Source: Zeaxanthinibacter sp. (GTDB lineage Bacteria; Bacteroidota; Bacteroidia; Flavobacteriales; Flavobacteriaceae). From it: a DNA stretch of 64,000 bases. The translations under genes were made by a program, and so were the position numbers. Location of the stretch: assembly GCA_041743975.1 (NCBI GenBank), contig JBGTLT010000162.1, forward strand, positions 12,743 to 76,742, written 5' to 3'. Below the pieces are notes generated by a model that had not been told where the DNA came from, did not search any database, and saw only the letters and a list, made by a program, of their open reading frames with translations. Positions 1 to 64,000 of this stretch are shown here, one piece after another. How positions within the stretch are numbered: the first letter of the stretch is position 1; each line of letters opens with the position of its first letter.

Positions 1-346
1 AAAACAACCAGGGCAAGCAGAAGGTTGGAAACATTCATCACCCCAAGGAAATTTACAAGGATGGCGCCAATCAGAATGGGCAGTTGGGCCAGAACGGACC
101 ACCTAGTCAACAGCCCTACCACGATCAAAAATCCGCCAACGAAATGAGCGCCTATTACGTAGTGCATGATCAGCCAACTCCCCGGCAGGTCTTCAAAAGG
201 TTTCATCACCGCTGTCAGCTGGGCGATATTGGACATAAAATCTATCCCCTTTACAATTAGAAAAACCCCCAAAGCCGCGCGTACCACATCCAAAACATAA
301 TACGTGTGGGCATTGGCCCATTTGTTCAAAGCCTTGATTCTTCCCA
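1..346 (-). CDS. DoxX family membrane protein, partial (3' end lies beyond the left window edge)
   Basis: Absent from the ORF track because it has no in-window stop. Hand translation of the minus strand from the ATG at 346..344 gives MGRIKALNKWANAHTYYVLDVVRAALGVFLIVKGIDFMSNIAQLTAVMKPFEDLPGSWLIMHYVIGAHFVGGFLIVVGLLTRWSVLAQLPILIGAILVNF... This is an uninterrupted multi-TM sequence of DoxX type. It displaces the implausible 193..390 ORF in another frame. Confidence 0.6.
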
Positions 347-548
347 TAGTGCGATAGTTTTTTGTTGGATTGCCAACATAAGGTACTCATATTTAGGAAA
401 ATAAAAAAATAAATTCCATGGCAACTCCCGGGAATTTATCCGAAATGCGGGCAAAAGATCCCCTTGTATCCTGAAGGGCAGGAAGACCCATTCATCCTAT
501 AAAGATCCACGCTGTGATCTCGCTGATCGGTAAGAGGAATGGCGTAGT

Positions 549-1994
549 TTAAGAACGATTTTCCCTGAAACGGGCGAACCCCCCTTCAACACCGTATTGC
601 TCCAGGGAAGCAAGGGCCCGGGCAACCCCGTCTGCCAGTCCCGGGACGCTGCAGAGATCCTGGCCCCAGTAATCCTTTTGCCCCAAAACTTTTGCTGCGA
701 TGACAGCTGCTTCCCCGCCAACCCAAATGGCTGTCAGTTCGGAGAGTATCTCAGGGTCGTCCGCCAACGGCATCCGGCGCCCTTTCCAGTCACCCTTATA
801 GAACATGATAAGGCAGGAAAAGGCATAGACCAGGTGAACGGGAAGTCTGTTGGTCCGCCTGTTATATTCCAGGATGCTGGGCAGTACCCGCACCCTGAAT
901 TTGGCAATTGAATTAAGGGCGATGCTTTGCAGCGCATGTTTCAGGTAGGGGTTCCCGAAACGTTCAAATATGGTTTTTGCATAATACTTCAATGCCTTGG
1001 GGTCCATGTCCAGGGTTGGGATTACCTCTTCAATAATGGCATCCCGGATAAAACCAGCTGTAAACTCATCGTCCATTGCCTGCTGCACCGTTTCATGACC
1101 GTATAACAGTGAGAGGGGCACCATGATGGTATGTGCCCCGTTTAAAATGCGCACCTTACGTTTCCTGTAGGGGGCGATATCCTTCACAAACTCAATATTT
1201 AAACCCGCCCCGGCAGGTAGTTCCTGCTGAACCATCCCGGAATCCTGGATAACCCAACTGTGATAATATTCCCCTGCAACCAGGAGCCGGTCCTCATAGC
1301 CCATGGCCTCAAAGAGTTCGGCTTGTTCATCTGCCGGGAATCCTGATACGATCCTGTCCACCAGCGTATCACAAAAGATGTTGGCCTCAGTCACCCACCG
1401 GGTAAAAGGCACCCCAAGGGACCAGTTTTCTGCATATTGCAATACCGTGTTTTTCAGTGCCTGCCCGTTTTTTTCGATGAGTTCACAAGGGAGTATAATA
1501 CAGCCTTTGCCGCTATCACCCCGGAAATGTTGAAATCGATGGTACAACCATACGGTCAGTTTGGCGGGGAATTCCGCGGGCGGCTTGTCAGTAATGCCAT
1601 CCGATGCATTAAACCGAATGCCGGCTTCCGTAGTATTCGAGACGATGAACCGAAGCGCTTCCTCCTTTGCAAGGTCCAGGTAGGCAGGCCAGTCCCCATA
1701 GGGATTAATTACCTTCTCCACACAGGTCACCAGTTTCTGGTGTGTAACCAATTCCCCCTGTTCCCGCCCCTTCAGGATCACCGTAAACAACCCATCCTGT
1801 GATTTCAGGTTACCGTAATCCCCCTTTGCCGTAGGTTTGATTACCGCTACTCCGCCATTAAAACCTGTTTTTTCATTGAGCAGTTGAACCATCCAGTCTA
1901 CAAAGGCCCGCAAAAAGTTTCCCCCGCCAAACTGCATTACCCGTATTGAATACCTGCGTTCCAGCCCGATATGTTCTCTCGTTAATCGATTCAT
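549..1994 (-). CDS. uxaB: tagaturonate reductase (altronate oxidoreductase), mannitol dehydrogenase family
   Basis: MNRLTREHIGLERRYSIRVMQFGGGNFLRAFVDWMV... is a typical UxaB N-terminus and the ORF has the expected length. Start moved to the ATG at 1994, because the track start at 2036 would overlap dctM. The gene sits in a hexuronate context with uxaC. Confidence 0.85.
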   Translation of the reverse strand: MNRLTREHIGLERRYSIRVMQFGGGNFLRAFVDWMVQLLNEKTGFNGGVAVIKPTAKGDYGNLKSQDGLFTVILKGREQGELVTHQKLVTCVEKVINPYGDWPAYLDLAKEEALRFIVSNTTEAGIRFNASDGITDKPPAEFPAKLTVWLYHRFQHFRGDSGKGCIILPCELIEKNGQALKNTVLQYAENWSLGVPFTRWVTEANIFCDTLVDRIVSGFPADEQAELFEAMGYEDRLLVAGEYYHSWVIQDSGMVQQELPAGAGLNIEFVKDIAPYRKRKVRILNGAHTIMVPLSLLYGHETVQQAMDDEFTAGFIRDAIIEEVIPTLDMDPKALKYYAKTIFERFGNPYLKHALQSIALNSIAKFRVRVLPSILEYNRRTNRLPVHLVYAFSCLIMFYKGDWKGRRMPLADDPEILSELTAIWVGGEAAVIAAKVLGQKDYWGQDLCSVPGLADGVARALASLEQYGVEGGFARFRENRS

Positions 1995-2008
1995 TGTAGT
2001 GAAGCTTA

Positions 2009-3307
2009 TTACAATCCGAACAGTGCCGGAAGCCAAAGGCTTAGCTGCGGGATATAGGTTACCAGGAACAACGCAAGGATCATAGCGGCAAAGAGCGGCA
2101 GCAGGGGCTTAAATACTTTTTCAATAGTGGTTTTGGCAATGCCCACCCCTACGAATAGTACAGAACCCACCGGGGGGGTGCAAAGGCCAATACAGAGGTT
2201 AAGGACCATAATGATACCAAAGTGAACCGGGTCTAATCCCAGCCGGGTTACAACGGGAAGGAATATGGGCGTAAAAATCAGGACGGCAGGCGTCATATCC
2301 ATAAAGATCCCTACCAGCAGGAGCAGCACATTGATGATCAGTAAGATCACGATCTTGTTATCGCTCAGACCCAGCAGGGCGGAACTGATATCCTGAGGGA
2401 TATTTTCATAGGACAGGGCCCAGGACATGCACATGGATGCCGCGATCAGCAACATTACCACGGCTGTTGTGGCAGAGGAATCGAGCAGGATTTGTGGTAA
2501 CTTCCGAAAGGAGATCTCTTTATAGAAAAACCCAAGCAGTACGCTGTACAACACGGCGATGGCGGATGCTTCCGTGGCTGTGAAGATACCGCTAACGATC
2601 CCCCCGATCACTACTACCAGCAAAAACAAACTTGGCAGGGCGTCCACCAGGGTCCTGAAAATGTCCTTTAGTTTGCTTCGCTTTCCGAGTTTATACCCTT
2701 TCTTCCTGGCCCACAGCGATGCCACGATCATTAAGAAAAGGCCTGTCAGCATTCCGGGTATGTACCCGGCCAGAAAGAGGGCGGCAATCGAGGCCCCGCC
2801 ACTGGCCAGGGAATATACGATAAGAACGTTACTGGGAGGGATTACAAGTCCCGTAGTCGCTGAGGTAATATTCACGGCGGCCCCAAATTCCCTGGAATAG
2901 CCTTCCTTTTCCATTTCGGGCCCCAAAATGCTGCCCATAGCCGAAGCGGATGCCATTGCCGAGCCGGCAATAGCCCCCATAAGCATGGCGGCTATGATAT
3001 TGATCAGGGCCAGGCCGCCAGGCAGGGCGCCCACCAGGGTTTTAGCAAAAGCGATCAGCCGGTGCGCAATCCCCCCTTTGTTCATTAATTCCCCTGATAG
3101 GATAAAGAAGGGGATGGCAAGTAAAGCAAAACTGTCGAGCCCCGTGGCCATTCGTTGTGAAACGGTGGTAAAGGCGGGGATGGCCGGGATGCTGACCAGC
3201 ATGGTGAGCAGGGATGACAGCGCTATGCTCCAGGCTACCGGCGTCCCGATGGCCAGGAGCCCGAAAAAGCTGATTACCAGGACCAATACAGGAATACTTT
3301 CCATCAT
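2009..3307 (-). CDS. dctM: TRAP transporter large permease subunit
   Basis: 432-aa polytopic membrane protein with a DctM-like sequence. It lies directly downstream of the small permease and the binding-protein genes. Confidence 0.9.
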   Translation of the reverse strand: MMESIPVLVLVISFFGLLAIGTPVAWSIALSSLLTMLVSIPAIPAFTTVSQRMATGLDSFALLAIPFFILSGELMNKGGIAHRLIAFAKTLVGALPGGLALINIIAAMLMGAIAGSAMASASAMGSILGPEMEKEGYSREFGAAVNITSATTGLVIPPSNVLIVYSLASGGASIAALFLAGYIPGMLTGLFLMIVASLWARKKGYKLGKRSKLKDIFRTLVDALPSLFLLVVVIGGIVSGIFTATEASAIAVLYSVLLGFFYKEISFRKLPQILLDSSATTAVVMLLIAASMCMSWALSYENIPQDISSALLGLSDNKIVILLIINVLLLLVGIFMDMTPAVLIFTPIFLPVVTRLGLDPVHFGIIMVLNLCIGLCTPPVGSVLFVGVGIAKTTIEKVFKPLLPLFAAMILALFLVTYIPQLSLWLPALFGL

Positions 3308-3309
3308 GC

Positions 3310-3762
3310 TTACCGTTTTAAAAGGTCTGATAATTTATAATATATGATCAGGATTCCACTTATAGGAAGGATCAGGTAAACGACAGCCAGCGGTATTTGG
3401 AGGGCGGGCGACTGCTGGCCGAGCAGGTAGGAGATATATACCAATCTGGAACCTCCAACCACCAGTACCATTAAGACAAAGGCAATGATCAGCACATTGA
3501 CAAGTTGCGACAATTTCCTTCGAGTAGCCGATTTCACCCGTGAGGGGATAATGGTTATTGCCACATGCCCGTTTTTTCCGGAGACATAGGCCGCACCCAA
3601 AACCCCTATCCAGATCATAAGGTAGCGGGCAAGTTCATCTGTGAAGGAGCTCGGTACCACCATCACATACCGGGTGAAGACCTGCCATAATACGTTGACG
3701 ACCATAATTGCCATGATGGCTATTAGGCTCCCTTCAAGTAATCTGTCAATCCTTTTCCGCAT
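3310..3762 (-). CDS. dctQ: TRAP transporter small permease subunit
   Basis: 150 aa with four TM segments, placed between dctP and dctM with a 2-nt gap. Confidence 0.85.
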   Translation of the reverse strand: MRKRIDRLLEGSLIAIMAIMVVNVLWQVFTRYVMVVPSSFTDELARYLMIWIGVLGAAYVSGKNGHVAITIIPSRVKSATRRKLSQLVNVLIIAFVLMVLVVGGSRLVYISYLLGQQSPALQIPLAVVYLILPISGILIIYYKLSDLLKR

Positions 3763-3768
3763 TTGTTC

Positions 3769-4746
3769 TCAAAGGGATTTCCGGATCTGTTCTATCAGAT
3801 CCTGTATTACACTATCATTCCTGTATGCTTCGTAGATCGTTGATACCTTTTGGGAGAAGGGGGCCTTATCGGGGAATATGATCTCCACTCCTGCCTTTTG
3901 TACTTCTGCCAGGGCTTCCGCCTCAGATTCGGCCCATAATTTGCGCTGGTATTGAACCGATTGCTTAACAGATTCACGCAACCATTCTTGTTCCTCCGGA
4001 GAAAGCCTGTCCCACAATTGGGTGCCTGCCAATAAGACATCCGGGAGGACCGTATGTTCATCCAGTGAATAATATTTACAAACTTCATAATGCCGCGACA
4101 GATAAAAACTGGGTGGGTTATTCTCCGCCCCGTCTACTACGCCCTGCTGCAAAGCGGTATAGAGTTCCCCCCAGGAAATAGGTGTAGGGGACCCCCCGAG
4201 TGCCTGTACCATCTTTACTGCTGTTGCGCTTTCCATGACCCTTATTTTGAGGCCTTTCAGATCATCTGGTTGCGCGATGGGTTTGTCCTTGGTATAAAAA
4301 CTCCGGCTTCCGGCATCATAATACCCCAGGCCCTTGAGCCAGTATCGCTCCCCGTCTTTGAGTAATTGTTGTCCTATGGGCCCGTCCAACACCCGGAACG
4401 AATGCTCCCGATCCCTGAAAAGGAACGGAAGCCCCAGCACCTTCATTTTCGGCGCAAAGTTTTCCAGCACGCCAACGGAGACCTTCGTCATATCAAGGCT
4501 TCCGATCTGCAATAATTCCAGGCATTCCCGCTCTGTCCCCAGCTGTTGGCTTGGATAAATTTTCAGCCTGAGTTTTCCCCCGGACCTTTTCATGAGGTCT
4601 TCCCCCATTTTAACCATTGCCCGGTGAACACTATGGTTCACATCCAACCCATGGGCAAGCCGTATGGTCCTCGATCTTTTATCGGGTTGGCATCCCTGCA
4701 TCAGGAAAAGTACCAGCAAAAAGCTCAGTATCCTGCAATAATTCAT
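3769..4746 (-). CDS. dctP: TRAP transporter substrate-binding protein (DctP family), probable uronate binding
   Basis: 325 aa with a lipoprotein-like signal (LFLMQGC) and DctP-type sequence. First gene of the dctPQM run, adjacent to uxaC. Confidence 0.9.
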   Translation of the reverse strand: MNYCRILSFLLVLFLMQGCQPDKRSRTIRLAHGLDVNHSVHRAMVKMGEDLMKRSGGKLRLKIYPSQQLGTERECLELLQIGSLDMTKVSVGVLENFAPKMKVLGLPFLFRDREHSFRVLDGPIGQQLLKDGERYWLKGLGYYDAGSRSFYTKDKPIAQPDDLKGLKIRVMESATAVKMVQALGGSPTPISWGELYTALQQGVVDGAENNPPSFYLSRHYEVCKYYSLDEHTVLPDVLLAGTQLWDRLSPEEQEWLRESVKQSVQYQRKLWAESEAEALAEVQKAGVEIIFPDKAPFSQKVSTIYEAYRNDSVIQDLIEQIRKSL

Positions 4747-4861
4747 CGGCTTCCCTTTTGAAGGTTATTGATTATGGTGGGACTATACCCGGTAATTGGA
4801 AATAAAGAATAATAAACTGGTTGCTTCAAAGAGTTTAAATTAATTGATGATCTGCTCCTGA

Positions 4862-6268
4862 TTAAAAATCAAAATACGATTTTGCATTGTAATAACTAAT
4901 ATCCTGGACAATTTTCCCGATCCACTCCATTTCCACAGGCAATTCACCGCGTTCGATCTCCTGCCCGAGGAGGTTGCAGAGCACCCGCCTGAAATATTCA
5001 TGCCTGGGGAAAGACAGAAAACTCCGCGAGTCTGTCAGCATGCCTACAAAACAACTAATCAGCCCCATATTGGACAGGTCGTTCATCTGCCTGATCATGC
5101 CGTCCTTCTGGTCCAGGAACCACCAGCCGGAGCCAAACTGTATCTTGCCTCTGACGCTTCCATCGTTAAAGTTCCCGACCATGGTGGCCAGTACGGGGTT
5201 GTCCCCCGGATTGGAATTGTAGAGGATGGTTTTCGCCAGTTTATCCCTGGAGTCGAGCGCATCTAAAAATTTCGATAATTTTTCGGCCTGCGGATAATCG
5301 CCTATGGAATCCCAACCCGTATCCGGGCCTAATTCCCTGTTCATCCTGCTGTTGTTGTTCCGCAATGCCCCAAGGTGAAATTGCTGCACCCATCCCATTT
5401 CATGGTACGTTTCAGCAAGGAAGAGCAACAATGCGCTTTGAAACTGCGCTGCTTCCGTACCCGTTAAAACCTGCTTGTTTCTCCTTTTCAGAAAAACAGA
5501 AGCTACTTCCGGGGAAGAAGCCGGCTCATAATACATATGGTTCAGGCCGTGGTCAGATAATTTACAGCCACGGTGGTCAAAGTAGGTTATCCGGGTTTTT
5601 AGCGCATCGCATAAAGTATCATAGGTATTGATCGTGATATTGGCTGCTTCTCCAAGTCGATCCAGATATTCGTTATAGGCCGGATGCTGGATCAGGATTG
5701 CCTTATCCGGCCTGAAAGCCGTGCTCACTTTGGTCTGGAAATCGCTTTTCGCAATCCTTTGATGGTGTTCGAGCTTGTCGATGGGATCTTCCGTGGTACA
5801 GAGCACCGCAACGTTCATTTTAGTTAATAGCTTCCTGCAGCTGTAAGCTTCAGAATTCAATTTAACCGAAGCCTCACTGTATATGGCGTCTGCCGAATTT
5901 TTATTCAGTAGCCCATGGATATCAAAATAACGCGCCAGCTCGAGGTGTGTCCAGTGATAGAGGGGATTCCTCAGGGTATACGGTACGGACTCTGCCCATT
6001 TTGAAAACTTTTCCTTATCTGTGCCATCGCCCGTTATAAAGCGCTCATCAAACCCCAGCGTACGCATTGCACGCCATTTGTAATGGTCTCCGGAGATCCA
6101 GGCTTTTGTTAAATTCTCAAAGATGGTATCGTTGGCTATATCTCCCGGCGTCAAATGATTGTGGTAGTCAATAATGGGCATTTTACGGGCGTACGAATGG
6201 TACAGTTCCTCTGCATATTTGTTTTCGAGTAGAAAATTCTCATGTATAAATGGTGTGCCGGAGGTCAT
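4862..6268 (-). CDS. uxaC: glucuronate isomerase
   Basis: 468 aa. The N-terminal FIHENFLLENKYAEELYHSYARKMPIIDYHNHL is the classic UxaC signature. Confidence 0.95.
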   Translation of the reverse strand: MTSGTPFIHENFLLENKYAEELYHSYARKMPIIDYHNHLTPGDIANDTIFENLTKAWISGDHYKWRAMRTLGFDERFITGDGTDKEKFSKWAESVPYTLRNPLYHWTHLELARYFDIHGLLNKNSADAIYSEASVKLNSEAYSCRKLLTKMNVAVLCTTEDPIDKLEHHQRIAKSDFQTKVSTAFRPDKAILIQHPAYNEYLDRLGEAANITINTYDTLCDALKTRITYFDHRGCKLSDHGLNHMYYEPASSPEVASVFLKRRNKQVLTGTEAAQFQSALLLFLAETYHEMGWVQQFHLGALRNNNSRMNRELGPDTGWDSIGDYPQAEKLSKFLDALDSRDKLAKTILYNSNPGDNPVLATMVGNFNDGSVRGKIQFGSGWWFLDQKDGMIRQMNDLSNMGLISCFVGMLTDSRSFLSFPRHEYFRRVLCNLLGQEIERGELPVEMEWIGKIVQDISYYNAKSYFDF

Positions 6269-6336
6269 TTTAAGGATCAGTGTAAAGTTGATGTTCCTGG
6301 TTCAATGTACAACTATTTGACAAGGTTACAGGAAGG

Positions 6337-7398
6337 TTATTTAAGCCGCCCTGTACTGCCAATATAGGCATGGAATTTTTTATCATTTTCAAGGATATCG
6401 TAAAACCCTTCTACATATTCCCGGGCCATTGAATATTGCCGTGGGTCGTTGAACAGGTCTTTCAGTGCCGCTACTGCCTGCATCATCTCAGCCTTGTGCC
6501 TGATATAATCACGCCTTACTTCCTCCAGAAGTGTAGCTTCACGTTGGTAGCCTTTGTATAGCCTATCCGTCACTACTGTGATCTTTCGGGGCATATTCTG
6601 GATATTGGCAACAAATGCATAATCCGCGTTGACGAGTCCGGACATGTCAAAATCATAGGGGATGCAGATAAAGTTGTTATTGATGAACAACAATTTCTCA
6701 TTATGCTGCTGTTTGGTGGAATAGTCGGTATTACCGATCAGAAATTGAAAAAATGAATTGTGCAGGGAGGAAATGGGTTCCTGCTGCAGGGGATGAACCA
6801 ACCTTTCAATTTCTTTCCCGTTCACACGTGCCGCCACATTTTCAATATCCTCAATCAGGATCCCTTTCAGGGTGTGCCGTTTCTCCCTGGAGCCCCTTTC
6901 TTCAATAAATTCGATGAGTGCCAACCGTGTCTTAAAATGATAAGGGGAAATGATTTCATATAGTTTATAGGCCATAAATTCTTTCAGGATATAGTCATCG
7001 GTATCCCGGTTCGTCAAACAGGGCAACACAACCTTCAGCTTCTGGTTGCCTTCAAATTCAGTACCCCTGGTCACATCCCTGTCCAACTTCATTTTAAGGG
7101 GTACATAATAACAATTTTCAAGCCTGAAATTCCCACGTGCCCGGAGGTTGACGGTCATAGAATCCCAGGTAGATTCCTGGCTTTTATAAAACAGGGTTGA
7201 CACAATATAGGTGCTGTCGTTGGTATTCTTTCGGATGTTCCGGTTGGAAAACCTCATTTTGAGGGGCATGGCTTTCTGATTGAGAAACAGGGGGGATGCT
7301 GCAATGTCGCTGTTTTCCACAACAATGTCCTGAGCTATAGATGTCCCGGCAATAAACAGGCCGCACCAAAAAAATGGTATGTACAGGATGTTTCTCAT
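6337..7398 (-). CDS. secreted hypothetical protein (no family recognised)
   Basis: Long ORF. Start chosen at the ATG at 7398, which gives the signal peptide MRNILYIPFFWCGLFIAGTSIAQD. I recognise no catalytic motif. Confidence 0.6.
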   Translation of the reverse strand: MRNILYIPFFWCGLFIAGTSIAQDIVVENSDIAASPLFLNQKAMPLKMRFSNRNIRKNTNDSTYIVSTLFYKSQESTWDSMTVNLRARGNFRLENCYYVPLKMKLDRDVTRGTEFEGNQKLKVVLPCLTNRDTDDYILKEFMAYKLYEIISPYHFKTRLALIEFIEERGSREKRHTLKGILIEDIENVAARVNGKEIERLVHPLQQEPISSLHNSFFQFLIGNTDYSTKQQHNEKLLFINNNFICIPYDFDMSGLVNADYAFVANIQNMPRKITVVTDRLYKGYQREATLLEEVRRDYIRHKAEMMQAVAALKDLFNDPRQYSMAREYVEGFYDILENDKKFHAYIGSTGRLK

Positions 7399-7662
7399 GC
7401 TTTTGCAGTCCTTGGGCGAATCACATGAAATTAGCAAAAAATTGGCAATCGCCTAGGGAAAATGTTGCTTATACCGGATGGGTCGGAAGTGCCTGCGGGG
7501 AGCTGCCTTCATAGTGCCCCTTTAAAAAAATTGGCCCGGGGCTTTTCTCCACGGCCCTTATGCTGTATTTAGATGTTTTGTACTTTTTTTTCAGGAGGTA
7601 ACGAGGTTTTGTTTTTTGTATATTACCCAGCTCATTGCCCCAGCGGGCAACAATTATAGGGC

Positions 7663-10416
7663 ATGAAAAATAGTGGTTACTTATTTCTCCTCCTCCTCCT
7701 GCCTATCGGGCTTTGGGGCCAGGTCCTCCTGCCTCCTATCCAGAACTACAAGATCTTTGAATACAAAGCAGCCAGCAAGAACTGGAGCCTGGCCTGTGAT
7801 GAGGAAGGGGAATTGTATGTAGCAAACAATGAAGGTTTGTTACATTATAACGGGGAGGAATGGACATTGTATAAATTGCCACACAATACCACTATTCGCT
7901 CGGTGGCAAGCATCGAAGGCCGGATCTATACCGGATCCTATGAAGAATTTGGTTATTGGATGAAAAATGCTGTCGGGAACCTGGAGTATACTTCCCTGAC
8001 CCACCTGATACGGGACCATGTTTTTACCAGTGAGGAGTTCTGGCAGATTCTGCCTTATAAAGATGCCATTTTATTCAGGTCCTTCTCGGGAATCTATGAA
8101 TACAAAGACAATGCAATAACAGTCATTGATCCTCCTATGGTTGTTAGTTATATGGAGGTATTCCGGGACAAAGTATTGGTAGCGGCAGGTCATGAAAGAT
8201 TGTACTGGCTGTCTGGGGTAGAATTGGTGCCCTACGGCAACCATGAGGTCCTGGATGAAAAGATCGTAATAGACATGGACATCATCCCGGAGGGCCTGAT
8301 GATCGGCACTAAGCTCAATGGGTGCTATATATTGAGCAACGGGCAGCTGAATCCCTTCAACACGGGCATCAATACTGAATTAAAGCGGTTCCAATTAAAC
8401 CAGATATTGCGATTGAGCAATGGGAAAATTGCTTTTGGAACCATTAAAAACGGGGTTTATCTGTACGACCCTGAAAGAGACACTTATCAGGTATTCAATC
8501 GGGAATCCGGGTTGCAGAACAATACCATATTGTCCATGTTACAGGTCCGGGACCAGTTATGGCTGGGGCTGGACAACGGTATAGACAGGGTGCAGCTCAA
8601 TCATCCGCTCACCTATTTTACGGATTATTCCGGAGTGGTGGGCACGGTATATGACCTGGCTTTTTATAAGGGCATCCTATATGTCGGCAGCAATACCGGG
8701 ATCTATTATTTCAGGGAAAACAAACTCCATTTTGTTGAAGGATCCCAGGGCCACGTCTGGGACCTGGAAGTGATAGACGGTGACCTTTTTTGCGGGCACA
8801 ATACCGGAACTTTCAGGATTGAAGGGGATAAGCTGGAACTTATTTCCACTATTGCGGGCGGCTACCAGATAGTGAGCATACCGGAAGGAGGAGCATCCTT
8901 TTTGCAGGGAACCTATACGGGGATTGCGAAATATGACAGGGGCAAAGACGGGCAATGGCAGGCCAGGCCCGTAGCCGGATTCCCTTTCCCGGTAAAGTAC
9001 CTGTGTTTCGAAGATCCGGAAACCTTGTGGGCAGCTCATCCTTACAAGGGTTTTTATAGGATTAAGCTCAATATGAAAAAGGATTCCGTTGTAATCAGGG
9101 AGGACTTAAACACCCAGGCGCCGCCCAATATTTATAATATCAAACTGTATAATATAAAAAACCAGATCGTGCTGCAAAGTGCCGGCGAATGGTACATATA
9201 CGACCCAATTTTAGGCACTATTGGGGCTTTTAAAGAATTTCAGGCATACACAAACAAGGACCTCTTGTATAATGATGGTGCTTACTACTGGTTTGTAAAT
9301 AATGAAAACACCAAGGAAGTAATTCAGACAGACCTGAAGTCAGATCATTTGGTTTTGTCCGACAAGCAGTTTCAGGAGCGGCTGGCACCGGAATCCGGGA
9401 GGATCATCAAACAAAATGATTCTACCTACTACTTTACCCTGATCGATGGCTTCGCGAAGCTTGATCTTTCCAAATTGAGGAAGCAACAGGAGAACTTGGA
9501 ATTGTATAAACCCCAACTCAGTGGTTTCCGGGATGAGGATGTGGCCTATACGCTTCTGGATACGGCCTTTCTGATTCCGTATAAAAGTGCACAGGACCTG
9601 CAATTCAAAATATCCTCGGCCAAACAGATTATGCCCCGGTATTATTACGAGTTACGGGGTGCAATGGAAAAATCTGCCTATAGCAACCGGGGTACCATCC
9701 AGTTTCAAAACCTTCCATATGGAGACTATGACCTCAAAATCTCAACGGTAGGTACGGAGAACCAAAAATCGGAACCGCTGAAACTTTCTTTTCAAATTTT
9801 GGCACCCTGGTACCTGTCTGCCTGGAGTATTGCAGGCTATGTGCTGCTTTTATTGGCGCTCGTGTTTTACCTCAGATGGTTTAACCGCCGGAAACTACAA
9901 AAAAAGCATGATAACCTCATCGCGCAGCTGCATCGGGAACAGGAAGAGCAACTGGCCCGTCTTGAAAAGGAAAAACTGGCCAAAGAAATCAGGCTCAAAC
10001 AAAAGGAATTGGCTAGCAGCACCATGAATGTCGCCAGGAAAAATGAAATGATCCTGGAATTGAAGAATTTGCTGTTGATGAACAAGGATAAGTTCCACAA
10101 CCAGCAACGGTATCGTTTGTTTATGAAAAAATTGAACAGTTCAATGGAGGATACAGAAGACTGGAAACGTTTTGAAATGAATTTCAAGGAATTGCACGAG
10201 GATTTTTTTGGTAACCTGCTGAAAAGATACCCTAACCTAACACCCAAGGACCTCAAACTATGCGCCTATCTTAAGATGAACCTTTCAACCAAAGAAATCG
10301 CACCATTGATGGGAATCACCACCCGGGGGGTTGAAATCCACAGATACCGTCTTCGTAAGAAATTACAACTGGAAGCTACACAAAATATCTCCAATTTCCT
10401 GATTACGCTCCGATAA
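7663..10416 (+). CDS. transmembrane one-component regulator: periplasmic two-component-regulator-propeller repeats plus Y_Y_Y domain, one TM helix, coiled coil, C-terminal LuxR/GerE HTH
   Basis: Signal peptide followed by a beta-propeller-like repeat region. YYY motif (PRYYYELRG...NLPYGDYDLKI). TM helix WSIAGYVLLLLALVFYLRWF. Charged coiled coil (HREQEEQLARLEKEKLAKE). LuxR HTH (LTPKDLKLCAYLKMNLSTKEIAPLMGITTRGVEIHRYRLRKKL). No histidine-kinase or receiver motifs seen. Confidence 0.85.
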   Translation: MKNSGYLFLLLLLPIGLWGQVLLPPIQNYKIFEYKAASKNWSLACDEEGELYVANNEGLLHYNGEEWTLYKLPHNTTIRSVASIEGRIYTGSYEEFGYWMKNAVGNLEYTSLTHLIRDHVFTSEEFWQILPYKDAILFRSFSGIYEYKDNAITVIDPPMVVSYMEVFRDKVLVAAGHERLYWLSGVELVPYGNHEVLDEKIVIDMDIIPEGLMIGTKLNGCYILSNGQLNPFNTGINTELKRFQLNQILRLSNGKIAFGTIKNGVYLYDPERDTYQVFNRESGLQNNTILSMLQVRDQLWLGLDNGIDRVQLNHPLTYFTDYSGVVGTVYDLAFYKGILYVGSNTGIYYFRENKLHFVEGSQGHVWDLEVIDGDLFCGHNTGTFRIEGDKLELISTIAGGYQIVSIPEGGASFLQGTYTGIAKYDRGKDGQWQARPVAGFPFPVKYLCFEDPETLWAAHPYKGFYRIKLNMKKDSVVIREDLNTQAPPNIYNIKLYNIKNQIVLQSAGEWYIYDPILGTIGAFKEFQAYTNKDLLYNDGAYYWFVNNENTKEVIQTDLKSDHLVLSDKQFQERLAPESGRIIKQNDSTYYFTLIDGFAKLDLSKLRKQQENLELYKPQLSGFRDEDVAYTLLDTAFLIPYKSAQDLQFKISSAKQIMPRYYYELRGAMEKSAYSNRGTIQFQNLPYGDYDLKISTVGTENQKSEPLKLSFQILAPWYLSAWSIAGYVLLLLALVFYLRWFNRRKLQKKHDNLIAQLHREQEEQLARLEKEKLAKEIRLKQKELASSTMNVARKNEMILELKNLLLMNKDKFHNQQRYRLFMKKLNSSMEDTEDWKRFEMNFKELHEDFFGNLLKRYPNLTPKDLKLCAYLKMNLSTKEIAPLMGITTRGVEIHRYRLRKKLQLEATQNISNFLITLR

Positions 10417-10649
10417 ATATTCTTTTTAGCTCCGATTTCCGATCTTTTGCCGCATTACGGACTACATCAGTACTACATCATTATGTTAAATTATGATAAG
10501 GGTTTGATGTTTTAACTTATGCAAAAGCCGAGATAGTGGCGGGTTCCGGGACTTTATGTATTGATGTAATAATTATGTATAAGGAATACGCTGTAATAGG
10601 CTATTAATTTGATAACTTGTTAAAATCGTAACTCAATCCTTGAACTATT

Positions 10650-13600
10650 ATGAAAATTCGCTACACTTTGTTATTAATATGTTTTTTATTACTTCAATTT
10701 TCCGGGCTTGCTCAACAGGAGATCTCTGTTGCGGGAACAATAACAGATAGCGCCGGGGAACCGTTGCCGGGCGCGAGTATTGTGCTGAAAGGAACCGTAA
10801 CCGGAACACAATCCGATTTTGATGGTAACTATACCCTGGCCGATATTCCTTCTGATGGTACCTTAACTATAAGTTACGTTGGATATACCACGGAGGAAGT
10901 AGCAATTAACGGGCAGACAGCAATCGATGTTGTGCTGTCTGAAGATGCAGAAGCCCTGGATGAAGTGGTTGTGGTTGGATATGGAACCGCTAAAAAAAGG
11001 GATCTCGCCGGTTCAATTGTTAAGGTTGAGGGGGATGTAGTTGCAGACAAACCTAATGCAAACCCTGTGGCTTCTTTACAAGGAAAGGTCGCTGGTTTAT
11101 CTGTAGTTAACTCGGGACAGCCAGGACAAGAACCGGATATTCGTATAAGGGGAACCGTTAGTAGAAATCAAACCAAACCCTTATATGTGGTTGATGGAAT
11201 TTTTAGCGAGGACATCAGTTATATCAATCCAAACGACATAGAGTCTATCGAGTTGCTAAAAGACCCCTCATCTTTGGCCATATTTGGGGTAAGGGGAGCA
11301 AATGGGGTCATACTTGTTACGACCAAGCAAGCAAAAGAGGGAATACTAAATATTAATTTTTCAGCCTCCACTGGCGTTAAATATATTGCTGGAAAACCTG
11401 ACCTGGCCAATGCTGATTTATTTAAAACCTTATATGATGAGCGATTGGTTAATGATGGTTTAGCACCCTATGCTTCTTATAATTTATTCAATGGTGATAC
11501 CGATTGGATTGACCAAATTGCAAATAATGGAGCAATCGTTCAAAATGCCAATTTAAGTATACAAAGTGGTAATGAAACAAATAAAATAAGTATTGGTCTG
11601 GGATATTTAAAAGAAGAAGGAATTATACGAAATGAGGAATTGCAAAGAATTACCATTAATATCAATGATGAAGTCAAAATTTCCGATAATTTAAAAGTTG
11701 GTATTGGTATAAATGGGGTAAAATCAGATTTACCGGGGCCACCCCCCAACAGCCCATATAATTTTGGTGCTGCACTGATAGCGACGCCAATAGTGAGTCC
11801 TTTTAATGCAGATAATGTTTATAATCAATTACCCATCGCAATTGGTGGAGCGCAAGTAGGGAATCCTTTACTGGCGGTAAACGAACGTTTACCGACGACT
11901 ATAGATGACACCTACCGATTTGTTGGCAATGTTTTTGCCGAGTTAAGATTTTTAAAAGACTTTACCTTCAGAACAGCCTATTCGGGTAATTATGGAATTC
12001 AAAAAGGGAGAGGTTATTCTGCCCTTACCCCTGTATATGTTGCAGAAAGCGATGAAATTGCCAATTTTTCAGGACAAATATTAACAAGTGTTTCACAATA
12101 CAATAATACCAAACAGGATTTTCAACAGGATTACCTGCTAACGTATACTAAAGATTTGGGAGATCATGGTATTACAGCGTTATTAGGCTTTACCACCTTT
12201 CAGGAATATCTGGAAAATATCAATGGTTCGGTAAGACAATTGGCTGATGGCGAACCTATTCCTAATGATCCAAGATGGTGGTATTTAAATGTGTTCCCGT
12301 TTGGCGATCAGGATACAAGAATTTCAAATTCAACGCAATGGGACAGGGCCACTTCATCCTCTTTATTCCGGTTATTATATAATTATCAGGGGAAATATAT
12401 CTTAAACGGTTCGTTTAGAAGGGATTCTTCTTCAGAATTACCTGAAGCGACGAGAGACCAAAATTTTTGGTCATTAGGTGCGGCCTGGGAATTAAGCAGA
12501 GAAAAATTTATGGAGAATAGTTTCATTGATTATTTAAAACTCAAGGGTTCTTATGGGGAATTGGGGAATCAATATAATGCTGTAAATTATCCTTACCTGC
12601 CCAATTATCAGTTAGGGGCATCTGCAATATTAGGCAGTCCACAAGGCGTGATTCCTGCTTATGTTTTGGCATATCGAAATTCTAATGATTTAAGATGGGA
12701 AACCATTACCTCTTATGAAGCAGGTCTTGAGTTAACTACTTTTGAAAACAGATTGAAATTTGAAGCTGCTTATTATAATAAATTAACAAAAGATTTATTG
12801 GTATTTGTTACAAGAGGCAGTGAACGATTTTATACCAATGCCGGGGAAATCGAAAATAAGGGTTTTGAATTTTCTACCACCTGGAATGACGCTGTGGGCT
12901 CGGATTTCCAATATTCAATAAGCGGAAATTTAGCAACTGTAGAAAATACTGTAAACTCTGTAGTAGAACCTGGTTTTGAGATATTTGCCGGACCAACACG
13001 TACAAGCGAAGGTTTTCCAATTGGTTCGTTTTTTGGTTATGAAGTCGAAGGGCTTTATCAATCGAATTTAGATATTCAAGCCTCTCCCCCTAGTACAATA
13101 GGTGAGTATGCACCTGGAGATTTTAAATATAGAGACGTGAATGGTGATGGTGTAATAACTGAAGATGACAGAACGGTAATAGGAAACCCAACTCCCGATT
13201 TTACGTATGGTGCAAGTGTAAATCTTGCTTATAAAAACCTCTCATTAGACATTGATGTACAAGGGGTTTATGGAAATGAGATATGGCGAAATTGGGGTAA
13301 TGGAAGTACTTTTGCCCAATTTAACTACAGAAGTGCAAGAGCTGACAGATGGATAGGTGGTGGAACCTCAAACTGGGAACCAAGATTAACTGAAGCTTCC
13401 GGGTATAACAAACAAAATTCTACTTATAATATAGAGGACGGTAGTTACGTAAGACTTCGGAATGTCCAACTTGCTTACAATTTTAAACCATTGACTATAA
13501 ATGGAAAGGATATAAAAAATATGAAATTATATCTCAATGCACAAAATTTATATACCTGGAAACATAATTCTGGTTTTACACCAGAGGCAGGAGGGACCCC

Positions 13601-13676
13601 AATTGAGTTTAGTATTGATAATGGCGGATATCCTTTACCTGTAATAACCAGTTTAGGTTTTAATGTAACATTTTAG
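10650..13676 (+). CDS. susC: SusC/RagA family TonB-linked outer membrane protein
   Basis: 1008 aa. Signal peptide, then a carboxypeptidase-regulatory-like N-terminal domain (ISVAGTITDSAGEPLPGASIVLKGT), a plug region (VVVGYGTAKKRDLAGS) and a terminal aromatic residue (NVTF). A SusD gene follows. Confidence 0.95.
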   Translation: MKIRYTLLLICFLLLQFSGLAQQEISVAGTITDSAGEPLPGASIVLKGTVTGTQSDFDGNYTLADIPSDGTLTISYVGYTTEEVAINGQTAIDVVLSEDAEALDEVVVVGYGTAKKRDLAGSIVKVEGDVVADKPNANPVASLQGKVAGLSVVNSGQPGQEPDIRIRGTVSRNQTKPLYVVDGIFSEDISYINPNDIESIELLKDPSSLAIFGVRGANGVILVTTKQAKEGILNINFSASTGVKYIAGKPDLANADLFKTLYDERLVNDGLAPYASYNLFNGDTDWIDQIANNGAIVQNANLSIQSGNETNKISIGLGYLKEEGIIRNEELQRITININDEVKISDNLKVGIGINGVKSDLPGPPPNSPYNFGAALIATPIVSPFNADNVYNQLPIAIGGAQVGNPLLAVNERLPTTIDDTYRFVGNVFAELRFLKDFTFRTAYSGNYGIQKGRGYSALTPVYVAESDEIANFSGQILTSVSQYNNTKQDFQQDYLLTYTKDLGDHGITALLGFTTFQEYLENINGSVRQLADGEPIPNDPRWWYLNVFPFGDQDTRISNSTQWDRATSSSLFRLLYNYQGKYILNGSFRRDSSSELPEATRDQNFWSLGAAWELSREKFMENSFIDYLKLKGSYGELGNQYNAVNYPYLPNYQLGASAILGSPQGVIPAYVLAYRNSNDLRWETITSYEAGLELTTFENRLKFEAAYYNKLTKDLLVFVTRGSERFYTNAGEIENKGFEFSTTWNDAVGSDFQYSISGNLATVENTVNSVVEPGFEIFAGPTRTSEGFPIGSFFGYEVEGLYQSNLDIQASPPSTIGEYAPGDFKYRDVNGDGVITEDDRTVIGNPTPDFTYGASVNLAYKNLSLDIDVQGVYGNEIWRNWGNGSTFAQFNYRSARADRWIGGGTSNWEPRLTEASGYNKQNSTYNIEDGSYVRLRNVQLAYNFKPLTINGKDIKNMKLYLNAQNLYTWKHNSGFTPEAGGTPIEFSIDNGGYPLPVITSLGFNVTF

Positions 13677-13699
13677 TAAAATTTATAATTTTTAATACT

Positions 13700-15175
13700 A
13701 TGAAAAAAGAAATAGTCTTCATTAAGAATATAATAGGAGCACTGCTTATGTTATCATTTATTATTTCGTGTACTAACGATTTATTGGATACAAAGCCATT
13801 AGGAGTTGCTACTGTTGGAGACCTTACAACCGGTGGTTTTGAAGCAGATGCGTTTGGATTGTACGGACAACTAAGAGATTCGGGCGTTTCAAATTGGACT
13901 AGATTCTGGTTTCAAAGCATTCGTTCCGATGATGCCGATAAAGGGAGTTCGGCTGGCGATCAAGCGCAGGGAGGAGCTGATTTTAATGAATTTAATTATT
14001 CCATTGATAGTGGCTTTAATAATGATAATTGGAATGACCATTACAAAGTGATCAATGCCTGTAATGATTTAATTGATGCCATCGAAGTTTCCGGGTTAAC
14101 GGATAGTGGGACTATGGTAAATATGGCCGAAGCCAGAATGGTAAGGGCATTTCTTTATTTTGATTTAAGAAGGGATTACGGGGAGGTTCCAATAGTTGAT
14201 GAAAAAATAACAGAAGTAACCGATGGGAATAATCCAAAATCTACCGAAGCAGAGGTTGATGCTTTTATTGAAGCTGATCTGGAGTTTGCAAGCGCAAATT
14301 TGCCTTTGACCTGGCCCTCTAACCATGTTGGAAGGGCTACCAAAGGGTTTGCGGATGGGTTACTCGCCAAACTGTATTTATATCAGGAAAACTATGCTGC
14401 TTCTTTGGCAAAAAGTCAGGAAGTTATCAATTCCGGGGTGTATGCATTAGAACCTTCCTATAAAACATTGTTCAACATTGAGGGTAATAATTCGATTGAA
14501 TCTATATTTGAAATACAACAATTGGTTACAGAATCTGGTCAGGAGTTTGGTAATACTTATTATCAATCACAAGGAGTTAGAGGTACGGGCCAATGGGACT
14601 TAGGTTGGGGGTTTAATGTGCCTACCCAAAATTTAGTGGATGCTTATGAACCGGATGACCCAAGGATGGATGACACAATCTTAATTTCGGGTGAAGATGA
14701 TGGCGGTTATGGTAGTGGGACCTTGCCAGGAACTCCTCCTCTGGATCAATTATATTGGAACAAAAAAGCATATACCGAAGCTGCTGAAAGAGTGAGATTT
14801 AGCCTGAGGTTTAATCTGTGGGAGAATATAAAAATTCTTCGATATGCAGATGTTCTGCTAATGGCAGCGGAAGCAGCGGTTCAAACAGGAAATGTGGCTC
14901 TTGCCACGGATTATTTAAACCAGGTAAGGGCACGGGCAAGAGGTGGGGCAAACGTGCTTCCGGATGTAGCACTTGCAACATTAGAGGCTGTCAAGCACGA
15001 AAGAAGAATAGAATTGGCAATGGAAGGGGAGCGTTTTTACGATTTGGTCCGCTGGGGTGAAGCACCTGCCATGTTGGGGGGCTTAGGCTATGAAGCTAGA
15101 AATGAGTGGTATCCAATCCCACAAACGGCAATCGATCAATCGAACGGGGTATTGGTACAAAATCCAAATTATTAA
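13700..15175 (+). CDS. susD: SusD/RagB family nutrient-binding outer membrane lipoprotein
   Basis: 491 aa with a lipoprotein signal (LSFIISC). The C-terminal ERRIELAMEGERFYDLVRWG motif is typical of SusD. Lies 23 nt after susC. Confidence 0.9.
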   Translation: MKKEIVFIKNIIGALLMLSFIISCTNDLLDTKPLGVATVGDLTTGGFEADAFGLYGQLRDSGVSNWTRFWFQSIRSDDADKGSSAGDQAQGGADFNEFNYSIDSGFNNDNWNDHYKVINACNDLIDAIEVSGLTDSGTMVNMAEARMVRAFLYFDLRRDYGEVPIVDEKITEVTDGNNPKSTEAEVDAFIEADLEFASANLPLTWPSNHVGRATKGFADGLLAKLYLYQENYAASLAKSQEVINSGVYALEPSYKTLFNIEGNNSIESIFEIQQLVTESGQEFGNTYYQSQGVRGTGQWDLGWGFNVPTQNLVDAYEPDDPRMDDTILISGEDDGGYGSGTLPGTPPLDQLYWNKKAYTEAAERVRFSLRFNLWENIKILRYADVLLMAAEAAVQTGNVALATDYLNQVRARARGGANVLPDVALATLEAVKHERRIELAMEGERFYDLVRWGEAPAMLGGLGYEARNEWYPIPQTAIDQSNGVLVQNPNY

Positions 15176-15199
15176 TAATTGTTCAAAAAAAAGTTAGCT

Positions 15200-17632
15200 A
15201 TGAAAAATCGGCTTCATAAATTTAAAATAATGGCTTATGTGGTTTTGACTGCGTTTGCCATTACGGGTTGTCAAAATTTAGACAAACCCGGATTCGGGGA
15301 ATATGAATTGGATCCTTCTATAGTAAACATTCTTTCTCCTGAAGAAGGGTCCGCTATTAAGGTTTTTGAAGAGGTCACATCTGTAGATATAGAAATAGAA
15401 GTTAATGATGATAATGTTGTTGATGAAATATCAATAGTTTTGGACGGCACTGAGATTGCAACATTAAATAATTTCAGTAATCCACGTCATGTATCAGAAA
15501 CTTACACATATGACGGTTTAGTAAATGGAAGCCATAAATTAACGGTAACATCTACCGATATTAATGGTAAATCTACCTCTGCTGAAGTTAATTTCAGCAA
15601 AGACCCGCCATACACTCCTACATATGATGGTGAAATTTTATACATGCCTTTTGATGGTGACTATAGGGATTTGGTTAGGGGTAATTTGGCAGATCAGGTC
15701 GGGTCACCTGGCTTTGCAGGTTCTGGTCTTGCAGGAACAAATGCATATAAGGGTGCCGCTGACTCCTATTTAACAAAACCAACGGAGGGGCTTTTAAATT
15801 CGGAATTTAGCGCGACTTTTTGGATAAACACCATTGCGACCCCTGACAGAGCCGGGATATTAACAATCAGCCCGGAAGATGCTGTAAATCCCGGTAATCC
15901 AAATAACAGATCAAGTGGCTTTAGATTGTTTAGGGAAGCCGTGGATGGAAATCAGGTACTTAAGTTAAATATTGGTTCTGGCGGTGATAATTGGTTCGAT
16001 GGTGGAGCGGCTGCTGCCTTGCCATTAGGTGAATGGGCACATGTCACAATAAGTATCAGTGCATCAGAGGCTACAGTGTTTATTAATGGACAGATTGTCA
16101 GCCAGGGTGGCTTCCCCGGACTCGATTGGACGGGTTGTGATTTGCTTTCTATTGGCTCTGGAGCCCCTAGATTTGTGGAATGGGGACATTTAGCAGAGGA
16201 AAGTCCGATTGATGAGCTCCGCATCTTCAATAAAGCTTTGACACAAGCTGATATTCAGGATATGATCAATACGGCCAATCCGTACATACCTCAATTTCCT
16301 GGCGAAACATTCTATATGCCCTTTGATAATGGTTTTGTCAACCTGGTTGGCAATATAGCTGCTACCCCGGTTGGGTCGCCTCAAATAACAGTTGACGCCT
16401 ATGAAGGATCAGGTGCCTATATGGGAGCTACTGATTCCTATATAACATATCCGTCAGCCGGATTAACCACCCCTGAGTTCAGTGCCAGTATGTGGTTTAA
16501 TTTAAACAATGTACCGGATCGTGCTGCTCTATTGGCCATTAGTCCGGAAGATACAGCTAATCCCGGATATCCTGATATTCAAAATAACAGATCGTCTGGC
16601 ATTAGGTTGTTTCGGGAAGATGTTGGTGGAGAGCAGGTACTTAAACTGAATATCGGTACGGGCGGTGACAATTGGTTTGACGGTGGTGCAGCTGCTGCAA
16701 TGCCATTAGGTGAATGGGCACATCTTGCAATAAGTATTGGGGCAACGGAGGCAACTGTATATATAAATGGAGTGGTGGTAAGCACTGGGCCTTTTCCAGG
16801 CCTTGATTGGACAGGTTGTGATGTTATTTCCATTATGTCCGGTGCACCAAGGTTTACAGAATGGGGTCATCTATCTGATCTTAGTAGTCTGGACGAATTG
16901 CGATTTTTTAATAAGGCATTATCTGCAGAAGAAGTTGGTGCAATATTTGGTGGTGTGGTTACACCTCCATTCTTTGGAGCAACCTTATACATGCCCTTTG
17001 ATGGTGACAATGTCAACAAAGCTCAAAATGTTGCAGCCACAGTTGTAGGAACCACGGGGTTCTCCGGTGAAGGTAAGGTAGGATCAGATTCTTTTGCAGG
17101 TGCTGCAGACTCTTATTTAACGATTCCATCTGATGGGTTAACCACCCCGGAATTTAGTGCTGCCATGTGGTACAAATTAAACAATGTTCCGGACCGCGGA
17201 GGTATTTTGGCAATCAGTCCTGAAGATGTTGCCAATGCGGGCTACCCTGATATTCAAAATGACAGGTCATCGGGCATTAGGTTGTTCAGGGAAGATGTTG
17301 GGGGAGAGCAGGTGCTTAAACTGAATATCGGTACGGGTACCGACAATTGGTTTGATGGTGGTGCTGCTGCTGCGATGCCAGTAGGTGAATGGGCACATCT
17401 CGCAATAAGTATCGGGGCAACTGAGGCAACGGTATATATAAATGGGGAAGTGGTAAGCACTGGACCCTTTACTGGGCTTGATTGGACAGGCTGTGATGTT
17501 ATTTCCATTATGTCCGGTGCTCCAAGGTTTACAGAATGGGGTCATTTATCCGATCTTAGTTTTCTTGATGAATTGTACTTTTTTGATAAAGCACTGACAC
17601 AGGCCGAGATCCAAACCATTATGTCAGAATAG
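15200..17632 (+). CDS. surface lipoprotein with an N-terminal Ig-like domain and three tandem LamG/concanavalin-like domains (candidate surface glycan-binding protein)
   Basis: ATG at 15200 gives MKNRLHKFKIMAYVVLTAFAITGC, a lipobox. The track start at 15179 is a TTG. Three units of about 224 aa each begin YMPFDG/N and contain PDR..L.ISPED...NNRSSG.RLFRE...LKLNIG.G.DNWFDGGAAA.P.GEWAH. It occupies the position after susD that is usual for SGBPs. Confidence 0.8.
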   Translation: MKNRLHKFKIMAYVVLTAFAITGCQNLDKPGFGEYELDPSIVNILSPEEGSAIKVFEEVTSVDIEIEVNDDNVVDEISIVLDGTEIATLNNFSNPRHVSETYTYDGLVNGSHKLTVTSTDINGKSTSAEVNFSKDPPYTPTYDGEILYMPFDGDYRDLVRGNLADQVGSPGFAGSGLAGTNAYKGAADSYLTKPTEGLLNSEFSATFWINTIATPDRAGILTISPEDAVNPGNPNNRSSGFRLFREAVDGNQVLKLNIGSGGDNWFDGGAAAALPLGEWAHVTISISASEATVFINGQIVSQGGFPGLDWTGCDLLSIGSGAPRFVEWGHLAEESPIDELRIFNKALTQADIQDMINTANPYIPQFPGETFYMPFDNGFVNLVGNIAATPVGSPQITVDAYEGSGAYMGATDSYITYPSAGLTTPEFSASMWFNLNNVPDRAALLAISPEDTANPGYPDIQNNRSSGIRLFREDVGGEQVLKLNIGTGGDNWFDGGAAAAMPLGEWAHLAISIGATEATVYINGVVVSTGPFPGLDWTGCDVISIMSGAPRFTEWGHLSDLSSLDELRFFNKALSAEEVGAIFGGVVTPPFFGATLYMPFDGDNVNKAQNVAATVVGTTGFSGEGKVGSDSFAGAADSYLTIPSDGLTTPEFSAAMWYKLNNVPDRGGILAISPEDVANAGYPDIQNDRSSGIRLFREDVGGEQVLKLNIGTGTDNWFDGGAAAAMPVGEWAHLAISIGATEATVYINGEVVSTGPFTGLDWTGCDVISIMSGAPRFTEWGHLSDLSFLDELYFFDKALTQAEIQTIMSE
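15641..17632 (+). repeat. three tandem in-frame coding repeats (periods 672 and 675 nt) encoding the LamG-like domains
   Basis: Unit starts (codons for Y-M-P-F-D) are at 15641, 16313 and 16988. Units 2 and 3 share 155 of 172 nt by hand alignment (16599..16770 versus 17274..17445). Confidence 0.85.
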
Positions 17633-17768
17633 AAAAATGGGGAGACTCCAGAAGTGAACGGAGATTTTTCCGGGGCCTGAATGCCATTTATTTGTTAGGT
17701 TTAATTAGTTCTTTTAGCTGCATTCCATGACAGGGATGCAGCTAAATATTCTCAATTGTTTTTATAGT

Positions 17769-19142
17769 ATGTTGCAATTCACAAATAAGACAAAATTAGC
17801 AATCTTACCTTGCCTGTTGCTTTTTCTCAGCTGCAATACAGGCAAAAAGGATATTCAAAATAGTGATAACTCCCATTTTCAGGAGGCTTTAACTGATGAC
17901 GAAATTTTGGATTCAGTACAGCAACAAACCTTCAATTATTTCTGGGAGGGAGCAGAGCCCGTTTCCGGACTGGCACGGGAACGGATCCACATGGATAATA
18001 TCTACCCCAGCAATGACAAGGACATCATAACAACCGGTGGTTCCGGTTTTGGCCTGATGGCAATCCTTGCCGGGATAGAGCGTGGCTTCATCACGCGGGA
18101 ACAAGCCGTGGAGCGCTACGAACGCATCATCGGCTACCTTGAGAAAGCAGACCGCTTTCACGGAGCGTGGCCGCACTGGCTGAATGCTGATGGGGAAACG
18201 GTCCCGTTTAGTGCTAAGGACGATGGGGGCGACCTTGTGGAAACGGCCTTTCTCGTACAGGGGCTGCTAACGGTCAGGGAATACTTCTTGAATGGTTCTG
18301 AAAGGGAAAATCAACTTGCGGATAAAATCCAGTTGCTATGGGAAGGGGTTGAGTGGGACTGGTATACCAAAGGCGGGGAAAATGTGCTGTACTGGCATTG
18401 GTCACCCCGGTATGGCTGGGAAATGAATTTCCCTGTCGGGGGTTATAATGAGGCGCTCATCATGTATGTACTTGCGGCTGCATCCCCAACCCACCCCATC
18501 AGGAAGGAAGTGTATGAAAAAGGCTGGGCCCGGGACGGCGCGATTACCAGGGATACCACGGTCTATGGGCTTGAAACGGAACTGGACCACTATGAACATA
18601 ATGATCATGCTGTGGGCCCTTTGTTCTGGGCCCATTATTCCTACCTTGGGCTGGATCCCACAGGCCTGAAAGATCAATATGCCGACTATTGGAAACTCAA
18701 CTACCATCACGCCAGGATACAGTATGAACATGCCGTTCGGAACCCCGGGGATTTTGAGGGCTATGGGGAAGACTTATGGGGGCTCACCTCCAGCTATTCC
18801 ATGAAGGGGTATGCAGGACACCACCCGGACGAGGACCTGGGGGTGATCTCCCCCACGGCTGCTTTATCCTCAATGCCCTATACGCCAAAGGAGAGCATGC
18901 AATTTTTGCGGTATATGTATGAAAAACAGGATTCCCTCGTCGGCAAGTATGGACCCTATGATGCTTTTAGCCTTGAGAATAAATGGTATGTGCCGAGATA
19001 CCTTGCCATTGACCAGGGCCCCATTCCCGTAATGGTGGAAAATTACAGGACAGGATTGCTCTGGAAACTCTTTATGAAAAATAAGGACGTACAGAACGGA
19101 TTGAAAAAATTAAATTTTACCAGCCCATACCTGAAAAGCTGA
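17769..19142 (+). CDS. glucoamylase-family lipoprotein (PF10091-like, the family classified as GH144 endo-beta-1,2-glucanases)
   Basis: ATG at 17769 gives MLQFTNKTKLAILPCLLLFLSC, a lipobox. Motifs recalled from this family: TTGGSGFGLMA, FHGAWPHWLN, GGDLVETAFLVQGLL, GPLFWAHYSYLGLDP, YLAIDQGPIPVMVENYRTGLLW. Family assignment is from memory, not a search. Confidence 0.7.
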   Translation: MLQFTNKTKLAILPCLLLFLSCNTGKKDIQNSDNSHFQEALTDDEILDSVQQQTFNYFWEGAEPVSGLARERIHMDNIYPSNDKDIITTGGSGFGLMAILAGIERGFITREQAVERYERIIGYLEKADRFHGAWPHWLNADGETVPFSAKDDGGDLVETAFLVQGLLTVREYFLNGSERENQLADKIQLLWEGVEWDWYTKGGENVLYWHWSPRYGWEMNFPVGGYNEALIMYVLAAASPTHPIRKEVYEKGWARDGAITRDTTVYGLETELDHYEHNDHAVGPLFWAHYSYLGLDPTGLKDQYADYWKLNYHHARIQYEHAVRNPGDFEGYGEDLWGLTSSYSMKGYAGHHPDEDLGVISPTAALSSMPYTPKESMQFLRYMYEKQDSLVGKYGPYDAFSLENKWYVPRYLAIDQGPIPVMVENYRTGLLWKLFMKNKDVQNGLKKLNFTSPYLKS

Positions 19143-20515
19143 TGGCAAAAACCTTTTTCGCAATCATATGCCTGTTCCTGCTTCACTCATGCGGAAAGGA
19201 TGACCATATCTATACCCCCGTAGACATTCCGGATGATTCGCCAAAGCCACCCGCAGAGACCCCGGCAATAACCGATGCCGAACTGCTGGACCTGACACAG
19301 CGCGAAACGTTCCGGTATTTCTGGGATTATGCAGAAGTCAACTCGGGGTGTGCCAGGGAACGGTACCACCCTGGCGACCCAACCCGGGATGAGCAGGTGG
19401 TTACCACTGGGGGTACCGGTTTTGGATTGATGGCCTTGCTGGTAGGGATGGAAAGGGGCTATATTTCCCGGGAAGACGGAGTGGATCGCCTTGATAAAAT
19501 CCTTTCTTTTTTGGAAAATGCGGATCGTTTTCATGGTGCGTGGCCCCACTGGCTGAACGGGAGCAACGGGAAGGTAATCCCTTTCAGCAGCCTCGATAAC
19601 GGAGGCGACCTTGTAGAGACTGCTTTCCTGGTCCAGGGCCTGATCTGTATAAAGGAATATTTGCAACAGGGTACACCCGCCGAAACCCTGCTGGCCTCCA
19701 GGGCTGATGACCTTTGGAAAGGGGTTGATTGGGCCTGGTATACGCAGGGGCAGGAAGTCTTGTATTGGCACTGGAGCCCCGATCATGGTTTTGATCTCAA
19801 CCTCCAACTCAAAGGCTACAACGAGGTGTTGATTACCTATGTATTGGCTGCAGCATCACCTGATTTCAGTATCACAAAGGAGGTTTATGACACAGGATGG
19901 GCCTCTAATGGCGGTATGCTGTCGACCAATAGCCCGTATAATGTTCCCCTTTTAGTCCGGCACGCCGGATCTACGGAATATGGCGGTCCCTTGTTCTGGG
20001 CACATTATTCTTACCTGGGCCTTGATCCCCGGAACCTTGCAGACGAATTTGTTAATTATTGGGACGTGAACGTCAACCAGGCCCGGATCAACCTGGTATA
20101 TTGTATTGATAATCCTGAAGGTTATAAGGATTACGGGGAAAATTGCTGGGGCCTTACCGCCAGCTACACCCGGAATGAAGATGGGAGCCTGGGGTATGCC
20201 GCCCACCGGCCTGGAAATGATACCGGCGTCATATCACCGACTGCAGCTATAAGCTCCATCCCCTATACCCCCGACGCATCACTGAAAGCACTCCATTTTT
20301 TTTACGGACATAAAGACAAACTATTGGGTCCTGCGGGGTTTTATGATGCCTTTAGCCCGCAACATAATTATTGGGTAGCAGACGGCTACCTCGCCATTGA
20401 CCAGGGACCGGAGCTCATCATGATTGAAAATTACCGGACGGGATTGCTATGGGAACTGTTTATGGGCAACAAGGACGTTCAGTCCGGCCTTCTGAAATTG
20501 GGATTTACATATTAA
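19142..20515 (+). CDS. second glucoamylase-family (GH144-type) lipoprotein, tandem paralogue
   Basis: Lipobox LFLLHSC. Carries the same motif set as the upstream gene (TTGGTGFGLMA, FHGAWPHWLN, GGDLVETAFLVQGLI, GPLFWAHYSYLGLDP, YLAIDQGPELIMIENYRTGLLW). Its ATG overlaps the upstream TGA by 1 nt. Confidence 0.7.
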   Translation: MAKTFFAIICLFLLHSCGKDDHIYTPVDIPDDSPKPPAETPAITDAELLDLTQRETFRYFWDYAEVNSGCARERYHPGDPTRDEQVVTTGGTGFGLMALLVGMERGYISREDGVDRLDKILSFLENADRFHGAWPHWLNGSNGKVIPFSSLDNGGDLVETAFLVQGLICIKEYLQQGTPAETLLASRADDLWKGVDWAWYTQGQEVLYWHWSPDHGFDLNLQLKGYNEVLITYVLAAASPDFSITKEVYDTGWASNGGMLSTNSPYNVPLLVRHAGSTEYGGPLFWAHYSYLGLDPRNLADEFVNYWDVNVNQARINLVYCIDNPEGYKDYGENCWGLTASYTRNEDGSLGYAAHRPGNDTGVISPTAAISSIPYTPDASLKALHFFYGHKDKLLGPAGFYDAFSPQHNYWVADGYLAIDQGPELIMIENYRTGLLWELFMGNKDVQSGLLKLGFTY

Positions 20516-20525
20516 GTTGTATTTT

Positions 20526-20617
20526 CATCAAACGAATTCCCCGGGGCTTTTGCCCCGGGACACCTATCCTCTGGAGAAGTCGAAACCACTAAGGCGGTTT
20601 CGGGGGAGGAGAAATTC
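20526..20617 (+). repeat. copy A of a structured intergenic repeat of about 90 nt
   Basis: Matches the reverse complement of 50942..51030. Contains hairpins ccggggc-tttt-gccccgg (20541..20558) and cgaaacc...ggtttcg (20581..20602). Confidence 0.7.
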
Positions 20618-20666
20618 ATTATTCCCGGAAAATGCATCGGAATAAACCTGGATTAATCGTATTAAA

Positions 20667-22436
20667 TTGCAGAGAATTACCGCCTTTTTAGCACTGCTTG
20701 GTTTGTTTTTGCAGCCCTCGTTTTCTGTGGGACAACAAGCGCAAAAGACGTTTTGCAACCCCATTAACATTGATTACGGTTATACCCCAATACCTAATTT
20801 CTCAACCCAGGGCAGGCACCGTGCCACAGCGGATCCGGTAATTGTAACCTTCAAAGGGAATTATTTCCTGTTTTCAACCAACCAATGGGGATATTGGTGG
20901 AGCAGCGATATGCTGGCCTGGAATTTTATCCCCCGGAAATTCCTGCTCGAACAGCACAAGGTCTATGACGAACTATGTGCACCTGCAGCGTTTGTGATGA
21001 AGGATGAATTGTATGTCATCGGTTCAACCCATGGGCCTTCCTTCCCCATCTGGAAAAGCAGTAATCCTACGGTTGATGATTGGACCATCGCTGTGGATTC
21101 CCTCAAGGTAGGGGCCTGGGATCCCGCTTTTCTGTATGATGATGAAAAGGAAAAACTATACCTCTACTGGGGCTCCAGCAATGAGTTTCCAATACTGGGA
21201 AGTGAGATAAACATCCAGACAATGCAGTCCGAAGGGTTTACCAAACCCATAATATCGCTGCACCCTGAAGACCATGGCTGGGAACGATTCGGGGAATACA
21301 ATGACAACACCTTCCTTCAGCCTTTTATGGAGGGTGCCTGGGTAACACTTTACAATGGTAAATACTATATGCAATACGGGGCGCCGGCCACTGAATTCAG
21401 CGGGTATGCCGACGGCGTATACGTAAGTAACCAACCCCTGGAGGGCTTTGTGTATCAATCCCATAACCCATTTTCATATAAACCAGGAGGTTTTGCCAGG
21501 GGAGCCGGCCATGGGGCCACTTACCAGGACAATTTTGGCAATTGGTGGCACGTTTCAACGATAGTCCTGGGCGTTAAAAATAGTTTTGAGCGAAGGATAG
21601 GGATCTGGCCGGCCGGTTTTGATGCCGAAGGGACCCTCTATTGCAATACGGCATATGGAGACTATCCTACCTACCTGCCTACCGGGGATGCTGACCATCG
21701 CAAAGGGCTCTTTACGGGCTGGATGTTATTGAATTACAATAAACCTGTACAGGTTTCCTCCACCCTGGGCGGGTTTCAACCTAATTTTGCCGTGGATGAG
21801 GACCTGAAAACATACTGGTCTGCGAAAACCGGTGTGAAAGGTGAATGGTTTCAGACAGACCTGGGCGAAATCAGCACCATCCATGCCATACAGGTAAATT
21901 ATGCGGACCAGGATGCAGAATTCCTGGGCAAGAGCCATGGGGCATACCACCAGTATAAAATATTCGGATCAGATGATGAAAGGTCCTGGGATCTCCTGAT
22001 TGATAAGAGCCGAAACAAGACCGATGTCCCACATGATTATATTGTACTTGAGAAAACCGTACAGGCGCGGTACCTCAGGATGGAAAATATAAAAATGCCA
22101 ACCGGAAAATTTGCAATAAGCGGGTTTCGGGTATTTGGAAAGGCCGATGGGGAATCACCGCCTTCCGTACAGGATTTTATTGCCCTCAGGGCCAGCCCTG
22201 AGAAATATGGGGAACGGCGCAGTGCCTGGCTTAAATGGGAGGTGAACGATAGCGCGGATGGCTATGTCATCTATTTCGGGAAATCCCCTGGCAAGCTGTA
22301 TGGTAGCATTATGGTATATGGAAAGAACGATTATTTTTTCACAGGAATGGACAGGACTGACCCCTATTATTTTCAAATAGAAGCATTTAACGCCAATGGC
22401 ATTTCCGAAAGGACACCCGAGATCAGGGTGGAATAA
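20667..22436 (+). CDS. GH43-like five-bladed beta-propeller glycoside hydrolase with F5/8 type C (discoidin/CBM32-like) and C-terminal FN3-like domains
   Basis: Signal peptide. RHRATADPVIVTFKGNYFLFST and FMEGAWV are GH43-type catalytic-region motifs. The central FAVDEDLKTYWSAK...ARYLRMENI region is discoidin-like. The start is a TTG with no in-frame ATG near the signal peptide. Confidence 0.72.
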   Translation: MQRITAFLALLGLFLQPSFSVGQQAQKTFCNPINIDYGYTPIPNFSTQGRHRATADPVIVTFKGNYFLFSTNQWGYWWSSDMLAWNFIPRKFLLEQHKVYDELCAPAAFVMKDELYVIGSTHGPSFPIWKSSNPTVDDWTIAVDSLKVGAWDPAFLYDDEKEKLYLYWGSSNEFPILGSEINIQTMQSEGFTKPIISLHPEDHGWERFGEYNDNTFLQPFMEGAWVTLYNGKYYMQYGAPATEFSGYADGVYVSNQPLEGFVYQSHNPFSYKPGGFARGAGHGATYQDNFGNWWHVSTIVLGVKNSFERRIGIWPAGFDAEGTLYCNTAYGDYPTYLPTGDADHRKGLFTGWMLLNYNKPVQVSSTLGGFQPNFAVDEDLKTYWSAKTGVKGEWFQTDLGEISTIHAIQVNYADQDAEFLGKSHGAYHQYKIFGSDDERSWDLLIDKSRNKTDVPHDYIVLEKTVQARYLRMENIKMPTGKFAISGFRVFGKADGESPPSVQDFIALRASPEKYGERRSAWLKWEVNDSADGYVIYFGKSPGKLYGSIMVYGKNDYFFTGMDRTDPYYFQIEAFNANGISERTPEIRVE

Positions 22437-22447
22437 ATGGACTTAAA

Positions 22448-23659
22448 ATGAAGTTGATATCGAATTTACATTGTTTTGCCCTTGCAGCCATGCTTTTCGG
22501 AGTGTATGGATGGCCGCAGCATCAGACTATTCCCGGGAAATGGTATAAAGGTAACCTGCACGCCCACTCCTATTGGAGTGACGGAGATGAATTTCCGGAA
22601 GTCATCATGGACTGGTACCAGTCCAATGGTTATAATTTTACCGTACTATCAGACCATAATACCTTGGCCGAAGGCGATAAATGGGTTGTAATAGGCGATC
22701 GTAAATACCTGCAGGATGGTTTTAAGGCCTACCTGAAAAAATATGGGGATTCCTGGGTTGTCCACCGCCGGGACAGTGCAGGCAGGATAGAAGTGAAACT
22801 GAAAACCCTGGCGGAATACAACCCCCTCTTTGAAAAGTACAGTGATTTTTTAATTATCCGGTCCGAGGAAGTAACCACCGGTTACGAAGACCGGCCAATA
22901 CATATCAATGCTACCAATATACAGCAGCTTATAACTCCCGAAACAGGTGAAAATAAGGTGCAGATCATCCAGAATAATATCAATGCCATTTTAAAACAAA
23001 GGCGGGAACTCAGCACCCCCATTATGCCCCATATCAACCATCCCAATTTTCAATATGGCATTGATGTGTCCGATTTTGTACAATTGAAAGGGGTGCAATT
23101 TTTTGAAGTATACAACGGTCATCCCCTGGTGAACAATACCGGGGATTCAACCCACCTTGGCACAGAGGCTATGTGGGATACAATCAATATTGCCTACCTC
23201 AAAAAAGGACAACCGTTATTGTATGGTATTGCCACAGATGACAGCCACCAATACCACCAGTTTGGCAAGCAATACAGCAATGCAGGCAGGGGATGGGTCA
23301 TGGTCCGCGCTGAGAGCCTTACTTCCCCCGACCTGATTGCGGCAATGGAAGCGGGCGAATTCTATGCTTCCACGGGGGTCAGGCTCAAAACCCTGGAATA
23401 TAGGGATAACCTAATGTCTGTCGGGGTTATCCCGGAGCCGGGGGTATCCTACAATATTGAAATTATAGGGGTGGACAGGGTCAGCGGGAAATCCAGGGTA
23501 CTCCACTCAGTGAAAGGCAATAGTGCATCCTTTGCCGTAACGGCCGATTTTCTTTTCGTTAGGGTCAGGATCACATCAGACCGAACGAATAAAAACTTTT
23601 TTGACGAGTCGGAATATGAAAAGGCCTGGACACAACCGGTTTCGTATAAAATCAAGTAA
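22448..23659 (+). CDS. exported PHP-domain metal-dependent phosphoesterase (CehA/McbA-like)
   Basis: Signal-like N-terminus followed by GNLHAHSYWSDGDEFPE...FTVLSDHN, a PHP-type His/Asp metal-ligand motif. Confidence 0.62.
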   Translation: MKLISNLHCFALAAMLFGVYGWPQHQTIPGKWYKGNLHAHSYWSDGDEFPEVIMDWYQSNGYNFTVLSDHNTLAEGDKWVVIGDRKYLQDGFKAYLKKYGDSWVVHRRDSAGRIEVKLKTLAEYNPLFEKYSDFLIIRSEEVTTGYEDRPIHINATNIQQLITPETGENKVQIIQNNINAILKQRRELSTPIMPHINHPNFQYGIDVSDFVQLKGVQFFEVYNGHPLVNNTGDSTHLGTEAMWDTINIAYLKKGQPLLYGIATDDSHQYHQFGKQYSNAGRGWVMVRAESLTSPDLIAAMEAGEFYASTGVRLKTLEYRDNLMSVGVIPEPGVSYNIEIIGVDRVSGKSRVLHSVKGNSASFAVTADFLFVRVRITSDRTNKNFFDESEYEKAWTQPVSYKIK

Positions 23660-23749
23660 TGGAGGCTCAGCTGGGATGCTGCCCTAAAGTTTGAAGTTGA
23701 TGATTCCGATAGTAGCCCGTTTCCCTTGTCAGATTAAACAGCATTTACC

Positions 23750-25375
23750 ATGATCCGAACCACTACCTTCCTGTTCCTGTTACTGCTCGGGGCGATGGGA
23801 TGTAAAGATCAGCAGGCCTCCAAACCAGCATCTTCCCCTCCCAATATTGTTTTTATCATGGCCGATGACCATGCCTTCCAGGCCATAAGTGCCTATGGCC
23901 ATCTCCTGGGTAAACTTGCCCCCACCCCCAATATTGACCGGATTGCAAAGAATGGCGCCCTTTTCACCCATAGTTTTTGCACCAATTCAATCTGTGGTCC
24001 GAGCAGGGCCGTGATCCTCACCGGAAAGCATTCCCATATCAATGGGTTCAGAATGAACGGGGACCGGTTCAACGGGGATCAGCCTACACTCCCGAAGTAC
24101 CTGCAGAAAATAGGGTATCAGACGGCTTTGGTTGGCAAATGGCATCTGTACGGGGAACCAACAGGTTTTGATTACTGGGATATCCTCGATGACCAGGGAA
24201 CCTATTACAATCCCCGGTTCATCCATGATTCCGATACAACGATCGTTAATGGCTACACTACCGATATCATTGCCGAAAAGGGGATTGGATGGCTGCAACA
24301 ACTTAGCAACGCAGGGCAACCTTTCTTTCTTATGCTCCATCATAAGGCCCCCCATAGGAACTGGATGCCCGCCCTGCGGCATATAAACCGTTTTGATTCC
24401 ATCACATTTCCATTGCCCGATAGCTATTTTCCGGATTTTAAGAACCAGCAGGCCGCTATGGAACAAGAGCAGACCATCTACAAGGATTTGTATGAAGGAT
24501 ATGATCTGAAAATGACAACCGGCTTGGGTACTTCAGAATTGGCCCATAGCCCCTGGAAAGCCGATTTTGAAAGGATGACCCGGGAACAGCGCGAATCATG
24601 GGACAATGGCTACCGGGAAAAGAACGATGCCTTCCACAAGGCCCGTTTAAAAGGGAAAGACCTTGCTGTCTGGAAGGGCCAGCGCTACCTGCAGGATTAC
24701 CTGGCAACGATTGTGGCCGTGGATGAGAGTGTGGGCAGGGTCCTGGATTACCTGGAGGAGAACGGCCTGAGTGATAACACCCTGGTGGTATATACTTCAG
24801 ACCAGGGTTTTTACCTGGGTGAAAACGGCTGGTTCGACAAGCGCTTTATGTATGAGGAATCCCTGAGGATGCCGTTGCTGATGCAGTTACCAGGCGTGAT
24901 AGGACCCGGCAGCACTATTGATGCCATGGTGCAGAACCTGGATTTTGCCCAGACCTTCCTGGAGCTTGCCGGCGGTAGTGAATATACGGATGGGATGCAG
25001 GGAAGATCCTTTAAGGGCCTGTTGGACGGAAGTATGGACCCTGGAAATTTCAGGGATGTGGTGTACTATCATTATTATGATTTCCCTGCCTTCCACATGG
25101 TTAAAAAACACTATGGGATTAGGACCAAAAGATATAAATTGATACATTTCTATGATGATAATGACGCATGGGAATTTTATGACCTGGAAGAAGATCCCGA
25201 AGAAAAGCAGAATGCTATTTCGGATGCCCGCTATGCAGAAAGTATTGCTGCAATGCACCGGAATTTGGACAGTATTCAAAAGGAATACGGTGTTACTGCC
25301 AAAGAATTTGAAAGGGCGCCCAGGGAAAAAGTTGAGCAGGCATATAAGGACTTTAAAAGGTTAAGGGGGAATTAA
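23750..25375 (+). CDS. formylglycine-dependent sulfatase (S1 family) lipoprotein
   Basis: Lipobox LLLGAMGC. PNIVFIMADDH followed by the sulfatase signature C-x-P-S-R (SICGPSRAVILTGK). The Cys codon is at 23993..23995. The C-terminal WEFYDLEEDPEE motif is common in this family. Confidence 0.9.
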   Translation: MIRTTTFLFLLLLGAMGCKDQQASKPASSPPNIVFIMADDHAFQAISAYGHLLGKLAPTPNIDRIAKNGALFTHSFCTNSICGPSRAVILTGKHSHINGFRMNGDRFNGDQPTLPKYLQKIGYQTALVGKWHLYGEPTGFDYWDILDDQGTYYNPRFIHDSDTTIVNGYTTDIIAEKGIGWLQQLSNAGQPFFLMLHHKAPHRNWMPALRHINRFDSITFPLPDSYFPDFKNQQAAMEQEQTIYKDLYEGYDLKMTTGLGTSELAHSPWKADFERMTREQRESWDNGYREKNDAFHKARLKGKDLAVWKGQRYLQDYLATIVAVDESVGRVLDYLEENGLSDNTLVVYTSDQGFYLGENGWFDKRFMYEESLRMPLLMQLPGVIGPGSTIDAMVQNLDFAQTFLELAGGSEYTDGMQGRSFKGLLDGSMDPGNFRDVVYYHYYDFPAFHMVKKHYGIRTKRYKLIHFYDDNDAWEFYDLEEDPEEKQNAISDARYAESIAAMHRNLDSIQKEYGVTAKEFERAPREKVEQAYKDFKRLRGN

Positions 25376-25380
25376 ATCTT

Positions 25381-26217
25381 ATGAAAAATTCACTGATTTT
25401 TTTTGTGCTGCTTTGCAACCTGTCTTTACTTACCGGGCAGGAATTGAATGTACTCACCTATAACATCCGGTATGACAACCCGGAGGACGGCCTTAATAAC
25501 TGGGAGAACAGGAAAGGATTCCTGATTTCCCAATTGAATTTTTATGAACCCGGGATATTCGGGACACAGGAAGCGCTATTCCATCAGCTCACAGCTATCA
25601 AAGAAGGGATGCCAGGCTATGCCTATATTGGAAAAGGAAGGGATGACGGGGCAGAAGCCGGGGAATTTTCAGCCATCTTCTATAATACAAAGACATTGGA
25701 TTTACTGCAGGAAGGTATGTTCTGGCTTTCTGAAACTCCTGAAATACCCTCTAAAGGATGGGATGCCGCCATTAAAAGGGTATGTACCTACGGCCTTTTT
25801 AAAACCCCGGGGGAACCATCAGGCTTTTGGGTGTTCAATACCCATTTTGACCATATCGGGGAAGTTGCGCGGGCGGAAAGCGTTGCCTTGATCTTAAAAA
25901 AGATAGGTGAAATCAACAGCCAGGGTTTGCCGGTGATCCTTATGGGGGATCTCAATCTCGAACCCGGGCATACGGCGATCCGGGCATTAACAGCAAAAAT
26001 GGACGATACCCGGGTTATTGCCGGCAAAAAGGCTTTTGGACCGGAAGGCACCTTCAATGGGTTTCAGTTTCAGGAGCCCGTTACGCGCAGGATCGATTAC
26101 ATCTTTATATCAGACGGGGATTTTTCAGTAGTGAAGTATGCCGTCCTGAGCGATTCCATGGATTGCAGGTACCCCTCAGACCACCTCCCGGTCTATGCCC
26201 GGTTGCAATTTAAATAA
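25381..26217 (+). CDS. exported endonuclease/exonuclease/phosphatase (EEP) family protein
   Basis: Signal peptide. LNVLTYNIRYDN near the N-terminus and the terminal SDHLPV motif are characteristic of the EEP fold. Confidence 0.85.
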   Translation: MKNSLIFFVLLCNLSLLTGQELNVLTYNIRYDNPEDGLNNWENRKGFLISQLNFYEPGIFGTQEALFHQLTAIKEGMPGYAYIGKGRDDGAEAGEFSAIFYNTKTLDLLQEGMFWLSETPEIPSKGWDAAIKRVCTYGLFKTPGEPSGFWVFNTHFDHIGEVARAESVALILKKIGEINSQGLPVILMGDLNLEPGHTAIRALTAKMDDTRVIAGKKAFGPEGTFNGFQFQEPVTRRIDYIFISDGDFSVVKYAVLSDSMDCRYPSDHLPVYARLQFK

Positions 26218-26231
26218 TAGGGCTGCCTGGA

Positions 26232-26987
26232 TTATCGCCATAAGATCAGCAGCGCCCCTATTGCCGTCAGCACAAGGATCATCCTCCGGTAGAACCCCTC
26301 CTTGATTATCTTCACCATCCTGATTCCCAGGAACAACCCTATCAATACCCCCGGAACCAGGGCCAGGTTTATTTTCAGGCTTTCCGGGGTTATGGTACCC
26401 CATACAAAAATATGCAACGGCAGCTTGCATACATTTACAATGAGGAATAGCCAGGCCGCCGTTCCAATGAACTCATTTTTTGGCAACCTCATCGCCAGGA
26501 AAAAGATATTGGCAAACGCCCCGGCCAGGTTGCCTATCATGGTTGTGATGCCGGCCATGATCCCCATAATTCCTGCAAAAGCCCAATGTCCGGGAACTGC
26601 TTCCGACTTTTTCTGATCCCACCAATACATCAGCGCTGCACTCCCAAGAATGATGATTGCCATGCCGATTTTAAAGGTATTTTCGGGAAGGTCCTTCCCG
26701 ATGAACACCCCTATCAGCAAGCCGAGCAACATCCACGGAAGAAACCGTAAAATGTAGCCCCACCGGGCGTGACGGCTGTAATAGTATACCGCGAACAGGT
26801 CTCCCAGCACCAGGAGCGGAACGAGGAGCCCGGTCGATTCCCGTGCTCCGAAAGCCAGGGCCATAAGGGTAACGATGACGATCTCGATGCCTTTGATACC
26901 CGACTTCGAAATCCCCAGCACCACGGTGGCGGTAAAAGCAATAGTCCATACCGTAAGGGAAAGATCGGGAAAGAACAAAAATGGCAT
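26232..26987 (-). CDS. TauE/SafE family anion (sulfite/sulfonate) exporter-like membrane protein
   Basis: 251 aa with 7-8 predicted TM helices and a two-halves architecture typical of TauE/SafE. Assignment is by resemblance only. Confidence 0.72.
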   Translation of the reverse strand: MPFLFFPDLSLTVWTIAFTATVVLGISKSGIKGIEIVIVTLMALAFGARESTGLLVPLLVLGDLFAVYYYSRHARWGYILRFLPWMLLGLLIGVFIGKDLPENTFKIGMAIIILGSAALMYWWDQKKSEAVPGHWAFAGIMGIMAGITTMIGNLAGAFANIFFLAMRLPKNEFIGTAAWLFLIVNVCKLPLHIFVWGTITPESLKINLALVPGVLIGLFLGIRMVKIIKEGFYRRMILVLTAIGALLILWR

Positions 26988-27007
26988 GGGTACTTCAGGA
27001 TTGAAAA

Positions 27008-27015
27008 CAAATGTA
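27008..27015 (-). promoter_or_regulatory. candidate Bacteroidota -7 promoter box (TACATTTG) for the TauE-like gene
   Basis: The minus strand reads TACATTTG, matching the TAnnTTTG consensus. It ends 20 nt upstream of the ATG at 26987. Confidence 0.4.
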
Positions 27016-27057
27016 TCTTAAAAAATAATATCTTTATGGCTCAACCAAAACCAAACT

Positions 27058-28869
27058 ATGGTCTTAAGCACATTTGATTATACGCTGATCATTATCTTTT
27101 TCAGCATCGTACTGACGGTCGGTGTAGTCGTTTCAAAAAAATCAGGAAAGGATACAACAGAATTTTTCTTATCGGGCCGGACGATGCCCTGGTGGTTGCT
27201 GGGACTGTCTATGGTGGCGACTACATTTTCAACAGACACCCCAAACCTGGTTACGGATATTGTAAGGACGAACGGGGTTTCCGGGAACTGGGTATGGTGG
27301 GCCTTCCTGATCACCGGACTTCTGACGGTATTTGTATATGCGAAACTGTGGAGAAGATCGAATGTCAATACGGATCTGGAATTCTATGAAATGCGGTACG
27401 GGGGTGCGCCAGCCCGTTTTTTAAGAAAATTCAGGGCCATTTACCTGGGGGTAATTTTCAACGTTATCACCATGTCTGCCGTAACCCTGGCTGCCATCAA
27501 AATAGGGGGTATCATGTTGGGACTTGAACCCTGGGTAACGGTTGTGAGTGCCGGATTGATCACCGTAACCTTCAGTGCGCTGGGTGGGTTCAAAGGGGTG
27601 GTATATACCGATTTCCTTTTGTTTTTTGTAGCCATGAGCGGCGCAATAGGGGCAGCGTATTATCTGGTAAATATCCCGGAGGTTGGGGGTATTGAGGCCC
27701 TGATGGCCAACGAACATGTAAAGGATAAACTTAACATTCTCCCCGATTTTAGCAATAAGAGTGCCTTGATAACCCTGTTTATCATTCCCCTGGCGGTACA
27801 GTGGTGGAGTTCCTGGTATCCCGGAGCTGAACCCGGGGGCGGCGGCTATATTGCCCAAAGGATGCTGGCCGCCAAAAACGAGAACCATGCCATTGGAGCA
27901 ACCTTCTTTTTTAACATAATGCATTATGCATTACGACCCTGGCCATGGATTTTAGTTGCGCTTGCCTCCCTTGTCGTATACCCGGACATAGCGAGCATCC
28001 ATGAGGCATTCCCCAATGTTGCAAGCGATAAGCTGGGCCATGACCTGGCTTATTCCGCCATGTTGACCAAATTACCCAGCGGTTTGTTGGGGCTTGTCCT
28101 GGCATCCCTGGTCGCTGCCTATATGTCTACCATTTCGACACAGCTGAATTGGGGGTCGTCTTATATCGTTTATGATTTTTACAAACAACAGATCAATCCG
28201 GGGGCTTCTGAAAAAAAATTAGTGGCAGTAGGCCGCTTGTCTACCATAGCCCTGATGGTTTTTAGTGCCATCTTAGCCTTATTGCTCCAGAATGCGTTGC
28301 AATTATTTGAAGTTCTCCTTGTATTCGGGGCGGGGACCGGGCTTATCTTTATCCTAAGATGGTTCTGGTGGCGGATCAATGCCTGGAGTGAAATCACCGC
28401 CATGTTTGCCTCCGGGATCATCTCCATTGTTTTGAAACTTACCCCCGTTGGCCCCTTCTTTTTTGCTGCAGATACGGGTGTTCTCCCCGATTGGATGGAA
28501 TATCCTTTTGTAGTCCTGGCCACTACCCTCATCTGGCTTGCGGCTACCTTTATGACACAACCGGAGTCTGCTGATGTCCTCCGGAGTTTCTACCGGAAGA
28601 TACAACCAGGCGGCCCCGGATGGGCTAAGGTTATTGCCGATGCCCGGGAAGACAATGTGGAGCTTGTAAAAAAAGGTGATAAATGGAGTGTACCTGCCGG
28701 GATCAGTGCCATGCTGGTTGGATGCGTACTCATCTATAGTTGTATGTTCGCCACTGGTTACTGGATCTACGGGAGACAGCCAATGGCCCTGATCCTTACC
28801 GGTATCGCCATCCTTTCAGCCATTCTTTTGATCCGGTTGTGGAATCGCATGAAGGAACACATATTGTAA
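27058..28869 (+). CDS. sodium:solute symporter (SSS) family transporter
   Basis: 603 aa with about 14 TM segments. N-terminal region typical of SSS (EFFLSGRTMPWW). Confidence 0.88.
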   Translation: MVLSTFDYTLIIIFFSIVLTVGVVVSKKSGKDTTEFFLSGRTMPWWLLGLSMVATTFSTDTPNLVTDIVRTNGVSGNWVWWAFLITGLLTVFVYAKLWRRSNVNTDLEFYEMRYGGAPARFLRKFRAIYLGVIFNVITMSAVTLAAIKIGGIMLGLEPWVTVVSAGLITVTFSALGGFKGVVYTDFLLFFVAMSGAIGAAYYLVNIPEVGGIEALMANEHVKDKLNILPDFSNKSALITLFIIPLAVQWWSSWYPGAEPGGGGYIAQRMLAAKNENHAIGATFFFNIMHYALRPWPWILVALASLVVYPDIASIHEAFPNVASDKLGHDLAYSAMLTKLPSGLLGLVLASLVAAYMSTISTQLNWGSSYIVYDFYKQQINPGASEKKLVAVGRLSTIALMVFSAILALLLQNALQLFEVLLVFGAGTGLIFILRWFWWRINAWSEITAMFASGIISIVLKLTPVGPFFFAADTGVLPDWMEYPFVVLATTLIWLAATFMTQPESADVLRSFYRKIQPGGPGWAKVIADAREDNVELVKKGDKWSVPAGISAMLVGCVLIYSCMFATGYWIYGRQPMALILTGIAILSAILLIRLWNRMKEHIL

Positions 28870-28944
28870 GACGGGAAAAAGTATAAACAGTCAGAACGAG
28901 CTCTGTAGCCAGGTTTCCATTAATCCTAAAATGTTTCAATTAAT

Positions 28945-30033
28945 ATGAAGCAAAGAATAGTATCGGTTGATATTTTCAGGGGCCTTACCATAGCCCTTAT
29001 GATCCTCGTGAATACCCCTGGAACCTGGGCTGATGTCTACAGCCCTTTTTTACATGCTCCTTGGCATGGGTACACCCCCACGGACCTTGTCTTCCCATTC
29101 TTCCTTTTTATAGTAGGTACTTCCATTGTCTTCTCATACCGGAATAAACCGGCGCGCCCGGCCACATACAGGAAAATCCTGGTCCGGACTTTAAAATTGA
29201 TAGGCCTCGGACTTTTCCTGGGGGCTTTTACCATTTATTTCCCCTTTATCAAGGACTTTGAAGACATTCGTTTCCCGGGGGTATTGCAGCGTATTGGGAT
29301 TGTGTTCTTCTTCGCTGCCATCCTGTTCCTTAATTTCAGCTGGAAGACCCTGGTCGCCATCTGCGCATTCATATTGGTTGGATACTGGTTGTTGATGGGG
29401 TATGTCCCGGTAAACGGGATGGAATCCACCTTTGACCGGGCGGCCAACAACCTGGCCAATTATGTGGACCTCAATATTCTGGGCACTCATATGTATAAGG
29501 AGGATTATGACCCGGAAGGGATTTTAAGCACCCTCCCTTCCATCGCTTCCTCCTTGCTGGGGATTTTTACCGGCCTCCTCCTCACATCAGAACATCGGAA
29601 GAAAATTTCCGTTATGCTGGTGATGGGCGGGGTAATGCTTCTTGTGGGCCACTTATGGGATTTGGCATTCCCTATCAATAAAGCCCTGTGGAGCAGTAGT
29701 TTTGTGCTGGTAACCGCGGGCTGGGCCAATGTTTTGCTGGCAGTGATCTATTACCTCACAGATGTGAAGGGCAAGGATTTCGGGGGCATATTCAAAGCAA
29801 CCGGCGCCAACGCAATTACCGTTTACTTCCTGTCGAGCTTTATAACCAATCTCTTTTATTCCATAAAAGTCGAAAGGGATACCTCCATCCACGAATGGCT
29901 TTATCAACATATCTATGTCCATGAATTTCTGCCGCCCAAGCTCTCTTCCCTGTTGTATGCCTTTACGGTGGTTACATTCTATATACTGCTTGCCATGGTA
30001 ATGTACAGAAAAAAAATATTCATCAAAGTGTAA
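28945..30033 (+). CDS. HGSNAT-like membrane acyltransferase (heparan-alpha-glucosaminide N-acetyltransferase catalytic-domain family, DUF1624/DUF5009)
   Basis: The N-terminal RIVSVDIFRGLTIALMILVNTPG...LHAPWHGYTPTDLVFPFFLFIVG matches the conserved start of this family. Polytopic membrane protein of 362 aa. Confidence 0.72.
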   Translation: MKQRIVSVDIFRGLTIALMILVNTPGTWADVYSPFLHAPWHGYTPTDLVFPFFLFIVGTSIVFSYRNKPARPATYRKILVRTLKLIGLGLFLGAFTIYFPFIKDFEDIRFPGVLQRIGIVFFFAAILFLNFSWKTLVAICAFILVGYWLLMGYVPVNGMESTFDRAANNLANYVDLNILGTHMYKEDYDPEGILSTLPSIASSLLGIFTGLLLTSEHRKKISVMLVMGGVMLLVGHLWDLAFPINKALWSSSFVLVTAGWANVLLAVIYYLTDVKGKDFGGIFKATGANAITVYFLSSFITNLFYSIKVERDTSIHEWLYQHIYVHEFLPPKLSSLLYAFTVVTFYILLAMVMYRKKIFIKV

Positions 30034-30058
30034 CTTTTAACCCCTGCACAGGTATGTA

Positions 30059-30907
30059 TTATTCCTGGGTTATCTGGCGCATCCCTGTTGCAGGCTCCGT
30101 CTCCCTGAATGCCCACTTCAGGAATTCGGGGAAAACTGTGGCCCAGGTAGGCAAATTATGCTTTCCCCCCTGTACTTCCACATAGGTTATGTCCCCAGGG
30201 AAAGAGTACCCTTTCTGCTGTAATTCCTTTATTACATCCAGCGTATCATCAATGGAATCTATAATCCCGTTTAGGTTTCGATCGGCATGTTCATCCTGTG
30301 TACCGCATTGAAACCAGAATTTCAAGTGTGGGTGGTACGGCCCTTGTTTAATTTCATCGAGGATAATACGGCTCCTGTCCGCAAGGTCCTTTTTCTGATA
30401 GGCCTTTTTCCGCCACCAAAAGGAGCCGCTGAACACCCCTGTTTTCCCGAATACCCGGGCATGCTTAAAGACAATATCAAATGCTGACAAGCCGCCCAAA
30501 GACATGCCACAGTACACCCAGTCTCCCGGTTGCTCAGAGGTATTGAACTCACTTTTGAGAAAAGGCACAAACTCTTCCACAATGAATTTGGAATACAGGT
30601 GGGCATTGCCACCCCTTCCCTTAAAATCAGCCCTGGAAATTGTGCCGTAGTCGTGTATCCGGTTATCGTTGGTTTCTATGCCAATATATATAAAGGGCTG
30701 AATGTGTTTGTTCCTGAAGGTATTAATCAGTGTTTGTTCCAGTCCCATCCCTAAAAAATCCTGTCCGTCATTCATCAATAAAACAGGGAAAGGTTTTTGA
30801 GCGGTCTTAAAATTGCCCGGGGCGGCCAGGCGAAAGCTTACCTTCCTTTCCAGGTTCCTGGAAAGGAAGCTTCCTTTCAACATCATTATATCCGTTTCGA
30901 ATTGCAT
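30059..30907 (-). CDS. esterase family protein (PF00756-like alpha/beta hydrolase)
   Basis: GMSLGGLSA nucleophile elbow (G-x-S-x-G). Start set at the ATG at 30907, since the track start at 30928 is a TTG. Divergent from the ligase operon. Confidence 0.72.
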   Translation of the reverse strand: MQFETDIMMLKGSFLSRNLERKVSFRLAAPGNFKTAQKPFPVLLMNDGQDFLGMGLEQTLINTFRNKHIQPFIYIGIETNDNRIHDYGTISRADFKGRGGNAHLYSKFIVEEFVPFLKSEFNTSEQPGDWVYCGMSLGGLSAFDIVFKHARVFGKTGVFSGSFWWRKKAYQKKDLADRSRIILDEIKQGPYHPHLKFWFQCGTQDEHADRNLNGIIDSIDDTLDVIKELQQKGYSFPGDITYVEVQGGKHNLPTWATVFPEFLKWAFRETEPATGMRQITQE

Positions 30908-31032
30908 CGGTTTTTGTAGAAGTTGCAAGTATAACGAATCCGTAAATTAAATCTTGCCCTGGCAGAAATTAATCTAAATTAGCCGCCATTGATTAGTTGT
31001 AAGATTAACATATTTAGGGTACATTTAGAATA

Positions 31033-31743
31033 ATGGCAAATATCCAACACCTTCAATACTATTCCAATACGATGGGAATGGACATCAACCTGGAAATTAC
31101 CGGGCATTGGGGCCATCCGGTATTGATGTTTCCTTCATCAGGCGGTCAGTATACCCAAAATACAGATTTTGGGCTTAACGGGTCGGTTATGCAATTTGTT
31201 GAGGAGGGGCGCATCAAACTATACAATGTGGAAACGTTGGACATGCGGTCCTTTTATGCTGACGGGATGGCATCGGAAATAAAGATCCACAACTACGAAT
31301 TATACATGCGGTTCCTTCAAAATGAATTGATCCCTTATATACAAAGGGAATGCAACACCCACCGGGTTGCGGTGTCTGGAGTGAGCTTCGGGGGCTACCA
31401 TGCGGCCAATACCGCCTTTCGTTTCCCCGATTTCATTTCACACCTCTTCTCCATGTCGGGGGTATTCAGCATCCGAAATTTTGTTCCACTTTCGGAGGAT
31501 ATGCGAATTTACTTTAATTGTCCGGACGAGTTTATGAAACACGAAGAGTCCTGGAAATACAATCACATGCAGATTGTGTTGAGCACGTCAGACTGGGATA
31601 GTTGCAAACCGAAGAACCAGCACATGGCAGGAATCCTGGATTCAAAAGGTATTGCCCACTGGTATGACGAAAAAAAATGGATAGAGCACGACTGGCCCTT
31701 GTGGAAAATGGTTTTCCCGGAATATATTGGCCGTTATTTTTAG
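31033..31743 (+). CDS. esterase family protein (PF00756-like alpha/beta hydrolase)
   Basis: GVSFGGYHA nucleophile elbow. 236 aa. First gene of the co-directional run ending at 36272. Confidence 0.72.
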   Translation: MANIQHLQYYSNTMGMDINLEITGHWGHPVLMFPSSGGQYTQNTDFGLNGSVMQFVEEGRIKLYNVETLDMRSFYADGMASEIKIHNYELYMRFLQNELIPYIQRECNTHRVAVSGVSFGGYHAANTAFRFPDFISHLFSMSGVFSIRNFVPLSEDMRIYFNCPDEFMKHEESWKYNHMQIVLSTSDWDSCKPKNQHMAGILDSKGIAHWYDEKKWIEHDWPLWKMVFPEYIGRYF

Positions 31744-31771
31744 AAGTTGAAACGATTCAAAATTATACATC

Positions 31772-33001
31772 ATGTCAAAAAAAGTAGGGATATTATTTGG
31801 AATGGAAGATACCTTCCCCTGGGCTTTTATCAATAAAGTCAATGAATTGGGGAATGGAACAGTGGTAGCAGAACCCGTGACCATCGATAAGGTACAGCAG
31901 GGGATCGATTACGGATACCATGTGATCATCGACCGGATATCGCAGGAAGTACCTTTTTACCGATCGTACCTTAAAAACGCCGCTTTGATGGGGACGGCAG
32001 TAATCAATAACCCCTTTTGGTGGAGTGCAGATGAAAAGTTTTTTAACAATTGCCTTTCCATGCAGATAGGTGTCCCGGTACCAAAAACAATCCTGCTGCC
32101 TTCCAAAGCCCGGCCGGATGATACTACTGAAAAATCTTTCAGGAACCTTAAAGCACCGCTGGACTGGGATTACATTTTTAACTATATCGGATTTCCGGCT
32201 TACATGAAACCCCATTCCGGGGGCGGGTGGAAAAGTGTTTACCGGGTAGACAACCAGGACGACCTGTTCGACAAACTTGAGGAAACCGGACAGTTGGTTA
32301 TGATGCTACAGGAGGAAATTGTTTTCGAAGATTATTACAGGGTCTACTGCCTGGGTCAAAAATATGTGCACATTATGCCCTATGAGCCTCGCAACGCCTT
32401 CCATGAACGCTATGTAACCGAACCTAAAACAACCGGGGAGGAGCATCAGAAGTTGATGAAGACCATCCATGACTATACCATTAAGCTCAACAAGGCCCTG
32501 GGTTATGATTTTAACACAGTGGAATTTGCGATTCGCAATGGCATTCCCTATGCGATCGACTTCTGCAACCCGGCTCCTGATGCGGATATACATTCTGTGG
32601 GACAGGCCAATTTTAACTGGATCGTCGAACATGCTGCAAAATTTGCCGTGGAAAAGGCTAATTCTCACAAAGCCAGGCAAAACAACTGCTCCTGGGGAAC
32701 ATTTTTACAAACAGCCGTAAACCCGCCCATACCAATAGCGGCCAAGGTCAACTTAAAAACAGCAGCCCAGGCCAAAAAAACAGCGGTAAAAACACCGATG
32801 GACATTGAGGCAAAATCTTCGGTCCGGAAGTTGAGGGCGGTTGTCAACAAAACGACATCAAAGCCCAAGCCTGTTAGTAAAGGTTCAAAAGCTACCGCTG
32901 CCACAGCCAAATTCAAAACCGGGGAAACCGATTCAGCCAAGGCTGCCAGAGAAAAGAAAGATACAGGCAAAGCAGCGGCAAAAAAACCTAAAACCAAATA
33001 G
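31772..33001 (+). CDS. ATP-grasp ligase with a Lys/Ala-rich C-terminal tail of about 90 aa
   Basis: ATP-grasp motifs in the normal order: AYMKPHSGGGWKSVYRV, then EFAIRNGIPYAIDFCNPAPDAD. In the tail from about aa 320, roughly 22 of 89 residues are Lys, ending AAAKKPKTK. Confidence 0.75.
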   Translation: MSKKVGILFGMEDTFPWAFINKVNELGNGTVVAEPVTIDKVQQGIDYGYHVIIDRISQEVPFYRSYLKNAALMGTAVINNPFWWSADEKFFNNCLSMQIGVPVPKTILLPSKARPDDTTEKSFRNLKAPLDWDYIFNYIGFPAYMKPHSGGGWKSVYRVDNQDDLFDKLEETGQLVMMLQEEIVFEDYYRVYCLGQKYVHIMPYEPRNAFHERYVTEPKTTGEEHQKLMKTIHDYTIKLNKALGYDFNTVEFAIRNGIPYAIDFCNPAPDADIHSVGQANFNWIVEHAAKFAVEKANSHKARQNNCSWGTFLQTAVNPPIPIAAKVNLKTAAQAKKTAVKTPMDIEAKSSVRKLRAVVNKTTSKPKPVSKGSKATAATAKFKTGETDSAKAAREKKDTGKAAAKKPKTK

Positions 33002-33033
33002 TAAGCGAGGAGCTGTAAACCCCGATACGGAAA

Positions 33034-34131
33034 ATGCATAAGTTCACACTAGGGATAGAAGAAGAATTTCAAATACTGGATGCCGAAACTTTAAAACTTC
33101 GTTCCCAGATGTCAAAGATTATTGACGGGGGAAAAGTACTTTTAAAGGAACGCATCAAGGAAGAAATGCATCAGTCCGTTGTGGAAATGGGCACTAATGT
33201 CTGTGAAAATATACAACAGGCCAGGGATGAAGTTTCCTACCTAAGGCAACAGGTCATTGCACTCGCTGCCAAAGAGGACCTTAAAGTCGCCGCTGCAGGT
33301 ACCCATCCATTTTCTCACTGGAGCGAACAACTCATAACCCCCAACCCGCGATATGATGCCCTGATAGCTGAAATGAAGGATGTGGCGCGGTCCAATCTTA
33401 TCTTTGGGATGCATGTGCACATAGGGATACCCAACCGGGAAGAAGGGCTTCAGATCATGAATGTGGCCCGGTATTTTTTGCCCCATCTGTATGCCCTTTC
33501 CACCAATTCGCCATTTTGGGAAGGCCGGGAGACAGGGTTTAAATCCTTTCGATCCAAGATCTTTGATAAATTTCCGAGAACAGGGATCCCGCCCTACTTT
33601 GCCAGTGTCGCCGAATATGATAAATTCATTGAAATCCTGGTAAAGACCCGCTGTATAGACAACGGCAAGAAAATTTGGTGGGACATCCGTTTGCATCCGT
33701 TTTATCCCACAGTGGAATTCCGGGTGTGCGATATGGTCCTGACCGTTGATGAGGTAATGTGTATTGCAGCACTGATGCAATGTATCATTGCAAAACTCCA
33801 TCTGTTACATCAGAAGAACCAGAGTTTCAGGTCGTACAGGCGTGTCCTGATCAATGAAAACAAATGGCGTGCAGCCCGATGGGGCATAGAGGCGCAACTC
33901 ATTGATTTTGGGAAAGAAGAAGAGGTGCCGTTCAATACACTTATCAACGAACTTCTCGAGTTTATAGATGATGTGGTGGATGACCTGGGCTGCCGAACTG
34001 AAGTGAATTATGTATACCAGATGTTACAGCAGGGTTCGGGGGCCGACAGGCAGCTTAAGGTTTTTGAGGATTCCCAGGATCTGAAACAGGTGGTACAGTA
34101 CATCGTGGAACAAACTGCCAAAGGGCTGTAA
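33034..34131 (+). CDS. carboxylate-amine ligase, glutamate-cysteine ligase family 2 (YbdK-like)
   Basis: The N-terminal FTLGIEEEFQILD is the GCS2 hallmark. 365 aa is the typical length. Confidence 0.85.
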   Translation: MHKFTLGIEEEFQILDAETLKLRSQMSKIIDGGKVLLKERIKEEMHQSVVEMGTNVCENIQQARDEVSYLRQQVIALAAKEDLKVAAAGTHPFSHWSEQLITPNPRYDALIAEMKDVARSNLIFGMHVHIGIPNREEGLQIMNVARYFLPHLYALSTNSPFWEGRETGFKSFRSKIFDKFPRTGIPPYFASVAEYDKFIEILVKTRCIDNGKKIWWDIRLHPFYPTVEFRVCDMVLTVDEVMCIAALMQCIIAKLHLLHQKNQSFRSYRRVLINENKWRAARWGIEAQLIDFGKEEEVPFNTLINELLEFIDDVVDDLGCRTEVNYVYQMLQQGSGADRQLKVFEDSQDLKQVVQYIVEQTAKGL

Positions 34132-34242
34132 GCCGGACAAAAGAAAAAGACAACTTTTGCGTTAGGGGTACGATCGGAAGAATTTTCAGGGGAGTATCCT
34201 AAGGAAAGCAGGGTACCGATATCAGAAATCAAAAAAAAAACT

Positions 34243-35079
34243 ATGCAGGAAATGATTAAAATAGCCATACTGGATATGAATGCAGGACAACCCAATGAGG
34301 GGATGCGCTGTATCAATTTGCTGGTCGGGCAATTTTTGGATGGGGAGGGTATTAAAGGCAGTTATGACATATTTGAAGTGCGCATCAAATCAGAAATTCC
34401 CCGCATGGAGGATTATGACATCTTTATTTCATCGGGAGGACCCGGCTCCCCGTTACTAACAGGATCGGTATGGGAAAAGAATTATTTTGAACTCCTGGAT
34501 GCCATCCTGAGTAATAATTTGGTATACCCAAAAAAAAAATACCTTTTCCTGATCTGCCATTCCTTCCAGCTGGCATGCCTCCATTGGGACCTGGCAAAAG
34601 TAATGAAACGCAAATCCACCTCTTTTGGCATCTATCCCATGTTTAAAACCCAAAGCGGGGAACTGGAACCTTTGTTTAAAGGCCTGGACAATCCGTTCTA
34701 TGGGGTGGATTCCAGGGATTACCAGGTTGTGGGGCCCCACGAATGGAAGCTGGATACCCTGGATGGGAAGGTATTGTGCCGGGAAAAAGAACGTTCACAT
34801 GTTCCCCTGGAAAGGGCTGTCATGGCCATCCGGTTTTCCAGGGAAATATTCGGGGTGCAATTCCATCCCGAGGCGGATTCCGAAGGCATGTTGCACTATT
34901 TTCTAAGGGAAGACATGCGGAAAAAAGTCATTAAGCTCCATGGGCAGAAAAAATACCTCGACATGCTTGAACACCTGGATGATGATGATAAGATTCTCAA
35001 AACCAATCGCATAATCATTCCCAGGTTTTTGCAACAGGCAGCTGATGCGATGGAACAACTAAAACTATCCACAGCATGA
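34243..35079 (+). CDS. class I glutamine amidotransferase-fold protein (candidate gamma-glutamyl-type amidohydrolase)
   Basis: Nucleophile-elbow Cys in FLICHSFQ and His-Glu in GVQFHPE, so the triad signature is intact. No fused synthase domain. Confidence 0.8.
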   Translation: MQEMIKIAILDMNAGQPNEGMRCINLLVGQFLDGEGIKGSYDIFEVRIKSEIPRMEDYDIFISSGGPGSPLLTGSVWEKNYFELLDAILSNNLVYPKKKYLFLICHSFQLACLHWDLAKVMKRKSTSFGIYPMFKTQSGELEPLFKGLDNPFYGVDSRDYQVVGPHEWKLDTLDGKVLCREKERSHVPLERAVMAIRFSREIFGVQFHPEADSEGMLHYFLREDMRKKVIKLHGQKKYLDMLEHLDDDDKILKTNRIIIPRFLQQAADAMEQLKLSTA

Positions 35080-36272
35080 TACCAAAGGTACGGGAAGCCT
35101 TTAATGCGGGCTTTGAACAGGAATTCTATGAGAACCTCCAGCGTCATGTACAGGAAACCTTTGGAGAACCCTGTGCATTCAGGATCTCGGAAACCCCGGT
35201 ATTTATAAGCCGTGAGGTCAGGAATAAGGTTTTTAAGGCATGTGATTCCATAATTGACCAGATATGGAAGTTAGACCTGGAGGCCATCAGGAGGCAGTAC
35301 ACCCCGGTACAAACCGGAACTGGCAACCTGAAGGGGAAGCCGCATTTCCTGGCTATTGATTTTGGGTTGTGCCAGGACAGCCAGGGCGAAATAGTCCCCC
35401 AATTGATAGAATTGCAGGCGTTCCCCTCCCTGATGTTCTACCAACCGTTTCTGGGCAAGGCATACCTTTCCACTTATCCCAACATTCCCAAAACGGGCTT
35501 TCATTATTTCCTGGATAACCTGGACGAAGCAGGGTATCTTAAAAAAGTAAAAGAGCTGATCCTTGGCCGGGAACATCCTGACAATGTGATTCTTATGGAA
35601 TTGTACCCGGAGCAACAAAAAACAAGGCTCGATTTCTGGGCTACCCGGCAGGCGTTGGGGATAGAAGTTGTTTGCATGACAAAAGTAATCAAAAAGGGGA
35701 AGAAACTTTATTACAATAAAGACGGGAAATTATGCCCCATACACCGGATTTATAACCGGGTGATATTTGATGAATTGTTACGGTATCCAGACCTTAAGAC
35801 CGAGTTTAATCTGTATGAGGACCTGGAGGTGGAATGGATCACCCACCCCGACTGGTTTTTTGTGATCTCAAAATGCATAATGCCCCTGTTGAACCACCGG
35901 TATATCCCCGAGTCATTTTATCTCAGCGACATCCCCCCGGACCTTGATCTGAAGCAGTATGTATTGAAGCCACTTTTCTCATTTGCCGGAAAAGGAATAG
36001 ACCTGAACCCCTCCCGCGAGACCCTGGACCAACTCACTGACCCGGAGCACTACCTCCTGCAAAAGAAAGTTGAATACGCCTCCCTCATCAAAACCAACAC
36101 GGATAAGAATTCAAAAGTGGAACTGCGGATCCTCTATATTCTGGACCAGGAAGAGGACAGGCTGAAACCGGTAATTAACCTTACCAGGATGGGCAAAGGC
36201 GGACTTATTAATGTTTCCCACCTCACCGAGGATACCTGGATTGGTTCCTCCATCAGTTTCTTTGAGAATTAG
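35076..36272 (+). CDS. hypothetical protein with ATP-grasp-like motifs in permuted order (candidate circularly permuted ATP-grasp ligase)
   Basis: An Mg/ATP-site-like motif (FLAIDFGLCQDSQGEIVPQLIELQAFPS) lies at about aa 90-125. A KP..G.G-like motif (VLKPLFSFAGKGI) lies near aa 300. The ATG overlaps the upstream stop (ATGA). Coding is well supported; the function is an inference. Confidence 0.5.
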   Translation: MIPKVREAFNAGFEQEFYENLQRHVQETFGEPCAFRISETPVFISREVRNKVFKACDSIIDQIWKLDLEAIRRQYTPVQTGTGNLKGKPHFLAIDFGLCQDSQGEIVPQLIELQAFPSLMFYQPFLGKAYLSTYPNIPKTGFHYFLDNLDEAGYLKKVKELILGREHPDNVILMELYPEQQKTRLDFWATRQALGIEVVCMTKVIKKGKKLYYNKDGKLCPIHRIYNRVIFDELLRYPDLKTEFNLYEDLEVEWITHPDWFFVISKCIMPLLNHRYIPESFYLSDIPPDLDLKQYVLKPLFSFAGKGIDLNPSRETLDQLTDPEHYLLQKKVEYASLIKTNTDKNSKVELRILYILDQEEDRLKPVINLTRMGKGGLINVSHLTEDTWIGSSISFFEN

Positions 36273-36284
36273 CAGGTATGGGGT

Positions 36285-36875
36285 TTAATCCCTGGATTCC
36301 AGCAACCGTGCTACATATTTTCCGATGATATCAAACTCCAGGTTCACCCTGGATCCGAGCCTGTAGTGTTTAAAAAGGGTATGTTCGTAAGTGTATGGAA
36401 TAATGGCAACCGAAAAGGAACTGTGATTGGACCTTGCTACCGTGAGACTGACACCATCAATAGTTATGGAACCCTTGTGAACGGTAATATTGTTTAAGGA
36501 TGGGTGATATTCAAAGGTAAAGATCCAACTCCCTTCCTGATCCTCTATGGCCGTACAGCTACCCAGTTGGTCCACATGGCCCTGCACAAGGTGGCCATCC
36601 AGCCTTGAGCCAAGCTTCATGCCCCGCTCCAGGTTGATGAGTCCGCCTACCTCAAGCTGCCCAAGGTTGCTCCTTCGCAATGTTTCCCGGACGGCGGTCA
36701 CAGTATACTCCATCCCCTGCTGAGCCACTACTGTAAGGCAAACCCCATTGTGGTTAACGCTCTGGTCAGTGCTGAGTTCCGGGGCAAAGGCTGAGGTAAT
36801 GGTCATATTCAGGTTCTCCCCGACCTTTTCAAGGGCTTTTACCTCCCCTAAAGTTTCAATTATACCTGTAAACAT
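36285..36875 (-). CDS. ribE: riboflavin synthase
   Basis: MFTGIIETLGEV N-terminus. 196 aa with the internal duplicated lumazine-binding halves. Confidence 0.95.
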   Translation of the reverse strand: MFTGIIETLGEVKALEKVGENLNMTITSAFAPELSTDQSVNHNGVCLTVVAQQGMEYTVTAVRETLRRSNLGQLEVGGLINLERGMKLGSRLDGHLVQGHVDQLGSCTAIEDQEGSWIFTFEYHPSLNNITVHKGSITIDGVSLTVARSNHSSFSVAIIPYTYEHTLFKHYRLGSRVNLEFDIIGKYVARLLESRD

Positions 36876-36892
36876 GTGTCGCTAAAATTAAG

Positions 36893-36900
36893 TAGTTTTG
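36893..36900 (+). promoter_or_regulatory. candidate Bacteroidota -7 promoter box (TAGTTTTG) for pdxA
   Basis: Matches TAnnTTTG, 34 nt upstream of the ATG at 36935, in the ribE/pdxA divergent spacer. Confidence 0.4.
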
Positions 36901-36934
36901 TGCATCGGAATTACCGGACAAAGGTAAAGATATA

Positions 36935-37996
36935 ATGGAGGAAGAGAGAATTATTAAAGTAGGTATTTCCATTGGGGACCTGAACGGAATAGGATGTGAG
37001 GTGGTGCTGAAAACATTTGAGGATCCGCGGATGCTCGAATTTTGTACACCGGTGATATTTGCTTCCAACAAGGCTGTTTCGCAGCAGAAAACAATCCTGG
37101 GGTTCGAGATCAACTACAATGGGGTGCCGGATGCCGCCAAAAGTATTGATGGTAAGATCAATGTGGTAAATGTCTGGAAGGAAACACCCGAACCCCGGTT
37201 TGGGGAAGAAACGGCAGAGGCCGGGGACATGGCGTTAAAATCACTTAGAGCAGCCGTAGCGGCCCTTAAGAACAATGAAATTGATGTACTGGTCACGGCG
37301 CCTATCAATAAAAAAAACATACAGAGCGAGCACTTCCGGTTTCCCGGGCATACAGATTACCTGGCCGCGGAACTCGAGGGTGACAGCCTTATGTTTATGG
37401 TTTCGGACAGCCTGAGGATTGGCCTCCTGACGGACCATGTTGCGGTCAAGGACGTAGCTAAAGCGATAACACCGCAATTGGTCAGGAGCAAGGTCAATAG
37501 CATGGAGAAATCCCTGAAAGTAGATTTTGGCATCCAAAAACCGAAAATTGCCATCCTGGGTATCAACCCGCATAGCGGCGATAATGGGGTGATCGGAAAT
37601 GAGGATGACGAGGTCCTGAAACCAGTGATCCGGGAGATCTCAAATAGCGGAAAACTGGTTTTCGGACCCTATGCTGCGGATAGTTTCTTTGGGTCTGAAG
37701 GCTACAAAAAGTTTGACGCAGTACTGGCAGCCTATCATGACCAGGGCCTGATCCCGTTCAAGACCCTCTCGTTCGGAAACGGGGTAAATTTTACGGCAGG
37801 ACTGTCTAAGGTCCGAACCTCCCCGGACCACGGAACTGCGTATGAAATAGCAGGGAAGGGAATCGCGGACCATGGGTCTTTCAAGGAGGCAGTTTTTATG
37901 GCCATAAAAATTTTCAGGAACAGGCAGGAGTACAGGATCCTGACAAAAAATGTCTTGAAAAAACAGAAATTAGGAAAGTTAGGACGGGATAACTAG
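36935..37996 (+). CDS. pdxA: 4-hydroxythreonine-4-phosphate dehydrogenase
   Basis: 353 aa. GDLNGIGCEV, FPGHTDYLA and the NPHSGDNG motifs are typical of PdxA. Confidence 0.93.
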   Translation: MEEERIIKVGISIGDLNGIGCEVVLKTFEDPRMLEFCTPVIFASNKAVSQQKTILGFEINYNGVPDAAKSIDGKINVVNVWKETPEPRFGEETAEAGDMALKSLRAAVAALKNNEIDVLVTAPINKKNIQSEHFRFPGHTDYLAAELEGDSLMFMVSDSLRIGLLTDHVAVKDVAKAITPQLVRSKVNSMEKSLKVDFGIQKPKIAILGINPHSGDNGVIGNEDDEVLKPVIREISNSGKLVFGPYAADSFFGSEGYKKFDAVLAAYHDQGLIPFKTLSFGNGVNFTAGLSKVRTSPDHGTAYEIAGKGIADHGSFKEAVFMAIKIFRNRQEYRILTKNVLKKQKLGKLGRDN

Positions 37997-38065
37997 CCTG
38001 CTGTCAAACGGGATGCATGGGTCTAAATATATTCTCAATTTGATTGGGATTTTAGAAAAAAAAAG

Positions 38066-38073
38066 TATCTTTG
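38066..38073 (+). promoter_or_regulatory. candidate Bacteroidota -7 promoter box (TATCTTTG) for yceD-rpmF
   Basis: Matches TAnnTTTG, 23 nt before the ATG at 38097. A TTTG lies at 38039..38042, giving a slightly long spacer for a -33 element. Confidence 0.4.
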
Positions 38074-38096
38074 CACCCCTTAAACAAGTGTACCAG

Positions 38097-38630
38097 ATGA
38101 AGACCCCTAAGGAATACAGTATTCCTTTTTCCGGACTGAAGGAAGGAAAACACGACTTTAAGTTTGTAATTGATAATACGTTCTTTGAATCGCTCGGATA
38201 CAATGAGTTCAATGATGCCAAGGTAGAAGTACGGTTGAAGTTGAATAAGTTGAGTACCATGATGGAGCTGGAGTTGAAGGCCAAAGGGGTGGTCAATGTA
38301 GACTGCGACCTTACAGGGGAAGCCTATGAAGAACCCATAAAGGCATTCCTTGAAATTGTGGTAAGGTTTGGTGATGAATACAATGATGAGGATGATGAGA
38401 TCCTGATCCTCCCTCATGGGGAATTCCAGATCAATGTTGCACAGTATATTTATGAGATGATCATACTGGCTGTTCCCCAGAAACGGGTACACCCCGGAGT
38501 CCTTGATGGTTCCCTGAAATCGGAACTGCTGGATAAGCTGGAAGAGTTACAACCTAAAGAGAGCAAAGAACACAAAGATAATACAGATCCCCGGTGGGAT
38601 GCATTAAAGAATTTACTAACGGATAAATAA
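38097..38630 (+). CDS. yceD: YceD/DUF177 family protein
   Basis: Acidic protein of about 177 aa immediately upstream of rpmF, the conserved yceD-rpmF arrangement. Start chosen at [11 protein letters not shown], downstream of the candidate promoter box. Confidence 0.78.
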
Positions 38631-38638
38631 GTTGCAAA

Positions 38639-38836
38639 ATGGCACATCCTAAAAGAAAAATATCCAGGACCAGAAGGGACAAGAGGAGAACTCATTATAA
38701 GGCGGTGGCTCCCACACTGGCCAAAGATCCAACCACGGGGGAGATGCATTTATACCACAGAGCCCACTGGCACGAAGGAAAATTATACTACCGCGGACAG
38801 GTTTTAATAGACAAGACCGAGGAAGCTGTAGCTTGA
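38639..38836 (+). CDS. rpmF: 50S ribosomal protein L32
   Basis: [22 protein letters not shown] is the canonical L32 N-terminus. Confidence 0.97.
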
Positions 38837-38854
38837 TATTATAGTATGGATATC

Positions 38855-38889
38855 AAAACTCCCACTTGTTATGAGTGGGAGTTTTTTTT
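38855..38889 (+). terminator. rho-independent terminator after rpmF
   Basis: Perfect 9-bp stem actcccact (38858..38866) / agtgggagt (38874..38882), a 7-nt loop, then a T-run to 38889. An A-run precedes the stem. Confidence 0.7.
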
Positions 38890-39114
38890 AATCTTTTCCG
38901 AAATACTTATACATATTACTGCTGCAGGAATTCATTTACAGGCAGATTGGAATCCTGATCTGACCCGGTAACCAATCAGTATTTGAGGCGGATACTTAGT
39001 AACGCAAAATCGGGGTAAAAACTCTTTTTTGGGATAAAAAGTCATAGAAAATCATTACTTTTCACCTTGTTTTGGAACATTTCTTTAAGTTTTCTGATAA
39101 ATACCCTTTCTAGC

Positions 39115-40113
39115 ATGAGCAAACTTTATGCAGCCATTACGGCTGTAGGGGCTTACGTTCCGGATTTCAGACTTACAAACAAGTTATTGGAATCCATGGT
39201 TGATACCAATGATGAGTGGATTACGACCAGGACAGGGATAAAGGAACGCAGGATACTAAAAGATAAAGACAAGGGGACATCCTTCCTGGCTATTAAGGCT
39301 GCACAGGATCTTATCCGGAAAAAGGACCTGGATCCAAAAGAGATAGACCTTGTCATTCTGGGAACCGCAACCCCTGACCTGCCCGTGGCCTCCACGGGTG
39401 TATATGTTGCCACCGAGATCGGGGCCGTTAATGCCTTTGCATATGATATGCAGGCTGCCTGTTCAAATTTCCTGTTTGGAATGTCAACCGCAGCCAGTTA
39501 TATAGAATCAGGAAAGTATAAAAAAGTACTTTTGATAGGTGCTGATAAGATGTCATCCATCCTGGATTACACAGACCGGACTACCTGTATAATATTCGGG
39601 GATGGTGCGGGAGCTGTTCTTTTTGAACCAAACACGGAAGGATTGGGGATGCAGGATGAACATTTAAGATCCGACGGAACAGGGAGGCCATTCTTGAAAA
39701 TCGAAGCAGGGGGATCGCTGTTGCCGGCATCTGAGGAAACGGTACGGAATAAGCAACATTATGTATATCAGGACGGCAAATCTGTTTTTAAGTTTGCCGT
39801 ATCCAATATGGCGGAGGTTGCAGCGATGATAATGGAACGCAATAATCTTTCACATGATGATGTTGACTGGTTGGTTCCCCATCAGGCCAATAAGCGTATC
39901 ATTGATGCGACCGCCAACCGGATGGGCCTGGATAGTGATAAGGTGATGATCAATATACAGAAATATGGAAATACAACCTCTGCGACCTTACCGTTGCTAC
40001 TGGATGATTATGAGAAGCAACTAAAGAAAGGGGACAATCTGGTCTTTGCAGCTTTTGGCGGAGGATTCACATGGGGGGCTATATATTTAAAATGGGCTTA
40101 TAATTCAAAATAG
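39115..40113 (+). CDS. fabH: beta-ketoacyl-ACP synthase III
   Basis: ATG at 39115 gives MSKLYAAITAVGAYVP. The track start at 39067 is a TTG. Active-site region ACSNFLFG and C-terminal GGGFTWGA. Confidence 0.95.
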   Translation: MSKLYAAITAVGAYVPDFRLTNKLLESMVDTNDEWITTRTGIKERRILKDKDKGTSFLAIKAAQDLIRKKDLDPKEIDLVILGTATPDLPVASTGVYVATEIGAVNAFAYDMQAACSNFLFGMSTAASYIESGKYKKVLLIGADKMSSILDYTDRTTCIIFGDGAGAVLFEPNTEGLGMQDEHLRSDGTGRPFLKIEAGGSLLPASEETVRNKQHYVYQDGKSVFKFAVSNMAEVAAMIMERNNLSHDDVDWLVPHQANKRIIDATANRMGLDSDKVMINIQKYGNTTSATLPLLLDDYEKQLKKGDNLVFAAFGGGFTWGAIYLKWAYNSK

Positions 40114-40140
40114 GAAATCAACTAAACTAAAGGTAATACC

Positions 40141-40632
40141 ATGGATATTAAAGAGATTCAGAGCTTAATAAAGTTTGTGGCAAAATCTGGGGCCAGTGAG
40201 GTGAAACTTGAAACGGATGATATCAAGATCACCATCCGAACAGGTAGTGCAGGTTATTCGCATGAGGGCATGCATGGACACCCTATGCCCATGTACAGCA
40301 ATCCTATGATGCCTTCGGCCCAACCTCAGCCCCCCACAGGGAATGCACCTGAAATTGCGGCTGAGAAAGCCGAGATGAAGGATAACCCCAAGTATATCAC
40401 CATAAAATCTCCCATTATTGGCACATTTTACCGCAAGGCGTCGCCGGATAAGCCGCCATTCGTGGAAGAGGGGGATACCATATCCAAAGGGGATGTACTT
40501 TGCGTAATTGAAGCCATGAAACTGTTCAATGACATTGAATCCGAAGTTTCCGGAAAAGTTATGAAGGTCCTTGTAGAAGATTCCTCCCCCGTAGAGTTTG
40601 ACCAGCCATTGTTTTTGATAGATCCATCCTAA
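40141..40632 (+). CDS. accB: acetyl-CoA carboxylase biotin carboxyl carrier protein
   Basis: Pro/Ala-rich linker and the biotinylation motif CVIEAMKLFN. Confidence 0.95.
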   Translation: MDIKEIQSLIKFVAKSGASEVKLETDDIKITIRTGSAGYSHEGMHGHPMPMYSNPMMPSAQPQPPTGNAPEIAAEKAEMKDNPKYITIKSPIIGTFYRKASPDKPPFVEEGDTISKGDVLCVIEAMKLFNDIESEVSGKVMKVLVEDSSPVEFDQPLFLIDPS

Positions 40633-40726
40633 AATACACCATTCCGGTGCCGTACGGACCAAATTCCATTTCAAAGAACGGATATGGCATCATGGTCCGA
40701 AACACCCCGGACAAATTTAGACAGTT

Positions 40727-42079
40727 ATGTTTAAAAAAATATTGATTGCAAACAGGGGCGAAATAGCGCTTCGCATCATCCGTACCTGTAAAGAAATGGG
40801 GATTAAAACGGTGGCCGTCTACTCCAAGGCAGATGAGGAAAGCCTTCATGTAAGGTTCGCAGACGAAGCCGTATGCATAGGCCCGCCACCCAGTAGTGAA
40901 TCCTACCTTAAAATTCCTAACATTATCGCTGCTGCAGAGATCACCAATGCCGATGCAATCCATCCTGGGTATGGATTCTTATCTGAAAACTCAAAATTTT
41001 CAAGGATCTGCGCCGAGCACGAAATAAAATTTATTGGTGCATCCGGGGATCAAATTGACAAGATGGGTGACAAGGCCACCGCAAAGGAGACCATGAAGAA
41101 AGCGGGGGTTCCAACCATTCCCGGCTCGGATGGTTTGTTGAAAGATGTTGCGGATGCCAAAAAAGCAGCAAAGAAAATGGGCTATCCCGTTATGATCAAA
41201 GCTACTGCCGGCGGTGGTGGCAAGGGGATGCGTGCCGTTAGAAAAGAGGAGGAAATGGAAGAGCTCTTTGATAGTGCGGTCAAGGAAGCGCTGGCGGCTT
41301 TTGGCAACGGGGGCATGTATATGGAAAAACTGATTGAAGACCCCCGGCATATAGAAATCCAGATCGTGGGGGATCAATATGGAAAAGCTTGCCACCTGTC
41401 TGAACGCGATTGCTCTATTCAAAGGCGGCACCAGAAGTTGACGGAGGAAACCCCGTCCCCCTTTATGACCGACAAATTACGGGATAATATGGGGCTGGCT
41501 GCGGTAAAGGCTGCGGAATACATTAAATATGAAGGTGCGGGGACGGTTGAATTTTTGGTAGATAAGCACCGGAATTTTTTCTTTATGGAAATGAATACCC
41601 GGATCCAGGTAGAACACCCCATTACGGAACAAGTCATTGATTATGACCTTATCAGGGAACAGATATTGGTGGCCGGCGGAGTTCCTATTTCCGGTAAAAA
41701 TTATTTCCCCAAACTGCATTCCATAGAATGCCGTATCAACGCGGAGGATCCCTATAAGGGATTCAGGCCCAGTCCGGGCAAGATAACAACTCTTCATACT
41801 CCCGGGGGACATGGTATAAGGCTAGACACCCATGTTTACAGCGGTTATACGATACCACCGAATTATGATTCCATGATCGCGAAACTGATCACTACAGCAC
41901 AGACCCGGGAGGAAGCAATCAATAAAATGAAAAGAGCCCTGGATGAATTCGTTATCGAAGGGATTAAAACAACCATTCCATTCCATCGGCAACTGATGGA
42001 TAACCCCGATTATCTTGCTGGAAATTACACCACTGCTTTTATGGATAGCTTTGTGATGAATCCCCAGCCACAGGAATAA
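40727..42079 (+). CDS. accC: acetyl-CoA carboxylase biotin carboxylase subunit
   Basis: [26 protein letters not shown] and the full-length ATP-grasp biotin carboxylase sequence. Confidence 0.97.
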
Positions 42080-42162
42080 AACAACTGCACCAGAAGGAAT
42101 AGATGACCACAGGCAATGATATGGAACCAGCAGTTGCCTAACCTGGCCAAAGCCCGTTTCAA

Positions 42163-43281
42163 ATGAATATAAGTTATTGGGAATATAAGACGTGGTTGTC
42201 CAATATCGACTTTACCATTGTTGGTAGCGGCATCGTAGGGCTCAATTGTGCTATGCGGTTAGCAGAACGCTTCAGGGACGCCAGGATAGTGGTTCTTGAA
42301 AAAGGCATCCTCCCGCAAGGGGCGAGTACGAAAAATGCAGGATTCGCATGTTTTGGCAGTATTTCAGAAGTCCTGGGTGATCTGGAAACCCATACGGAAG
42401 AGGAAGTACAAAAACTGGTTCGTAAGCGTTGGGATGGCATGCAGACCTTACGCAAAATCCTGGGTGATGACAGGATTGGATTTCAGAATTTTGGAGGCCA
42501 CGAACTATTTCCCCGGGAATACCCGGATGTTTATGAAAAATGTGTCAGCAACCTGGATAGGGTTAATACCCTCCTGAACCCTATCTATAAGGCCGATGCG
42601 TTTACCCGGCAACCCAATTCCTTTAGGTTCAATAATATCCGGGATACCTATATCTCCAATAGATTCGAGGGCCAGATAGATACAGGACAGATGATGGCTT
42701 CCCTGATGCAGAAAGTTCATTCCAGGGGTATCCTTGTTTTAAACGCTATTACGGTGGATGAGTTTTATGAAACCCCGGATGGCGTGGCCATACGAACAGA
42801 CCGGTTGGAGTTTGTGTCCGGGAAGCTCCTGGTGGCGACCAATGGGTTTGCCTCACAGTTGCTGGACCGGAAAGTAAAGCCGGCCCGGGCTCAGGTACTT
42901 ATCACCAAACCCATACCCAACCTCCATATCAAAGGCACCTTCCATTTGGAGGAAGGGTATTATTACTTCCGGGATGTGGACAACCGCATCTTGCTGGGTG
43001 GGGGCCGCAACCTCGATTTTAAGGCGGAGGAAACCACAGAATTCGGCCACACGAAAAAGGTTATGGATAAGTTGGAAAGCCTGTTACAGGAAGTAATCCT
43101 TCCCGGTATCACATTTCAAATTGACCGGTACTGGAGTGGCATTATGGGTGTTGGCCCGGAGAAAAGCCCCATTGTCCAGCAGGTCTCAGACCACGTTTAT
43201 TGTGGCGTTCGGTTAGGTGGAATGGGGATTGCTATTGGCAGTTTGGTAGGCAGAGAGCTGGCAGACCTGATACCGGATTGA
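42163..43281 (+). CDS. FAD-dependent oxidoreductase (DAO family)
   Basis: N-terminal dinucleotide-binding motif DFTIVGSGIVGLNCA. 372 aa. Confidence 0.8.
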   Translation: MNISYWEYKTWLSNIDFTIVGSGIVGLNCAMRLAERFRDARIVVLEKGILPQGASTKNAGFACFGSISEVLGDLETHTEEEVQKLVRKRWDGMQTLRKILGDDRIGFQNFGGHELFPREYPDVYEKCVSNLDRVNTLLNPIYKADAFTRQPNSFRFNNIRDTYISNRFEGQIDTGQMMASLMQKVHSRGILVLNAITVDEFYETPDGVAIRTDRLEFVSGKLLVATNGFASQLLDRKVKPARAQVLITKPIPNLHIKGTFHLEEGYYYFRDVDNRILLGGGRNLDFKAEETTEFGHTKKVMDKLESLLQEVILPGITFQIDRYWSGIMGVGPEKSPIVQQVSDHVYCGVRLGGMGIAIGSLVGRELADLIPD

Positions 43282-43425
43282 CCAGATTGTCGAATAAAAT
43301 AACCAGATGGGGAATTCGCTTCTCCATCTCAAATTATAATTGTTTCTTACATATCATATTGAGAAAATGAAATCTCCCGTTAAACGGTATGGTGGGAACC
43401 AGTCTTCAGTCAATCCAGGCAGTAC

Positions 43426-44067
43426 GTGGGAAAATTGTCACATCCAATTCGGTTTATGGTCATTACAGCTTTGCTGTTACCTCATTTGTTTTTGGGTTGT
43501 GCCGGTTCCGGGGCACCTTATAAAAGGGAATACGGCAGGGTGTGGAAGAAAATGATCCAATCCGAAGCATGGAAGCTTTCGATGCAGGATGCAGGAGCCA
43601 TGGAAGTGGAGTTGCAAGGGTATGTAGCCAGTTCAACGGAGATGGATGACGGGTTGGCAACTATGGACACGGAGGGGGGCAGGTCCTTCATTTTTGAAGA
43701 AAAATTCAATATCCTGGTTAACCGGGCCTATTATAAGATCATCGCTGAGGTGGAAGCAGCAGACATCCGGTTGAAGAAGGAATACAATAACCATATGGAA
43801 AAGGGCCGGGAGCTCCAAAATGGAAGGGACAGAACCGCACAGCAGGAACTTGAAGGTATCCGCAGGAAGTATGAGGCACATAGGGAGATGCTGGAAGGCC
43901 TTAAATCCTGGAATATCTTAAGCGAATTCGGAACAGATGACCTTAAATTCTTCAAGGCCGAAAACAGGGAAGAGGTTCTGCAAATGTATCAGGCGGGGCA
44001 GCAGGAGGAACGCATCCTGTACTACCTGGTCTATAAGTTGGCGGACCTGTACCATTTTGAAGATTGA
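43426..44067 (+). CDS. hypothetical lipoprotein with a charged coiled-coil-like body
   Basis: Lipobox LFLGCAG. The start is uncertain: GTG at 43426 or ATG at 43456. No family recognised. Confidence 0.55.
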   Translation: MGKLSHPIRFMVITALLLPHLFLGCAGSGAPYKREYGRVWKKMIQSEAWKLSMQDAGAMEVELQGYVASSTEMDDGLATMDTEGGRSFIFEEKFNILVNRAYYKIIAEVEAADIRLKKEYNNHMEKGRELQNGRDRTAQQELEGIRRKYEAHREMLEGLKSWNILSEFGTDDLKFFKAENREEVLQMYQAGQQEERILYYLVYKLADLYHFED

Positions 44068-44151
44068 GAAGTTGCCTAATGTGAATAATCACCCTGACTG
44101 AAGTGATTGCCGGTCAATGGTACTATCGCTTGTTTAATTAACCTGTATACT

Positions 44152-44610
44152 ATGCCTGTGGATAACCTGAAGGCCGAATTACTTGCCCATTGCAGGACCT
44201 ATATGACCTCCCGGGTTTCCCGTATTCAACAAAATTTACGAAGCCTCCGGGAATCACTGGATACCGAATCAAAAAGCAGTGCAGGGGATAAGCATGAGAC
44301 AGGCAGGGCCATGGTGCAATTGGAACAGGAAAAACTGGGGCAACAATTGATGACCGCAGAAAAGGCCTTACAGTATCTGAAGGGAATTGATATCAAAACA
44401 AAGGCATCGCGGGTACATCTCGGCAGCCTGGTACACACCACTAAAAGCAGTTATTTTCTGGCGCTTTCAGCGGATGTTTTCAGGAGGGGGGAAACCGTTG
44501 TATACTGTATCTCCTCCAAGACCCCTATTGGCAATCTCCTGCTGGGGGCGGCCGAAGGGGATTCCTTTATGTTTAACAACGAGAAGATTACCATAACGGC
44601 ACTTCAGTAG
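44152..44610 (+). CDS. GreA/GreB C-terminal-domain-like protein
   Basis: ATG at 44152, since the track start is a TTG. An N-terminal coiled coil and the C-terminal ISSKTPIGNLLLGAAEGDSFMF resemble the GreA C-terminal domain motif. Confidence 0.55.
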   Translation: MPVDNLKAELLAHCRTYMTSRVSRIQQNLRSLRESLDTESKSSAGDKHETGRAMVQLEQEKLGQQLMTAEKALQYLKGIDIKTKASRVHLGSLVHTTKSSYFLALSADVFRRGETVVYCISSKTPIGNLLLGAAEGDSFMFNNEKITITALQ

Positions 44611-44714
44611 CCTGTAAAAGGGTCCGGGAGGGGAAAAGCATCATAATTCCAGGTTCGGCAGGTAGATTGTACAATTTTTTTGCTACTTTACTTCCCCTTG
44701 CTACAGGCTATAAT

Positions 44715-45551
44715 ATGAAGGTTTACAAACTAAAAAGTGGAATCCTTGTTCAATCCGAAGGATCTTTCCATCTATTGAAAGGGGAGGACTGGGACCGTTT
44801 TATCAATGATGATGCTGTCCTGGCTACAACCAGGCAACGGCTCCATACCGCCAACAGAATAGATAACCCTGGTACACGCCTTGAGGATGAACTTGAGGCC
44901 CCGGTGCAGGGGCAGGAGATCTGGGCAAGTGGCGTAACCTACTACAACAGTAAACTGGGAAGGGAAGCGGAATCCAAAGAAGCCGGAGGAAGTAATTTTT
45001 ATGCACGTGTATACGAAGCGGAAAGGCCCGAACTTTTTTTTAAGGGGATGGGATACCGGGCCATAGCATCCGGGGGGCTGGTACGAAAACGATCCGATTC
45101 TACCTGGGATGTACCGGAACCGGAACTGACACTTGTGGTTACCGCTTCCGGAAAGATCATTGGGTATACCATTGGCAATGACATGAGCTCCAGGAGTATC
45201 GAAGGGGAAAATCCGTTATACCTCCCACAGGCAAAGAGTTATGACGGCTCAACAGCCCTGGGCCCCTGCATCCTGCTGAGCGACACCCCCCTGCCTGGTG
45301 CAACCCGGATACAACTCCAAATTGTAAGGGGCGGCAAAACGGAATTTAAGGGCATAATTGCCATTGATCAGATCAAAAGGAAATTCGAGGATTTGGTTCG
45401 TTACCTCTACATGGAATGTTCCTTTCCTAAAGGCAGTCTCCTGATGACCGGTACAGGGATCGTGCCAGGACCCGAATTTAACCTTGCAAGCGGGGATGAA
45501 ATTACCATTGCTGTTGAAGGCATTGGAGAACTGGTCAATACCGTTGCCTGA
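44715..45551 (+). CDS. fumarylacetoacetate hydrolase (FAH) family protein
   Basis: ATG at 44715 (MKVYKL...). FAH-type C-terminal domain (GNDMSSRSIEGENPLYLPQAKSYD, GTGIVPG). Confidence 0.78.
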   Translation: MKVYKLKSGILVQSEGSFHLLKGEDWDRFINDDAVLATTRQRLHTANRIDNPGTRLEDELEAPVQGQEIWASGVTYYNSKLGREAESKEAGGSNFYARVYEAERPELFFKGMGYRAIASGGLVRKRSDSTWDVPEPELTLVVTASGKIIGYTIGNDMSSRSIEGENPLYLPQAKSYDGSTALGPCILLSDTPLPGATRIQLQIVRGGKTEFKGIIAIDQIKRKFEDLVRYLYMECSFPKGSLLMTGTGIVPGPEFNLASGDEITIAVEGIGELVNTVA

Positions 45552-45566
45552 TGCCAGCAATGAGTA

Positions 45567-45971
45567 TTAATGCGGATCTGGTTTCTTCCGGCTGATTTTT
45601 TTTTCAGCCCCTATCCTTTTGGCTTTTAACCTCTTTTCAACAGCGGTCCGTGTAGGTCCTGTTTTTTTCCGTTTTTTGGGTACTTTAACTGCCGCATTCA
45701 GAAGTTCAATCAACCGCGCAATAACGAGTTCCTTGTTTTTATGCTGGCTTCGGGCCGTGTCGCACTGTAACTGAAGGATTTTCTCTTTGGAGATCCGGTT
45801 TCCGAGTTTCCGGTAGATCCGGTCCTTTTCACCAGGGGTCAGGCCAAATGAGTTGGCTACATCAAACGTAAGTTCCATTTTGGAAGCTACCTTATTGACA
45901 TGCTGCCCTCCTGCCCCACTGCTACGAATACCTTTTAGGGTTACTTCTGTCCGGATACGCTCTTTGTCCAT
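45567..45971 (-). CDS. arfB: alternative ribosome-rescue factor ArfB (class I release-factor-like peptidyl-tRNA hydrolase)
   Basis: GGQ motif (SSGAGGQHVNKV) and a basic C-terminal tail. Start set at MDKERIRTEV to avoid overlap with the upstream ABC gene. Confidence 0.85.
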   Translation of the reverse strand: MDKERIRTEVTLKGIRSSGAGGQHVNKVASKMELTFDVANSFGLTPGEKDRIYRKLGNRISKEKILQLQCDTARSQHKNKELVIARLIELLNAAVKVPKKRKKTGPTRTAVEKRLKAKRIGAEKKISRKKPDPH

Positions 45972-45981
45972 TTTAACTATA

Positions 45982-46956
45982 TTATGGAGAGAGCCTTTTA
46001 TTGAGGGTTTCCAGGGAAACATTTAAAAAGACCCTGGTCCCCGGTTCCAAAATCTTATCTGAATGGAAATAAACCGTATGTCCGTCAGTAAGGCCGGCTA
46101 CCAAAAAATAAGGCCCCATCAGGTAGGACTTTATGACTTCCACTTCGAGGCCGGAGGTCTGTGAAATCTTGAATTCGTGTGCATAGACCACGATCCGGCG
46201 TTTGGTATCTGCATAGGATTTTACAATATTCACAGGTATCCTGTTGGATTCCCCGAACAAGGATGCAATGTAAAGATCACGCGGTTTTTCATAAAGTGTT
46301 AGTGTAACCTCATCTGCCAGGATACCCCTGTCCTTTAATACAATTACCCTGTCAGCAAACGGCAATACATCATTGGAATCATGGGTGGCTGTGATACAGG
46401 TGATCCCTTTTTGCTTCAGATAATCGAACACTTTGCGCCGGAGGTGGTTTTTGCTGAAATTATCGATATGGCTAAACGGTTCATCCAATAAAAGGATTTC
46501 CGGTTCCTGGGCTAAAACTCGGGCGAGGGCTACCCGTTGTTGTTGTCCGCCACTGAGGTCCCGGATTTTTACATCCGCATAATCAGTGAGTTCAATCATT
46601 TCCATCAGCAGGTTTGTCCTCGTACTGAATTCTTCCGGATCAAATGCAGATAAGAATTGACCAATGTTCTCCCGAACCGTGGTAAAGGGCATCAGTTCAA
46701 ATTCCTGCGACAGGTATTTCATATAAGATTCCCCGGGGACCAGGTTATGTAAGGGCCCCATCACCTTCCTTTCCCCCCAATAGACTTCCCCGATATGTAA
46801 TGGCAACAATCCATAAATAATTTTTAGCAAGGTACTTTTCCCACATCCGCTTTCCCCCAGAATGGATACATGTTCCCCCTGAGCCACCCCGAAAGATACT
46901 TCTTCGAGTACGGCATTTTCATCATATGAGAAAGATATCTGGTCTACCTTGAGCAT
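45982..46956 (-). CDS. ABC transporter ATP-binding protein (no permease gene adjacent)
   Basis: Walker A GESGCGKST, signature LSGGQQQRVALAR, Walker B LLLDEP. An extra C-terminal domain of about 100 aa. Confidence 0.9.
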   Translation of the reverse strand: MLKVDQISFSYDENAVLEEVSFGVAQGEHVSILGESGCGKSTLLKIIYGLLPLHIGEVYWGERKVMGPLHNLVPGESYMKYLSQEFELMPFTTVRENIGQFLSAFDPEEFSTRTNLLMEMIELTDYADVKIRDLSGGQQQRVALARVLAQEPEILLLDEPFSHIDNFSKNHLRRKVFDYLKQKGITCITATHDSNDVLPFADRVIVLKDRGILADEVTLTLYEKPRDLYIASLFGESNRIPVNIVKSYADTKRRIVVYAHEFKISQTSGLEVEVIKSYLMGPYFLVAGLTDGHTVYFHSDKILEPGTRVFLNVSLETLNKRLSP

Positions 46957-46977
46957 TGTAAGAAGTGTTTATCGGAT

Positions 46978-47005
46978 AAAAAAACCGCTTCCTAATAAGA
47001 AACGG
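46978..47005 (-). terminator. rho-independent terminator after the prolyl oligopeptidase gene
   Basis: The minus strand reads CCGTTTC-TTATTAG-GAAGCGG (7-bp stem with one G-U pair) followed by TTTTTTT. Confidence 0.5.
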
Positions 47006-47038
47006 CCGGGTATGAAAATCAGTGATAAGCAAAGGTAA

Positions 47039-49198
47039 TTAGTCCTTAAAATCCTTCACCACCGCCTCGTTAGGAAGCTTTTCATATCCCATATTGTACA
47101 AGGTAAAGCCAAAAATATCGGCATATTGCTCAATGGTTTTGCTCACCGGTGTCCCGGCCCCATGACCAGCATTGGTTTCGATCCGGATGAGGGTTGGGTT
47201 TTTCCCTGCCTGTTTTTCCTGTAGTTCCGCTGCGAACTTAAAACTATGGGCAGGCACCACACGGTCATCGTGGTCGCCGGTGGTTATCATGGTAGCAGGG
47301 TACTCCACACCTTGTTTTACATTGTGGACCGGAGAATATCCTTTGAGATAATTGAACATTTCAACATTTTGTTCTGCTGTTCCATAGTCATAATCCCATC
47401 CGGCACCTGCTGTAAAGGTGTGGTATCGCAGCATGTCCAATACGCCTACCGCGGGCAGAGCCACCTTCATCAGGTCGGGGCGCTGGGTCATGGTGGCACC
47501 AACCAGTAAACCACCGTTGGACCCCCCGCTTATCGCCAAATACTCTGATGAAGTGTAATTCTCCGCGATAAGATATTCTGCAGCGGCAATAAAGTCATCG
47601 AAAACATTTTGCTTATTGAGTTTTATTCCGGCGTCATGCCAGGCTTTCCCATATTCCCCGCCGCCGCGTATATTGGGTACCACATAAATTCCCCCCTGTT
47701 CCATCCAAACAGCATTTACGATGCTGAAGGATGGGGTGAGGCTTATATTGAATCCCCCATAGCCATATAGGATCGTTGGATTCTTCCCATTGAGTTCCAG
47801 GCCTTTTTTATGGGTAATGATCATGGGGATTTTGGTGCCATCCTTGGTTTTATAGAATACCTGGTTAGACTCATAGGACCTCGGGTCAAAGTCGATCTCA
47901 GGTTTCCAATACTGCTGGTATTTTCCGTTCTCCACGGCGTAGATATAGATAGACGCAGGGGTGTTATAATTGGTAAAGGAAAAATAGAGTTCCTTCTCAT
48001 CCTTTTTTCCGCTGAAACCAAAGGCAGTTCCGATTCCCGGCAGTTCCACTTCCCGGATGAGGTTCCCTTCGTAGTCATATTGCATGACTTTTGAAATAGC
48101 ATCCACCATATATTCCGTAAAAAAATAACCTCCGCCCGTCGTTGGGTTGAGCACGTTTCCGGTCTCCGGCACAAAGTCCACCCAATTCTCAGGCACAGGA
48201 TCCCCGGCATCAACCGTGACTATTTTTTTATTTGGAGCGTCCTTGTTCGTAACGATATATAATTTGGATCCTACATTTTCTATGATGTAACTGTCCGTAT
48301 CTGTATTTTCCAGGATAGTGGTGAGTTTGCCATTGGGTTGGGTGAGGTCCTTGATGAAGAGTTTGTTCCCGGATGTTGAGTTGGAGGCCGTAATTACCAA
48401 AAAACGCTGGTCTTCCGTTACGCCTGCCCCAATATACCGGTGTTTTTCGGAAGGATTGCCGCCGAATACGAGCTTATCGCTGCTCTGGGGTGTTCCCAGC
48501 TGATGGTAATATACCTTGTGTTGGTCAGTTTTTGCAGACAACTGACTACCCTTTGGCTTGTCATAACTGGAATAATAAAAACCTTCATTACCCTTCCAGG
48601 AAATATCGCTGAATTTGATTTCCCCCAGGGTGTCTTCTACAATTTCTTTGGATCCTGCATTGAGTACAATAGCTTTGCGCCAGTCGCTTCCCCCTTCGGA
48701 AATAAGATAGGCAGCAAGCGATCCGTCCTTCGTAAAACTAAGGCCTTGCAGGGAGGTTGTACCATCTTTTGAAAAGGTATTGGGATCCAGGAAAACCTCG
48801 GCATTTCCCCCGTCATTTTTTTTACGGTATACCACGTACTGGTTTTGAAGGCCATCATTCTTATAATAATAGGTGAAATCACCTTCCTTAAACGGCGAAC
48901 TCAGTTTTTCATAATTCCACAATTTTTCCAACCTGTTCTTTAAGGCTGCCCTGAATGGGATTTCTTCCAGGTAGCCAAAAGTCACCCGGTTTTGTTCTTT
49001 GACCCATGCCTCGGTAGCTGCACTGGTGTCTGCCTCGAGCCAACGATAAGGGTCCGGGACGCTGGTGCCAAAATAGGTGTCAACGGAATCAACCTTGGAG
49101 GTGGTTGGATAATTCACAACGATGGGTTTTTTTTTAGCCGTGTCCTGGCAGGAGGAACTTACAATCAGGATCAGGAAGAGGGGCATTACTATTTTCAT
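47039..49198 (-). CDS. prolyl oligopeptidase (S9A family)
   Basis: 719 aa with signal/lipobox (LILIVSSSC). Catalytic serine motif ISGGSNGGLLVG. N-terminal beta-propeller region. Confidence 0.92.
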   Translation of the reverse strand: MKIVMPLFLILIVSSSCQDTAKKKPIVVNYPTTSKVDSVDTYFGTSVPDPYRWLEADTSAATEAWVKEQNRVTFGYLEEIPFRAALKNRLEKLWNYEKLSSPFKEGDFTYYYKNDGLQNQYVVYRKKNDGGNAEVFLDPNTFSKDGTTSLQGLSFTKDGSLAAYLISEGGSDWRKAIVLNAGSKEIVEDTLGEIKFSDISWKGNEGFYYSSYDKPKGSQLSAKTDQHKVYYHQLGTPQSSDKLVFGGNPSEKHRYIGAGVTEDQRFLVITASNSTSGNKLFIKDLTQPNGKLTTILENTDTDSYIIENVGSKLYIVTNKDAPNKKIVTVDAGDPVPENWVDFVPETGNVLNPTTGGGYFFTEYMVDAISKVMQYDYEGNLIREVELPGIGTAFGFSGKKDEKELYFSFTNYNTPASIYIYAVENGKYQQYWKPEIDFDPRSYESNQVFYKTKDGTKIPMIITHKKGLELNGKNPTILYGYGGFNISLTPSFSIVNAVWMEQGGIYVVPNIRGGGEYGKAWHDAGIKLNKQNVFDDFIAAAEYLIAENYTSSEYLAISGGSNGGLLVGATMTQRPDLMKVALPAVGVLDMLRYHTFTAGAGWDYDYGTAEQNVEMFNYLKGYSPVHNVKQGVEYPATMITTGDHDDRVVPAHSFKFAAELQEKQAGKNPTLIRIETNAGHGAGTPVSKTIEQYADIFGFTLYNMGYEKLPNEAVVKDFKD

Positions 49199-49232
49199 AT
49201 AGTCTTGTTTTGAACAGCGCTAAAAATACCAT

Positions 49233-49264
49233 AAAAAAGACTTTGGAACCTAATAGGACCAAAG
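49233..49264 (-). terminator. rho-independent terminator after asd
   Basis: The minus strand reads CTTTGGTCC-TATTA-GGTTCCAAAG (one mismatch) followed by TCTTTTTT. Confidence 0.5.
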
Positions 49265-49291
49265 GTTTTAACAGTATTTTAAAGGCCTGTA

Positions 49292-50281
49292 TCACAACAT
49301 TTTTGCGTCCAAAAGGTATTCTGCGATCTGGACTGCATTGGTAGCAGCCCCTTTTCGGAGATTGTCTGCAACGATCCACAGGTTCAGGGTATTCGCCTGG
49401 GATTCATCCCTGCGGATACGTCCTACAAATACATCGTCCTTATCATGCGCATACACGGGCATAGGGTATGTATTGGTTTCCGGATTGTCCTGTAAGACCA
49501 CCCCCGGGGTTTTACTGAGCAATTCACGGACTTCCCGGAGGTCAAAATCTGAATAGAATTCCACATTTACTGCTTCTGAATGGCCCCCTGCCGTGGGGAT
49601 CCTTACAGCGGTAGCGGTAACAGAGAATGTTCGGTCATTTAATATTTTCTGCGGTTCACGCGCCAGTTTCATTTCTTCTTTGGTATAGCCATTGTCCATA
49701 AATACATCGCAATGTGGCAGTGCATTCCTGTTGATGGGATACGGGTATGCCATTTCCCCCTCAACACCCGCAATCTCGTTTTCCAGTTGCCGCACTGCTT
49801 TCAGGCCCGTACCGGAAACGGATTGGTAAGTTGAAACTACCACCCTTTTCATCCGGTATTTGGTATGCAAAGGAGCAAGTACCATGACCAATTGGATTGT
49901 GGAACAATTGGGGTTCGCGATTATTTTATCTTCCCTGGTAAGTTGTGTGCCATTTATCTCCGGTACTATCAGTTTTTTTGTGGGATCCATACGCCAGGCC
50001 GAGGAATTGTCTATCACGGTAGTTCCCGATTCGGCAAATTTCGGGGCCCATTCCAGGGAGGTATCCCCCCCGGCAGATAATATGGCAAGATCGGGCCGGG
50101 CCCTAACAGCCTCGGCCAGGCCAATGACAGTATGTTCCTTGCCCTGGAATTTTAATTTCTTCCCTACTGAGCGTTCCGATGCCACCAGGATCAATTCGGA
50201 CATTGGAAACTTGCGTTCAGCCAGTACCTTTAACATTACCTCCCCCACCATTCCCGTGGCTCCCACAATTGCTACTTTCAT
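49292..50281 (-). CDS. asd: aspartate-semialdehyde dehydrogenase
   Basis: MKVAIVGATGMVGEVMLKVL N-terminus and the active-site region NPNCSTIQ. Confidence 0.95.
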   Translation of the reverse strand: MKVAIVGATGMVGEVMLKVLAERKFPMSELILVASERSVGKKLKFQGKEHTVIGLAEAVRARPDLAILSAGGDTSLEWAPKFAESGTTVIDNSSAWRMDPTKKLIVPEINGTQLTREDKIIANPNCSTIQLVMVLAPLHTKYRMKRVVVSTYQSVSGTGLKAVRQLENEIAGVEGEMAYPYPINRNALPHCDVFMDNGYTKEEMKLAREPQKILNDRTFSVTATAVRIPTAGGHSEAVNVEFYSDFDLREVRELLSKTPGVVLQDNPETNTYPMPVYAHDKDDVFVGRIRRDESQANTLNLWIVADNLRKGAATNAVQIAEYLLDAKML

Positions 50282-50301
50282 ATGCGTGTAATTTTAAAGG
50301 G

Positions 50302-50309
50302 CAAAAGTA
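50302..50309 (-). promoter_or_regulatory. candidate Bacteroidota -7 promoter box (TACTTTTG) for asd
   Basis: The minus strand matches TAnnTTTG and ends 20 nt upstream of the ATG at 50281. Confidence 0.4.
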
Positions 50310-50404
50310 GTATAAGATACCCTTCCCGGCAAGCAGGCAGGGTACAATTAATCAAAATATAACAAAAAGTTATAAAAATAACATTGATATGGCTGCCCTG
50401 GCCC

Positions 50405-50447
50405 ATATAAAAACCGGCCCTGGGAGAACGAATCCCCGGTGCCGGTT
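50405..50447 (-). terminator. probable rho-independent terminator after mscL
   Basis: GC-rich stem aaccggc (50412..50418) / gccggtt (50441..50447) with additional inner pairs. On the minus strand it is followed by a T-run. Confidence 0.45.
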
Positions 50448-50478
50448 ACATTGAACATAAAGTTTAGCGCCCTGAAAA

Positions 50479-50883
50479 TTATTTCTTTTTGAGGAGGTCC
50501 CGGATCTCGGCCAGGAGCTGTTCCTGTGTTGGGCCCGAAGGAGCTGGTATGGGAGCAGGCTTCCTGGTTTTGTTATACGCTTTGACGATCATGAACAGTA
50601 CAAAGCCCACGATGATAAGGTTGATAATGGTGTTGATCCAGGCCCCATACCGTATAGCACTTTCAGGTTTTTCAATTATACCGTCCGCTGCCACTACGGC
50701 TTCAGACAACACGATCTGCATATCCGAGAAATCCACCCCCCCGGTGAAGTAGCCAACGATGGGCATCATAATATCATTGACAAAGCCATTGACCACAAGG
50801 CCTACAGCACCTGCCAGGAGAACGGCGACAGCAAGGTCGATAACGTTGCCGGTCATAATAAAAGCTTTAAATTCTTTCCACAT
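50479..50883 (-). CDS. mscL: large-conductance mechanosensitive channel
   Basis: MWKEFKAFIMTGNVIDLAVAVLLAGA is the canonical MscL N-terminus. 134 aa. Confidence 0.95.
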   Translation of the reverse strand: MWKEFKAFIMTGNVIDLAVAVLLAGAVGLVVNGFVNDIMMPIVGYFTGGVDFSDMQIVLSEAVVAADGIIEKPESAIRYGAWINTIINLIIVGFVLFMIVKAYNKTRKPAPIPAPSGPTQEQLLAEIRDLLKKK

Positions 50884-50941
50884 GGTTTATTCGCTTAATG
50901 GGTTGATTAGATAAATTGCCTCACAAGATAAACAAAATAAA

Positions 50942-51030
50942 GAATTTCTCCTCACCCGAAACCGCTTAGGCGGTTTCGACCTCTCCAGGCGGTGCCCCTG
51001 CGCAAAAGCCCCGAGGAATTCTTTTGATTA
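50942..51030 (-). repeat. copy B of the structured intergenic repeat of about 90 nt
   Basis: Its reverse complement aligns with 20526..20617. 40 of 46 nt are identical across the tggaga...gagaaattc half, and 21 of 22 across gaattcc.cggggcttttgc. Contains the 9-bp hairpin cgaaaccgc-ttag-gcggtttcg. Confidence 0.7.
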
Positions 51031-51057
51031 AATTCATTCAAACCCCTTTCCAATCCA

Positions 51058-52176
51058 TTAAAGGCCGATGAACACCCTGGGGACACGGGCGGAAATCCCG
51101 GTTATCAGTTCATACGATATGGTATTGGCCGTGCCCGCCAGGGATTCGGCGGAATGCCCGGGCCCGAACAGGATTACTTCATCGCCTTCCTGGCAGGCTA
51201 CCCCCGTAATATCGATCATGATCATATCCATACAAACATTCCCTATGATCGGTACTTTTTGATCACCTATGTAAACATAGGACAAACCCCTTCCATACTG
51301 CCTTCCTATGCCATCTGCATGGCCAATGGGTAGGGTGGCCGTTACCCTCGGCTCGTCTGCCAGGTAAGCCCTGTTATAGCCAACACTTTCATGGGGTTTA
51401 AGGTGGTGTATCTGTGAGATGATGGTCTTTAGGGTGGATATGGGTTTCAGGTGCACGTCCATGGCGGGATCATTGCCATATCCATATAGTCCAATGCCGC
51501 TGCGAACCATATCCAGCTGTGCTTCCGGGTAATTAAGGATGCCGGAAGTATTCAGGATATGCCTGAAAGGTTTGGTTCCCAATTGGTCTTTCAGTTCCCC
51601 CATAATTTTAAGATATCTGGTAATTTGGCCCTTTGTAAACGCTGATTCCCCCAAATCTTCCGAAGCTGCCAAATGCGAGAAAATGGATACTGCCCGGACT
51701 TCATCCCTCCCCTTCAACAACGCCGCTACCTCGGCCACTTCCCCCTCTCCAAAACCAAGGCGGTTCAAACCTGTATTGAATTTCAGGTGTACCGGGTAGG
51801 CGCTTTGCCCATTTTTGCGGGCCGTTTCCAGGAATTCCGCAAGTACCTTCCGGCTGTATAAACTCGGTTCCAGGACATGCCTGATCATGGCATCAAAGTT
51901 GACGGCTTGGGGGTGGAGGACCAAAATGGGTGTCTGGATGCCGGCCTGCCGCAGTGCAACACCCTCCTGAACATAGGCCACGGCAAAATAATCGATTCCC
52001 AGGTGCTCCAGCTTACGGGATATCACAATGGCATCACTACCATAGGCAAATGCTTTTACAACCGCGAGGAACCTGGTGGTTTTATGCAGTTTTGACCTCA
52101 GATAGTGATAATTGTACGCAAGTGCGTTCAGATCAATTTCAAGTACAGTCTCCTTCGCTATGGGCATAGGTGTCAT
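51058..52176 (-). CDS. alr: alanine racemase
   Basis: Sequence is alanine-racemase-like, including the PLP-lysine region AVVKAFAYGS. Start is uncertain: ATG at 52176 or 52167. The track start at 52233 would overlap tdk. Confidence 0.88.
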   Translation of the reverse strand: MTPMPIAKETVLEIDLNALAYNYHYLRSKLHKTTRFLAVVKAFAYGSDAIVISRKLEHLGIDYFAVAYVQEGVALRQAGIQTPILVLHPQAVNFDAMIRHVLEPSLYSRKVLAEFLETARKNGQSAYPVHLKFNTGLNRLGFGEGEVAEVAALLKGRDEVRAVSIFSHLAASEDLGESAFTKGQITRYLKIMGELKDQLGTKPFRHILNTSGILNYPEAQLDMVRSGIGLYGYGNDPAMDVHLKPISTLKTIISQIHHLKPHESVGYNRAYLADEPRVTATLPIGHADGIGRQYGRGLSYVYIGDQKVPIIGNVCMDMIMIDITGVACQEGDEVILFGPGHSAESLAGTANTISYELITGISARVPRVFIGL

Positions 52177-52216
52177 CTTATTGTAAACGGTAAGTATCCC
52201 TGAGTGCAAGGGTCTG

Positions 52217-52867
52217 CTAATCCCGGCTCCCACCCTCGCGGAGACCTTCGTTCACTTCTTCCACCTTTACTTCCATCTGGCTTATTTTTTCCCTGAGCAT
52301 GGCTTTATAAAAAGCAGCCCTGCACAAAGGTTCATAGGTTTCTGTTTCGCCCAGCAGCACCAATTTGTCATTATCGGATTTTCTAAAACTGTAATTCGCC
52401 AGGTTGCCGGTCCTGGTACATATGGCATGGACCTTTGTGACATACTCTGCAGTGGCCATTAATGCCGGCATCGGGCCAAAAGGATTTCCTTTAAAATCCA
52501 TGTCCAGCCCGGCGATAACAACCCTGACGCCCCTGTTGGCCAGGTCGTTGCATACGGTTACGATTTCATCATCAAAAAACTGGGCTTCATCTATGCCCAC
52601 CACATCACAATCATCAGCCAACAGCCGGATGTTAGCGGCGGCTGGCACGGGTGTTGAGCGGATCTCATTTTCATCATGTGATACCACCATATCCTCCCCA
52701 TATCGGGTATCTACAATAGGCTTAAAGATCTCCACTTTTTGTTTGGCAAACTTGGCCCGCTTCAACCTTCGGATGAGTTCCTCGGTTTTACCAGAAAACA
52801 TAGAACCGCAGATGACCTCTATCCATCCGAATTGTTCTTTGTGATTAACAGTGTTTTCGAGAAACAT
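52217..52867 (-). CDS. tdk: thymidine kinase
   Basis: P-loop [14 protein letters not shown], 216 aa, Tdk-like sequence throughout. Confidence 0.92.
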
Positions 52868-52972
52868 TTTGTAATTTTAGACGAACTAATGGGTTTCTTC
52901 GTTCTTTTCTATACCCGGGTATAAAAGTATTAAAAAAGAAATACCTGTGGGGACGAGGCAAAACAAAATGAG

Positions 52973-53662
52973 ATGAAGCGAAAATTGAAAGAGGAATTGA
53001 TTAAGATGTCAACGGACATTATTTCATCAAGAGAGCTTACGGAAGTCCCGGAGCTCTATGAGGCGGCGAAGAACCTCTATGAAAAACTGGCCGTTCTTAA
53101 ATTCATTGAAGAAAAATTACAGGATATTGAAATTGATGTTTCCAAAAACCCCCTGGCAGCCAAATTTGAAAAAATGGCTACTGCTGTCATGAATGAAAAC
53201 AAATTCGTACCTGAAAGCAATCCGCATGAGGAAGATATCATCATTCCGGGTATTGATACCATAAAAGATATGATGTCAGAAATGCCCACCAGCGCCCAAG
53301 TGGATCAGATCTTTACAGAGTTTGTAGCCAAAAAGGAATTCATCAAAAATGATAAGGAGCAGGTAACGCCCGAGATCAGGAACGGGTTTACCGAAAAAGC
53401 CAGGGTAAAATCCCTGAACGACCAGCTCAGCAACAAGAAACTTTCCATAGGCCTGAATGACAGGCTTGCTTTTGTTAAACATCTTTTCAACGATAGTACG
53501 GAAGATTTCAACAGGGTCATTTCCCAGTTAACTACCATAGAATCTGAAGAACGCTCCATTGCATTTATCGAAAATATGGTCAAACCGGATTACGACCACT
53601 GGGCCGGTAAAGAGGAATATGTGAACCGATTTATGTTCCTTATTTCCCGGAGATTTACATAG
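52973..53662 (+). CDS. hypothetical acidic protein
   Basis: 229-aa ORF divergent from tdk. No family recognised. Confidence 0.5.
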   Translation: MKRKLKEELIKMSTDIISSRELTEVPELYEAAKNLYEKLAVLKFIEEKLQDIEIDVSKNPLAAKFEKMATAVMNENKFVPESNPHEEDIIIPGIDTIKDMMSEMPTSAQVDQIFTEFVAKKEFIKNDKEQVTPEIRNGFTEKARVKSLNDQLSNKKLSIGLNDRLAFVKHLFNDSTEDFNRVISQLTTIESEERSIAFIENMVKPDYDHWAGKEEYVNRFMFLISRRFT

Positions 53663-53711
53663 ATGAGTTCATTGCGTATTTTCAATCCCTGAGGTTATTG
53701 CTTGCTACATT

Positions 53712-54068
53712 ATGGATATATCTAAATACCTCTATTGGATTGCCACTATTATTCTCACGGCCATCATGCTTAATTCCATATACCACTATTTCCTGAACCA
53801 TGACGGGATTGCCGGCCGATTTGTTTATTTCGGGTATCCCGGTTACCTGGTATATCCGCTTGCTATAGCCAAAGCATTAGGTCTGACTGCCATTTGGGGA
53901 AATTTTTCCCGTTCCCTGAAGGAATGGGCTTACGCCGGATTTTTTTTTAATACGCTGCTGGCCATACTGGCACATTATATAACCGATGGGAATGGCTATC
54001 TCATGCCTGTCGTGGCGTTATGCTGTACCCTTATTTCCTTTTTTACCGGCAAAAAAATCCGACCATAA
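53712..54068 (+). CDS. DoxX-like small membrane protein
   Basis: 118 aa with four TM helices. DoxX-like composition. Confidence 0.55.
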   Translation: MDISKYLYWIATIILTAIMLNSIYHYFLNHDGIAGRFVYFGYPGYLVYPLAIAKALGLTAIWGNFSRSLKEWAYAGFFFNTLLAILAHYITDGNGYLMPVVALCCTLISFFTGKKIRP

Positions 54069-54077
54069 TCAAACAAT

Positions 54078-54749
54078 ATGGGTAAGTTATATCTGGTCCC
54101 TACCCCTATTGGAAATATGGAGGATATTACCCTGAGGGCGATTCGTATTTTAAAGGAAGTTGATGTAATACTGGCTGAAGATACCCGTACCAGCGGGAAG
54201 CTCCTGCAGCGGCACGGGATAGACACGCCCCTGCAAAGCCACCATATGCACAATGAACATAAAACCCTGGAAGGCATAGTAACCAAACTAAAACAGGGGA
54301 TGGTTATTGCTCTTATCTCAGATGCCGGTACCCCGGCAATTTCGGATCCGGGATTTTTACTGACCCGGGCATGTATTGCAAACGATATTGCGGTAGAATG
54401 CCTGCCTGGGGCAACCGCTTTTGTGCCGGCACTAGTGAACAGCGGCCTTCCGAACGACAGATTTATCTTTGAAGGATTCCTTCCTGTCAAAAAAGGGAGG
54501 CAGACACGGTTGGAACAATTGGCGCAGGAAACACGTACTCTTGTTTTCTTCGAGTCTCCCCACAAGCTTCTTAAAACATTAACCCAGTTTGCTGTCTATT
54601 TTGGGCCGGAACGGGCTATCTCCGTATCAAGGGAATTGACCAAATTATATGAAGAAACCATCCGGGGCACAATTGCGGAGGTACTGGACCACTATTCCCG
54701 TAATCCGGTCAAGGGGGAAATCGTGATCGTTGTAGCCGGCAACAAATAG
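54078..54749 (+). CDS. rsmI: 16S rRNA (cytidine1402-2'-O)-methyltransferase
   Basis: MGKLYLVPTPIGNMEDITLRAIRILKEVDVILAEDTR is the RsmI hallmark. Confidence 0.92.
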   Translation: MGKLYLVPTPIGNMEDITLRAIRILKEVDVILAEDTRTSGKLLQRHGIDTPLQSHHMHNEHKTLEGIVTKLKQGMVIALISDAGTPAISDPGFLLTRACIANDIAVECLPGATAFVPALVNSGLPNDRFIFEGFLPVKKGRQTRLEQLAQETRTLVFFESPHKLLKTLTQFAVYFGPERAISVSRELTKLYEETIRGTIAEVLDHYSRNPVKGEIVIVVAGNK

Positions 54750-54791
54750 CCCTGCTTCAGGTTACAACTTCCAGAAGGAGATCGCAGGACT

Positions 54792-55130
54792 ATGGAAAAA
54801 CTCTTAACGGCAATCAGTATTTGCCAACTATGTTTACCAACCCTTTAGGTGCAAAGCCTGTTTTAGCTGCACATGCTCAGGCGCAAATAGTGACAATCGG
54901 GTTGGCACCCGTGGTAAAAATACACCAGGGAGGTATCCCTTGGGATGGGCGGAGTGGCAGGCAGTTGCGCAAATGGCTGTGAATAGCACCTGCCCTGTCA
55001 AAATTGCAATAATGCCCAGGGGCTAGCCCAGGGCCCGGGTGTTCCGGGGATACAGGTTCCGGCTTTCCAAAAACCTCTGGCTTTAAAGGGTGGAGGTACC
55101 CGTATTGCGAAGCCTGGCCTCCTTCATCCT
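54792..55130 (+). pseudogene. decayed, C-terminally truncated remnant of a uracil-DNA glycosylase-superfamily gene
   Basis: Frame 1 from the ATG at 54792 gives MEKLLTAISICQLCLPTL followed by a stop. A second frame continues NPLGAKPVLAAHAQAQIVTIGLAPVVKIHQGGIPWDGRSGRQLRKWL followed by a stop. A third frame gives VNSTCPVKIAIMPRG followed by a stop. This resembles the C..C-P-LPLGA-PV...IIGQAPG..VH.SGIPW.D.SG.RLR.WL pattern of UDG-family proteins. The region ends at the ade 3' end. Confidence 0.5.
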
Positions 55131-56759
55131 TCACTCTTGATCCTGCAACCTTACAAACCGGAAATCACGGCCACTGAAAAGGCCCCTGTCCGATAGCTTT
55201 AGGTCGGGGATTACCAATAGGGCCATGAAAGAGAGCGTCATAAAGGGGGCACTCAATGTACTGCCCATGGATTTTGCAATGGCGTCCAGCGCCTCATATT
55301 CCCGGGCTGTTTCCCAGCCATCAAGCCCACTCATAATTCCGGCAACGGCCAGGGGAAGGCATCTTTGGGTTCCGGCATCAACCGCACAAATTCCGCCCTT
55401 ATTTGCTATCAGGAGGTTTACCGCTTTACAGATCATTTCATCTGAAACGCCAACTGCTATGATATTGTGGGAATCATGGGCTACCGAACTTGCAATGGCG
55501 CCCCTCTTTAAACCGAAATTTTTTATAAACGCCACCGCAGGGTCGTGTTCCGTATAACGGTTGACCACACTTATTTTTAAAATATCGTTGTTCACGTCCG
55601 GGGCTAGTCCCCCGTTGATCACAAGGGGCCTTGCATATATTTCCTTTGTCACGAGCTGCCCGTCCAGCGCCTCAATTACCTGTATTTCCGTTCCCCTTCC
55701 CTTGAGATAGAAATCCGATACTTTCCGGGGACTAATCCGGAAATTATTCGGTTTTGAAAAAGGGACCGGCGCAATTAGTGAACGCCCGTCTTCCGCCACC
55801 AATATACCATTTATATAGGTCTGCAATACGCCGAAACCCTCCAGGTCCTTCACGCAAATGAAATCAGCAACATCTCCTTCGTGCAGCAGGCCTACCTCCA
55901 TATTGTAATGATGGACAGGATTGATACAAGCCGCCTGCAAAACGTTAAAAACATCAATTCCCCTGCCAACTGCCCGCGCACACAATTGGTTGATATGCCC
56001 CACCAGTAAGTCGTTCGGATGTTTATCATCGGAGCAGAACATCACCTGCCCGGCATGGTCCGGCAATAAGGCGATCAGTGCATCGAAGTTACGGGCAGCA
56101 CTGCCTTCCCGAATCAATATTTTCATCCCATGGCCAAGCTTTTCCATGGCTTCTTCCAGACTGAAACATTCATGGTCCGTACCAATTCCAGCTTCACAAT
56201 ATTTGCGGCACTGTTCACCTCGTAACCCCGGGGCATGCCCGTCTACAGGTTTTCCGGATTCCAACGCGAATTTTATTTTTTGAAGCACCTCCGGATCCCT
56301 GTTAAGGACCCCTGGATAATTCATCATTTCAGCTAGATAATAGATGTCCGAAGAAGCCATTAATGCACGGATGCCTGCAGCGTCGATGACGGCCCCCGCA
56401 GTCTCAAAATTGGTGGCCGGGACGCAGGAAGGCGCCCCAAAATGAAACTTAAAGGGTACTTGTTTTCCGTTGTTGATCATAAACTCCACCCCGGCCACCC
56501 CCAGGACATTGGCGATTTCATGGGGATCCGATACGGTGGCAACGGTTCCGTGAACCACTGCCAGTCGGGCAAATTCGGAAGGGACGAGCATGGAACTCTC
56601 AATATGGATATGGGCATCGATGAACCCCGGGAGAATAAAAGGTCCGGTTTGGCTTTCTGTTTCCCGAATGCGCGCTATCTTTCCGTCCGTTATCGTAATT
56701 TCCGCGGGATAGATACGCCTGGCGGAAATATCAACCAATTGTCCCGTTATCTTCTTCAT
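55131..56759 (-). CDS. ade: adenine deaminase
   Basis: 542 aa. The metal-ligand motif [17 protein letters not shown] is typical of adenine deaminase. Confidence 0.92.
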
Positions 56760-56834
56760 TGGCGGGTATAGTTTACTATTCTGTGGGGTGCTTTAGCGCG
56801 ATTGGTCAAATTTTTTACAGTTCTGAAATCCTGG

Positions 56835-57425
56835 TCACCGGTGTTTTCCTTTCGCCCACCCGTATTTCCCCAGGTATTTATCGCCGCTTTCCTGTGCTCC
56901 TGGTTCGAGCGAGGTCCCCATGGAGTCGTTCCATCGGTTAAGGTATCCAAAAAGGGATATCACTCCGAGCATTTCAACGATCTCACCCTCGTCCCAGAAT
57001 TGGTAAAGGCGGTCTTTTATCTCCTCGTCAACGGCATTGGGTACCTGCGATGCGGCCAGGGCAAAATCGAGTGCCACCCGCTCAGCTTCTGAAAAAGCCG
57101 GATGATTCCGGTACGCCCATATGTTATCCAATTGCTCCCGGGCTGCCCCATACCGCTCTGCGGCCCGGATGGCATGAGCCTGGCAATACCGGCAGCCTGT
57201 GGCATTGCTGCTTACCCAGGCGATCATCCGCTTTAATGCGGAGGATAAGCCACCTTCATTGGCCATTACGGCTTTGTTAAGGTTTATGAAGGCTTTTGAT
57301 ATTGCGGGCCTGTGCTGCATAGTCAGCACAGAATTTGGGCAAAACCCCAGGGTTTCAATAAAGAATTCAGCCAATTTTTGAGTCTCCTCATCAAAGTCTG
57401 CGGCAAGGGGTTTTACAAGGGGCAT
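56835..57425 (-). CDS. carboxymuconolactone decarboxylase/AhpD-like peroxidase-related protein
   Basis: 196 aa with an AhpD-type CxxC-like motif (GCRYCQAH). Confidence 0.78.
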   Translation of the reverse strand: MPLVKPLAADFDEETQKLAEFFIETLGFCPNSVLTMQHRPAISKAFINLNKAVMANEGGLSSALKRMIAWVSSNATGCRYCQAHAIRAAERYGAAREQLDNIWAYRNHPAFSEAERVALDFALAASQVPNAVDEEIKDRLYQFWDEGEIVEMLGVISLFGYLNRWNDSMGTSLEPGAQESGDKYLGKYGWAKGKHR

Positions 57426-57443
57426 CTTACTTAATTATTGTTG

Positions 57444-57451
57444 TATTTTTG
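57444..57451 (+). promoter_or_regulatory. candidate Bacteroidota -7 promoter box (TATTTTTG) for the OsmC-family gene
   Basis: Matches TAnnTTTG, 23 nt upstream of the ATG at 57475. Confidence 0.4.
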
Positions 57452-57474
57452 TTCCCTGCAAGAAACGAAAAAAT

Positions 57475-57903
57475 ATGGGCACCACAAATCATATCACTAC
57501 CAAATGGCTGGGCAATATGGCTTTTGAAAGCAGCAACCCCTCCGGCCTGTCACTAAGGATTGAAGCGGGCCCGGACGATGGGGGCGAAGGCAACGGATTA
57601 CGCCCCAAGGCGCTGATGCTTTCCAGCCTGGCCGGATGCACAGGCATTGATATTGCCTCCCTTATCCGGAAAATGAAACTGGATGTATCCGATTTCAGTA
57701 TTGAAACCATAGCCAACCTTACGGATGAACACCCAAAGTACTATGACAGCGTGGTGATAGAATTCCATTTCCATGGAAAAGACCTGCAGGCGGATAAACT
57801 GCAAAAAGCCGTGGACCTGTCTGTGGAGAAATATTGCGGGGTCATGGAAATGTTCCGGCAGTTTGCACAACTCGAAATTAAAACTTTCTTTCATAAGGCA
57901 TGA
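57475..57903 (+). CDS. OsmC family peroxiredoxin-like protein
   Basis: 142 aa. Conserved Cys contexts (LAGCTGID and EKYCGV) are typical of OsmC/Ohr. Confidence 0.85.
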   Translation: MGTTNHITTKWLGNMAFESSNPSGLSLRIEAGPDDGGEGNGLRPKALMLSSLAGCTGIDIASLIRKMKLDVSDFSIETIANLTDEHPKYYDSVVIEFHFHGKDLQADKLQKAVDLSVEKYCGVMEMFRQFAQLEIKTFFHKA

Positions 57904-58049
57904 CCTAAATTATAGTATATGGATTGGTGGAAAGGGCCCTGCCAGGAAATTGAGTTTCCGGACAGTTCAGGGCACAGCTATCGTCGTAATCCCTGCATGC
58001 TGCTTACAGGGAAATTGTATATTTTGTTAATGCTGTAGACCCCTCTAAA

Positions 58050-59744
58050 ATGCGCTGGACACTTAAACCAAAACCCGATCCCGAACAGCTAAATGCACTG
58101 GCTTCCTCCCTTAAGGTAGACCCCCTCATTGCGGGCCTGTTGATCCAGCGGGGAATAACGAGCTATGAAGAGGCCAGGCGGTTTTTCAGGCCTCAGCTGA
58201 CAGACTTGCACGATCCTTTCCTTATGAAAGACATGGATCTTGCCGTGCACCGCATTGAAACCGCCATAGCCCGGGATGAAAATATCCTGGTCTATGGGGA
58301 TTATGATGTGGATGGTACAACCGCTGTCGCCCTGGTCTCATCGTATTTGCTGACCTTTTACCCTAATGTAGCCACTTATATCCCGGATCGGTATGGGGAA
58401 GGATATGGTATTTCATACAAGGGAATCGACTTTGCAGAGGATAATGGTTTCAGCCTCATAATTGCCCTGGATTGCGGGGTAAAGGCCAATGCGAAAGTGG
58501 AATATGCCAGGGAAAAGGGGATCGATTTTATAATTTGTGATCATCACAGGCCCGGTGCGGTACTCCCTGATGCTGTTGCTGTACTCGATCCTAAAAGGGA
58601 TGATTGCCTTTATCCCTACGATGAACTCTGCGGCTGTGGCATAGGCTTCAAGCTGGTCCAGGCCCTTGCGTCGAAAAAAGAAATATACACAGAGGACCTT
58701 TTTTCGTACCTCGATCTGGTAGCCACGGCAATTGGGGCTGACATAGTTCCCATAACCGGGGAGAACAGGGTGTTGGCATATTACGGCCTGCAGGTGATCA
58801 ATTCCATACCAAGGGCAGGCTTCAAGGCAATCATAGATCCAATAAGGAAAAAGGAACTTACCATCACGGATGTGGTCTTTATACTGGCACCCCGTATCAA
58901 CGCTGCCGGAAGGATGATGCACGGACAACATGCGGTCAATTTGCTCACGGAAACCCAAATGGGGAAGGCTGCTGAATTTGCACGGGAAATAGAACAGTTC
59001 AATACGGACAGGAGGGGGCTCGACAAGGAAATTACCCTGGAAGCCCTGGAGCAGATTCGGAAGAATAATGAACAAAACCGCTTTACCTCGGTGGTATATA
59101 GCGAATCATGGCATAAAGGGGTAATTGGGATTGTAGCTTCCCGACTTACAGAGACCTATTACCGGCCAACTTTGGTCTTTACAAAAAGCGGTGATAGACT
59201 GGCGGCATCAGCTCGTTCCGTAAGCGGATTTGATGTCTATGAGGCATTGGAAGGCTGTTCGGAATGCATTGAACAATTCGGAGGCCATAAATATGCCGCA
59301 GGGCTTACCCTGAAGGAGGATCGCTATATGGATTTTAAAACCCGGTTTGAAGAGGTGGTTTCCCGTACCATAGATCCTCAACTCCTGATTCCGGAAATCA
59401 AGGTGGATGCCTGGATAACACTGGCAGACATAACCCCTAAACTCCTCCGGATCATACAGCAGTTTGGCCCTTTTGGCCCTGGAAATAGCGCGCCTGTATT
59501 CATGGCTGAGAACCTGATGGATACCGGGTATGGAAAAAAGGTAGGGGAAGAGGGCAGCCATTTAAAACTATCCGTAATGCAACCCGGTACGGGCCCTGTT
59601 AGTGCCATTGGATTTAATTTAGGAGGAAAATGGGCAACAGTGTCGGATAAAAAACCATTTTCCGCAGTATTTTACGTAGAGGAAAATGAATGGCAGGGCA
59701 TGGTAAGCCTGCAATTAAAGATCAAAGACGTTATTGGATCCTGA
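58050..59744 (+). CDS. recJ: single-stranded-DNA-specific exonuclease RecJ
   Basis: 564 aa. DHH motifs (VYGDYDVDGTT, DCGV, ICDHH) and a DHHA1 region (GGHKYAAG). Confidence 0.95.
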   Translation: MRWTLKPKPDPEQLNALASSLKVDPLIAGLLIQRGITSYEEARRFFRPQLTDLHDPFLMKDMDLAVHRIETAIARDENILVYGDYDVDGTTAVALVSSYLLTFYPNVATYIPDRYGEGYGISYKGIDFAEDNGFSLIIALDCGVKANAKVEYAREKGIDFIICDHHRPGAVLPDAVAVLDPKRDDCLYPYDELCGCGIGFKLVQALASKKEIYTEDLFSYLDLVATAIGADIVPITGENRVLAYYGLQVINSIPRAGFKAIIDPIRKKELTITDVVFILAPRINAAGRMMHGQHAVNLLTETQMGKAAEFAREIEQFNTDRRGLDKEITLEALEQIRKNNEQNRFTSVVYSESWHKGVIGIVASRLTETYYRPTLVFTKSGDRLAASARSVSGFDVYEALEGCSECIEQFGGHKYAAGLTLKEDRYMDFKTRFEEVVSRTIDPQLLIPEIKVDAWITLADITPKLLRIIQQFGPFGPGNSAPVFMAENLMDTGYGKKVGEEGSHLKLSVMQPGTGPVSAIGFNLGGKWATVSDKKPFSAVFYVEENEWQGMVSLQLKIKDVIGS

Positions 59745-59809
59745 ATTTGGGCACTCAATTTCCCGGCTGCCGGTGAAGAAATTCAGATTGGCCGGGTCAC
59801 CGCGCTAAA

Positions 59810-60577
59810 TCAGGGGTGGAATTTTTCCAGGGTTAATTTATCGCCGTCAAAAACAGCGTAGGTAAAATAGGTTATCCAGTCCCCCAAATTGACATATCGG
59901 GAAGATTCATCCAAATCGACATCCAGCGGGAGATGCCGGTGTCCAAATACAAAATAATCGTAATGGCATTCTTCCAGTTTCCTTCTGGCGTATTGCACCA
60001 GCCATTCCTTATCCTCCCCCAGAAACCGGACATCCTCTTCCCCGGAGATCATTTTATTTTTTACTGAAAGATACTGGGCCAGGCGTATCCCCCAATCCGG
60101 ATGGAGCCATCTGTAAAACCATTTCGATGCAGGGTTTGTAAAGACCTTTTTCATTCGTTTGTAACCGGTATCACCGGGTCCCAGCCCATCGCCATGAGCA
60201 ATAAAAAAGGTTTGCTTATTGAAGGTATATTGCCTTGGGCTTTTGTAGACAGGGATGTTCAATTCCTCTTCAAAATAGCCATCCATCCAGAGGTCGTGGT
60301 TTCCCACAAAATAGTATACCTGAATTCCTGAATCCGTAATCTCTGCCAGCTTGCCAAGGGTTCGGGTAAACCCTTTAGGGACAACAGTTTTATACTCGAA
60401 CCAGAAATCGAAGAGGTCTCCCAGTAAAAATATTACCGCTGCGTCCTTTTTTACAACGTCCAACCAGGCCACGAACCGCTTCTCCCTTGGGAGGCTTTCC
60501 CTCCTTGAAGGTGCCCCTAAATGATTGTCGCTTGCAAAGTAAACCTTTTTGCCTTCCGGGATCTGGATATGTTTCAT
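59810..60577 (-). CDS. lpxH: UDP-2,3-diacylglucosamine diphosphatase
   Basis: Start at the ATG at 60577 gives MKHIQIPEGKKVYFASDNHLG. Calcineurin-like metallophosphoesterase motifs are present (GDLFDFW, GNHD, GHRH). The longer track ORF adds an implausible N-terminus. Confidence 0.86.
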   Translation of the reverse strand: MKHIQIPEGKKVYFASDNHLGAPSRRESLPREKRFVAWLDVVKKDAAVIFLLGDLFDFWFEYKTVVPKGFTRTLGKLAEITDSGIQVYYFVGNHDLWMDGYFEEELNIPVYKSPRQYTFNKQTFFIAHGDGLGPGDTGYKRMKKVFTNPASKWFYRWLHPDWGIRLAQYLSVKNKMISGEEDVRFLGEDKEWLVQYARRKLEECHYDYFVFGHRHLPLDVDLDESSRYVNLGDWITYFTYAVFDGDKLTLEKFHP

Positions 60578-60730
60578 CAGGGATAAATATACGCATTGCG
60601 CCCTGCCCCTCCAATACGGGATCCCTAAAACCAGGAACGCCGGGGTACAAAATGATGTCATTGATCCCGGGCAGCGGAAATTAAATGGTTCCCGGCAAAC
60701 CAGCCAGGCAGGTTACAAATTGATCGCTCC

Positions 60731-61180
60731 TCAATTGTCTGCGGCATGCCACTCGGCATAGGCAGTCTCTGTTTCCCGCAATAGCAAGGAGTGCAACCTG
60801 ATATTTTCAGGCAACCGCGCCTTGATTCTGGTTGCAAAATCAGCGACCATATTTTCACTGGTTGGCTGGTATCCGGCCAGGATAACTTTATGGCCCCTTG
60901 CTTCAAGTTCCTGTGCCAGTTCAATATGCGGTGTAAACTTATTGAAGACAGTAGCATGGTCAAAGGGATCCACCACTTCCTCTTTCACTATCTTCTTGAG
61001 GTCCCCAAAATCAATTACCATTCCTAATTTAACGTCGGACTCATCTGAAATAGGGGTTCCTATGACGGTAACTGAGAGCTTATAGCTGTGTCCGTGCACA
61101 TTCCGGCATTTGCCGTCATAGCCGTAAAGGGCATGGCCTGTTTCAAAAGTGAATTGTTTGGTAATCCTTATATTGCTCAT
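60731..61180 (-). CDS. queD: 6-carboxytetrahydropterin synthase
   Basis: 149 aa with the QueD signature C-x3-H-G-H (CRNVHGHSYKL). Confidence 0.9.
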   Translation of the reverse strand: MSNIRITKQFTFETGHALYGYDGKCRNVHGHSYKLSVTVIGTPISDESDVKLGMVIDFGDLKKIVKEEVVDPFDHATVFNKFTPHIELAQELEARGHKVILAGYQPTSENMVADFATRIKARLPENIRLHSLLLRETETAYAEWHAADN

Positions 61181-61245
61181 GACGGTATACGTTGCTGGGA
61201 AAGTTAGTGATTGAGGCGGACTAAAACTGCAAGGTTCCTATCGGC

Positions 61246-61359
61246 CTATCGCTTAGGCCGCCGCTTAGACCGGAACCTGTTGATGGCATAGACCACCAGT
61301 ACTAATAAGGCTAAAATCAGGAAAACAAAGTTTCCGTTCAAATAATCAAAAATCATCAT
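61246..61359 (-). CDS. candidate small membrane protein (37 aa), below the ORF-track length cutoff
   Basis: Hand translation gives MMIFDYLNGNFVFLILALLVLVVYAINRFRSKRRPKR followed by a stop: one hydrophobic helix plus a basic tail. It begins 4 nt after the enoyl-CoA hydratase stop. There is no other support. Confidence 0.3.
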   Translation of the reverse strand: MMIFDYLNGNFVFLILALLVLVVYAINRFRSKRRPKR

Positions 61360-61363
61360 AGGG

Positions 61364-62131
61364 CTACTTATTATAATTATCAAGAGCTTGCCGTGTAGCA
61401 GGGGACATAGCCAGCTTTCCGGAAACCTCTGCCCGCTCGAGGAGGAGTTCGTCCCAATGGCCTGTATCTTCCCACAGCACCTTTTTCAGTGCCACAAGGG
61501 CTTCTAAATTATAGGACGCAAGCTTCCTGGTAAAGAAAAGGAGTTCTTTATCCATCGCTTTGTCATCATCAAAAACTTTGGAATACAGCCCTTTCTCAAG
61601 CGCCCAGTAGGCATTCTTCCATTCATCAGGTGCGAGGGAAAGTTCAGCCAGGCCCGCAGCACCTGTTTTTCGTGAAACAGCAGCAGCAATGACAAGGGGC
61701 GCTATCCCAAGAGCAAGCTCTGACAACCGGAGAGCGGCCGCTTCTGTCGCGAAGACATAATCACATGCCGAAATCAGGCCCACACCCCCGCCTACGGCTT
61801 TTCCCTGTACCCTGCCAACGATGGGTTTGGTACACAGTCGCATGGTATTGATCAGTTGGGCAAAACCGGCGAAAAATGCTTTGCCCTCGTCGGGATTGGA
61901 GATTTGTTGCATTTCATCAAAGGAGGCACCCGCACAAAAGGCGCGATCCCCATCAGATTTCAGGAGAATTACGGACACCTGGGGATCGTCTGACAGTTCC
62001 CTTAAAGAGTCAGTCAATCGATCCAGCAATTCCCGGACAAAGGAATTACCCGCAGGATGGCCGAATTCAACGGTCGCTACCCCATCAGCTATCCTGGTAT
62101 AGAGACTTCCATTTGATCTTTCCGTGCCCAT
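61364..62131 (-). CDS. enoyl-CoA hydratase/isomerase (crotonase) family protein
   Basis: 255 aa with a crotonase-fold oxyanion region (FCAGASFDE ... GKAVGGGVGL). Confidence 0.85.
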   Translation of the reverse strand: MGTERSNGSLYTRIADGVATVEFGHPAGNSFVRELLDRLTDSLRELSDDPQVSVILLKSDGDRAFCAGASFDEMQQISNPDEGKAFFAGFAQLINTMRLCTKPIVGRVQGKAVGGGVGLISACDYVFATEAAALRLSELALGIAPLVIAAAVSRKTGAAGLAELSLAPDEWKNAYWALEKGLYSKVFDDDKAMDKELLFFTRKLASYNLEALVALKKVLWEDTGHWDELLLERAEVSGKLAMSPATRQALDNYNK

Positions 62132-62173
62132 ATAATATGCAATAAGGTTTTGATAAATTTTACCACCACAAAA

Positions 62174-63508
62174 TTAAACCTTTTGTAATAGGGGCCGAAA
62201 TTTTTGATTGAACTTCCACAAAAGGGCTCCGCCCCGTATGAGCATCCAGACAATAAAAGCCATCCAGATACCATAGAGGCCTAAATGGAGTAATTTACCA
62301 ACAAAAAGGACAGGCACAAACCCTAAGAAAGTTGCGGCAAGTAACACATTCCTCAGGTATCTCATTTCCCCCAGACCTTTGAAAAGGCCATCCAGCACAA
62401 AGGCTATGGTATTTATGGGGAACCCCAGAATAACAATGATAAATATAGAATAGAAGGCAGCGAGGACATCCACCTCCTGGGAGAACAACCGCCCTATGGG
62501 CTTATAAAGCAAAAAGCACAGCAACATGAGGATTAGGCTGACACCCATTCCGTATAGGATGATCCGCCCGGCGAGTTTCCACAATCCATTATAGTCCTTT
62601 GCACCTAAAAGTTTCCCGCCAAGAATATTCCCTGCAGCCCCGTATCCATCGATAAAAAAGGCTGCGAAGAGCCAGATGTTGACAGCAATTGTGTGGGCCC
62701 CGATATATCGGTCGCCCAGAGCGACCGCTTCGCGGACCGCCAGGATCAATGCCGTATTGAGTGCCAAAGCCCGAACGAACAGATTAAGGCTCATGACCAC
62801 CAATCTCCCTAACTCAGGGTGAATGGGGAGTCTGAGTTTGAGGCTGATCCCGGTCTTCAGGAGTAGCAGGATAAAAGCCATTACGGCCATAACCCCTTGT
62901 GCGATAAGACTTGCCCAGGCAGCCCCTTCCACATACATTGGCTCTATAAAGCCCGATATACCAAACACCAGGATAAAATCAAGGATAACATTCAGGAGGG
63001 CACCTGTAACCGCTATGACCATGGGCCAATAGGTATTCTGAAGGCCCCTGAAAATGCCCATAACGGCAAATACAAATAACGTAAGGGGAAACCCCCATAC
63101 ACGGATGGAATAATAGGAAACACAGAATTGAAGTATTTTCCCGGAGGCATTCAAAAGCAAAAATATCTCCTCAACAATAAAAATTGTGGACAGAAGTATC
63201 AGTATGCTCAGCAGGATATTGAAAAATATCGCCTGGGCAGGCAGGTCTTCCACCTCTGCAATACGTCCTGCACCCAGGTATTGGGATATAATGGCCGATA
63301 TGGCACTCCGGGTTTGCCCAAGGATCCAGATCAGCATGGATAAAAACGAGCCTACAATCCCAAGCGCCGCCAGGGATTCAAGGCCATCATAAGGGATATT
63401 CCCCACAATTGCTGTGTCCGTTATCGATAAGAGGGGTTCTGAAATACCTGCTATGGTTGCCGGTATGGCAAGGTTGTTAATGGATTTTAGGGTGATTTGG
63501 GTTCTCAA
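62174..63508 (-). CDS. MATE family efflux transporter
   Basis: 444 aa with 12 TM segments. N-terminal NLAIPATIAGISEPLLSITDTAIVG is typical of MATE. The start is a TTG. Confidence 0.86.
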   Translation of the reverse strand: MRTQITLKSINNLAIPATIAGISEPLLSITDTAIVGNIPYDGLESLAALGIVGSFLSMLIWILGQTRSAISAIISQYLGAGRIAEVEDLPAQAIFFNILLSILILLSTIFIVEEIFLLLNASGKILQFCVSYYSIRVWGFPLTLFVFAVMGIFRGLQNTYWPMVIAVTGALLNVILDFILVFGISGFIEPMYVEGAAWASLIAQGVMAVMAFILLLLKTGISLKLRLPIHPELGRLVVMSLNLFVRALALNTALILAVREAVALGDRYIGAHTIAVNIWLFAAFFIDGYGAAGNILGGKLLGAKDYNGLWKLAGRIILYGMGVSLILMLLCFLLYKPIGRLFSQEVDVLAAFYSIFIIVILGFPINTIAFVLDGLFKGLGEMRYLRNVLLAATFLGFVPVLFVGKLLHLGLYGIWMAFIVWMLIRGGALLWKFNQKFRPLLQKV

Positions 63509-63518
63509 AAAATTATTC

Positions 63519-64000
63519 TTACAGCACTAATTCATAGCAATGAAATGGATGGGTGCTCTGTTTGGGGAAGTAAATATCACTTAATTTTTGGTATCCCCTT
63601 TTTTCATAAAAGAGTTGGTTCCCTTTATTCTGACTGAAGGTATCCAGCCGCACGGAAGCACATCCCTTTTCCCGGCTGAAAGCTTCAGCGAAATCCATCA
63701 GCTTCCGGGCATACCCCTTACCCTGGTAACGGGGGTGTACGGCGAGTCGATGGATATAAGTGTGTGTTGAGGTTGGACAACACCAGGCTACATCGTTATA
63801 TTCCTCGTCCATGCGCGTTGAAATGACCACAAGGCCTTTAAGGGTTTCGTCCTCTTCAAGGACGAATAATTCCTTTCGGGCGAAGTCTGTCTCCAGAATT
63901 GACAGGGATGGATAATGTTGGTTCCATTGATAAATCCCGTTGTGGATCATAGATGCCGAACATGCCCGTGTGATCTCCAGAATTTCAGGTATTTCCAGTA
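63519..64000 (-). CDS. GNAT family N-acetyltransferase, partial (5' end beyond the right window edge)
   Basis: Acetyl-CoA-binding motif RLAVHPRYQGKGYARKLM. The frame stays open upstream of the M at 63950 to the window edge (...LEIPEILEITRACSAS-MIHNG), so the true start is probably outside the window. Confidence 0.8.
   Translation of the reverse strand, partial: LEIPEILEITRACSASMIHNGIYQWNQHYPSLSILETDFARKELFVLEEDETLKGLVVISTRMDEEYNDVAWCCPTSTHTYIHRLAVHPRYQGKGYARKLMDFAEAFSREKGCASVRLDTFSQNKGNQLFYEKRGYQKLSDIYFPKQSTHPFHCYELVL

Follow-up and report, generated by a model that had tools for sequence, protein, structure and literature searches.

The region at positions 7663-26217 of the analysed window (the whole stretch of DNA, 64,000 nucleotides long) is read here, with a probability of roughly 0.75, as one PUL of the marine "GH144 + sulfatase" type, the target of which would have a beta-1,2-glucan backbone that is most likely anionic at C6 (sulfate, phosphate). 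Loci of this kind are already known: this one is an intact copy of a gene cluster common in marine Flavobacteriaceae, and its sole oddity is that the beta-glucosidase and esterase genes of its relatives have been lost.

All seven ORFs of the gene order regulator, SusC, SusD, LamG lipoprotein, two GH144 genes, and GH43-like gene were found on the + strand as the sequence-only reading had given them. The end of the locus, which it had placed at 22436, was moved: three further same-strand genes lie downstream, preceded by gaps of 11 bp (PHP hydrolase), 90 bp (sulfatase), and 5 bp (EEP phosphatase), and the unit reaches 26217. The susC and susD genes are adjacent, the CAZyme genes are co-oriented with them, the locus has its own regulator, and its gaps measure 3-151 bp, with all genes on the + strand. 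The presence of each gene was counted in 66 related loci with full flanks, and the order regulator-SusC-SusD-LamG-GH144a-GH144b recurs in the related loci (L002-L081), which come from dozens of genera of marine Flavobacteriaceae. In earlier work, a sulfatase was described as an addition to marine GH144 PULs, and a sulfated marine polysaccharide was inferred from it with carbohydrates identical to those of terrestrial beta-1,2-glucan (Lapebie et al. 2019, PMC6499787); all Maribacter and Zobellia have a GH3, two GH144, susCD, and a sulfatase (PMC8072126). The earlier interpretation as a beta-1,2-glucan PUL is one that the literature already applies to such loci; no biochemical test of any marine GH144 PUL was found in the literature search. 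In a search of sequencing runs, the sequence occurred only in DNA metagenomes (beach sand, hot spring, and soil). Scans for sigma-70 promoters, the consensus of which is ill-suited to Bacteroidota, and for terminators gave no enrichment over shuffled sequences.

The two GH144 genes encode lipoproteins: GH144a (17727..19142, +) is an orthologue-type copy of CpSGL (Cpin_6279 of Chitinophaga pinensis, PDB 5GZH/5GZK), the founding GH144 endo-beta-1,2-glucanase, and GH144b (19142..20515, +) represents a second GH144 lineage. Their placement in GH144 held in every available sequence test, with matches to 5GZK/5GZH at E-values of 3e-179 (GH144a) and 2e-156 (GH144b) and PF10091 scores of 270 bits (2e-80) and 261 bits, respectively, against a cut-off of 27. 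The equivalents of D135, D139, E142, E211, F268, Y330, and D400 are kept in both paralogues, the first six of them within the motifs D.GGDLVET, GYNE, PLFW, and GYA.H. E211 is the general acid of GH144, E142 is the candidate base, and F268 and Y330 are SGL-clan residues; the characterised GH144 enzymes act solely on beta-1,2-glucans in all cases (PMC12102758). The paralogues are 52.7% identical, and in a neighbor-joining (NJ) tree CpSGL falls inside the GH144a clade, while GH144b lies in a separate clade of 74 sequences. The pair is predicted from its sequences to be endo-beta-1,2-glucanases. The ORF of GH144a opens at 17727, and translation probably begins with the ATG at 17766 (MLQF...LFLSC), one codon ahead of the previously proposed 17769, while the proposed end at 19142 was right. 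The overlap of the GH144a stop with the GH144b start was also seen, as TGATG at 19140-19144. GH144b has the lipobox LLHSC and reads C-G-K-D-D from the lipid-anchor cysteine onward.

Neither a GH3 nor a GH1 gene was detected anywhere in the 64-kb window by tblastn and Pfam, in agreement with the sequence-only reading, and no remnants of a GH3 or an esterase were found in the window. Among the related loci, a GH3 stands beside the GH144 genes in 61 of 66 and an esterase is present in 50 of 66; GH3 is also absent from loci L020, L068, and L082. The GH3 of the relatives matches 5XXL at 8e-280 and Lin1840 at 7e-173, and we take the clade of 5XXL/5XXM and Lin1840 to consist of beta-1,2-oligoglucan beta-glucosidases that degrade sophoro-oligosaccharides. 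At the spot where the relatives have their esterase and GH3 genes, the 151-bp spacer between GH144b and the GH43-like gene holds a G+C-rich hairpin with a 9-bp stem (20539..20560). The absence of GH3 is, to judge from sequence comparison, a derived and lineage-specific loss, and the same comparison shows that the window lineage lost the esterase (S9-type carboxylesterase) as well; in roughly 90% of related loci, these two genes come after the GH144 genes. With no GH3 in the window, the last step to glucose would have to rely on a gene outside it, elsewhere in the genome. A decaying locus, considered in view of the absent GH3, was rejected because every ORF is intact and the catalytic residues have been kept.

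The SusC-type TonB-dependent transporter (10650..13676, +) matches TIGR04056 at 808 bits and has Plug and CarboxypepD_reg domains. It is followed by a SusD-family lipoprotein (13700..15175, +; SusD_RagB 3e-31, SusD-like_3 1e-18, lipobox ...IISC) and by the LamG lipoprotein (15179..17632, +), which combines a Big_7 domain (Ig-like) with three modules of the LamG/ConA-like type. The LamG lipoprotein has a probable start at ATG 15200 and the lipobox ...AITGC, and Pfam finds Laminin_G_3 in it at 2e-59 in three stretches. By alignment, the modules are approximately 224 amino acids each and 61-76% identical among themselves; Tandem Repeats Finder reported no repeat in the gene, the modules being too long and diverged for that program. 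In the PDB, the lipoprotein weakly resembles the arabinanase AbnA in the C-terminal region of that enzyme. The protein occurs in 47 of 66 related loci and also in Saprospiraceae and Draconibacterium loci. A role as surface glycan-binding protein, as proposed in the earlier reading, is plausible because it is a lipoprotein encoded directly 3' of SusD, has three ConA-like modules, and recurs in those 47 loci. The SusC-SusD-LamG module of the window has a foreign base composition, with a GC3 of 0.28 in susC versus 0.52-0.56 in the enzyme genes.

Upstream of susC lies a BguR-type membrane-spanning one-component regulator (7663..10416, +), assigned by Pfam, hydrophobic segments, and architecture, and present in 62 of 66 related loci. 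It is composed of a signal peptide, a beta-propeller/Y_Y_Y periplasmic sensor, one TM helix, a coiled linker, and a GerE/LuxR helix-turn-helix. The hydrophobic segments span residues 5-26 and 716-740, and GerE is found at 858-904, with weak matches to Y_Y_Y and Reg_prop; HisKA, HATPase_c, and response regulator families were not among the Pfam matches at E<=0.01. This is the BguR-type arrangement of signal peptide, propeller/Y_Y_Y sensor, single TM, and GerE with no phosphorelay domain. BguR itself, a one-component regulator that spans the membrane, belongs to the laminarin PUL of Formosa agariphila; its function has been demonstrated for laminarin only, a binding motif has been published for it, and a distinct BguR clade was described for GH144 PULs (bioRxiv 10.64898/2026.01.10.698779).

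A candidate operator lies in the spacer between the regulator gene and susC. Its site 1 (10462..10480, +), some 188 nt 5' of the susC ORF, exactly matches a tandem direct repeat of 11-bp period (CTACATCA-GTA-CTACATCA) and is the single match in the window against 0.04 expected. Of 68 regulator-susC spacers, 56 have the repeat at this distance, and across 1.73 Mb of loci it has 72 matches, 60 of them upstream of susC. Site 2 (10562..10580, -), located 100 bp further downstream, is a copy of site 1 in inverted and degenerate form (TGATGTAATAATTATGTAT). Among 61 loci, 43 have such a copy at 60-140 bp (mostly 95-104) 3' of site 1, compared with a mean of 0.48 in shuffled spacers. Paired CTACRTCA-N3-CTACRTCA sites upstream of susC thus form a conserved, two-part candidate operator.

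The first of the three added genes encodes a secreted metallohydrolase of the PHP type (CehA/McbA-like; 22448..23659, +), a lineage-specific accessory that matches NF038032 at 68 bits, below the cut-off of 80, and has no match in Pfam or the PDB. Its gene occurs in one of 66 loci (L049), and a 103-aa remnant is present in L082. The second (23750..25375, +) is a formylglycine-type S1 sulfatase, a lipoprotein with Sulfatase and SGSH_C domains and a candidate glucose-6-O-sulfatase, in which Cys82 stands in the motif CGPSR. It matches PDB 9S03 at 7e-232, 5G2V (BT4656) at 9e-157, and 7P24 at 5e-152. The entry 9S03 is the orthologous sulfatase from the GH144 PUL of Mariniflexile fucanivorans; the literature search returned no paper describing it and no relevant one on a Mariniflexile sulfatase. 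5G2V and 7P24 presumably belong to subfamily S1_11, and the protein is S1_11-like in its C/S-x-P-x-R motif and its closest similarity to these two. The nearest characterised relatives are GlcNAc-6-O-sulfatases, and the substrate here is presumably 6-sulfo-glucose rather than GlcNAc-6S. Among the 66 related loci, 32 contain the gene, which Draconibacterium has as well. The third (25381..26217, +) encodes a secreted EEP-family phosphatase (PF03372), a candidate glycan 6-phosphatase, which matches the mannosyl-6-phosphatase 4C1R at 2e-58 over residues 22-260 and 3MPR at 2e-58; at least 15 of the 66 loci contain it, as do L082, L084, and L088. Its context suggests a phosphorylated glucan as substrate.

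These genes could instead lie outside the GH144 system and form, with the downstream TauE, SSF, and HGSNAT genes and with or without the PHP gene, a separate module for sulfo-amino-sugar salvage, which we consider improbable. In the window, L020, and L082, the sulfatase, EEP, TauE, SSF, and HGSNAT genes stand side by side (in L068, those from EEP onward), the closest characterised sulfatases act on GlcNAc-6-sulfate, and the pairing of SGSH_C with HGSNAT recalls the lysosomal heparan sulfate pathway. However, the sulfatase follows GH144/GH3 in those 32 loci from many genera and in the Draconibacterium GH144 locus, while TauE/SSF/HGSNAT are found in only two of 66; TauE is on the opposite strand, and published surveys place the sulfatase with the GH144 PUL (PMC8072126; PMC6499787). 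With the sulfatase and phosphatase counted as part of the PUL, the beta-1,2-glucan target proposed earlier gains support from the GH144 pair and from the GH3 clade of the relatives, but not in its plain form; the conserved sulfatase and phosphatase genes argue for an anionic glucan. We know of no sulfated beta-1,2-glucan.

The last enzyme of the first-described part (20667..22436, +) is a distant GH43-fold (clan GH-F) protein with an SPI signal peptide, a CBM32/discoidin domain, and a C-terminal Fn3-like domain. The discoidin domain was confirmed as F5/8 type C (Pfam F5_F8_type_C) at residues 362-476. The label "GH43-like" held in part: it agrees with profile and fold matches, but the Pfam GH43 model (PF04616) gave no match for residues 1-368 even at E<=1. 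Some close homologues have a precomputed PF04616 match, and the profile search returned the GH43 structures 3KST (1e-7) and 4QQS (8e-6). The AlphaFold (AF2) model, built with both subfamilies as input, has a pLDDT of 71 and a pTM of 0.77; an earlier run with 31 close homologues (pLDDT 58) was set aside. The top Foldseek matches of the model were exclusively GH43 enzymes (best E 4e-20), with arabinofuranosidases, arabinanases, xylosidases, and beta-1,3-galactosidases as named activities, and the model indicates a five-bladed beta-propeller catalytic fold of clan GH-F. D56, D152, and E222 are invariant over 56 sequences of two subfamilies; D56-P57 and D152-P153 are, by motif position, candidate equivalents of the GH43 Asp residues, and in the alignment with 3KST, E222 (FMEGAW) is paired with the Glu of VAEGPS, which we take by its motif to be the GH43 general acid. 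The gene is present in 39 of 66 related loci, and six of six homologue contexts lie inside GH144 PULs of several Bacteroidota lineages.

The sequence-only reading had suggested for this enzyme a non-canonical exo or side-chain role in view of the absent GH3; in an exo role, it would finish the degradation of sophoro-oligosaccharides. The lack of GH3 and GH1 throughout the window, the position of the gene directly 3' of the GH144 pair, and the intact candidate GH43-type triad D56/D152/E222 speak for the exo role, and we nevertheless regard it as very doubtful. The enzyme is not a GH3 replacement because it normally coexists with GH3 in related loci, where proteins 75-91% identical to it adjoin a GH3; locus L020 lacks both genes, and the window protein, 91% identical to that of L082, shows no special divergence.

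A broader alternative is that "beta-1,2-glucan PUL" oversimplifies a substrate that is a complex marine heteroglycan, algal or bacterial, with beta-1,2-linked glucose as one element. The GH43-fold/CBM32 protein, sulfatase, and phosphatase, along with the esterases, GH2, and GH97 of the relatives, would then strip non-glucose branches and substituents. The strict tie of the GH43-fold enzyme to GH144 PULs is consistent with this, and so are its CBM32 domain and the occurrence of GH2/malectin in eight and GH97 in nine of the 66 loci. To our knowledge, no GH43 enzyme acts on glucosides or beta-glucans. Against it, the constant core is GH144 (GH144a in 52 of 66 loci) with GH3 of the presumed sophoro-oligosaccharide-degrading clade, GH43-like, GH2, and GH97 are each missing from many loci, and the characterised GH144 enzymes are all restricted to beta-1,2-glucans (PMC12102758). 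The heteroglycan is accordingly held unlikely, and the anionic beta-1,2-glucan is preferred, although the GH43-fold enzyme, CBM32, and the occasional GH2/GH97 of the relatives suggest that there may be more to the natural substrate than glucose.

For the anionic beta-1,2-glucan, the following route is proposed. Binding of the glucan at the surface and its cleavage to oligosaccharides would fall to SusD, the triple-LamG lipoprotein, and one of the two GH144 lipoproteins, and SusC would import the oligosaccharides. GH144b is the likelier surface enzyme because K-D-D stands right behind its lipid-anchor cysteine, a position in which these residues are read as a lipoprotein export motif. In the periplasm, the other GH144 would shorten the oligosaccharides, the sulfatase-like, EEP-like, and PHP enzymes would remove anionic substituents, and the GH43-fold/CBM32 enzyme would contribute a further step. 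By homology, the BguR-type regulator may sense a periplasmic oligosaccharide and activate the operon through the CTACRTCA-N3-CTACRTCA sites.

In Bacteroidota, GH144 PULs rank with the commonest types of PUL, and their sulfatase-bearing marine version implies an abundant, never isolated marine glycan (Lapebie et al. 2019, PMC6499787). The window adds nothing fundamentally new, and the comparison with its relatives sharpens the picture: it defines a conserved accessory set (S1_11-like sulfatase, BT3783-like phosphatase, esterases, and the PUL-bound GH43-fold enzyme), shows that the modules (SusCD/LamG, GH144, and accessory) have been shuffled among lineages, and puts forward a concrete sequence as candidate operator for those BguR-type regulators that form the GH144 clade. 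The accessory set and candidate operator are testable handles on the substrate, with the GH43-fold/CBM32 enzyme as the most useful target. It is conceivable, if tentative, that this protein and its approximately 40%-identical sister subfamily found a new activity for beta-1,2-glucan-type glycans and that the locus targets an undescribed sulfated and/or phosphorylated beta-1,2-glucan. If so, the enzyme might cleave off some as yet unknown branch, or it might act on decorated or cyclic forms by opening or trimming them; the glycan would be abundant in marine sediments and sands, and the window would be a minimal GH3-free version of the system, useful to define the glycan.

Several known systems resemble parts of the locus. 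The window shares with CpSGL the GH144a clade and the catalytic set and differs in holding two paralogues, GH144b lying in a sister clade without a characterised member. The GH43-fold protein resembles GH43 hydrolases such as BT_3662 (5MSX) and 3KST in fold (the Foldseek match at 4e-20), Glu alignment, and invariant Asp-Pro motifs, whereas identity is 11-19% and the window-type protein is tied to GH144 PULs. The sulfatase shares the formylglycine motif, full-length similarity, and SGSH_C with BT4656 of Bacteroides thetaiotaomicron and other S1_11 GlcNAc-6-O-sulfatases (5G2V, 7P24); it belongs to a glucan PUL, while the BT4656 type belongs to a host-glycan PUL. Similarly, the phosphatase has the EEP fold, secretion, and PUL encoding of BT3783, the mannosyl-6-phosphatase of the yeast-mannan PUL (4C1R), but its context points to a phosphorylated glucan, not mannan. 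The regulator is like BguR in domain order, the lack of phosphorelay domains, and its position directly 5' of susC. The closest system as a whole is the marine "GH144 + sulfatase" PUL (PMC6499787; Maribacter/Zobellia, PMC8072126), with the same SusCD, two GH144, sulfatase, and marine Flavobacteriaceae host, from which the window differs in lacking GH3 and the S9-type esterase, in its extra PHP hydrolase, and in the foreign base composition of SusC-SusD-LamG.

The locus runs along the + strand in the order expected from the sequence-only reading, which had proposed a candidate beta-1,2-glucan polysaccharide utilisation locus (PUL) at 7663-22436. According to the ORF list and the Pfam and NCBIfam scans, the regulator (7663-10416) is followed by SusC (10650-13676; TIGR04056, 808 bits), SusD (13700-15175), an 817-aa LamG lipoprotein with a Big_7 domain and three Laminin_G_3 modules (15179-17632), two tandem PF10091 genes with lipoprotein signal peptides, GH144a (17727/17766-19142) and GH144b (19142-20515), and a 589-aa GH43-like protein with an F5/8 type C domain (20667-22436). 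The stop codon of GH144a and the start codon of GH144b overlap in TGATG (19140-19144). The 3' boundary had been drawn too short, as three further + strand genes follow with gaps of 11, 90, and 5 bp: a PHP/CehA-like metallohydrolase (22448-23659; NF038032, 68 bits against a cut-off of 80), a sulfatase with the formylglycine motif CGPSR (23750-25375), and an EEP protein homologous to the mannosyl-6-phosphatase 4C1R (25381-26217; E 2e-58).

Both paralogues belong to GH144, and no profile placed them outside this family. GH144a and GH144b match the structures of CpSGL, the founding endo-beta-1,2-glucanase from Chitinophaga pinensis (5GZK/5GZH), over the full length, with E-values of 3e-179 and 2e-156, respectively. 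The key residues described for the family comprise E211 as general acid, E142 as probable base, D135, D139, and the conserved D400, together with the clan-defining F268 and Y330 (PMC12102758); both proteins keep all seven, the chain numbering of 5GZK/5GZH being that of published CpSGL. The two proteins are 52.7% identical to each other. In a neighbour-joining tree of 159 GH144 sequences from related loci, computed with no bootstrap support, CpSGL groups within the GH144a clade. The GH144b type has a clade of its own, made up of 74 sequences, none of which is characterised.

Related loci were surveyed with one genome per species, yielding 80 loci. The arrangement regulator-SusC-SusD-LamG-GH144a-GH144b is found again in genera that include Flagellimonas/Allomuricauda, Maribacter, Lutibacter, Winogradskyella, Mariniflexile, Kordia, Arenibacter, Cellulophaga, and Leeuwenhoekiella. 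In the 66 loci whose 10-kb flanks are complete, SusC is present in 63, the regulator in 62, GH3 in 61, GH144a in 52, an S9-type esterase in 50, the LamG protein in 47, a GH43-like protein in 39 (two subfamilies, 20 + 19), the sulfatase in 32, a BD-FAE esterase in 24, GH97 in nine, a GH2 with a malectin domain in eight, and PHP in one; EEP is found in at least 15, a lower bound because the flanks stop at 10 kb. The GH3 proteins of these loci match 5XXL/5XXM (8e-280) and Lin1840 (7e-173), which we take to be the B. thetaiotaomicron and Listeria innocua beta-glucosidases that degrade beta-1,2-oligoglucans. The GH97 and GH2-malectin additions occur in L075, L086, and other Flavobacterium-type loci, as well as in L005 and L062, a hint that the substrate in those lineages contains alpha-linked or non-glucose elements.

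This PUL type is already described in the literature, and the window holds one more member of it. Beta-1,2-glucan/GH144 PULs are counted among the abundant PULs (Lapebie et al. 2019, PMC6499787); all Maribacter and Zobellia are reported to carry GH3, two GH144, susCD, and a sulfatase (PMC8072126); and such GH144 PULs were predicted in deep-sea MAGs and Mesoflavibacter (PMC10405439). Homology, synteny, and published annotation support beta-1,2-glucan as the predicted target of the locus. The interest left in it lies in the natural substrate, the GH43-fold enzyme, and the operator.

The locus had been described as devoid of GH3 and GH1; neither was found across all 64 kb of the window, nor was an esterase remnant. 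In relatives, esterase and GH3 genes stand after GH144b; in the window, their place is taken by nothing more than a 151-bp spacer, which contains a G+C-rich hairpin (20539-20560). The nearest relatives, L082, L020 (Poritiphilus flavus), and L068, likewise have no GH3, L082 being 91% identical to the window in the GH43-like protein and 96% in the SSF protein. GH3 has therefore been lost from the locus in this lineage, and its absence is not a trait of the PUL type. The GH43-like enzyme had been given an exo or side-chain role to make up for the missing GH3. Such a substitution is not borne out: the gene adjoins GH3 in four related loci (L083, L086, L087, and L088), and the P. flavus locus has neither.

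The "GH43-like" label itself holds, though not through Pfam, in which residues 1-368 had no match even with the threshold relaxed to E<=1. The GH43 structures 3KST (1e-7) and 4QQS (8e-6) were retrieved with a profile built from 31 homologues, and an AlphaFold model from 56 sequences (pLDDT 71, pTM 0.77) had only GH43 enzymes as its top Foldseek matches, the best being BT_3662 (5MSX, E 4e-20). D56-P57, D152-P153, and E222-G223 are invariant across both GH43-like subfamilies, and E222 is aligned with the Glu of VAEGPS in 3KST, taken from its motif to be the GH43 general acid. The protein retains 74-91% identity in Flavobacteriaceae, Draconibacterium, and Saprospiraceae; its sister subfamily is approximately 40% identical and equally conserved. 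It lies inside a GH144 PUL in six of six genomic contexts looked up, one of them a Flavobacterium ichthyis locus without the sulfatase. Its SPI-type signal peptide makes action in the periplasm probable. The named activities among its Foldseek relatives are those of arabinofuranosidases, arabinanases, xylosidases, and beta-1,3-galactosidases.

The sulfatase is close to the GlcNAc-6-O-sulfatases 5G2V and 7P24, and its best PDB match is 9S03, a "putative sulfatase" (E 7e-232). 9S03 is 99.8% identical over aligned residues 10-548 to the sulfatase ORF of the Mariniflexile fucanivorans GH144 PUL (L022:17312-18928), so a structure of the orthologue of the window sulfatase exists. The catalytic cysteine of the formylglycine motif is serine in this structure (CTNSISGPSR, compared with CTNSICGPSR in the window protein). 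A literature search found no publication on 9S03. The sulfatase and the EEP enzyme are both similar to enzymes whose site of action is C6 of a hexose. Together with the esterases found in relatives, they are what would be expected as accessory enzymes if the substrate were an anionic glucan substituted at C6. Known periplasmic and cyclic beta-1,2-glucans bear phosphoglycerol, phosphoethanolamine, and succinyl groups at C6. Sulfate as the substituent was inferred for marine PULs by Lapebie et al. (PMC6499787). For the secreted PHP/CehA-like protein, no Pfam or PDB relatives were found; its gene occurs in one other locus only (L049), with a 103-aa remnant in L082 (L082:11781-12092), and it may be a lineage-specific accessory enzyme, possibly a phosphoesterase.

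Downstream of EEP, the window carries at 26232-30033 a TauE-family exporter on the - strand, a 603-aa Na+/solute symporter, and an HGSNAT-like membrane acyltransferase, genes that likewise come after EEP in L020, L068, and L082. An SGSH_C sulfatase with such a TauE/symporter/HGSNAT set is reminiscent of the lysosomal heparan-sulfate pathway. Further downstream (31772-36272) are a GCS2-family glutamate-cysteine ligase-like gene, a class-I glutamine amidotransferase, and ORFs of 409 and 398 aa without Pfam matches; the first genes of this cluster are also found in L082. Upstream, a hexuronate catabolism block on the - strand (549-6268) comprises a mannitol-dehydrogenase-family reductase, the TRAP transporter DctMQP, and glucuronate isomerase UxaC, and related GH144 loci do not share it. 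Adjoining the regulator gene is a 366-aa ORF (6337-7437, - strand) with no Pfam match; an internal hydrophobic stretch lies close to its N-terminus.

The composition of the locus is mosaic. GC3 is 0.28-0.33 in SusC, SusD, and LamG (10650-17632) and 0.52-0.56 in the regulator and enzyme genes. Compared with their counterparts in most relatives, closer ones included, SusC and SusD reach only approximately 34% and 27% identity, but 70% against those of the Flavobacterium sp. Arc3 GH144 PUL (L075), suggesting that the SusC-SusD-LamG uptake module was gained horizontally or swapped. Between the window and L082, the flank proteins are 82-96% identical, GH144a 72%, and GH144b 68%, and L082 has a 1111-aa FG-GAP/UnbV_ASPIC gene inserted between its two GH144 genes (L082:3639-9929); one lineage or the other seems to have replaced its GH144 pair. 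Evidently, GH144 PULs have traded uptake, backbone-cleaving, and accessory modules with one another. The three LamG modules (15638-17629, approximately 224 aa each) share 61-76% identity at the protein level and 68-77% at the DNA level, with modules 2 and 3 the closest pair, a pattern suggestive of internal duplication.

The regulator comprises a signal peptide (residues 5-26), a sensor part with weak Reg_prop and Y_Y_Y matches, one TM helix (716-740) and, after a charged linker, a GerE helix-turn-helix (858-904); the domains listed include neither a kinase nor a receiver. The spacers between the regulator gene and susC were searched in 68 loci, and a tandem direct repeat, CTAC(A/G)TCA-N3-CTAC(A/G)TCA, with a period of 11 bp (site 1), was found approximately 188 nt upstream of the susC ORF in 56 of them. 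Its match in the window is exact and unique (10462-10480; 0.04 expected by chance), and of the 72 matches in 1.73 Mb of locus sequence, 60 are upstream of susC. Approximately 100 bp downstream of site 1, 43 of 61 loci carry a degenerate copy in inverted orientation (site 2; 10562-10580 in the window), compared with 0.48 in shuffles. The two sites are proposed as the candidate operator of the regulator. BguR has the same architecture as the window regulator, and BguR-type regulators were tied to GH144 PULs in a 2026 preprint (bioRxiv 10.64898/2026.01.10.698779); for their GH144 clade, an operator sequence is now put forward.

Follow-up and report, generated by a model that had tools for sequence, protein, structure and literature searches.

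A conserved six-gene amidoligase cluster from a member of the Flavobacteriaceae as a candidate pathway to a small peptide-like metabolite

Six genes within a 64,000-nucleotide stretch of Zeaxanthinibacter sp. DNA (the whole of which is termed the window) make up a cluster of three predicted amide ligases, a glutamine-amidotransferase-type protein and two serine esterases, five of which keep their order and strand across distant lineages. Here, we propose with moderate confidence that the six genes constitute a conserved cytoplasmic, NRPS-independent pathway that builds, and trims or recycles, a small peptide-like metabolite. A preliminary description of this DNA had proposed an uncharacterised pathway to a gamma-glutamyl peptide or low-molecular-weight thiol. 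The uncharacterised amidoligase cluster stands, and the literature searched contains no experimental work on it and no defined product; the specificity for a thiol is not supported.

Operon organisation and conservation

The features of the cluster are listed in table 1. The six open reading frames, the ATGA overlap that joins the GAT stop to the ORF6 start and the GIEEEF motif (GCS2 residues 7-12) are all present as first described. The public gene call for GAT begins at 34252. The E1 reading frame extends to 30928 from an alternative TTG (30059..30928, minus strand), while its ATG at 30907 gives a 282-aa product identical to the public gene call. Gaps in the E2-AG-GCS2-GAT run are 28, 32 and 111 nt in the ORF listing, and a search between the cluster genes revealed no small ORF for a tag or precursor.

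Table 1. Features of the cluster, in window coordinates.
Feature	Position	Strand	Description
E1	30059..30907	minus	cytoplasmic PF00756 serine esterase, divergent from the operon
Divergent intergenic region	30908..31032		two conserved blocks
E2 (second esterase)	31033..31743	+	236-aa cytoplasmic alpha/beta serine hydrolase, first gene of the operon
AG	31772..33001	+	predicted divergent classical ATP-grasp amide ligase
GCS2	33034..34131	+	YbdK-type carboxylate-amine ligase
GAT	34243..35079	+	stand-alone class-I glutamine-amidotransferase-type protein
ORF6	35076..36272	+	398-aa predicted circularly permuted ATP-grasp ligase, GspS/YgiC/eukaryotic-GS-like

Conservation was assessed in 70 loci that extend 5.5 kb or more upstream of ORF6. 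In 45 of these, E2, AG, GCS2, GAT and ORF6 are all co-directional and in the same order, an arrangement far beyond chance. Taken singly, GAT is present in 62/70 loci, GCS2 in 58/70, AG in 54/70 and E2 in 49/70, in all of which E2 lies directly upstream of AG; a divergent copy of E1 accompanies 29/70. The five-gene loci come from Flavobacteriaceae, Weeksellaceae, Cytophagales, Chitinophagaceae, Ignavibacteria and one Verrucomicrobiota MAG, whereas ribE, pdxA and yceD, the genes that flank the cluster in the window, accompany it in just about 10 loci, all of Flavobacteriaceae. Because the flanking genes differ while the five-gene order stays, the arrangement reflects an operon and not local synteny. 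The earlier inference of a single operon thus agrees with the gaps of 28-111 nt, the ATGA overlap and the retention of order and strand, which the preliminary description had wished to see checked in related genomes.

Both gene content and co-variation point to a division into two modules, {E2, AG} and {GCS2, GAT, ORF6}. GCS2-GAT-ORF6 occurs without E2 and AG in four loci, and GAT adjoins ORF6 even in four loci where just that pair remains. In a mirror-tree comparison of pairwise distances, uncorrected for shared phylogeny, the partial r is 0.63 for E2-AG (the strongest partnership of E2), 0.51 for GCS2-GAT and 0.52 for GCS2-ORF6, but is low (0.18) for GAT-ORF6. Some lineages add genes to the cluster: an M17 leucyl aminopeptidase and a fourth ligase, a DdaF/LAL-like ATP-grasp, in Weeksellaceae (17 loci), an ArgD-like class-III aminotransferase (ArgD/putrescine-aminotransferase-like) in Cytophagales (14 loci, immediately after the cluster and on its strand) and, in one locus, an M29-like peptidase where GAT would be.

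Alignment of 16 Flavobacteriaceae E1-E2 intergenic regions revealed two conserved blocks, TGCAAGTATAAcGAAT near the E1 start and AAATAAATTAcTTTTGC upstream of E2. The latter contains TAnnTTTG, which we take to be the Bacteroidota -7 promoter element, and the two blocks are probably two Bacteroidota-type promoters.

Enzymes encoded by the cluster

GCS2, AG and ORF6 each retain intact active-site residues and are predicted to be active ligases. GCS2 matches PF04107 (218.6 bits, 1.5e-64) and the 'carboxylate-amine ligase' model NF010039 (549.7 bits against a cutoff of 371), and its PDB match is YbdK (1r8g, 3e-49), which together with GIEEEF bears out the original GCS2-type call. E. coli YbdK has weak gamma-Glu-Cys ligase activity, and the GCS2 superfamily also holds PafA and Dop.

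AG and ORF6 have no Pfam match above threshold, AG having none at all; the other expected families (PF00756, PF04107 and PF00117) were recovered. AG is predicted to be a divergent classical ATP-grasp amide ligase, with a core of residues 1-316 in which K89, K146, R190, E251, D263 and N266 are invariant. R190 is the conserved Arg typical of amide-forming ATP-grasp enzymes, and the D263-x-x-N266 spacing, in place of ExN, is unusual. Its similarities are all weak, to rimK_fam (6.1e-7, 29 bits against a 143-bit cutoff), to Ddl (D-Ala-D-Ala ligase; 2.9e-4 in a profile search of the PDB) and to R2K_2 in 22/30 members (best 1e-4). The AF2 model of AG is poor (pLDDT 49) and was left out of the analysis. 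Residues 317-409 (nt 32720-32998) form a Lys/Ala-rich basic tail (K 24%, A 19%, pI 10.6) that is carried in Flavobacteriaceae and has no counterpart in Weeksellaceae, Chitinophagaceae or Ignavibacteria, which places it outside the core mechanism.

ORF6 belongs to a family without a Pfam model and, on its modelled structure, is best described as a GspS/YgiC/eukaryotic-GS-like circularly permuted ATP-grasp, as had been proposed from its motifs. GSP_synth, CP_ATPgrasp and GSH_synth_ATP match only below threshold, but Foldseek comparison of the AF2 model (pLDDT 86.7) with circularly permuted ATP-grasp ligases gives E values of 1e-14 to 1e-9, including 3n6x (3.5e-14), YgiC (1.5e-13), human GS (1.9e-13), GspS (5e-12) and Cp1B (4e-11); yeast and plant glutathione synthetases are also among the matches. 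Identity to the GS/GspS/YgiC structures is only 13-16%, and a profile search of the PDB finds YgiC (1.1e-4) through a common S-x-K...VLKP...G-x-G-V block. The characterised structural relatives (GS, GspS, YgiC/YjfC and Cp1B) all couple an amino acid or amine to the carboxylate of a small acid or a peptide. The family comprises 929 clusters at 50% identity in a library of 1.84 billion proteins. Profile searches place none of the three ligases in the cyanophycin, Ddl or RimK equivalogs, whose pathways the preliminary description had named as grounds for rejecting its proposal.

GAT matches PF00117 (32.1 bits against a cutoff of 22.8), and the GATase1 fold with an intact Cys-His-Glu signature is upheld by 34 diverse homologues, all of which match PF00117 (best 2.5e-12) and in which the triad C105, H208 and E210 is invariant within the blocks S63-x-GGPG-x-P70, C105-H-S-F-Q109 and Q206-F-H-P-E210. 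The SGGPGSP motif that it bears is typical of true amidotransferases; similarity to solved GATases is marginal (3l7n 5.7e-4, MetA/HTS 1.6e-3). The suggestion of a PuuD-like gamma-glutamyl hydrolase is not supported, since none of the 34 homologues matches Peptidase_C26/PuuD at E<=1. A glutaminase that feeds ammonia to a ligase was not among the options first considered.

Both esterases belong to PF00756, as predicted, E1 with 79.9 bits (3.3e-22) and E2 with a partial match of 36.3 bits (6.8e-9). The nucleophile motif and histidine are conserved in at least 90% of homologues, namely GxSxG with S143 plus H257 in 35 homologues of E1 and G116-x-S118-x-G120 plus H219 in 54 of E2. E1 finds its best matches in feruloyl esterases and in esterases of the bacillibactin, enterobactin and IroE types (PDB matches to BesA 2qm0 at 1.3e-6, IroE-like, Fes and feruloyl esterases), and no S-formylglutathione hydrolase model matches it. 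The esterases resemble siderophore and feruloyl esterases and not S-formylglutathione hydrolases. The idea that every member has a glutathione counterpart reduces to a coincidence at superfamily level.

A proposed pathway and its closest known systems

We infer the following scheme for the sequence of reactions, their substrates and the part played by GAT. GCS2 would form the first amide, attaching an amino acid or amine probably through a gamma-glutamyl-type bond. ORF6 would then activate the free carboxylate of this intermediate as an acyl-phosphate and couple it to a second nucleophile. GAT, in the same module, would most likely act as a glutaminase supplying ammonia for a carboxamide cap, or alternatively hydrolyse a gamma-glutamyl amide. 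AG may add one or more further residues, and E2 and the divergent E1 may split ester, thioester or amide bonds of the product or of an intermediate, either to turn it over or to edit it.

The recruits (M17, DdaF/LAL-like ATP-grasp, M29-like and aminotransferase) act on small peptides or amino compounds, which favours a small-metabolite pathway, as does the lack of a between-gene ORF for a tag or precursor. Against it, no transporter, regulator or precursor-supply gene accompanies the operon consistently, the identity of AG (59-85% from Ignavibacteria to Flavobacteriaceae, a phylum-level distance) is more typical of constraint by a macromolecular partner, and the weak RimK/R2K affinities of AG are to protein-modifying clades.

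One of the closest known routes is glutathione/glutathionylspermidine biosynthesis (GshA/YbdK, GS, GspS and YgiC/YjfC), which shares a GCS2-superfamily ligase, successive ATP-dependent amide ligations, the permuted fold of ORF6 (Foldseek E 1e-14 to 1e-12 for GS/GspS/YgiC) and, with YgiC, the S-x-K...VLKP block. GspS bears an N-terminal amidase domain in a chain of 587 residues, for which the 398-aa ORF6 has no room, and the third ligase AG, the GATase and the two esterases have no counterpart in that route. CarA supplies ammonia to CarB, and GatD likewise to MurT. GAT resembles these glutaminases in being a free-standing GATase that bears the triad and the GGPG, C-x-x-x-Q and H-P-E motifs, and its gene immediately precedes, with translational coupling, that of ORF6, a predicted acyl-phosphate-forming ATP-grasp ligase. 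The low GAT-ORF6 co-variation and the absence of a GAT-ORF6 fusion among the 150 best representatives leave the glutaminase-subunit idea weakly founded, and a hydrolytic function is hinted at by the locus with a peptidase-like gene in place of GAT. Amidoligase gene neighbourhoods in which, as here, ATP-grasp and COOH-NH2 (GCS2/GS-like) ligases sit alongside peptidases were reportedly predicted by Iyer, Abhiman, Burroughs and Aravind (2009, Mol Biosyst 5:1636). Ligases linked in this way are described as frequently carrying out successive peptide ligations that yield peptide-derived metabolites, storage polypeptides or cofactors (PMC4431377).

Competing explanations

A serious rival, though an unlikely one, is a protein- or peptide-tagging system in which AG, and possibly ORF6 and GCS2, attach amino acids or amines to a protein whose gene lies elsewhere, at its C-terminus or on its side chains. 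The conservation of AG is extreme, and its sole sequence affinities, although weak, are to rimK_fam and R2K_2, clades proposed or known to be protein modifiers (PMC4431377). In Flavobacteriaceae, its histone-H1-like tail could provide a docking site for ribosomes or nucleic acids. The peptide-spermidine ligases YgiC/YjfC act on peptides (PMC12568646), and M17 and M29-like peptidases join the cluster. PafA and Dop fall within the superfamily of GCS2, but GCS2 itself is a close YbdK-type equivalog and not PafA-like. AG, moreover, scores far below the rimK_fam cutoff, retains the linker lysine K89, which is absent from R2K enzymes, and is without the tail in three lineages; no conserved tag or target gene was found in or beside the operon in the locus neighbourhoods. 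Models for such a system would be the action of RimK on S6, of PafA with Pup and of YgiC/YjfC on peptides; GAT would then deamidate or hydrolytically trim, and the modification would be removed by the esterases and peptidases. Protein targets did not feature in the preliminary description.

Amine or nitrogen handling is improbable. Here PuuA/PuuD-like gamma-glutamylation would activate or detoxify amines or omega-amino acids, or store and mobilise nitrogen, and the pairing of a carboxylate-amine ligase with a class-I-GATase-fold Cys-His-Glu protein mirrors PuuA/PuuD logic; the aminotransferase of Cytophagales also speaks for this reading. PuuA, however, is GS-type and not GCS2, PuuD belongs to Peptidase_C26, which GAT does not match, no Puu-like oxidase or aldehyde dehydrogenase is linked, and three ATP-consuming ligases seem excessive for catabolism. 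Nitrogen-related genes do lie nearby: about 9 Cytophagales loci have an ORF of about 107 aa (possibly glnK) together with amt and porin genes, and 11 Chryseobacterium loci have genes for cphA, cyanophycinase and isoaspartyl peptidase. These are on the opposite strand and each confined to a single lineage, and so probably reflect local synteny.

We regard as very improbable a glutathione-like low-molecular-weight thiol, or its polyamine conjugate, made and recycled by the cluster. The pairing of a YbdK-type GCS2 with a GS/GspS-like ORF6 would suit such a product, and M17 aminopeptidases, linked in Weeksellaceae, act as Cys-Gly dipeptidases in E. coli. The observed carriers (Bacteroidota, Ignavibacteria and one Verrucomicrobiota MAG) are also compatible with it. 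Yet the neighbourhoods contain no thiol- or cysteine-specific gene apart from a DinB_2 gene (thiol-transferase superfamily) inside the cluster of one Spirosoma locus, ORF6 falls below threshold for GSP_synth and GSH_synth_ATP, and neither GAT nor the esterases are of the types expected. The host clade, furthermore, already uses bacillithiol derivatives: N-methyl-bacillithiol is an abundant thiol (about 1150 pmol per mg dry weight) in the marine Flavobacteriaceae member Polaribacter MED152, and the study that reported this predicts the bshA-C/nmbA route for many Bacteroidetes and Ignavibacteriae and reports no gshA-B orthologues for Bacteroidetes (PMC6282198). Nothing found points specifically to a glutathione-like thiol.

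That the genes are functionally unrelated neighbours, given the look of a pathway by large enzyme superfamilies, is barely credible: every family assignment is generic and ORF6 stands without its partners beside uppS and rsmE in several Saprospiraceae/Chitinophagales loci, but this reading is already contradicted by the synteny data, with order and strand kept between families, orders and phyla as the flanks vary, and also has against it the GAT/ORF6 start-stop overlap and the correlated divergence between genes (shared phylogeny uncorrected).

For the small-metabolite pathway, the pairing of a YbdK-type GCS2 with a GS/GspS/YgiC-like ligase makes a gamma-glutamyl-type peptide the most economical product, and the evidence as a whole suggests, as its best reading, that the carriers of this operon make a small gamma-glutamyl-type or amide-capped peptide.

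Gene cluster and its conservation

All six open reading frames (ORFs) of the preliminary description were found where it had placed them, together with the overlap of the GAT stop codon and the ORF6 start codon (ATGA) and the motif GIEEEF at residues 7–12 of GCS2. The cluster consists of a divergent esterase gene (E1) and a co-directional run of five genes, which encode a second esterase (E2), an ATP-grasp ligase (AG), a YbdK-type ligase (GCS2), a class-I GATase (GAT) and a 398-amino-acid ligase (ORF6). Gaps in the window from E2 to ORF6 are 28, 32, 111 and −4 nt, and the GC content of the cluster (0.44–0.46) is the same as that of its flanks. Upstream lies a polysaccharide-utilisation region (window 7663–30033), headed by a 917-amino-acid ORF (7663–10416) without a Pfam match at E ≤ 1e-5. 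In addition to the genes tabulated here, this region has genes for a Laminin_G_3 protein, a glucoamylase-like protein, an EEP phosphatase, TauE, an SSF symporter and HGSNAT; window GC falls to 0.37–0.41 at 10–16 kb. There is no Rfam match across the whole window.

Coordinates of the cluster genes and of genes in the upstream polysaccharide-utilisation region
Feature	Window positions	Strand	Basis or remark
E1	30059..30907	−	Public gene call is the 282-aa form from ATG; in-frame upstream TTG at 30928 possible
E2	31033..31743	+	PF00756, partial match
AG	31772..33001	+	ATP-grasp catalytic template; no Pfam match
GCS2	33034..34131	+	PF04107, NF010039
GAT	34243..35079	+	PF00117; public call is 275 aa, start 34252
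ORF6	35076..36272	+	AF2/Foldseek fold match
SusC-like	10650-13676		Polysaccharide-utilisation region
SusD-like	13700-15175		Polysaccharide-utilisation region
Sulfatase	23750-25375		Polysaccharide-utilisation region

The sequence between E1 and E2 (30908–31032) contains two blocks that are conserved among Flavobacteriaceae, TGCAAGTATAAcGAAT and AAATAAATTAcTTTTGC. These are likely candidates for divergent Bacteroidota promoters, with a regulator site as the alternative; a scan for sigma-70 promoters and terminators gave a signal no better than shuffled sequences.

Conservation was assessed at 80 loci with ORF6 relatives, one genome per species, onto which the window proteins were mapped and in which all ORFs were clustered. 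The recurring families are ORF6 (79 loci), GAT (66), GCS2 (61), AG (57) and the esterase family (57). Where at least 5.5 kb of upstream sequence was available (70 loci), GAT is present in 62, GCS2 in 58, AG in 54, E2 in 49 and the divergent E1 in 29; the five genes are complete and co-directional in 45 of the 70, with median gaps of 24–56 nt. Carriers belong to the Flavobacteriaceae, Weeksellaceae, Cytophagales, Chitinophagaceae and Ignavibacteria (loci L039, L052 and L059), with one metagenome-assembled genome (MAG) from the Verrucomicrobiota (L067). The window flanks, namely the SSF symporter and HGSNAT upstream and ribE, pdxA and yceD downstream, recur in Flavobacteriaceae only, and the conservation of the cluster is therefore not local synteny; SSF-HGSNAT likewise adjoins the cluster in this family only. 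By shared strand, short gaps and a gene order kept beyond local synteny, the five genes are predicted to form an operon, which agrees with the probable single operon first proposed. Identity to the window protein is uneven, at 59–85% for AG, 55–90% for GCS2, 43–73% for GAT, 40–69% for ORF6, 34–81% for E2 and 28–67% for E1; AG is conserved to the level of a housekeeping enzyme. The cluster is a solid phylum-wide 'conserved unknown'.

Ligases and hydrolases of the cluster

AG was assigned from sequence alone, as its AF2 model (pLDDT 49, shallow alignment) was discarded. Classical ATP-grasp enzymes share a template of a linker lysine, a strand-2 lysine, a conserved arginine, an acidic residue and an ExN-type motif (PMC4431377). 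Invariant across 30 AG sequences are K89, K146, R190, E251 and D263..N266, a set that fits this template, with unusual spacing in the final motif (DxxN versus ExN-type). AG scores well below the cutoff of the rimK_fam model (TIGR00768; 6e-7, 29.1 bits against 143.4). Its profile has a weak match to Ddl in the PDB (2.9e-4), and R2K_2 (PF18299) is weakly matched by 22 of 30 members (best 1e-4). The R2K clade has lost the linker lysine and the ssxGbGl loop (PMC4431377); since the linker D87-x-K89 is invariant in AG, which also has an S-G-G-G-W-K loop, R2K membership is ruled out.

The second ligase reads as a clear YbdK-type carboxylate-amine ligase, in line with its original assignment: GCS2 exceeds the cutoffs of PF04107 (218.6 bits, 1.5e-64) and NF010039 (549.7 bits against 371), and matches YbdK in the PDB (1r8g, 3e-49). 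It falls under the cutoff of all glutamate–cysteine ligase equivalogs (NF010043/42/44/45).

No family model matches ORF6 above threshold and it has no Pfam model of its own; GSP_synth scores 15.3 bits against a threshold of 29.3. Across 63 family members, PF03738, PF14403 and PF04174 give sub-threshold matches only (22, 9 and 4 members, respectively); by name, the sub-threshold Pfam matches are to GSP_synth, CP_ATPgrasp_1/2 and the eukaryotic GSH_synth_ATP. The AF2 model (pLDDT 86.7, pTM 0.88) yields 28 Foldseek matches at E ≤ 0.001, all to one group (E 3.5e-14 to 5e-6; TM normalised to the query 0.46–0.62; structures 3n6x, 7uk8, 7uk6, 2io7, 2hgs, 1m0w, 3kal and 9cjn). This group comprises the putative GSP synthase 3n6x, YgiC, YjfC, GspS and trypanothione synthetase, as well as human, yeast and plant glutathione or homoglutathione synthetases and the E-64 ligase Cp1B. 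The family profile also matches YgiC by sequence (1.1e-4) via a common S-x-K...VLKP...G-x-G-V block. ORF6 is therefore predicted to have the fold of GspS, YgiC and eukaryotic glutathione synthetase (GS); the Foldseek, YgiC and sub-threshold Pfam matches bear out the initial call of a permuted ATP-grasp at the level of fold, but sequence models do not reach it. YgiC is without GspS activity (PMC12506659), so substrates are not predictable from fold membership. The ORF6 family is large, with more than 7,600 matches among 90%-identity clusters and 929 clusters at 50% identity. Five distant homologues (P0283, P0290, P0317, P0326 and P0255) carry N-terminal extensions of 100–190 amino acids that start like signal peptides, an unexpected feature in an ATP-dependent ligase; among them is a sodium:solute symporter fusion. 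None of the extensions is similar to other cluster proteins, and hence they provide no Rosetta-stone link.

Both esterases belong to PF00756 (threshold 22 bits), E1 at 79.9 bits (3.3e-22) and the shorter alpha/beta hydrolase E2 at 36.3 bits (6.8e-9), covering only profile positions 92–154 of 251. The nucleophile elbow and histidine are kept in at least 90% of homologues, as G141-x-S143-x-G145 and H257 in E1 (35 homologues) and G116-x-S118-x-G120 and H219 in E2 (54 homologues). In our reading of the N-termini, both proteins appear to lack a signal peptide. The proposed PF00756 membership thus holds, but the kinship to esterase D/S-formylglutathione hydrolase does not: at E ≤ 0.01 in NCBIfam neither esterase matches the FrmB/YeiG model, and the only matches, all far under cutoff, are to enterochelin esterase, GTNG_0744 esterase and xylanase/feruloyl esterase. 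Among solved structures in the PDB, E1 comes closest to the bacillibactin esterase BesA, an IroE-like hydrolase, the enterochelin esterase Fes and feruloyl esterases.

GAT exceeds the PF00117 threshold (32.1 bits against 22.8), and all 34 homologues compared match this model. C105, H208 and E210 are invariant in these homologues (identity down to 43%), within the invariant motifs S63-x-GGPG-x-P70, C105-H-S-F-Q and Q-F-H208-P-E210. The GATase1 fold and intact Cys-His-Glu triad are as claimed at the outset; the suggested kinship to PuuD and gamma-glutamyl hydrolases is not, for none of the 34 diverse homologues matches Peptidase_C26 (PF07722) even at E ≤ 1. Because GAT is of amidotransferase type and keeps its place beside ORF6, we considered a role in which glutamine-derived ammonia would cap an activated carboxylate. 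The pairing of glutaminase and ligase in CarA/CarB and GatD/MurT is a possible parallel to GAT and ORF6. This role has thin support, being countered by weak GAT–ORF6 co-variation and by the lack of GAT–ORF6 fusions among the ORF6 homologues examined, and is at least as likely as the gamma-glutamyl hydrolase role first envisaged. A hydrolytic role for this slot is hinted at by the Verrucomicrobiota locus L067, where a gene for an M29-like peptidase (8765–9784) lies between GCS2 and ORF6 in the position of GAT; this may be a non-orthologous replacement.

Possible modules and accessory genes

Judging by gene content and co-variation, the operon seems to fall into two modules, E2-AG and GCS2-GAT-ORF6. 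The latter occurs without the former in L038, L040, L048 and L074, and GAT-ORF6 stand by themselves in L060, L078, L079 and L081. Partial correlations of pairwise distances over 46 complete loci (E2-AG 0.63, GCS2-GAT 0.51, GCS2-ORF6 0.52) are soft evidence, as the statistic ignores shared phylogeny.

In 17 Weeksellaceae loci, genes for an M17 leucyl aminopeptidase and a fourth ligase, an ATP-grasp_4 protein that is weakly DdaF/LAL-like, are found upstream of E2 (e.g. L016:3306–5954). Several loci of this family (e.g. L019) have a distant E1-like esterase (approx. 24% identity) further upstream on the same strand, giving an eight-gene co-directional cluster. Directly downstream of ORF6 and on the same strand, 14 Cytophagales loci have a class-III aminotransferase (L031:11265–12458, L053:11196–12407), which resembles ArgD and putrescine and ornithine aminotransferases and falls under every NCBIfam cutoff. 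In approximately nine of the Cytophagales loci the aminotransferase is followed by an opposite-strand ORF of approximately 107 amino acids, possibly glnK, then amt and a porin gene. A complete cyanophycin set, with cphA on the opposite strand, S51 cyanophycinase and isoaspartyl peptidase, lies just downstream in 11 Chryseobacterium loci (L019:12533–17168) and is probably local synteny. The cyanophycin genes, and amt and porin with the possible glnK, were rejected as functional links, being judged lineage-restricted, opposite-strand local synteny.

Insertions within the cluster, each at a single locus, are heterogeneous (a toxin–antitoxin pair, SSB, purH, an extra lipase-/S9-like hydrolase), and solitary ORF6 loci adjoin the housekeeping genes uppS and rsmE; both are uninformative as to function. 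Single-locus insertions at L064:6462–7126 and at L044:2558–3052 and 4922–6112 include a Gp49/HTH toxin–antitoxin pair, a DinB_2 protein and a lipase-/S9-like serine hydrolase.

Candidate products and biological meaning

Neighbourhoods of linked amidoligases typically carry out successive ligations in the synthesis of peptide-derived metabolites, storage polypeptides and cofactors, as outlined by Aravind and co-workers (PMC4431377), and the design of this cluster belongs to that class. We infer that its enzymes would assemble a small peptide-like compound stepwise and independently of NRPS, and turn it over; the sequence of reactions and every substrate are likewise inferred. Small-peptide assembly is argued for by the presence of three unrelated ligases, all with their catalytic residues intact, in whose company peptidases and serine hydrolases recur. 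It is also argued for by the characterised relatives of ORF6, all of which link the carboxylate of a small acid or peptide to an amino acid or an amine. A gamma-glutamyl-type core would be the most economical guess, since a YbdK-type GCS2 is paired with a ligase of GS/GspS fold.

The main rival is protein modification. The conservation of AG is unusual for a secondary-metabolite enzyme, and the clades for which AG shows a faint affinity modify proteins. It also has a basic C-terminal tail of 93 amino acids (residues 317–409, nt 32720–32998), rich in Lys, Ala, Thr and Pro (K 24%, A 19%; pI 10.6, against 5.9 for the core) and resembling histone H1. However, AG falls outside both RimK and R2K, and tails, which vary in length, occur in Flavobacteriaceae, some Cytophagales and one Weeksellaceae locus (L057); most other lineages, among them the other Weeksellaceae, Chitinophagaceae and Ignavibacteria, are without one. 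A target or tag gene is linked to the cluster in none of the loci examined, and a search between the cluster genes for a short ORF that might encode a tag or precursor found none.

A glutathione-like thiol is possible but unsupported as the product. A new thiol was the most distinctive claim of the preliminary description and is its least supported part. The cluster has no thiol-specific gene, and a marine flavobacterium already contains N-methyl-bacillithiol at approximately 1150 pmol per mg (PMC6282198); bshA–C/nmbA have a broad predicted occurrence in Bacteroidetes and Ignavibacteriae (PMC6282198). The conserved cluster stands and its first interpretation is upheld in part, but the glutathione framing does not count as evidence. 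A Puu-like amine route or nitrogen storage is suggested only by lineage-restricted neighbours, with the aminotransferase, amt and porin with the possible glnK, and cyanophycin genes each nearby in single lineages.

Taking small-peptide assembly further, it is conceivable, if rather unlikely, that the operon provides aerobic Bacteroidota and Ignavibacteriota with a new core metabolite. This would be a tri- or tetrapeptide of gamma-glutamyl type, which three unrelated ligases would build and dedicated serine hydrolases recycle; it might be amidated at its C-terminus with glutamine-derived ammonia or capped by an amine. If true, the bacillithiol derivatives would be joined by a second small peptide of phylum-wide occurrence, with a role in redox, nitrogen or stress. 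The design principle is known, but the combination of genes is uncharacterised, as are its product and two of the families to which the three ligases belong, and no paper on the cluster was found in the literature searched.

Bacteroidota dominate soil and freshwater habitats as well as the turnover of polysaccharides in the sea, and thousands of their genomes carry the cluster. Culturable carriers include Chryseobacterium, Dyadobacter, Chitinophaga and many Flavobacteriaceae, making the question directly testable. Identifying the product would reveal a small peptide metabolite that is both new and widespread, or else a new protein modification, and would also assign substrates to the YbdK-type GCS2, the YgiC-like family and the divergent ATP-grasp, all of which are poorly understood.
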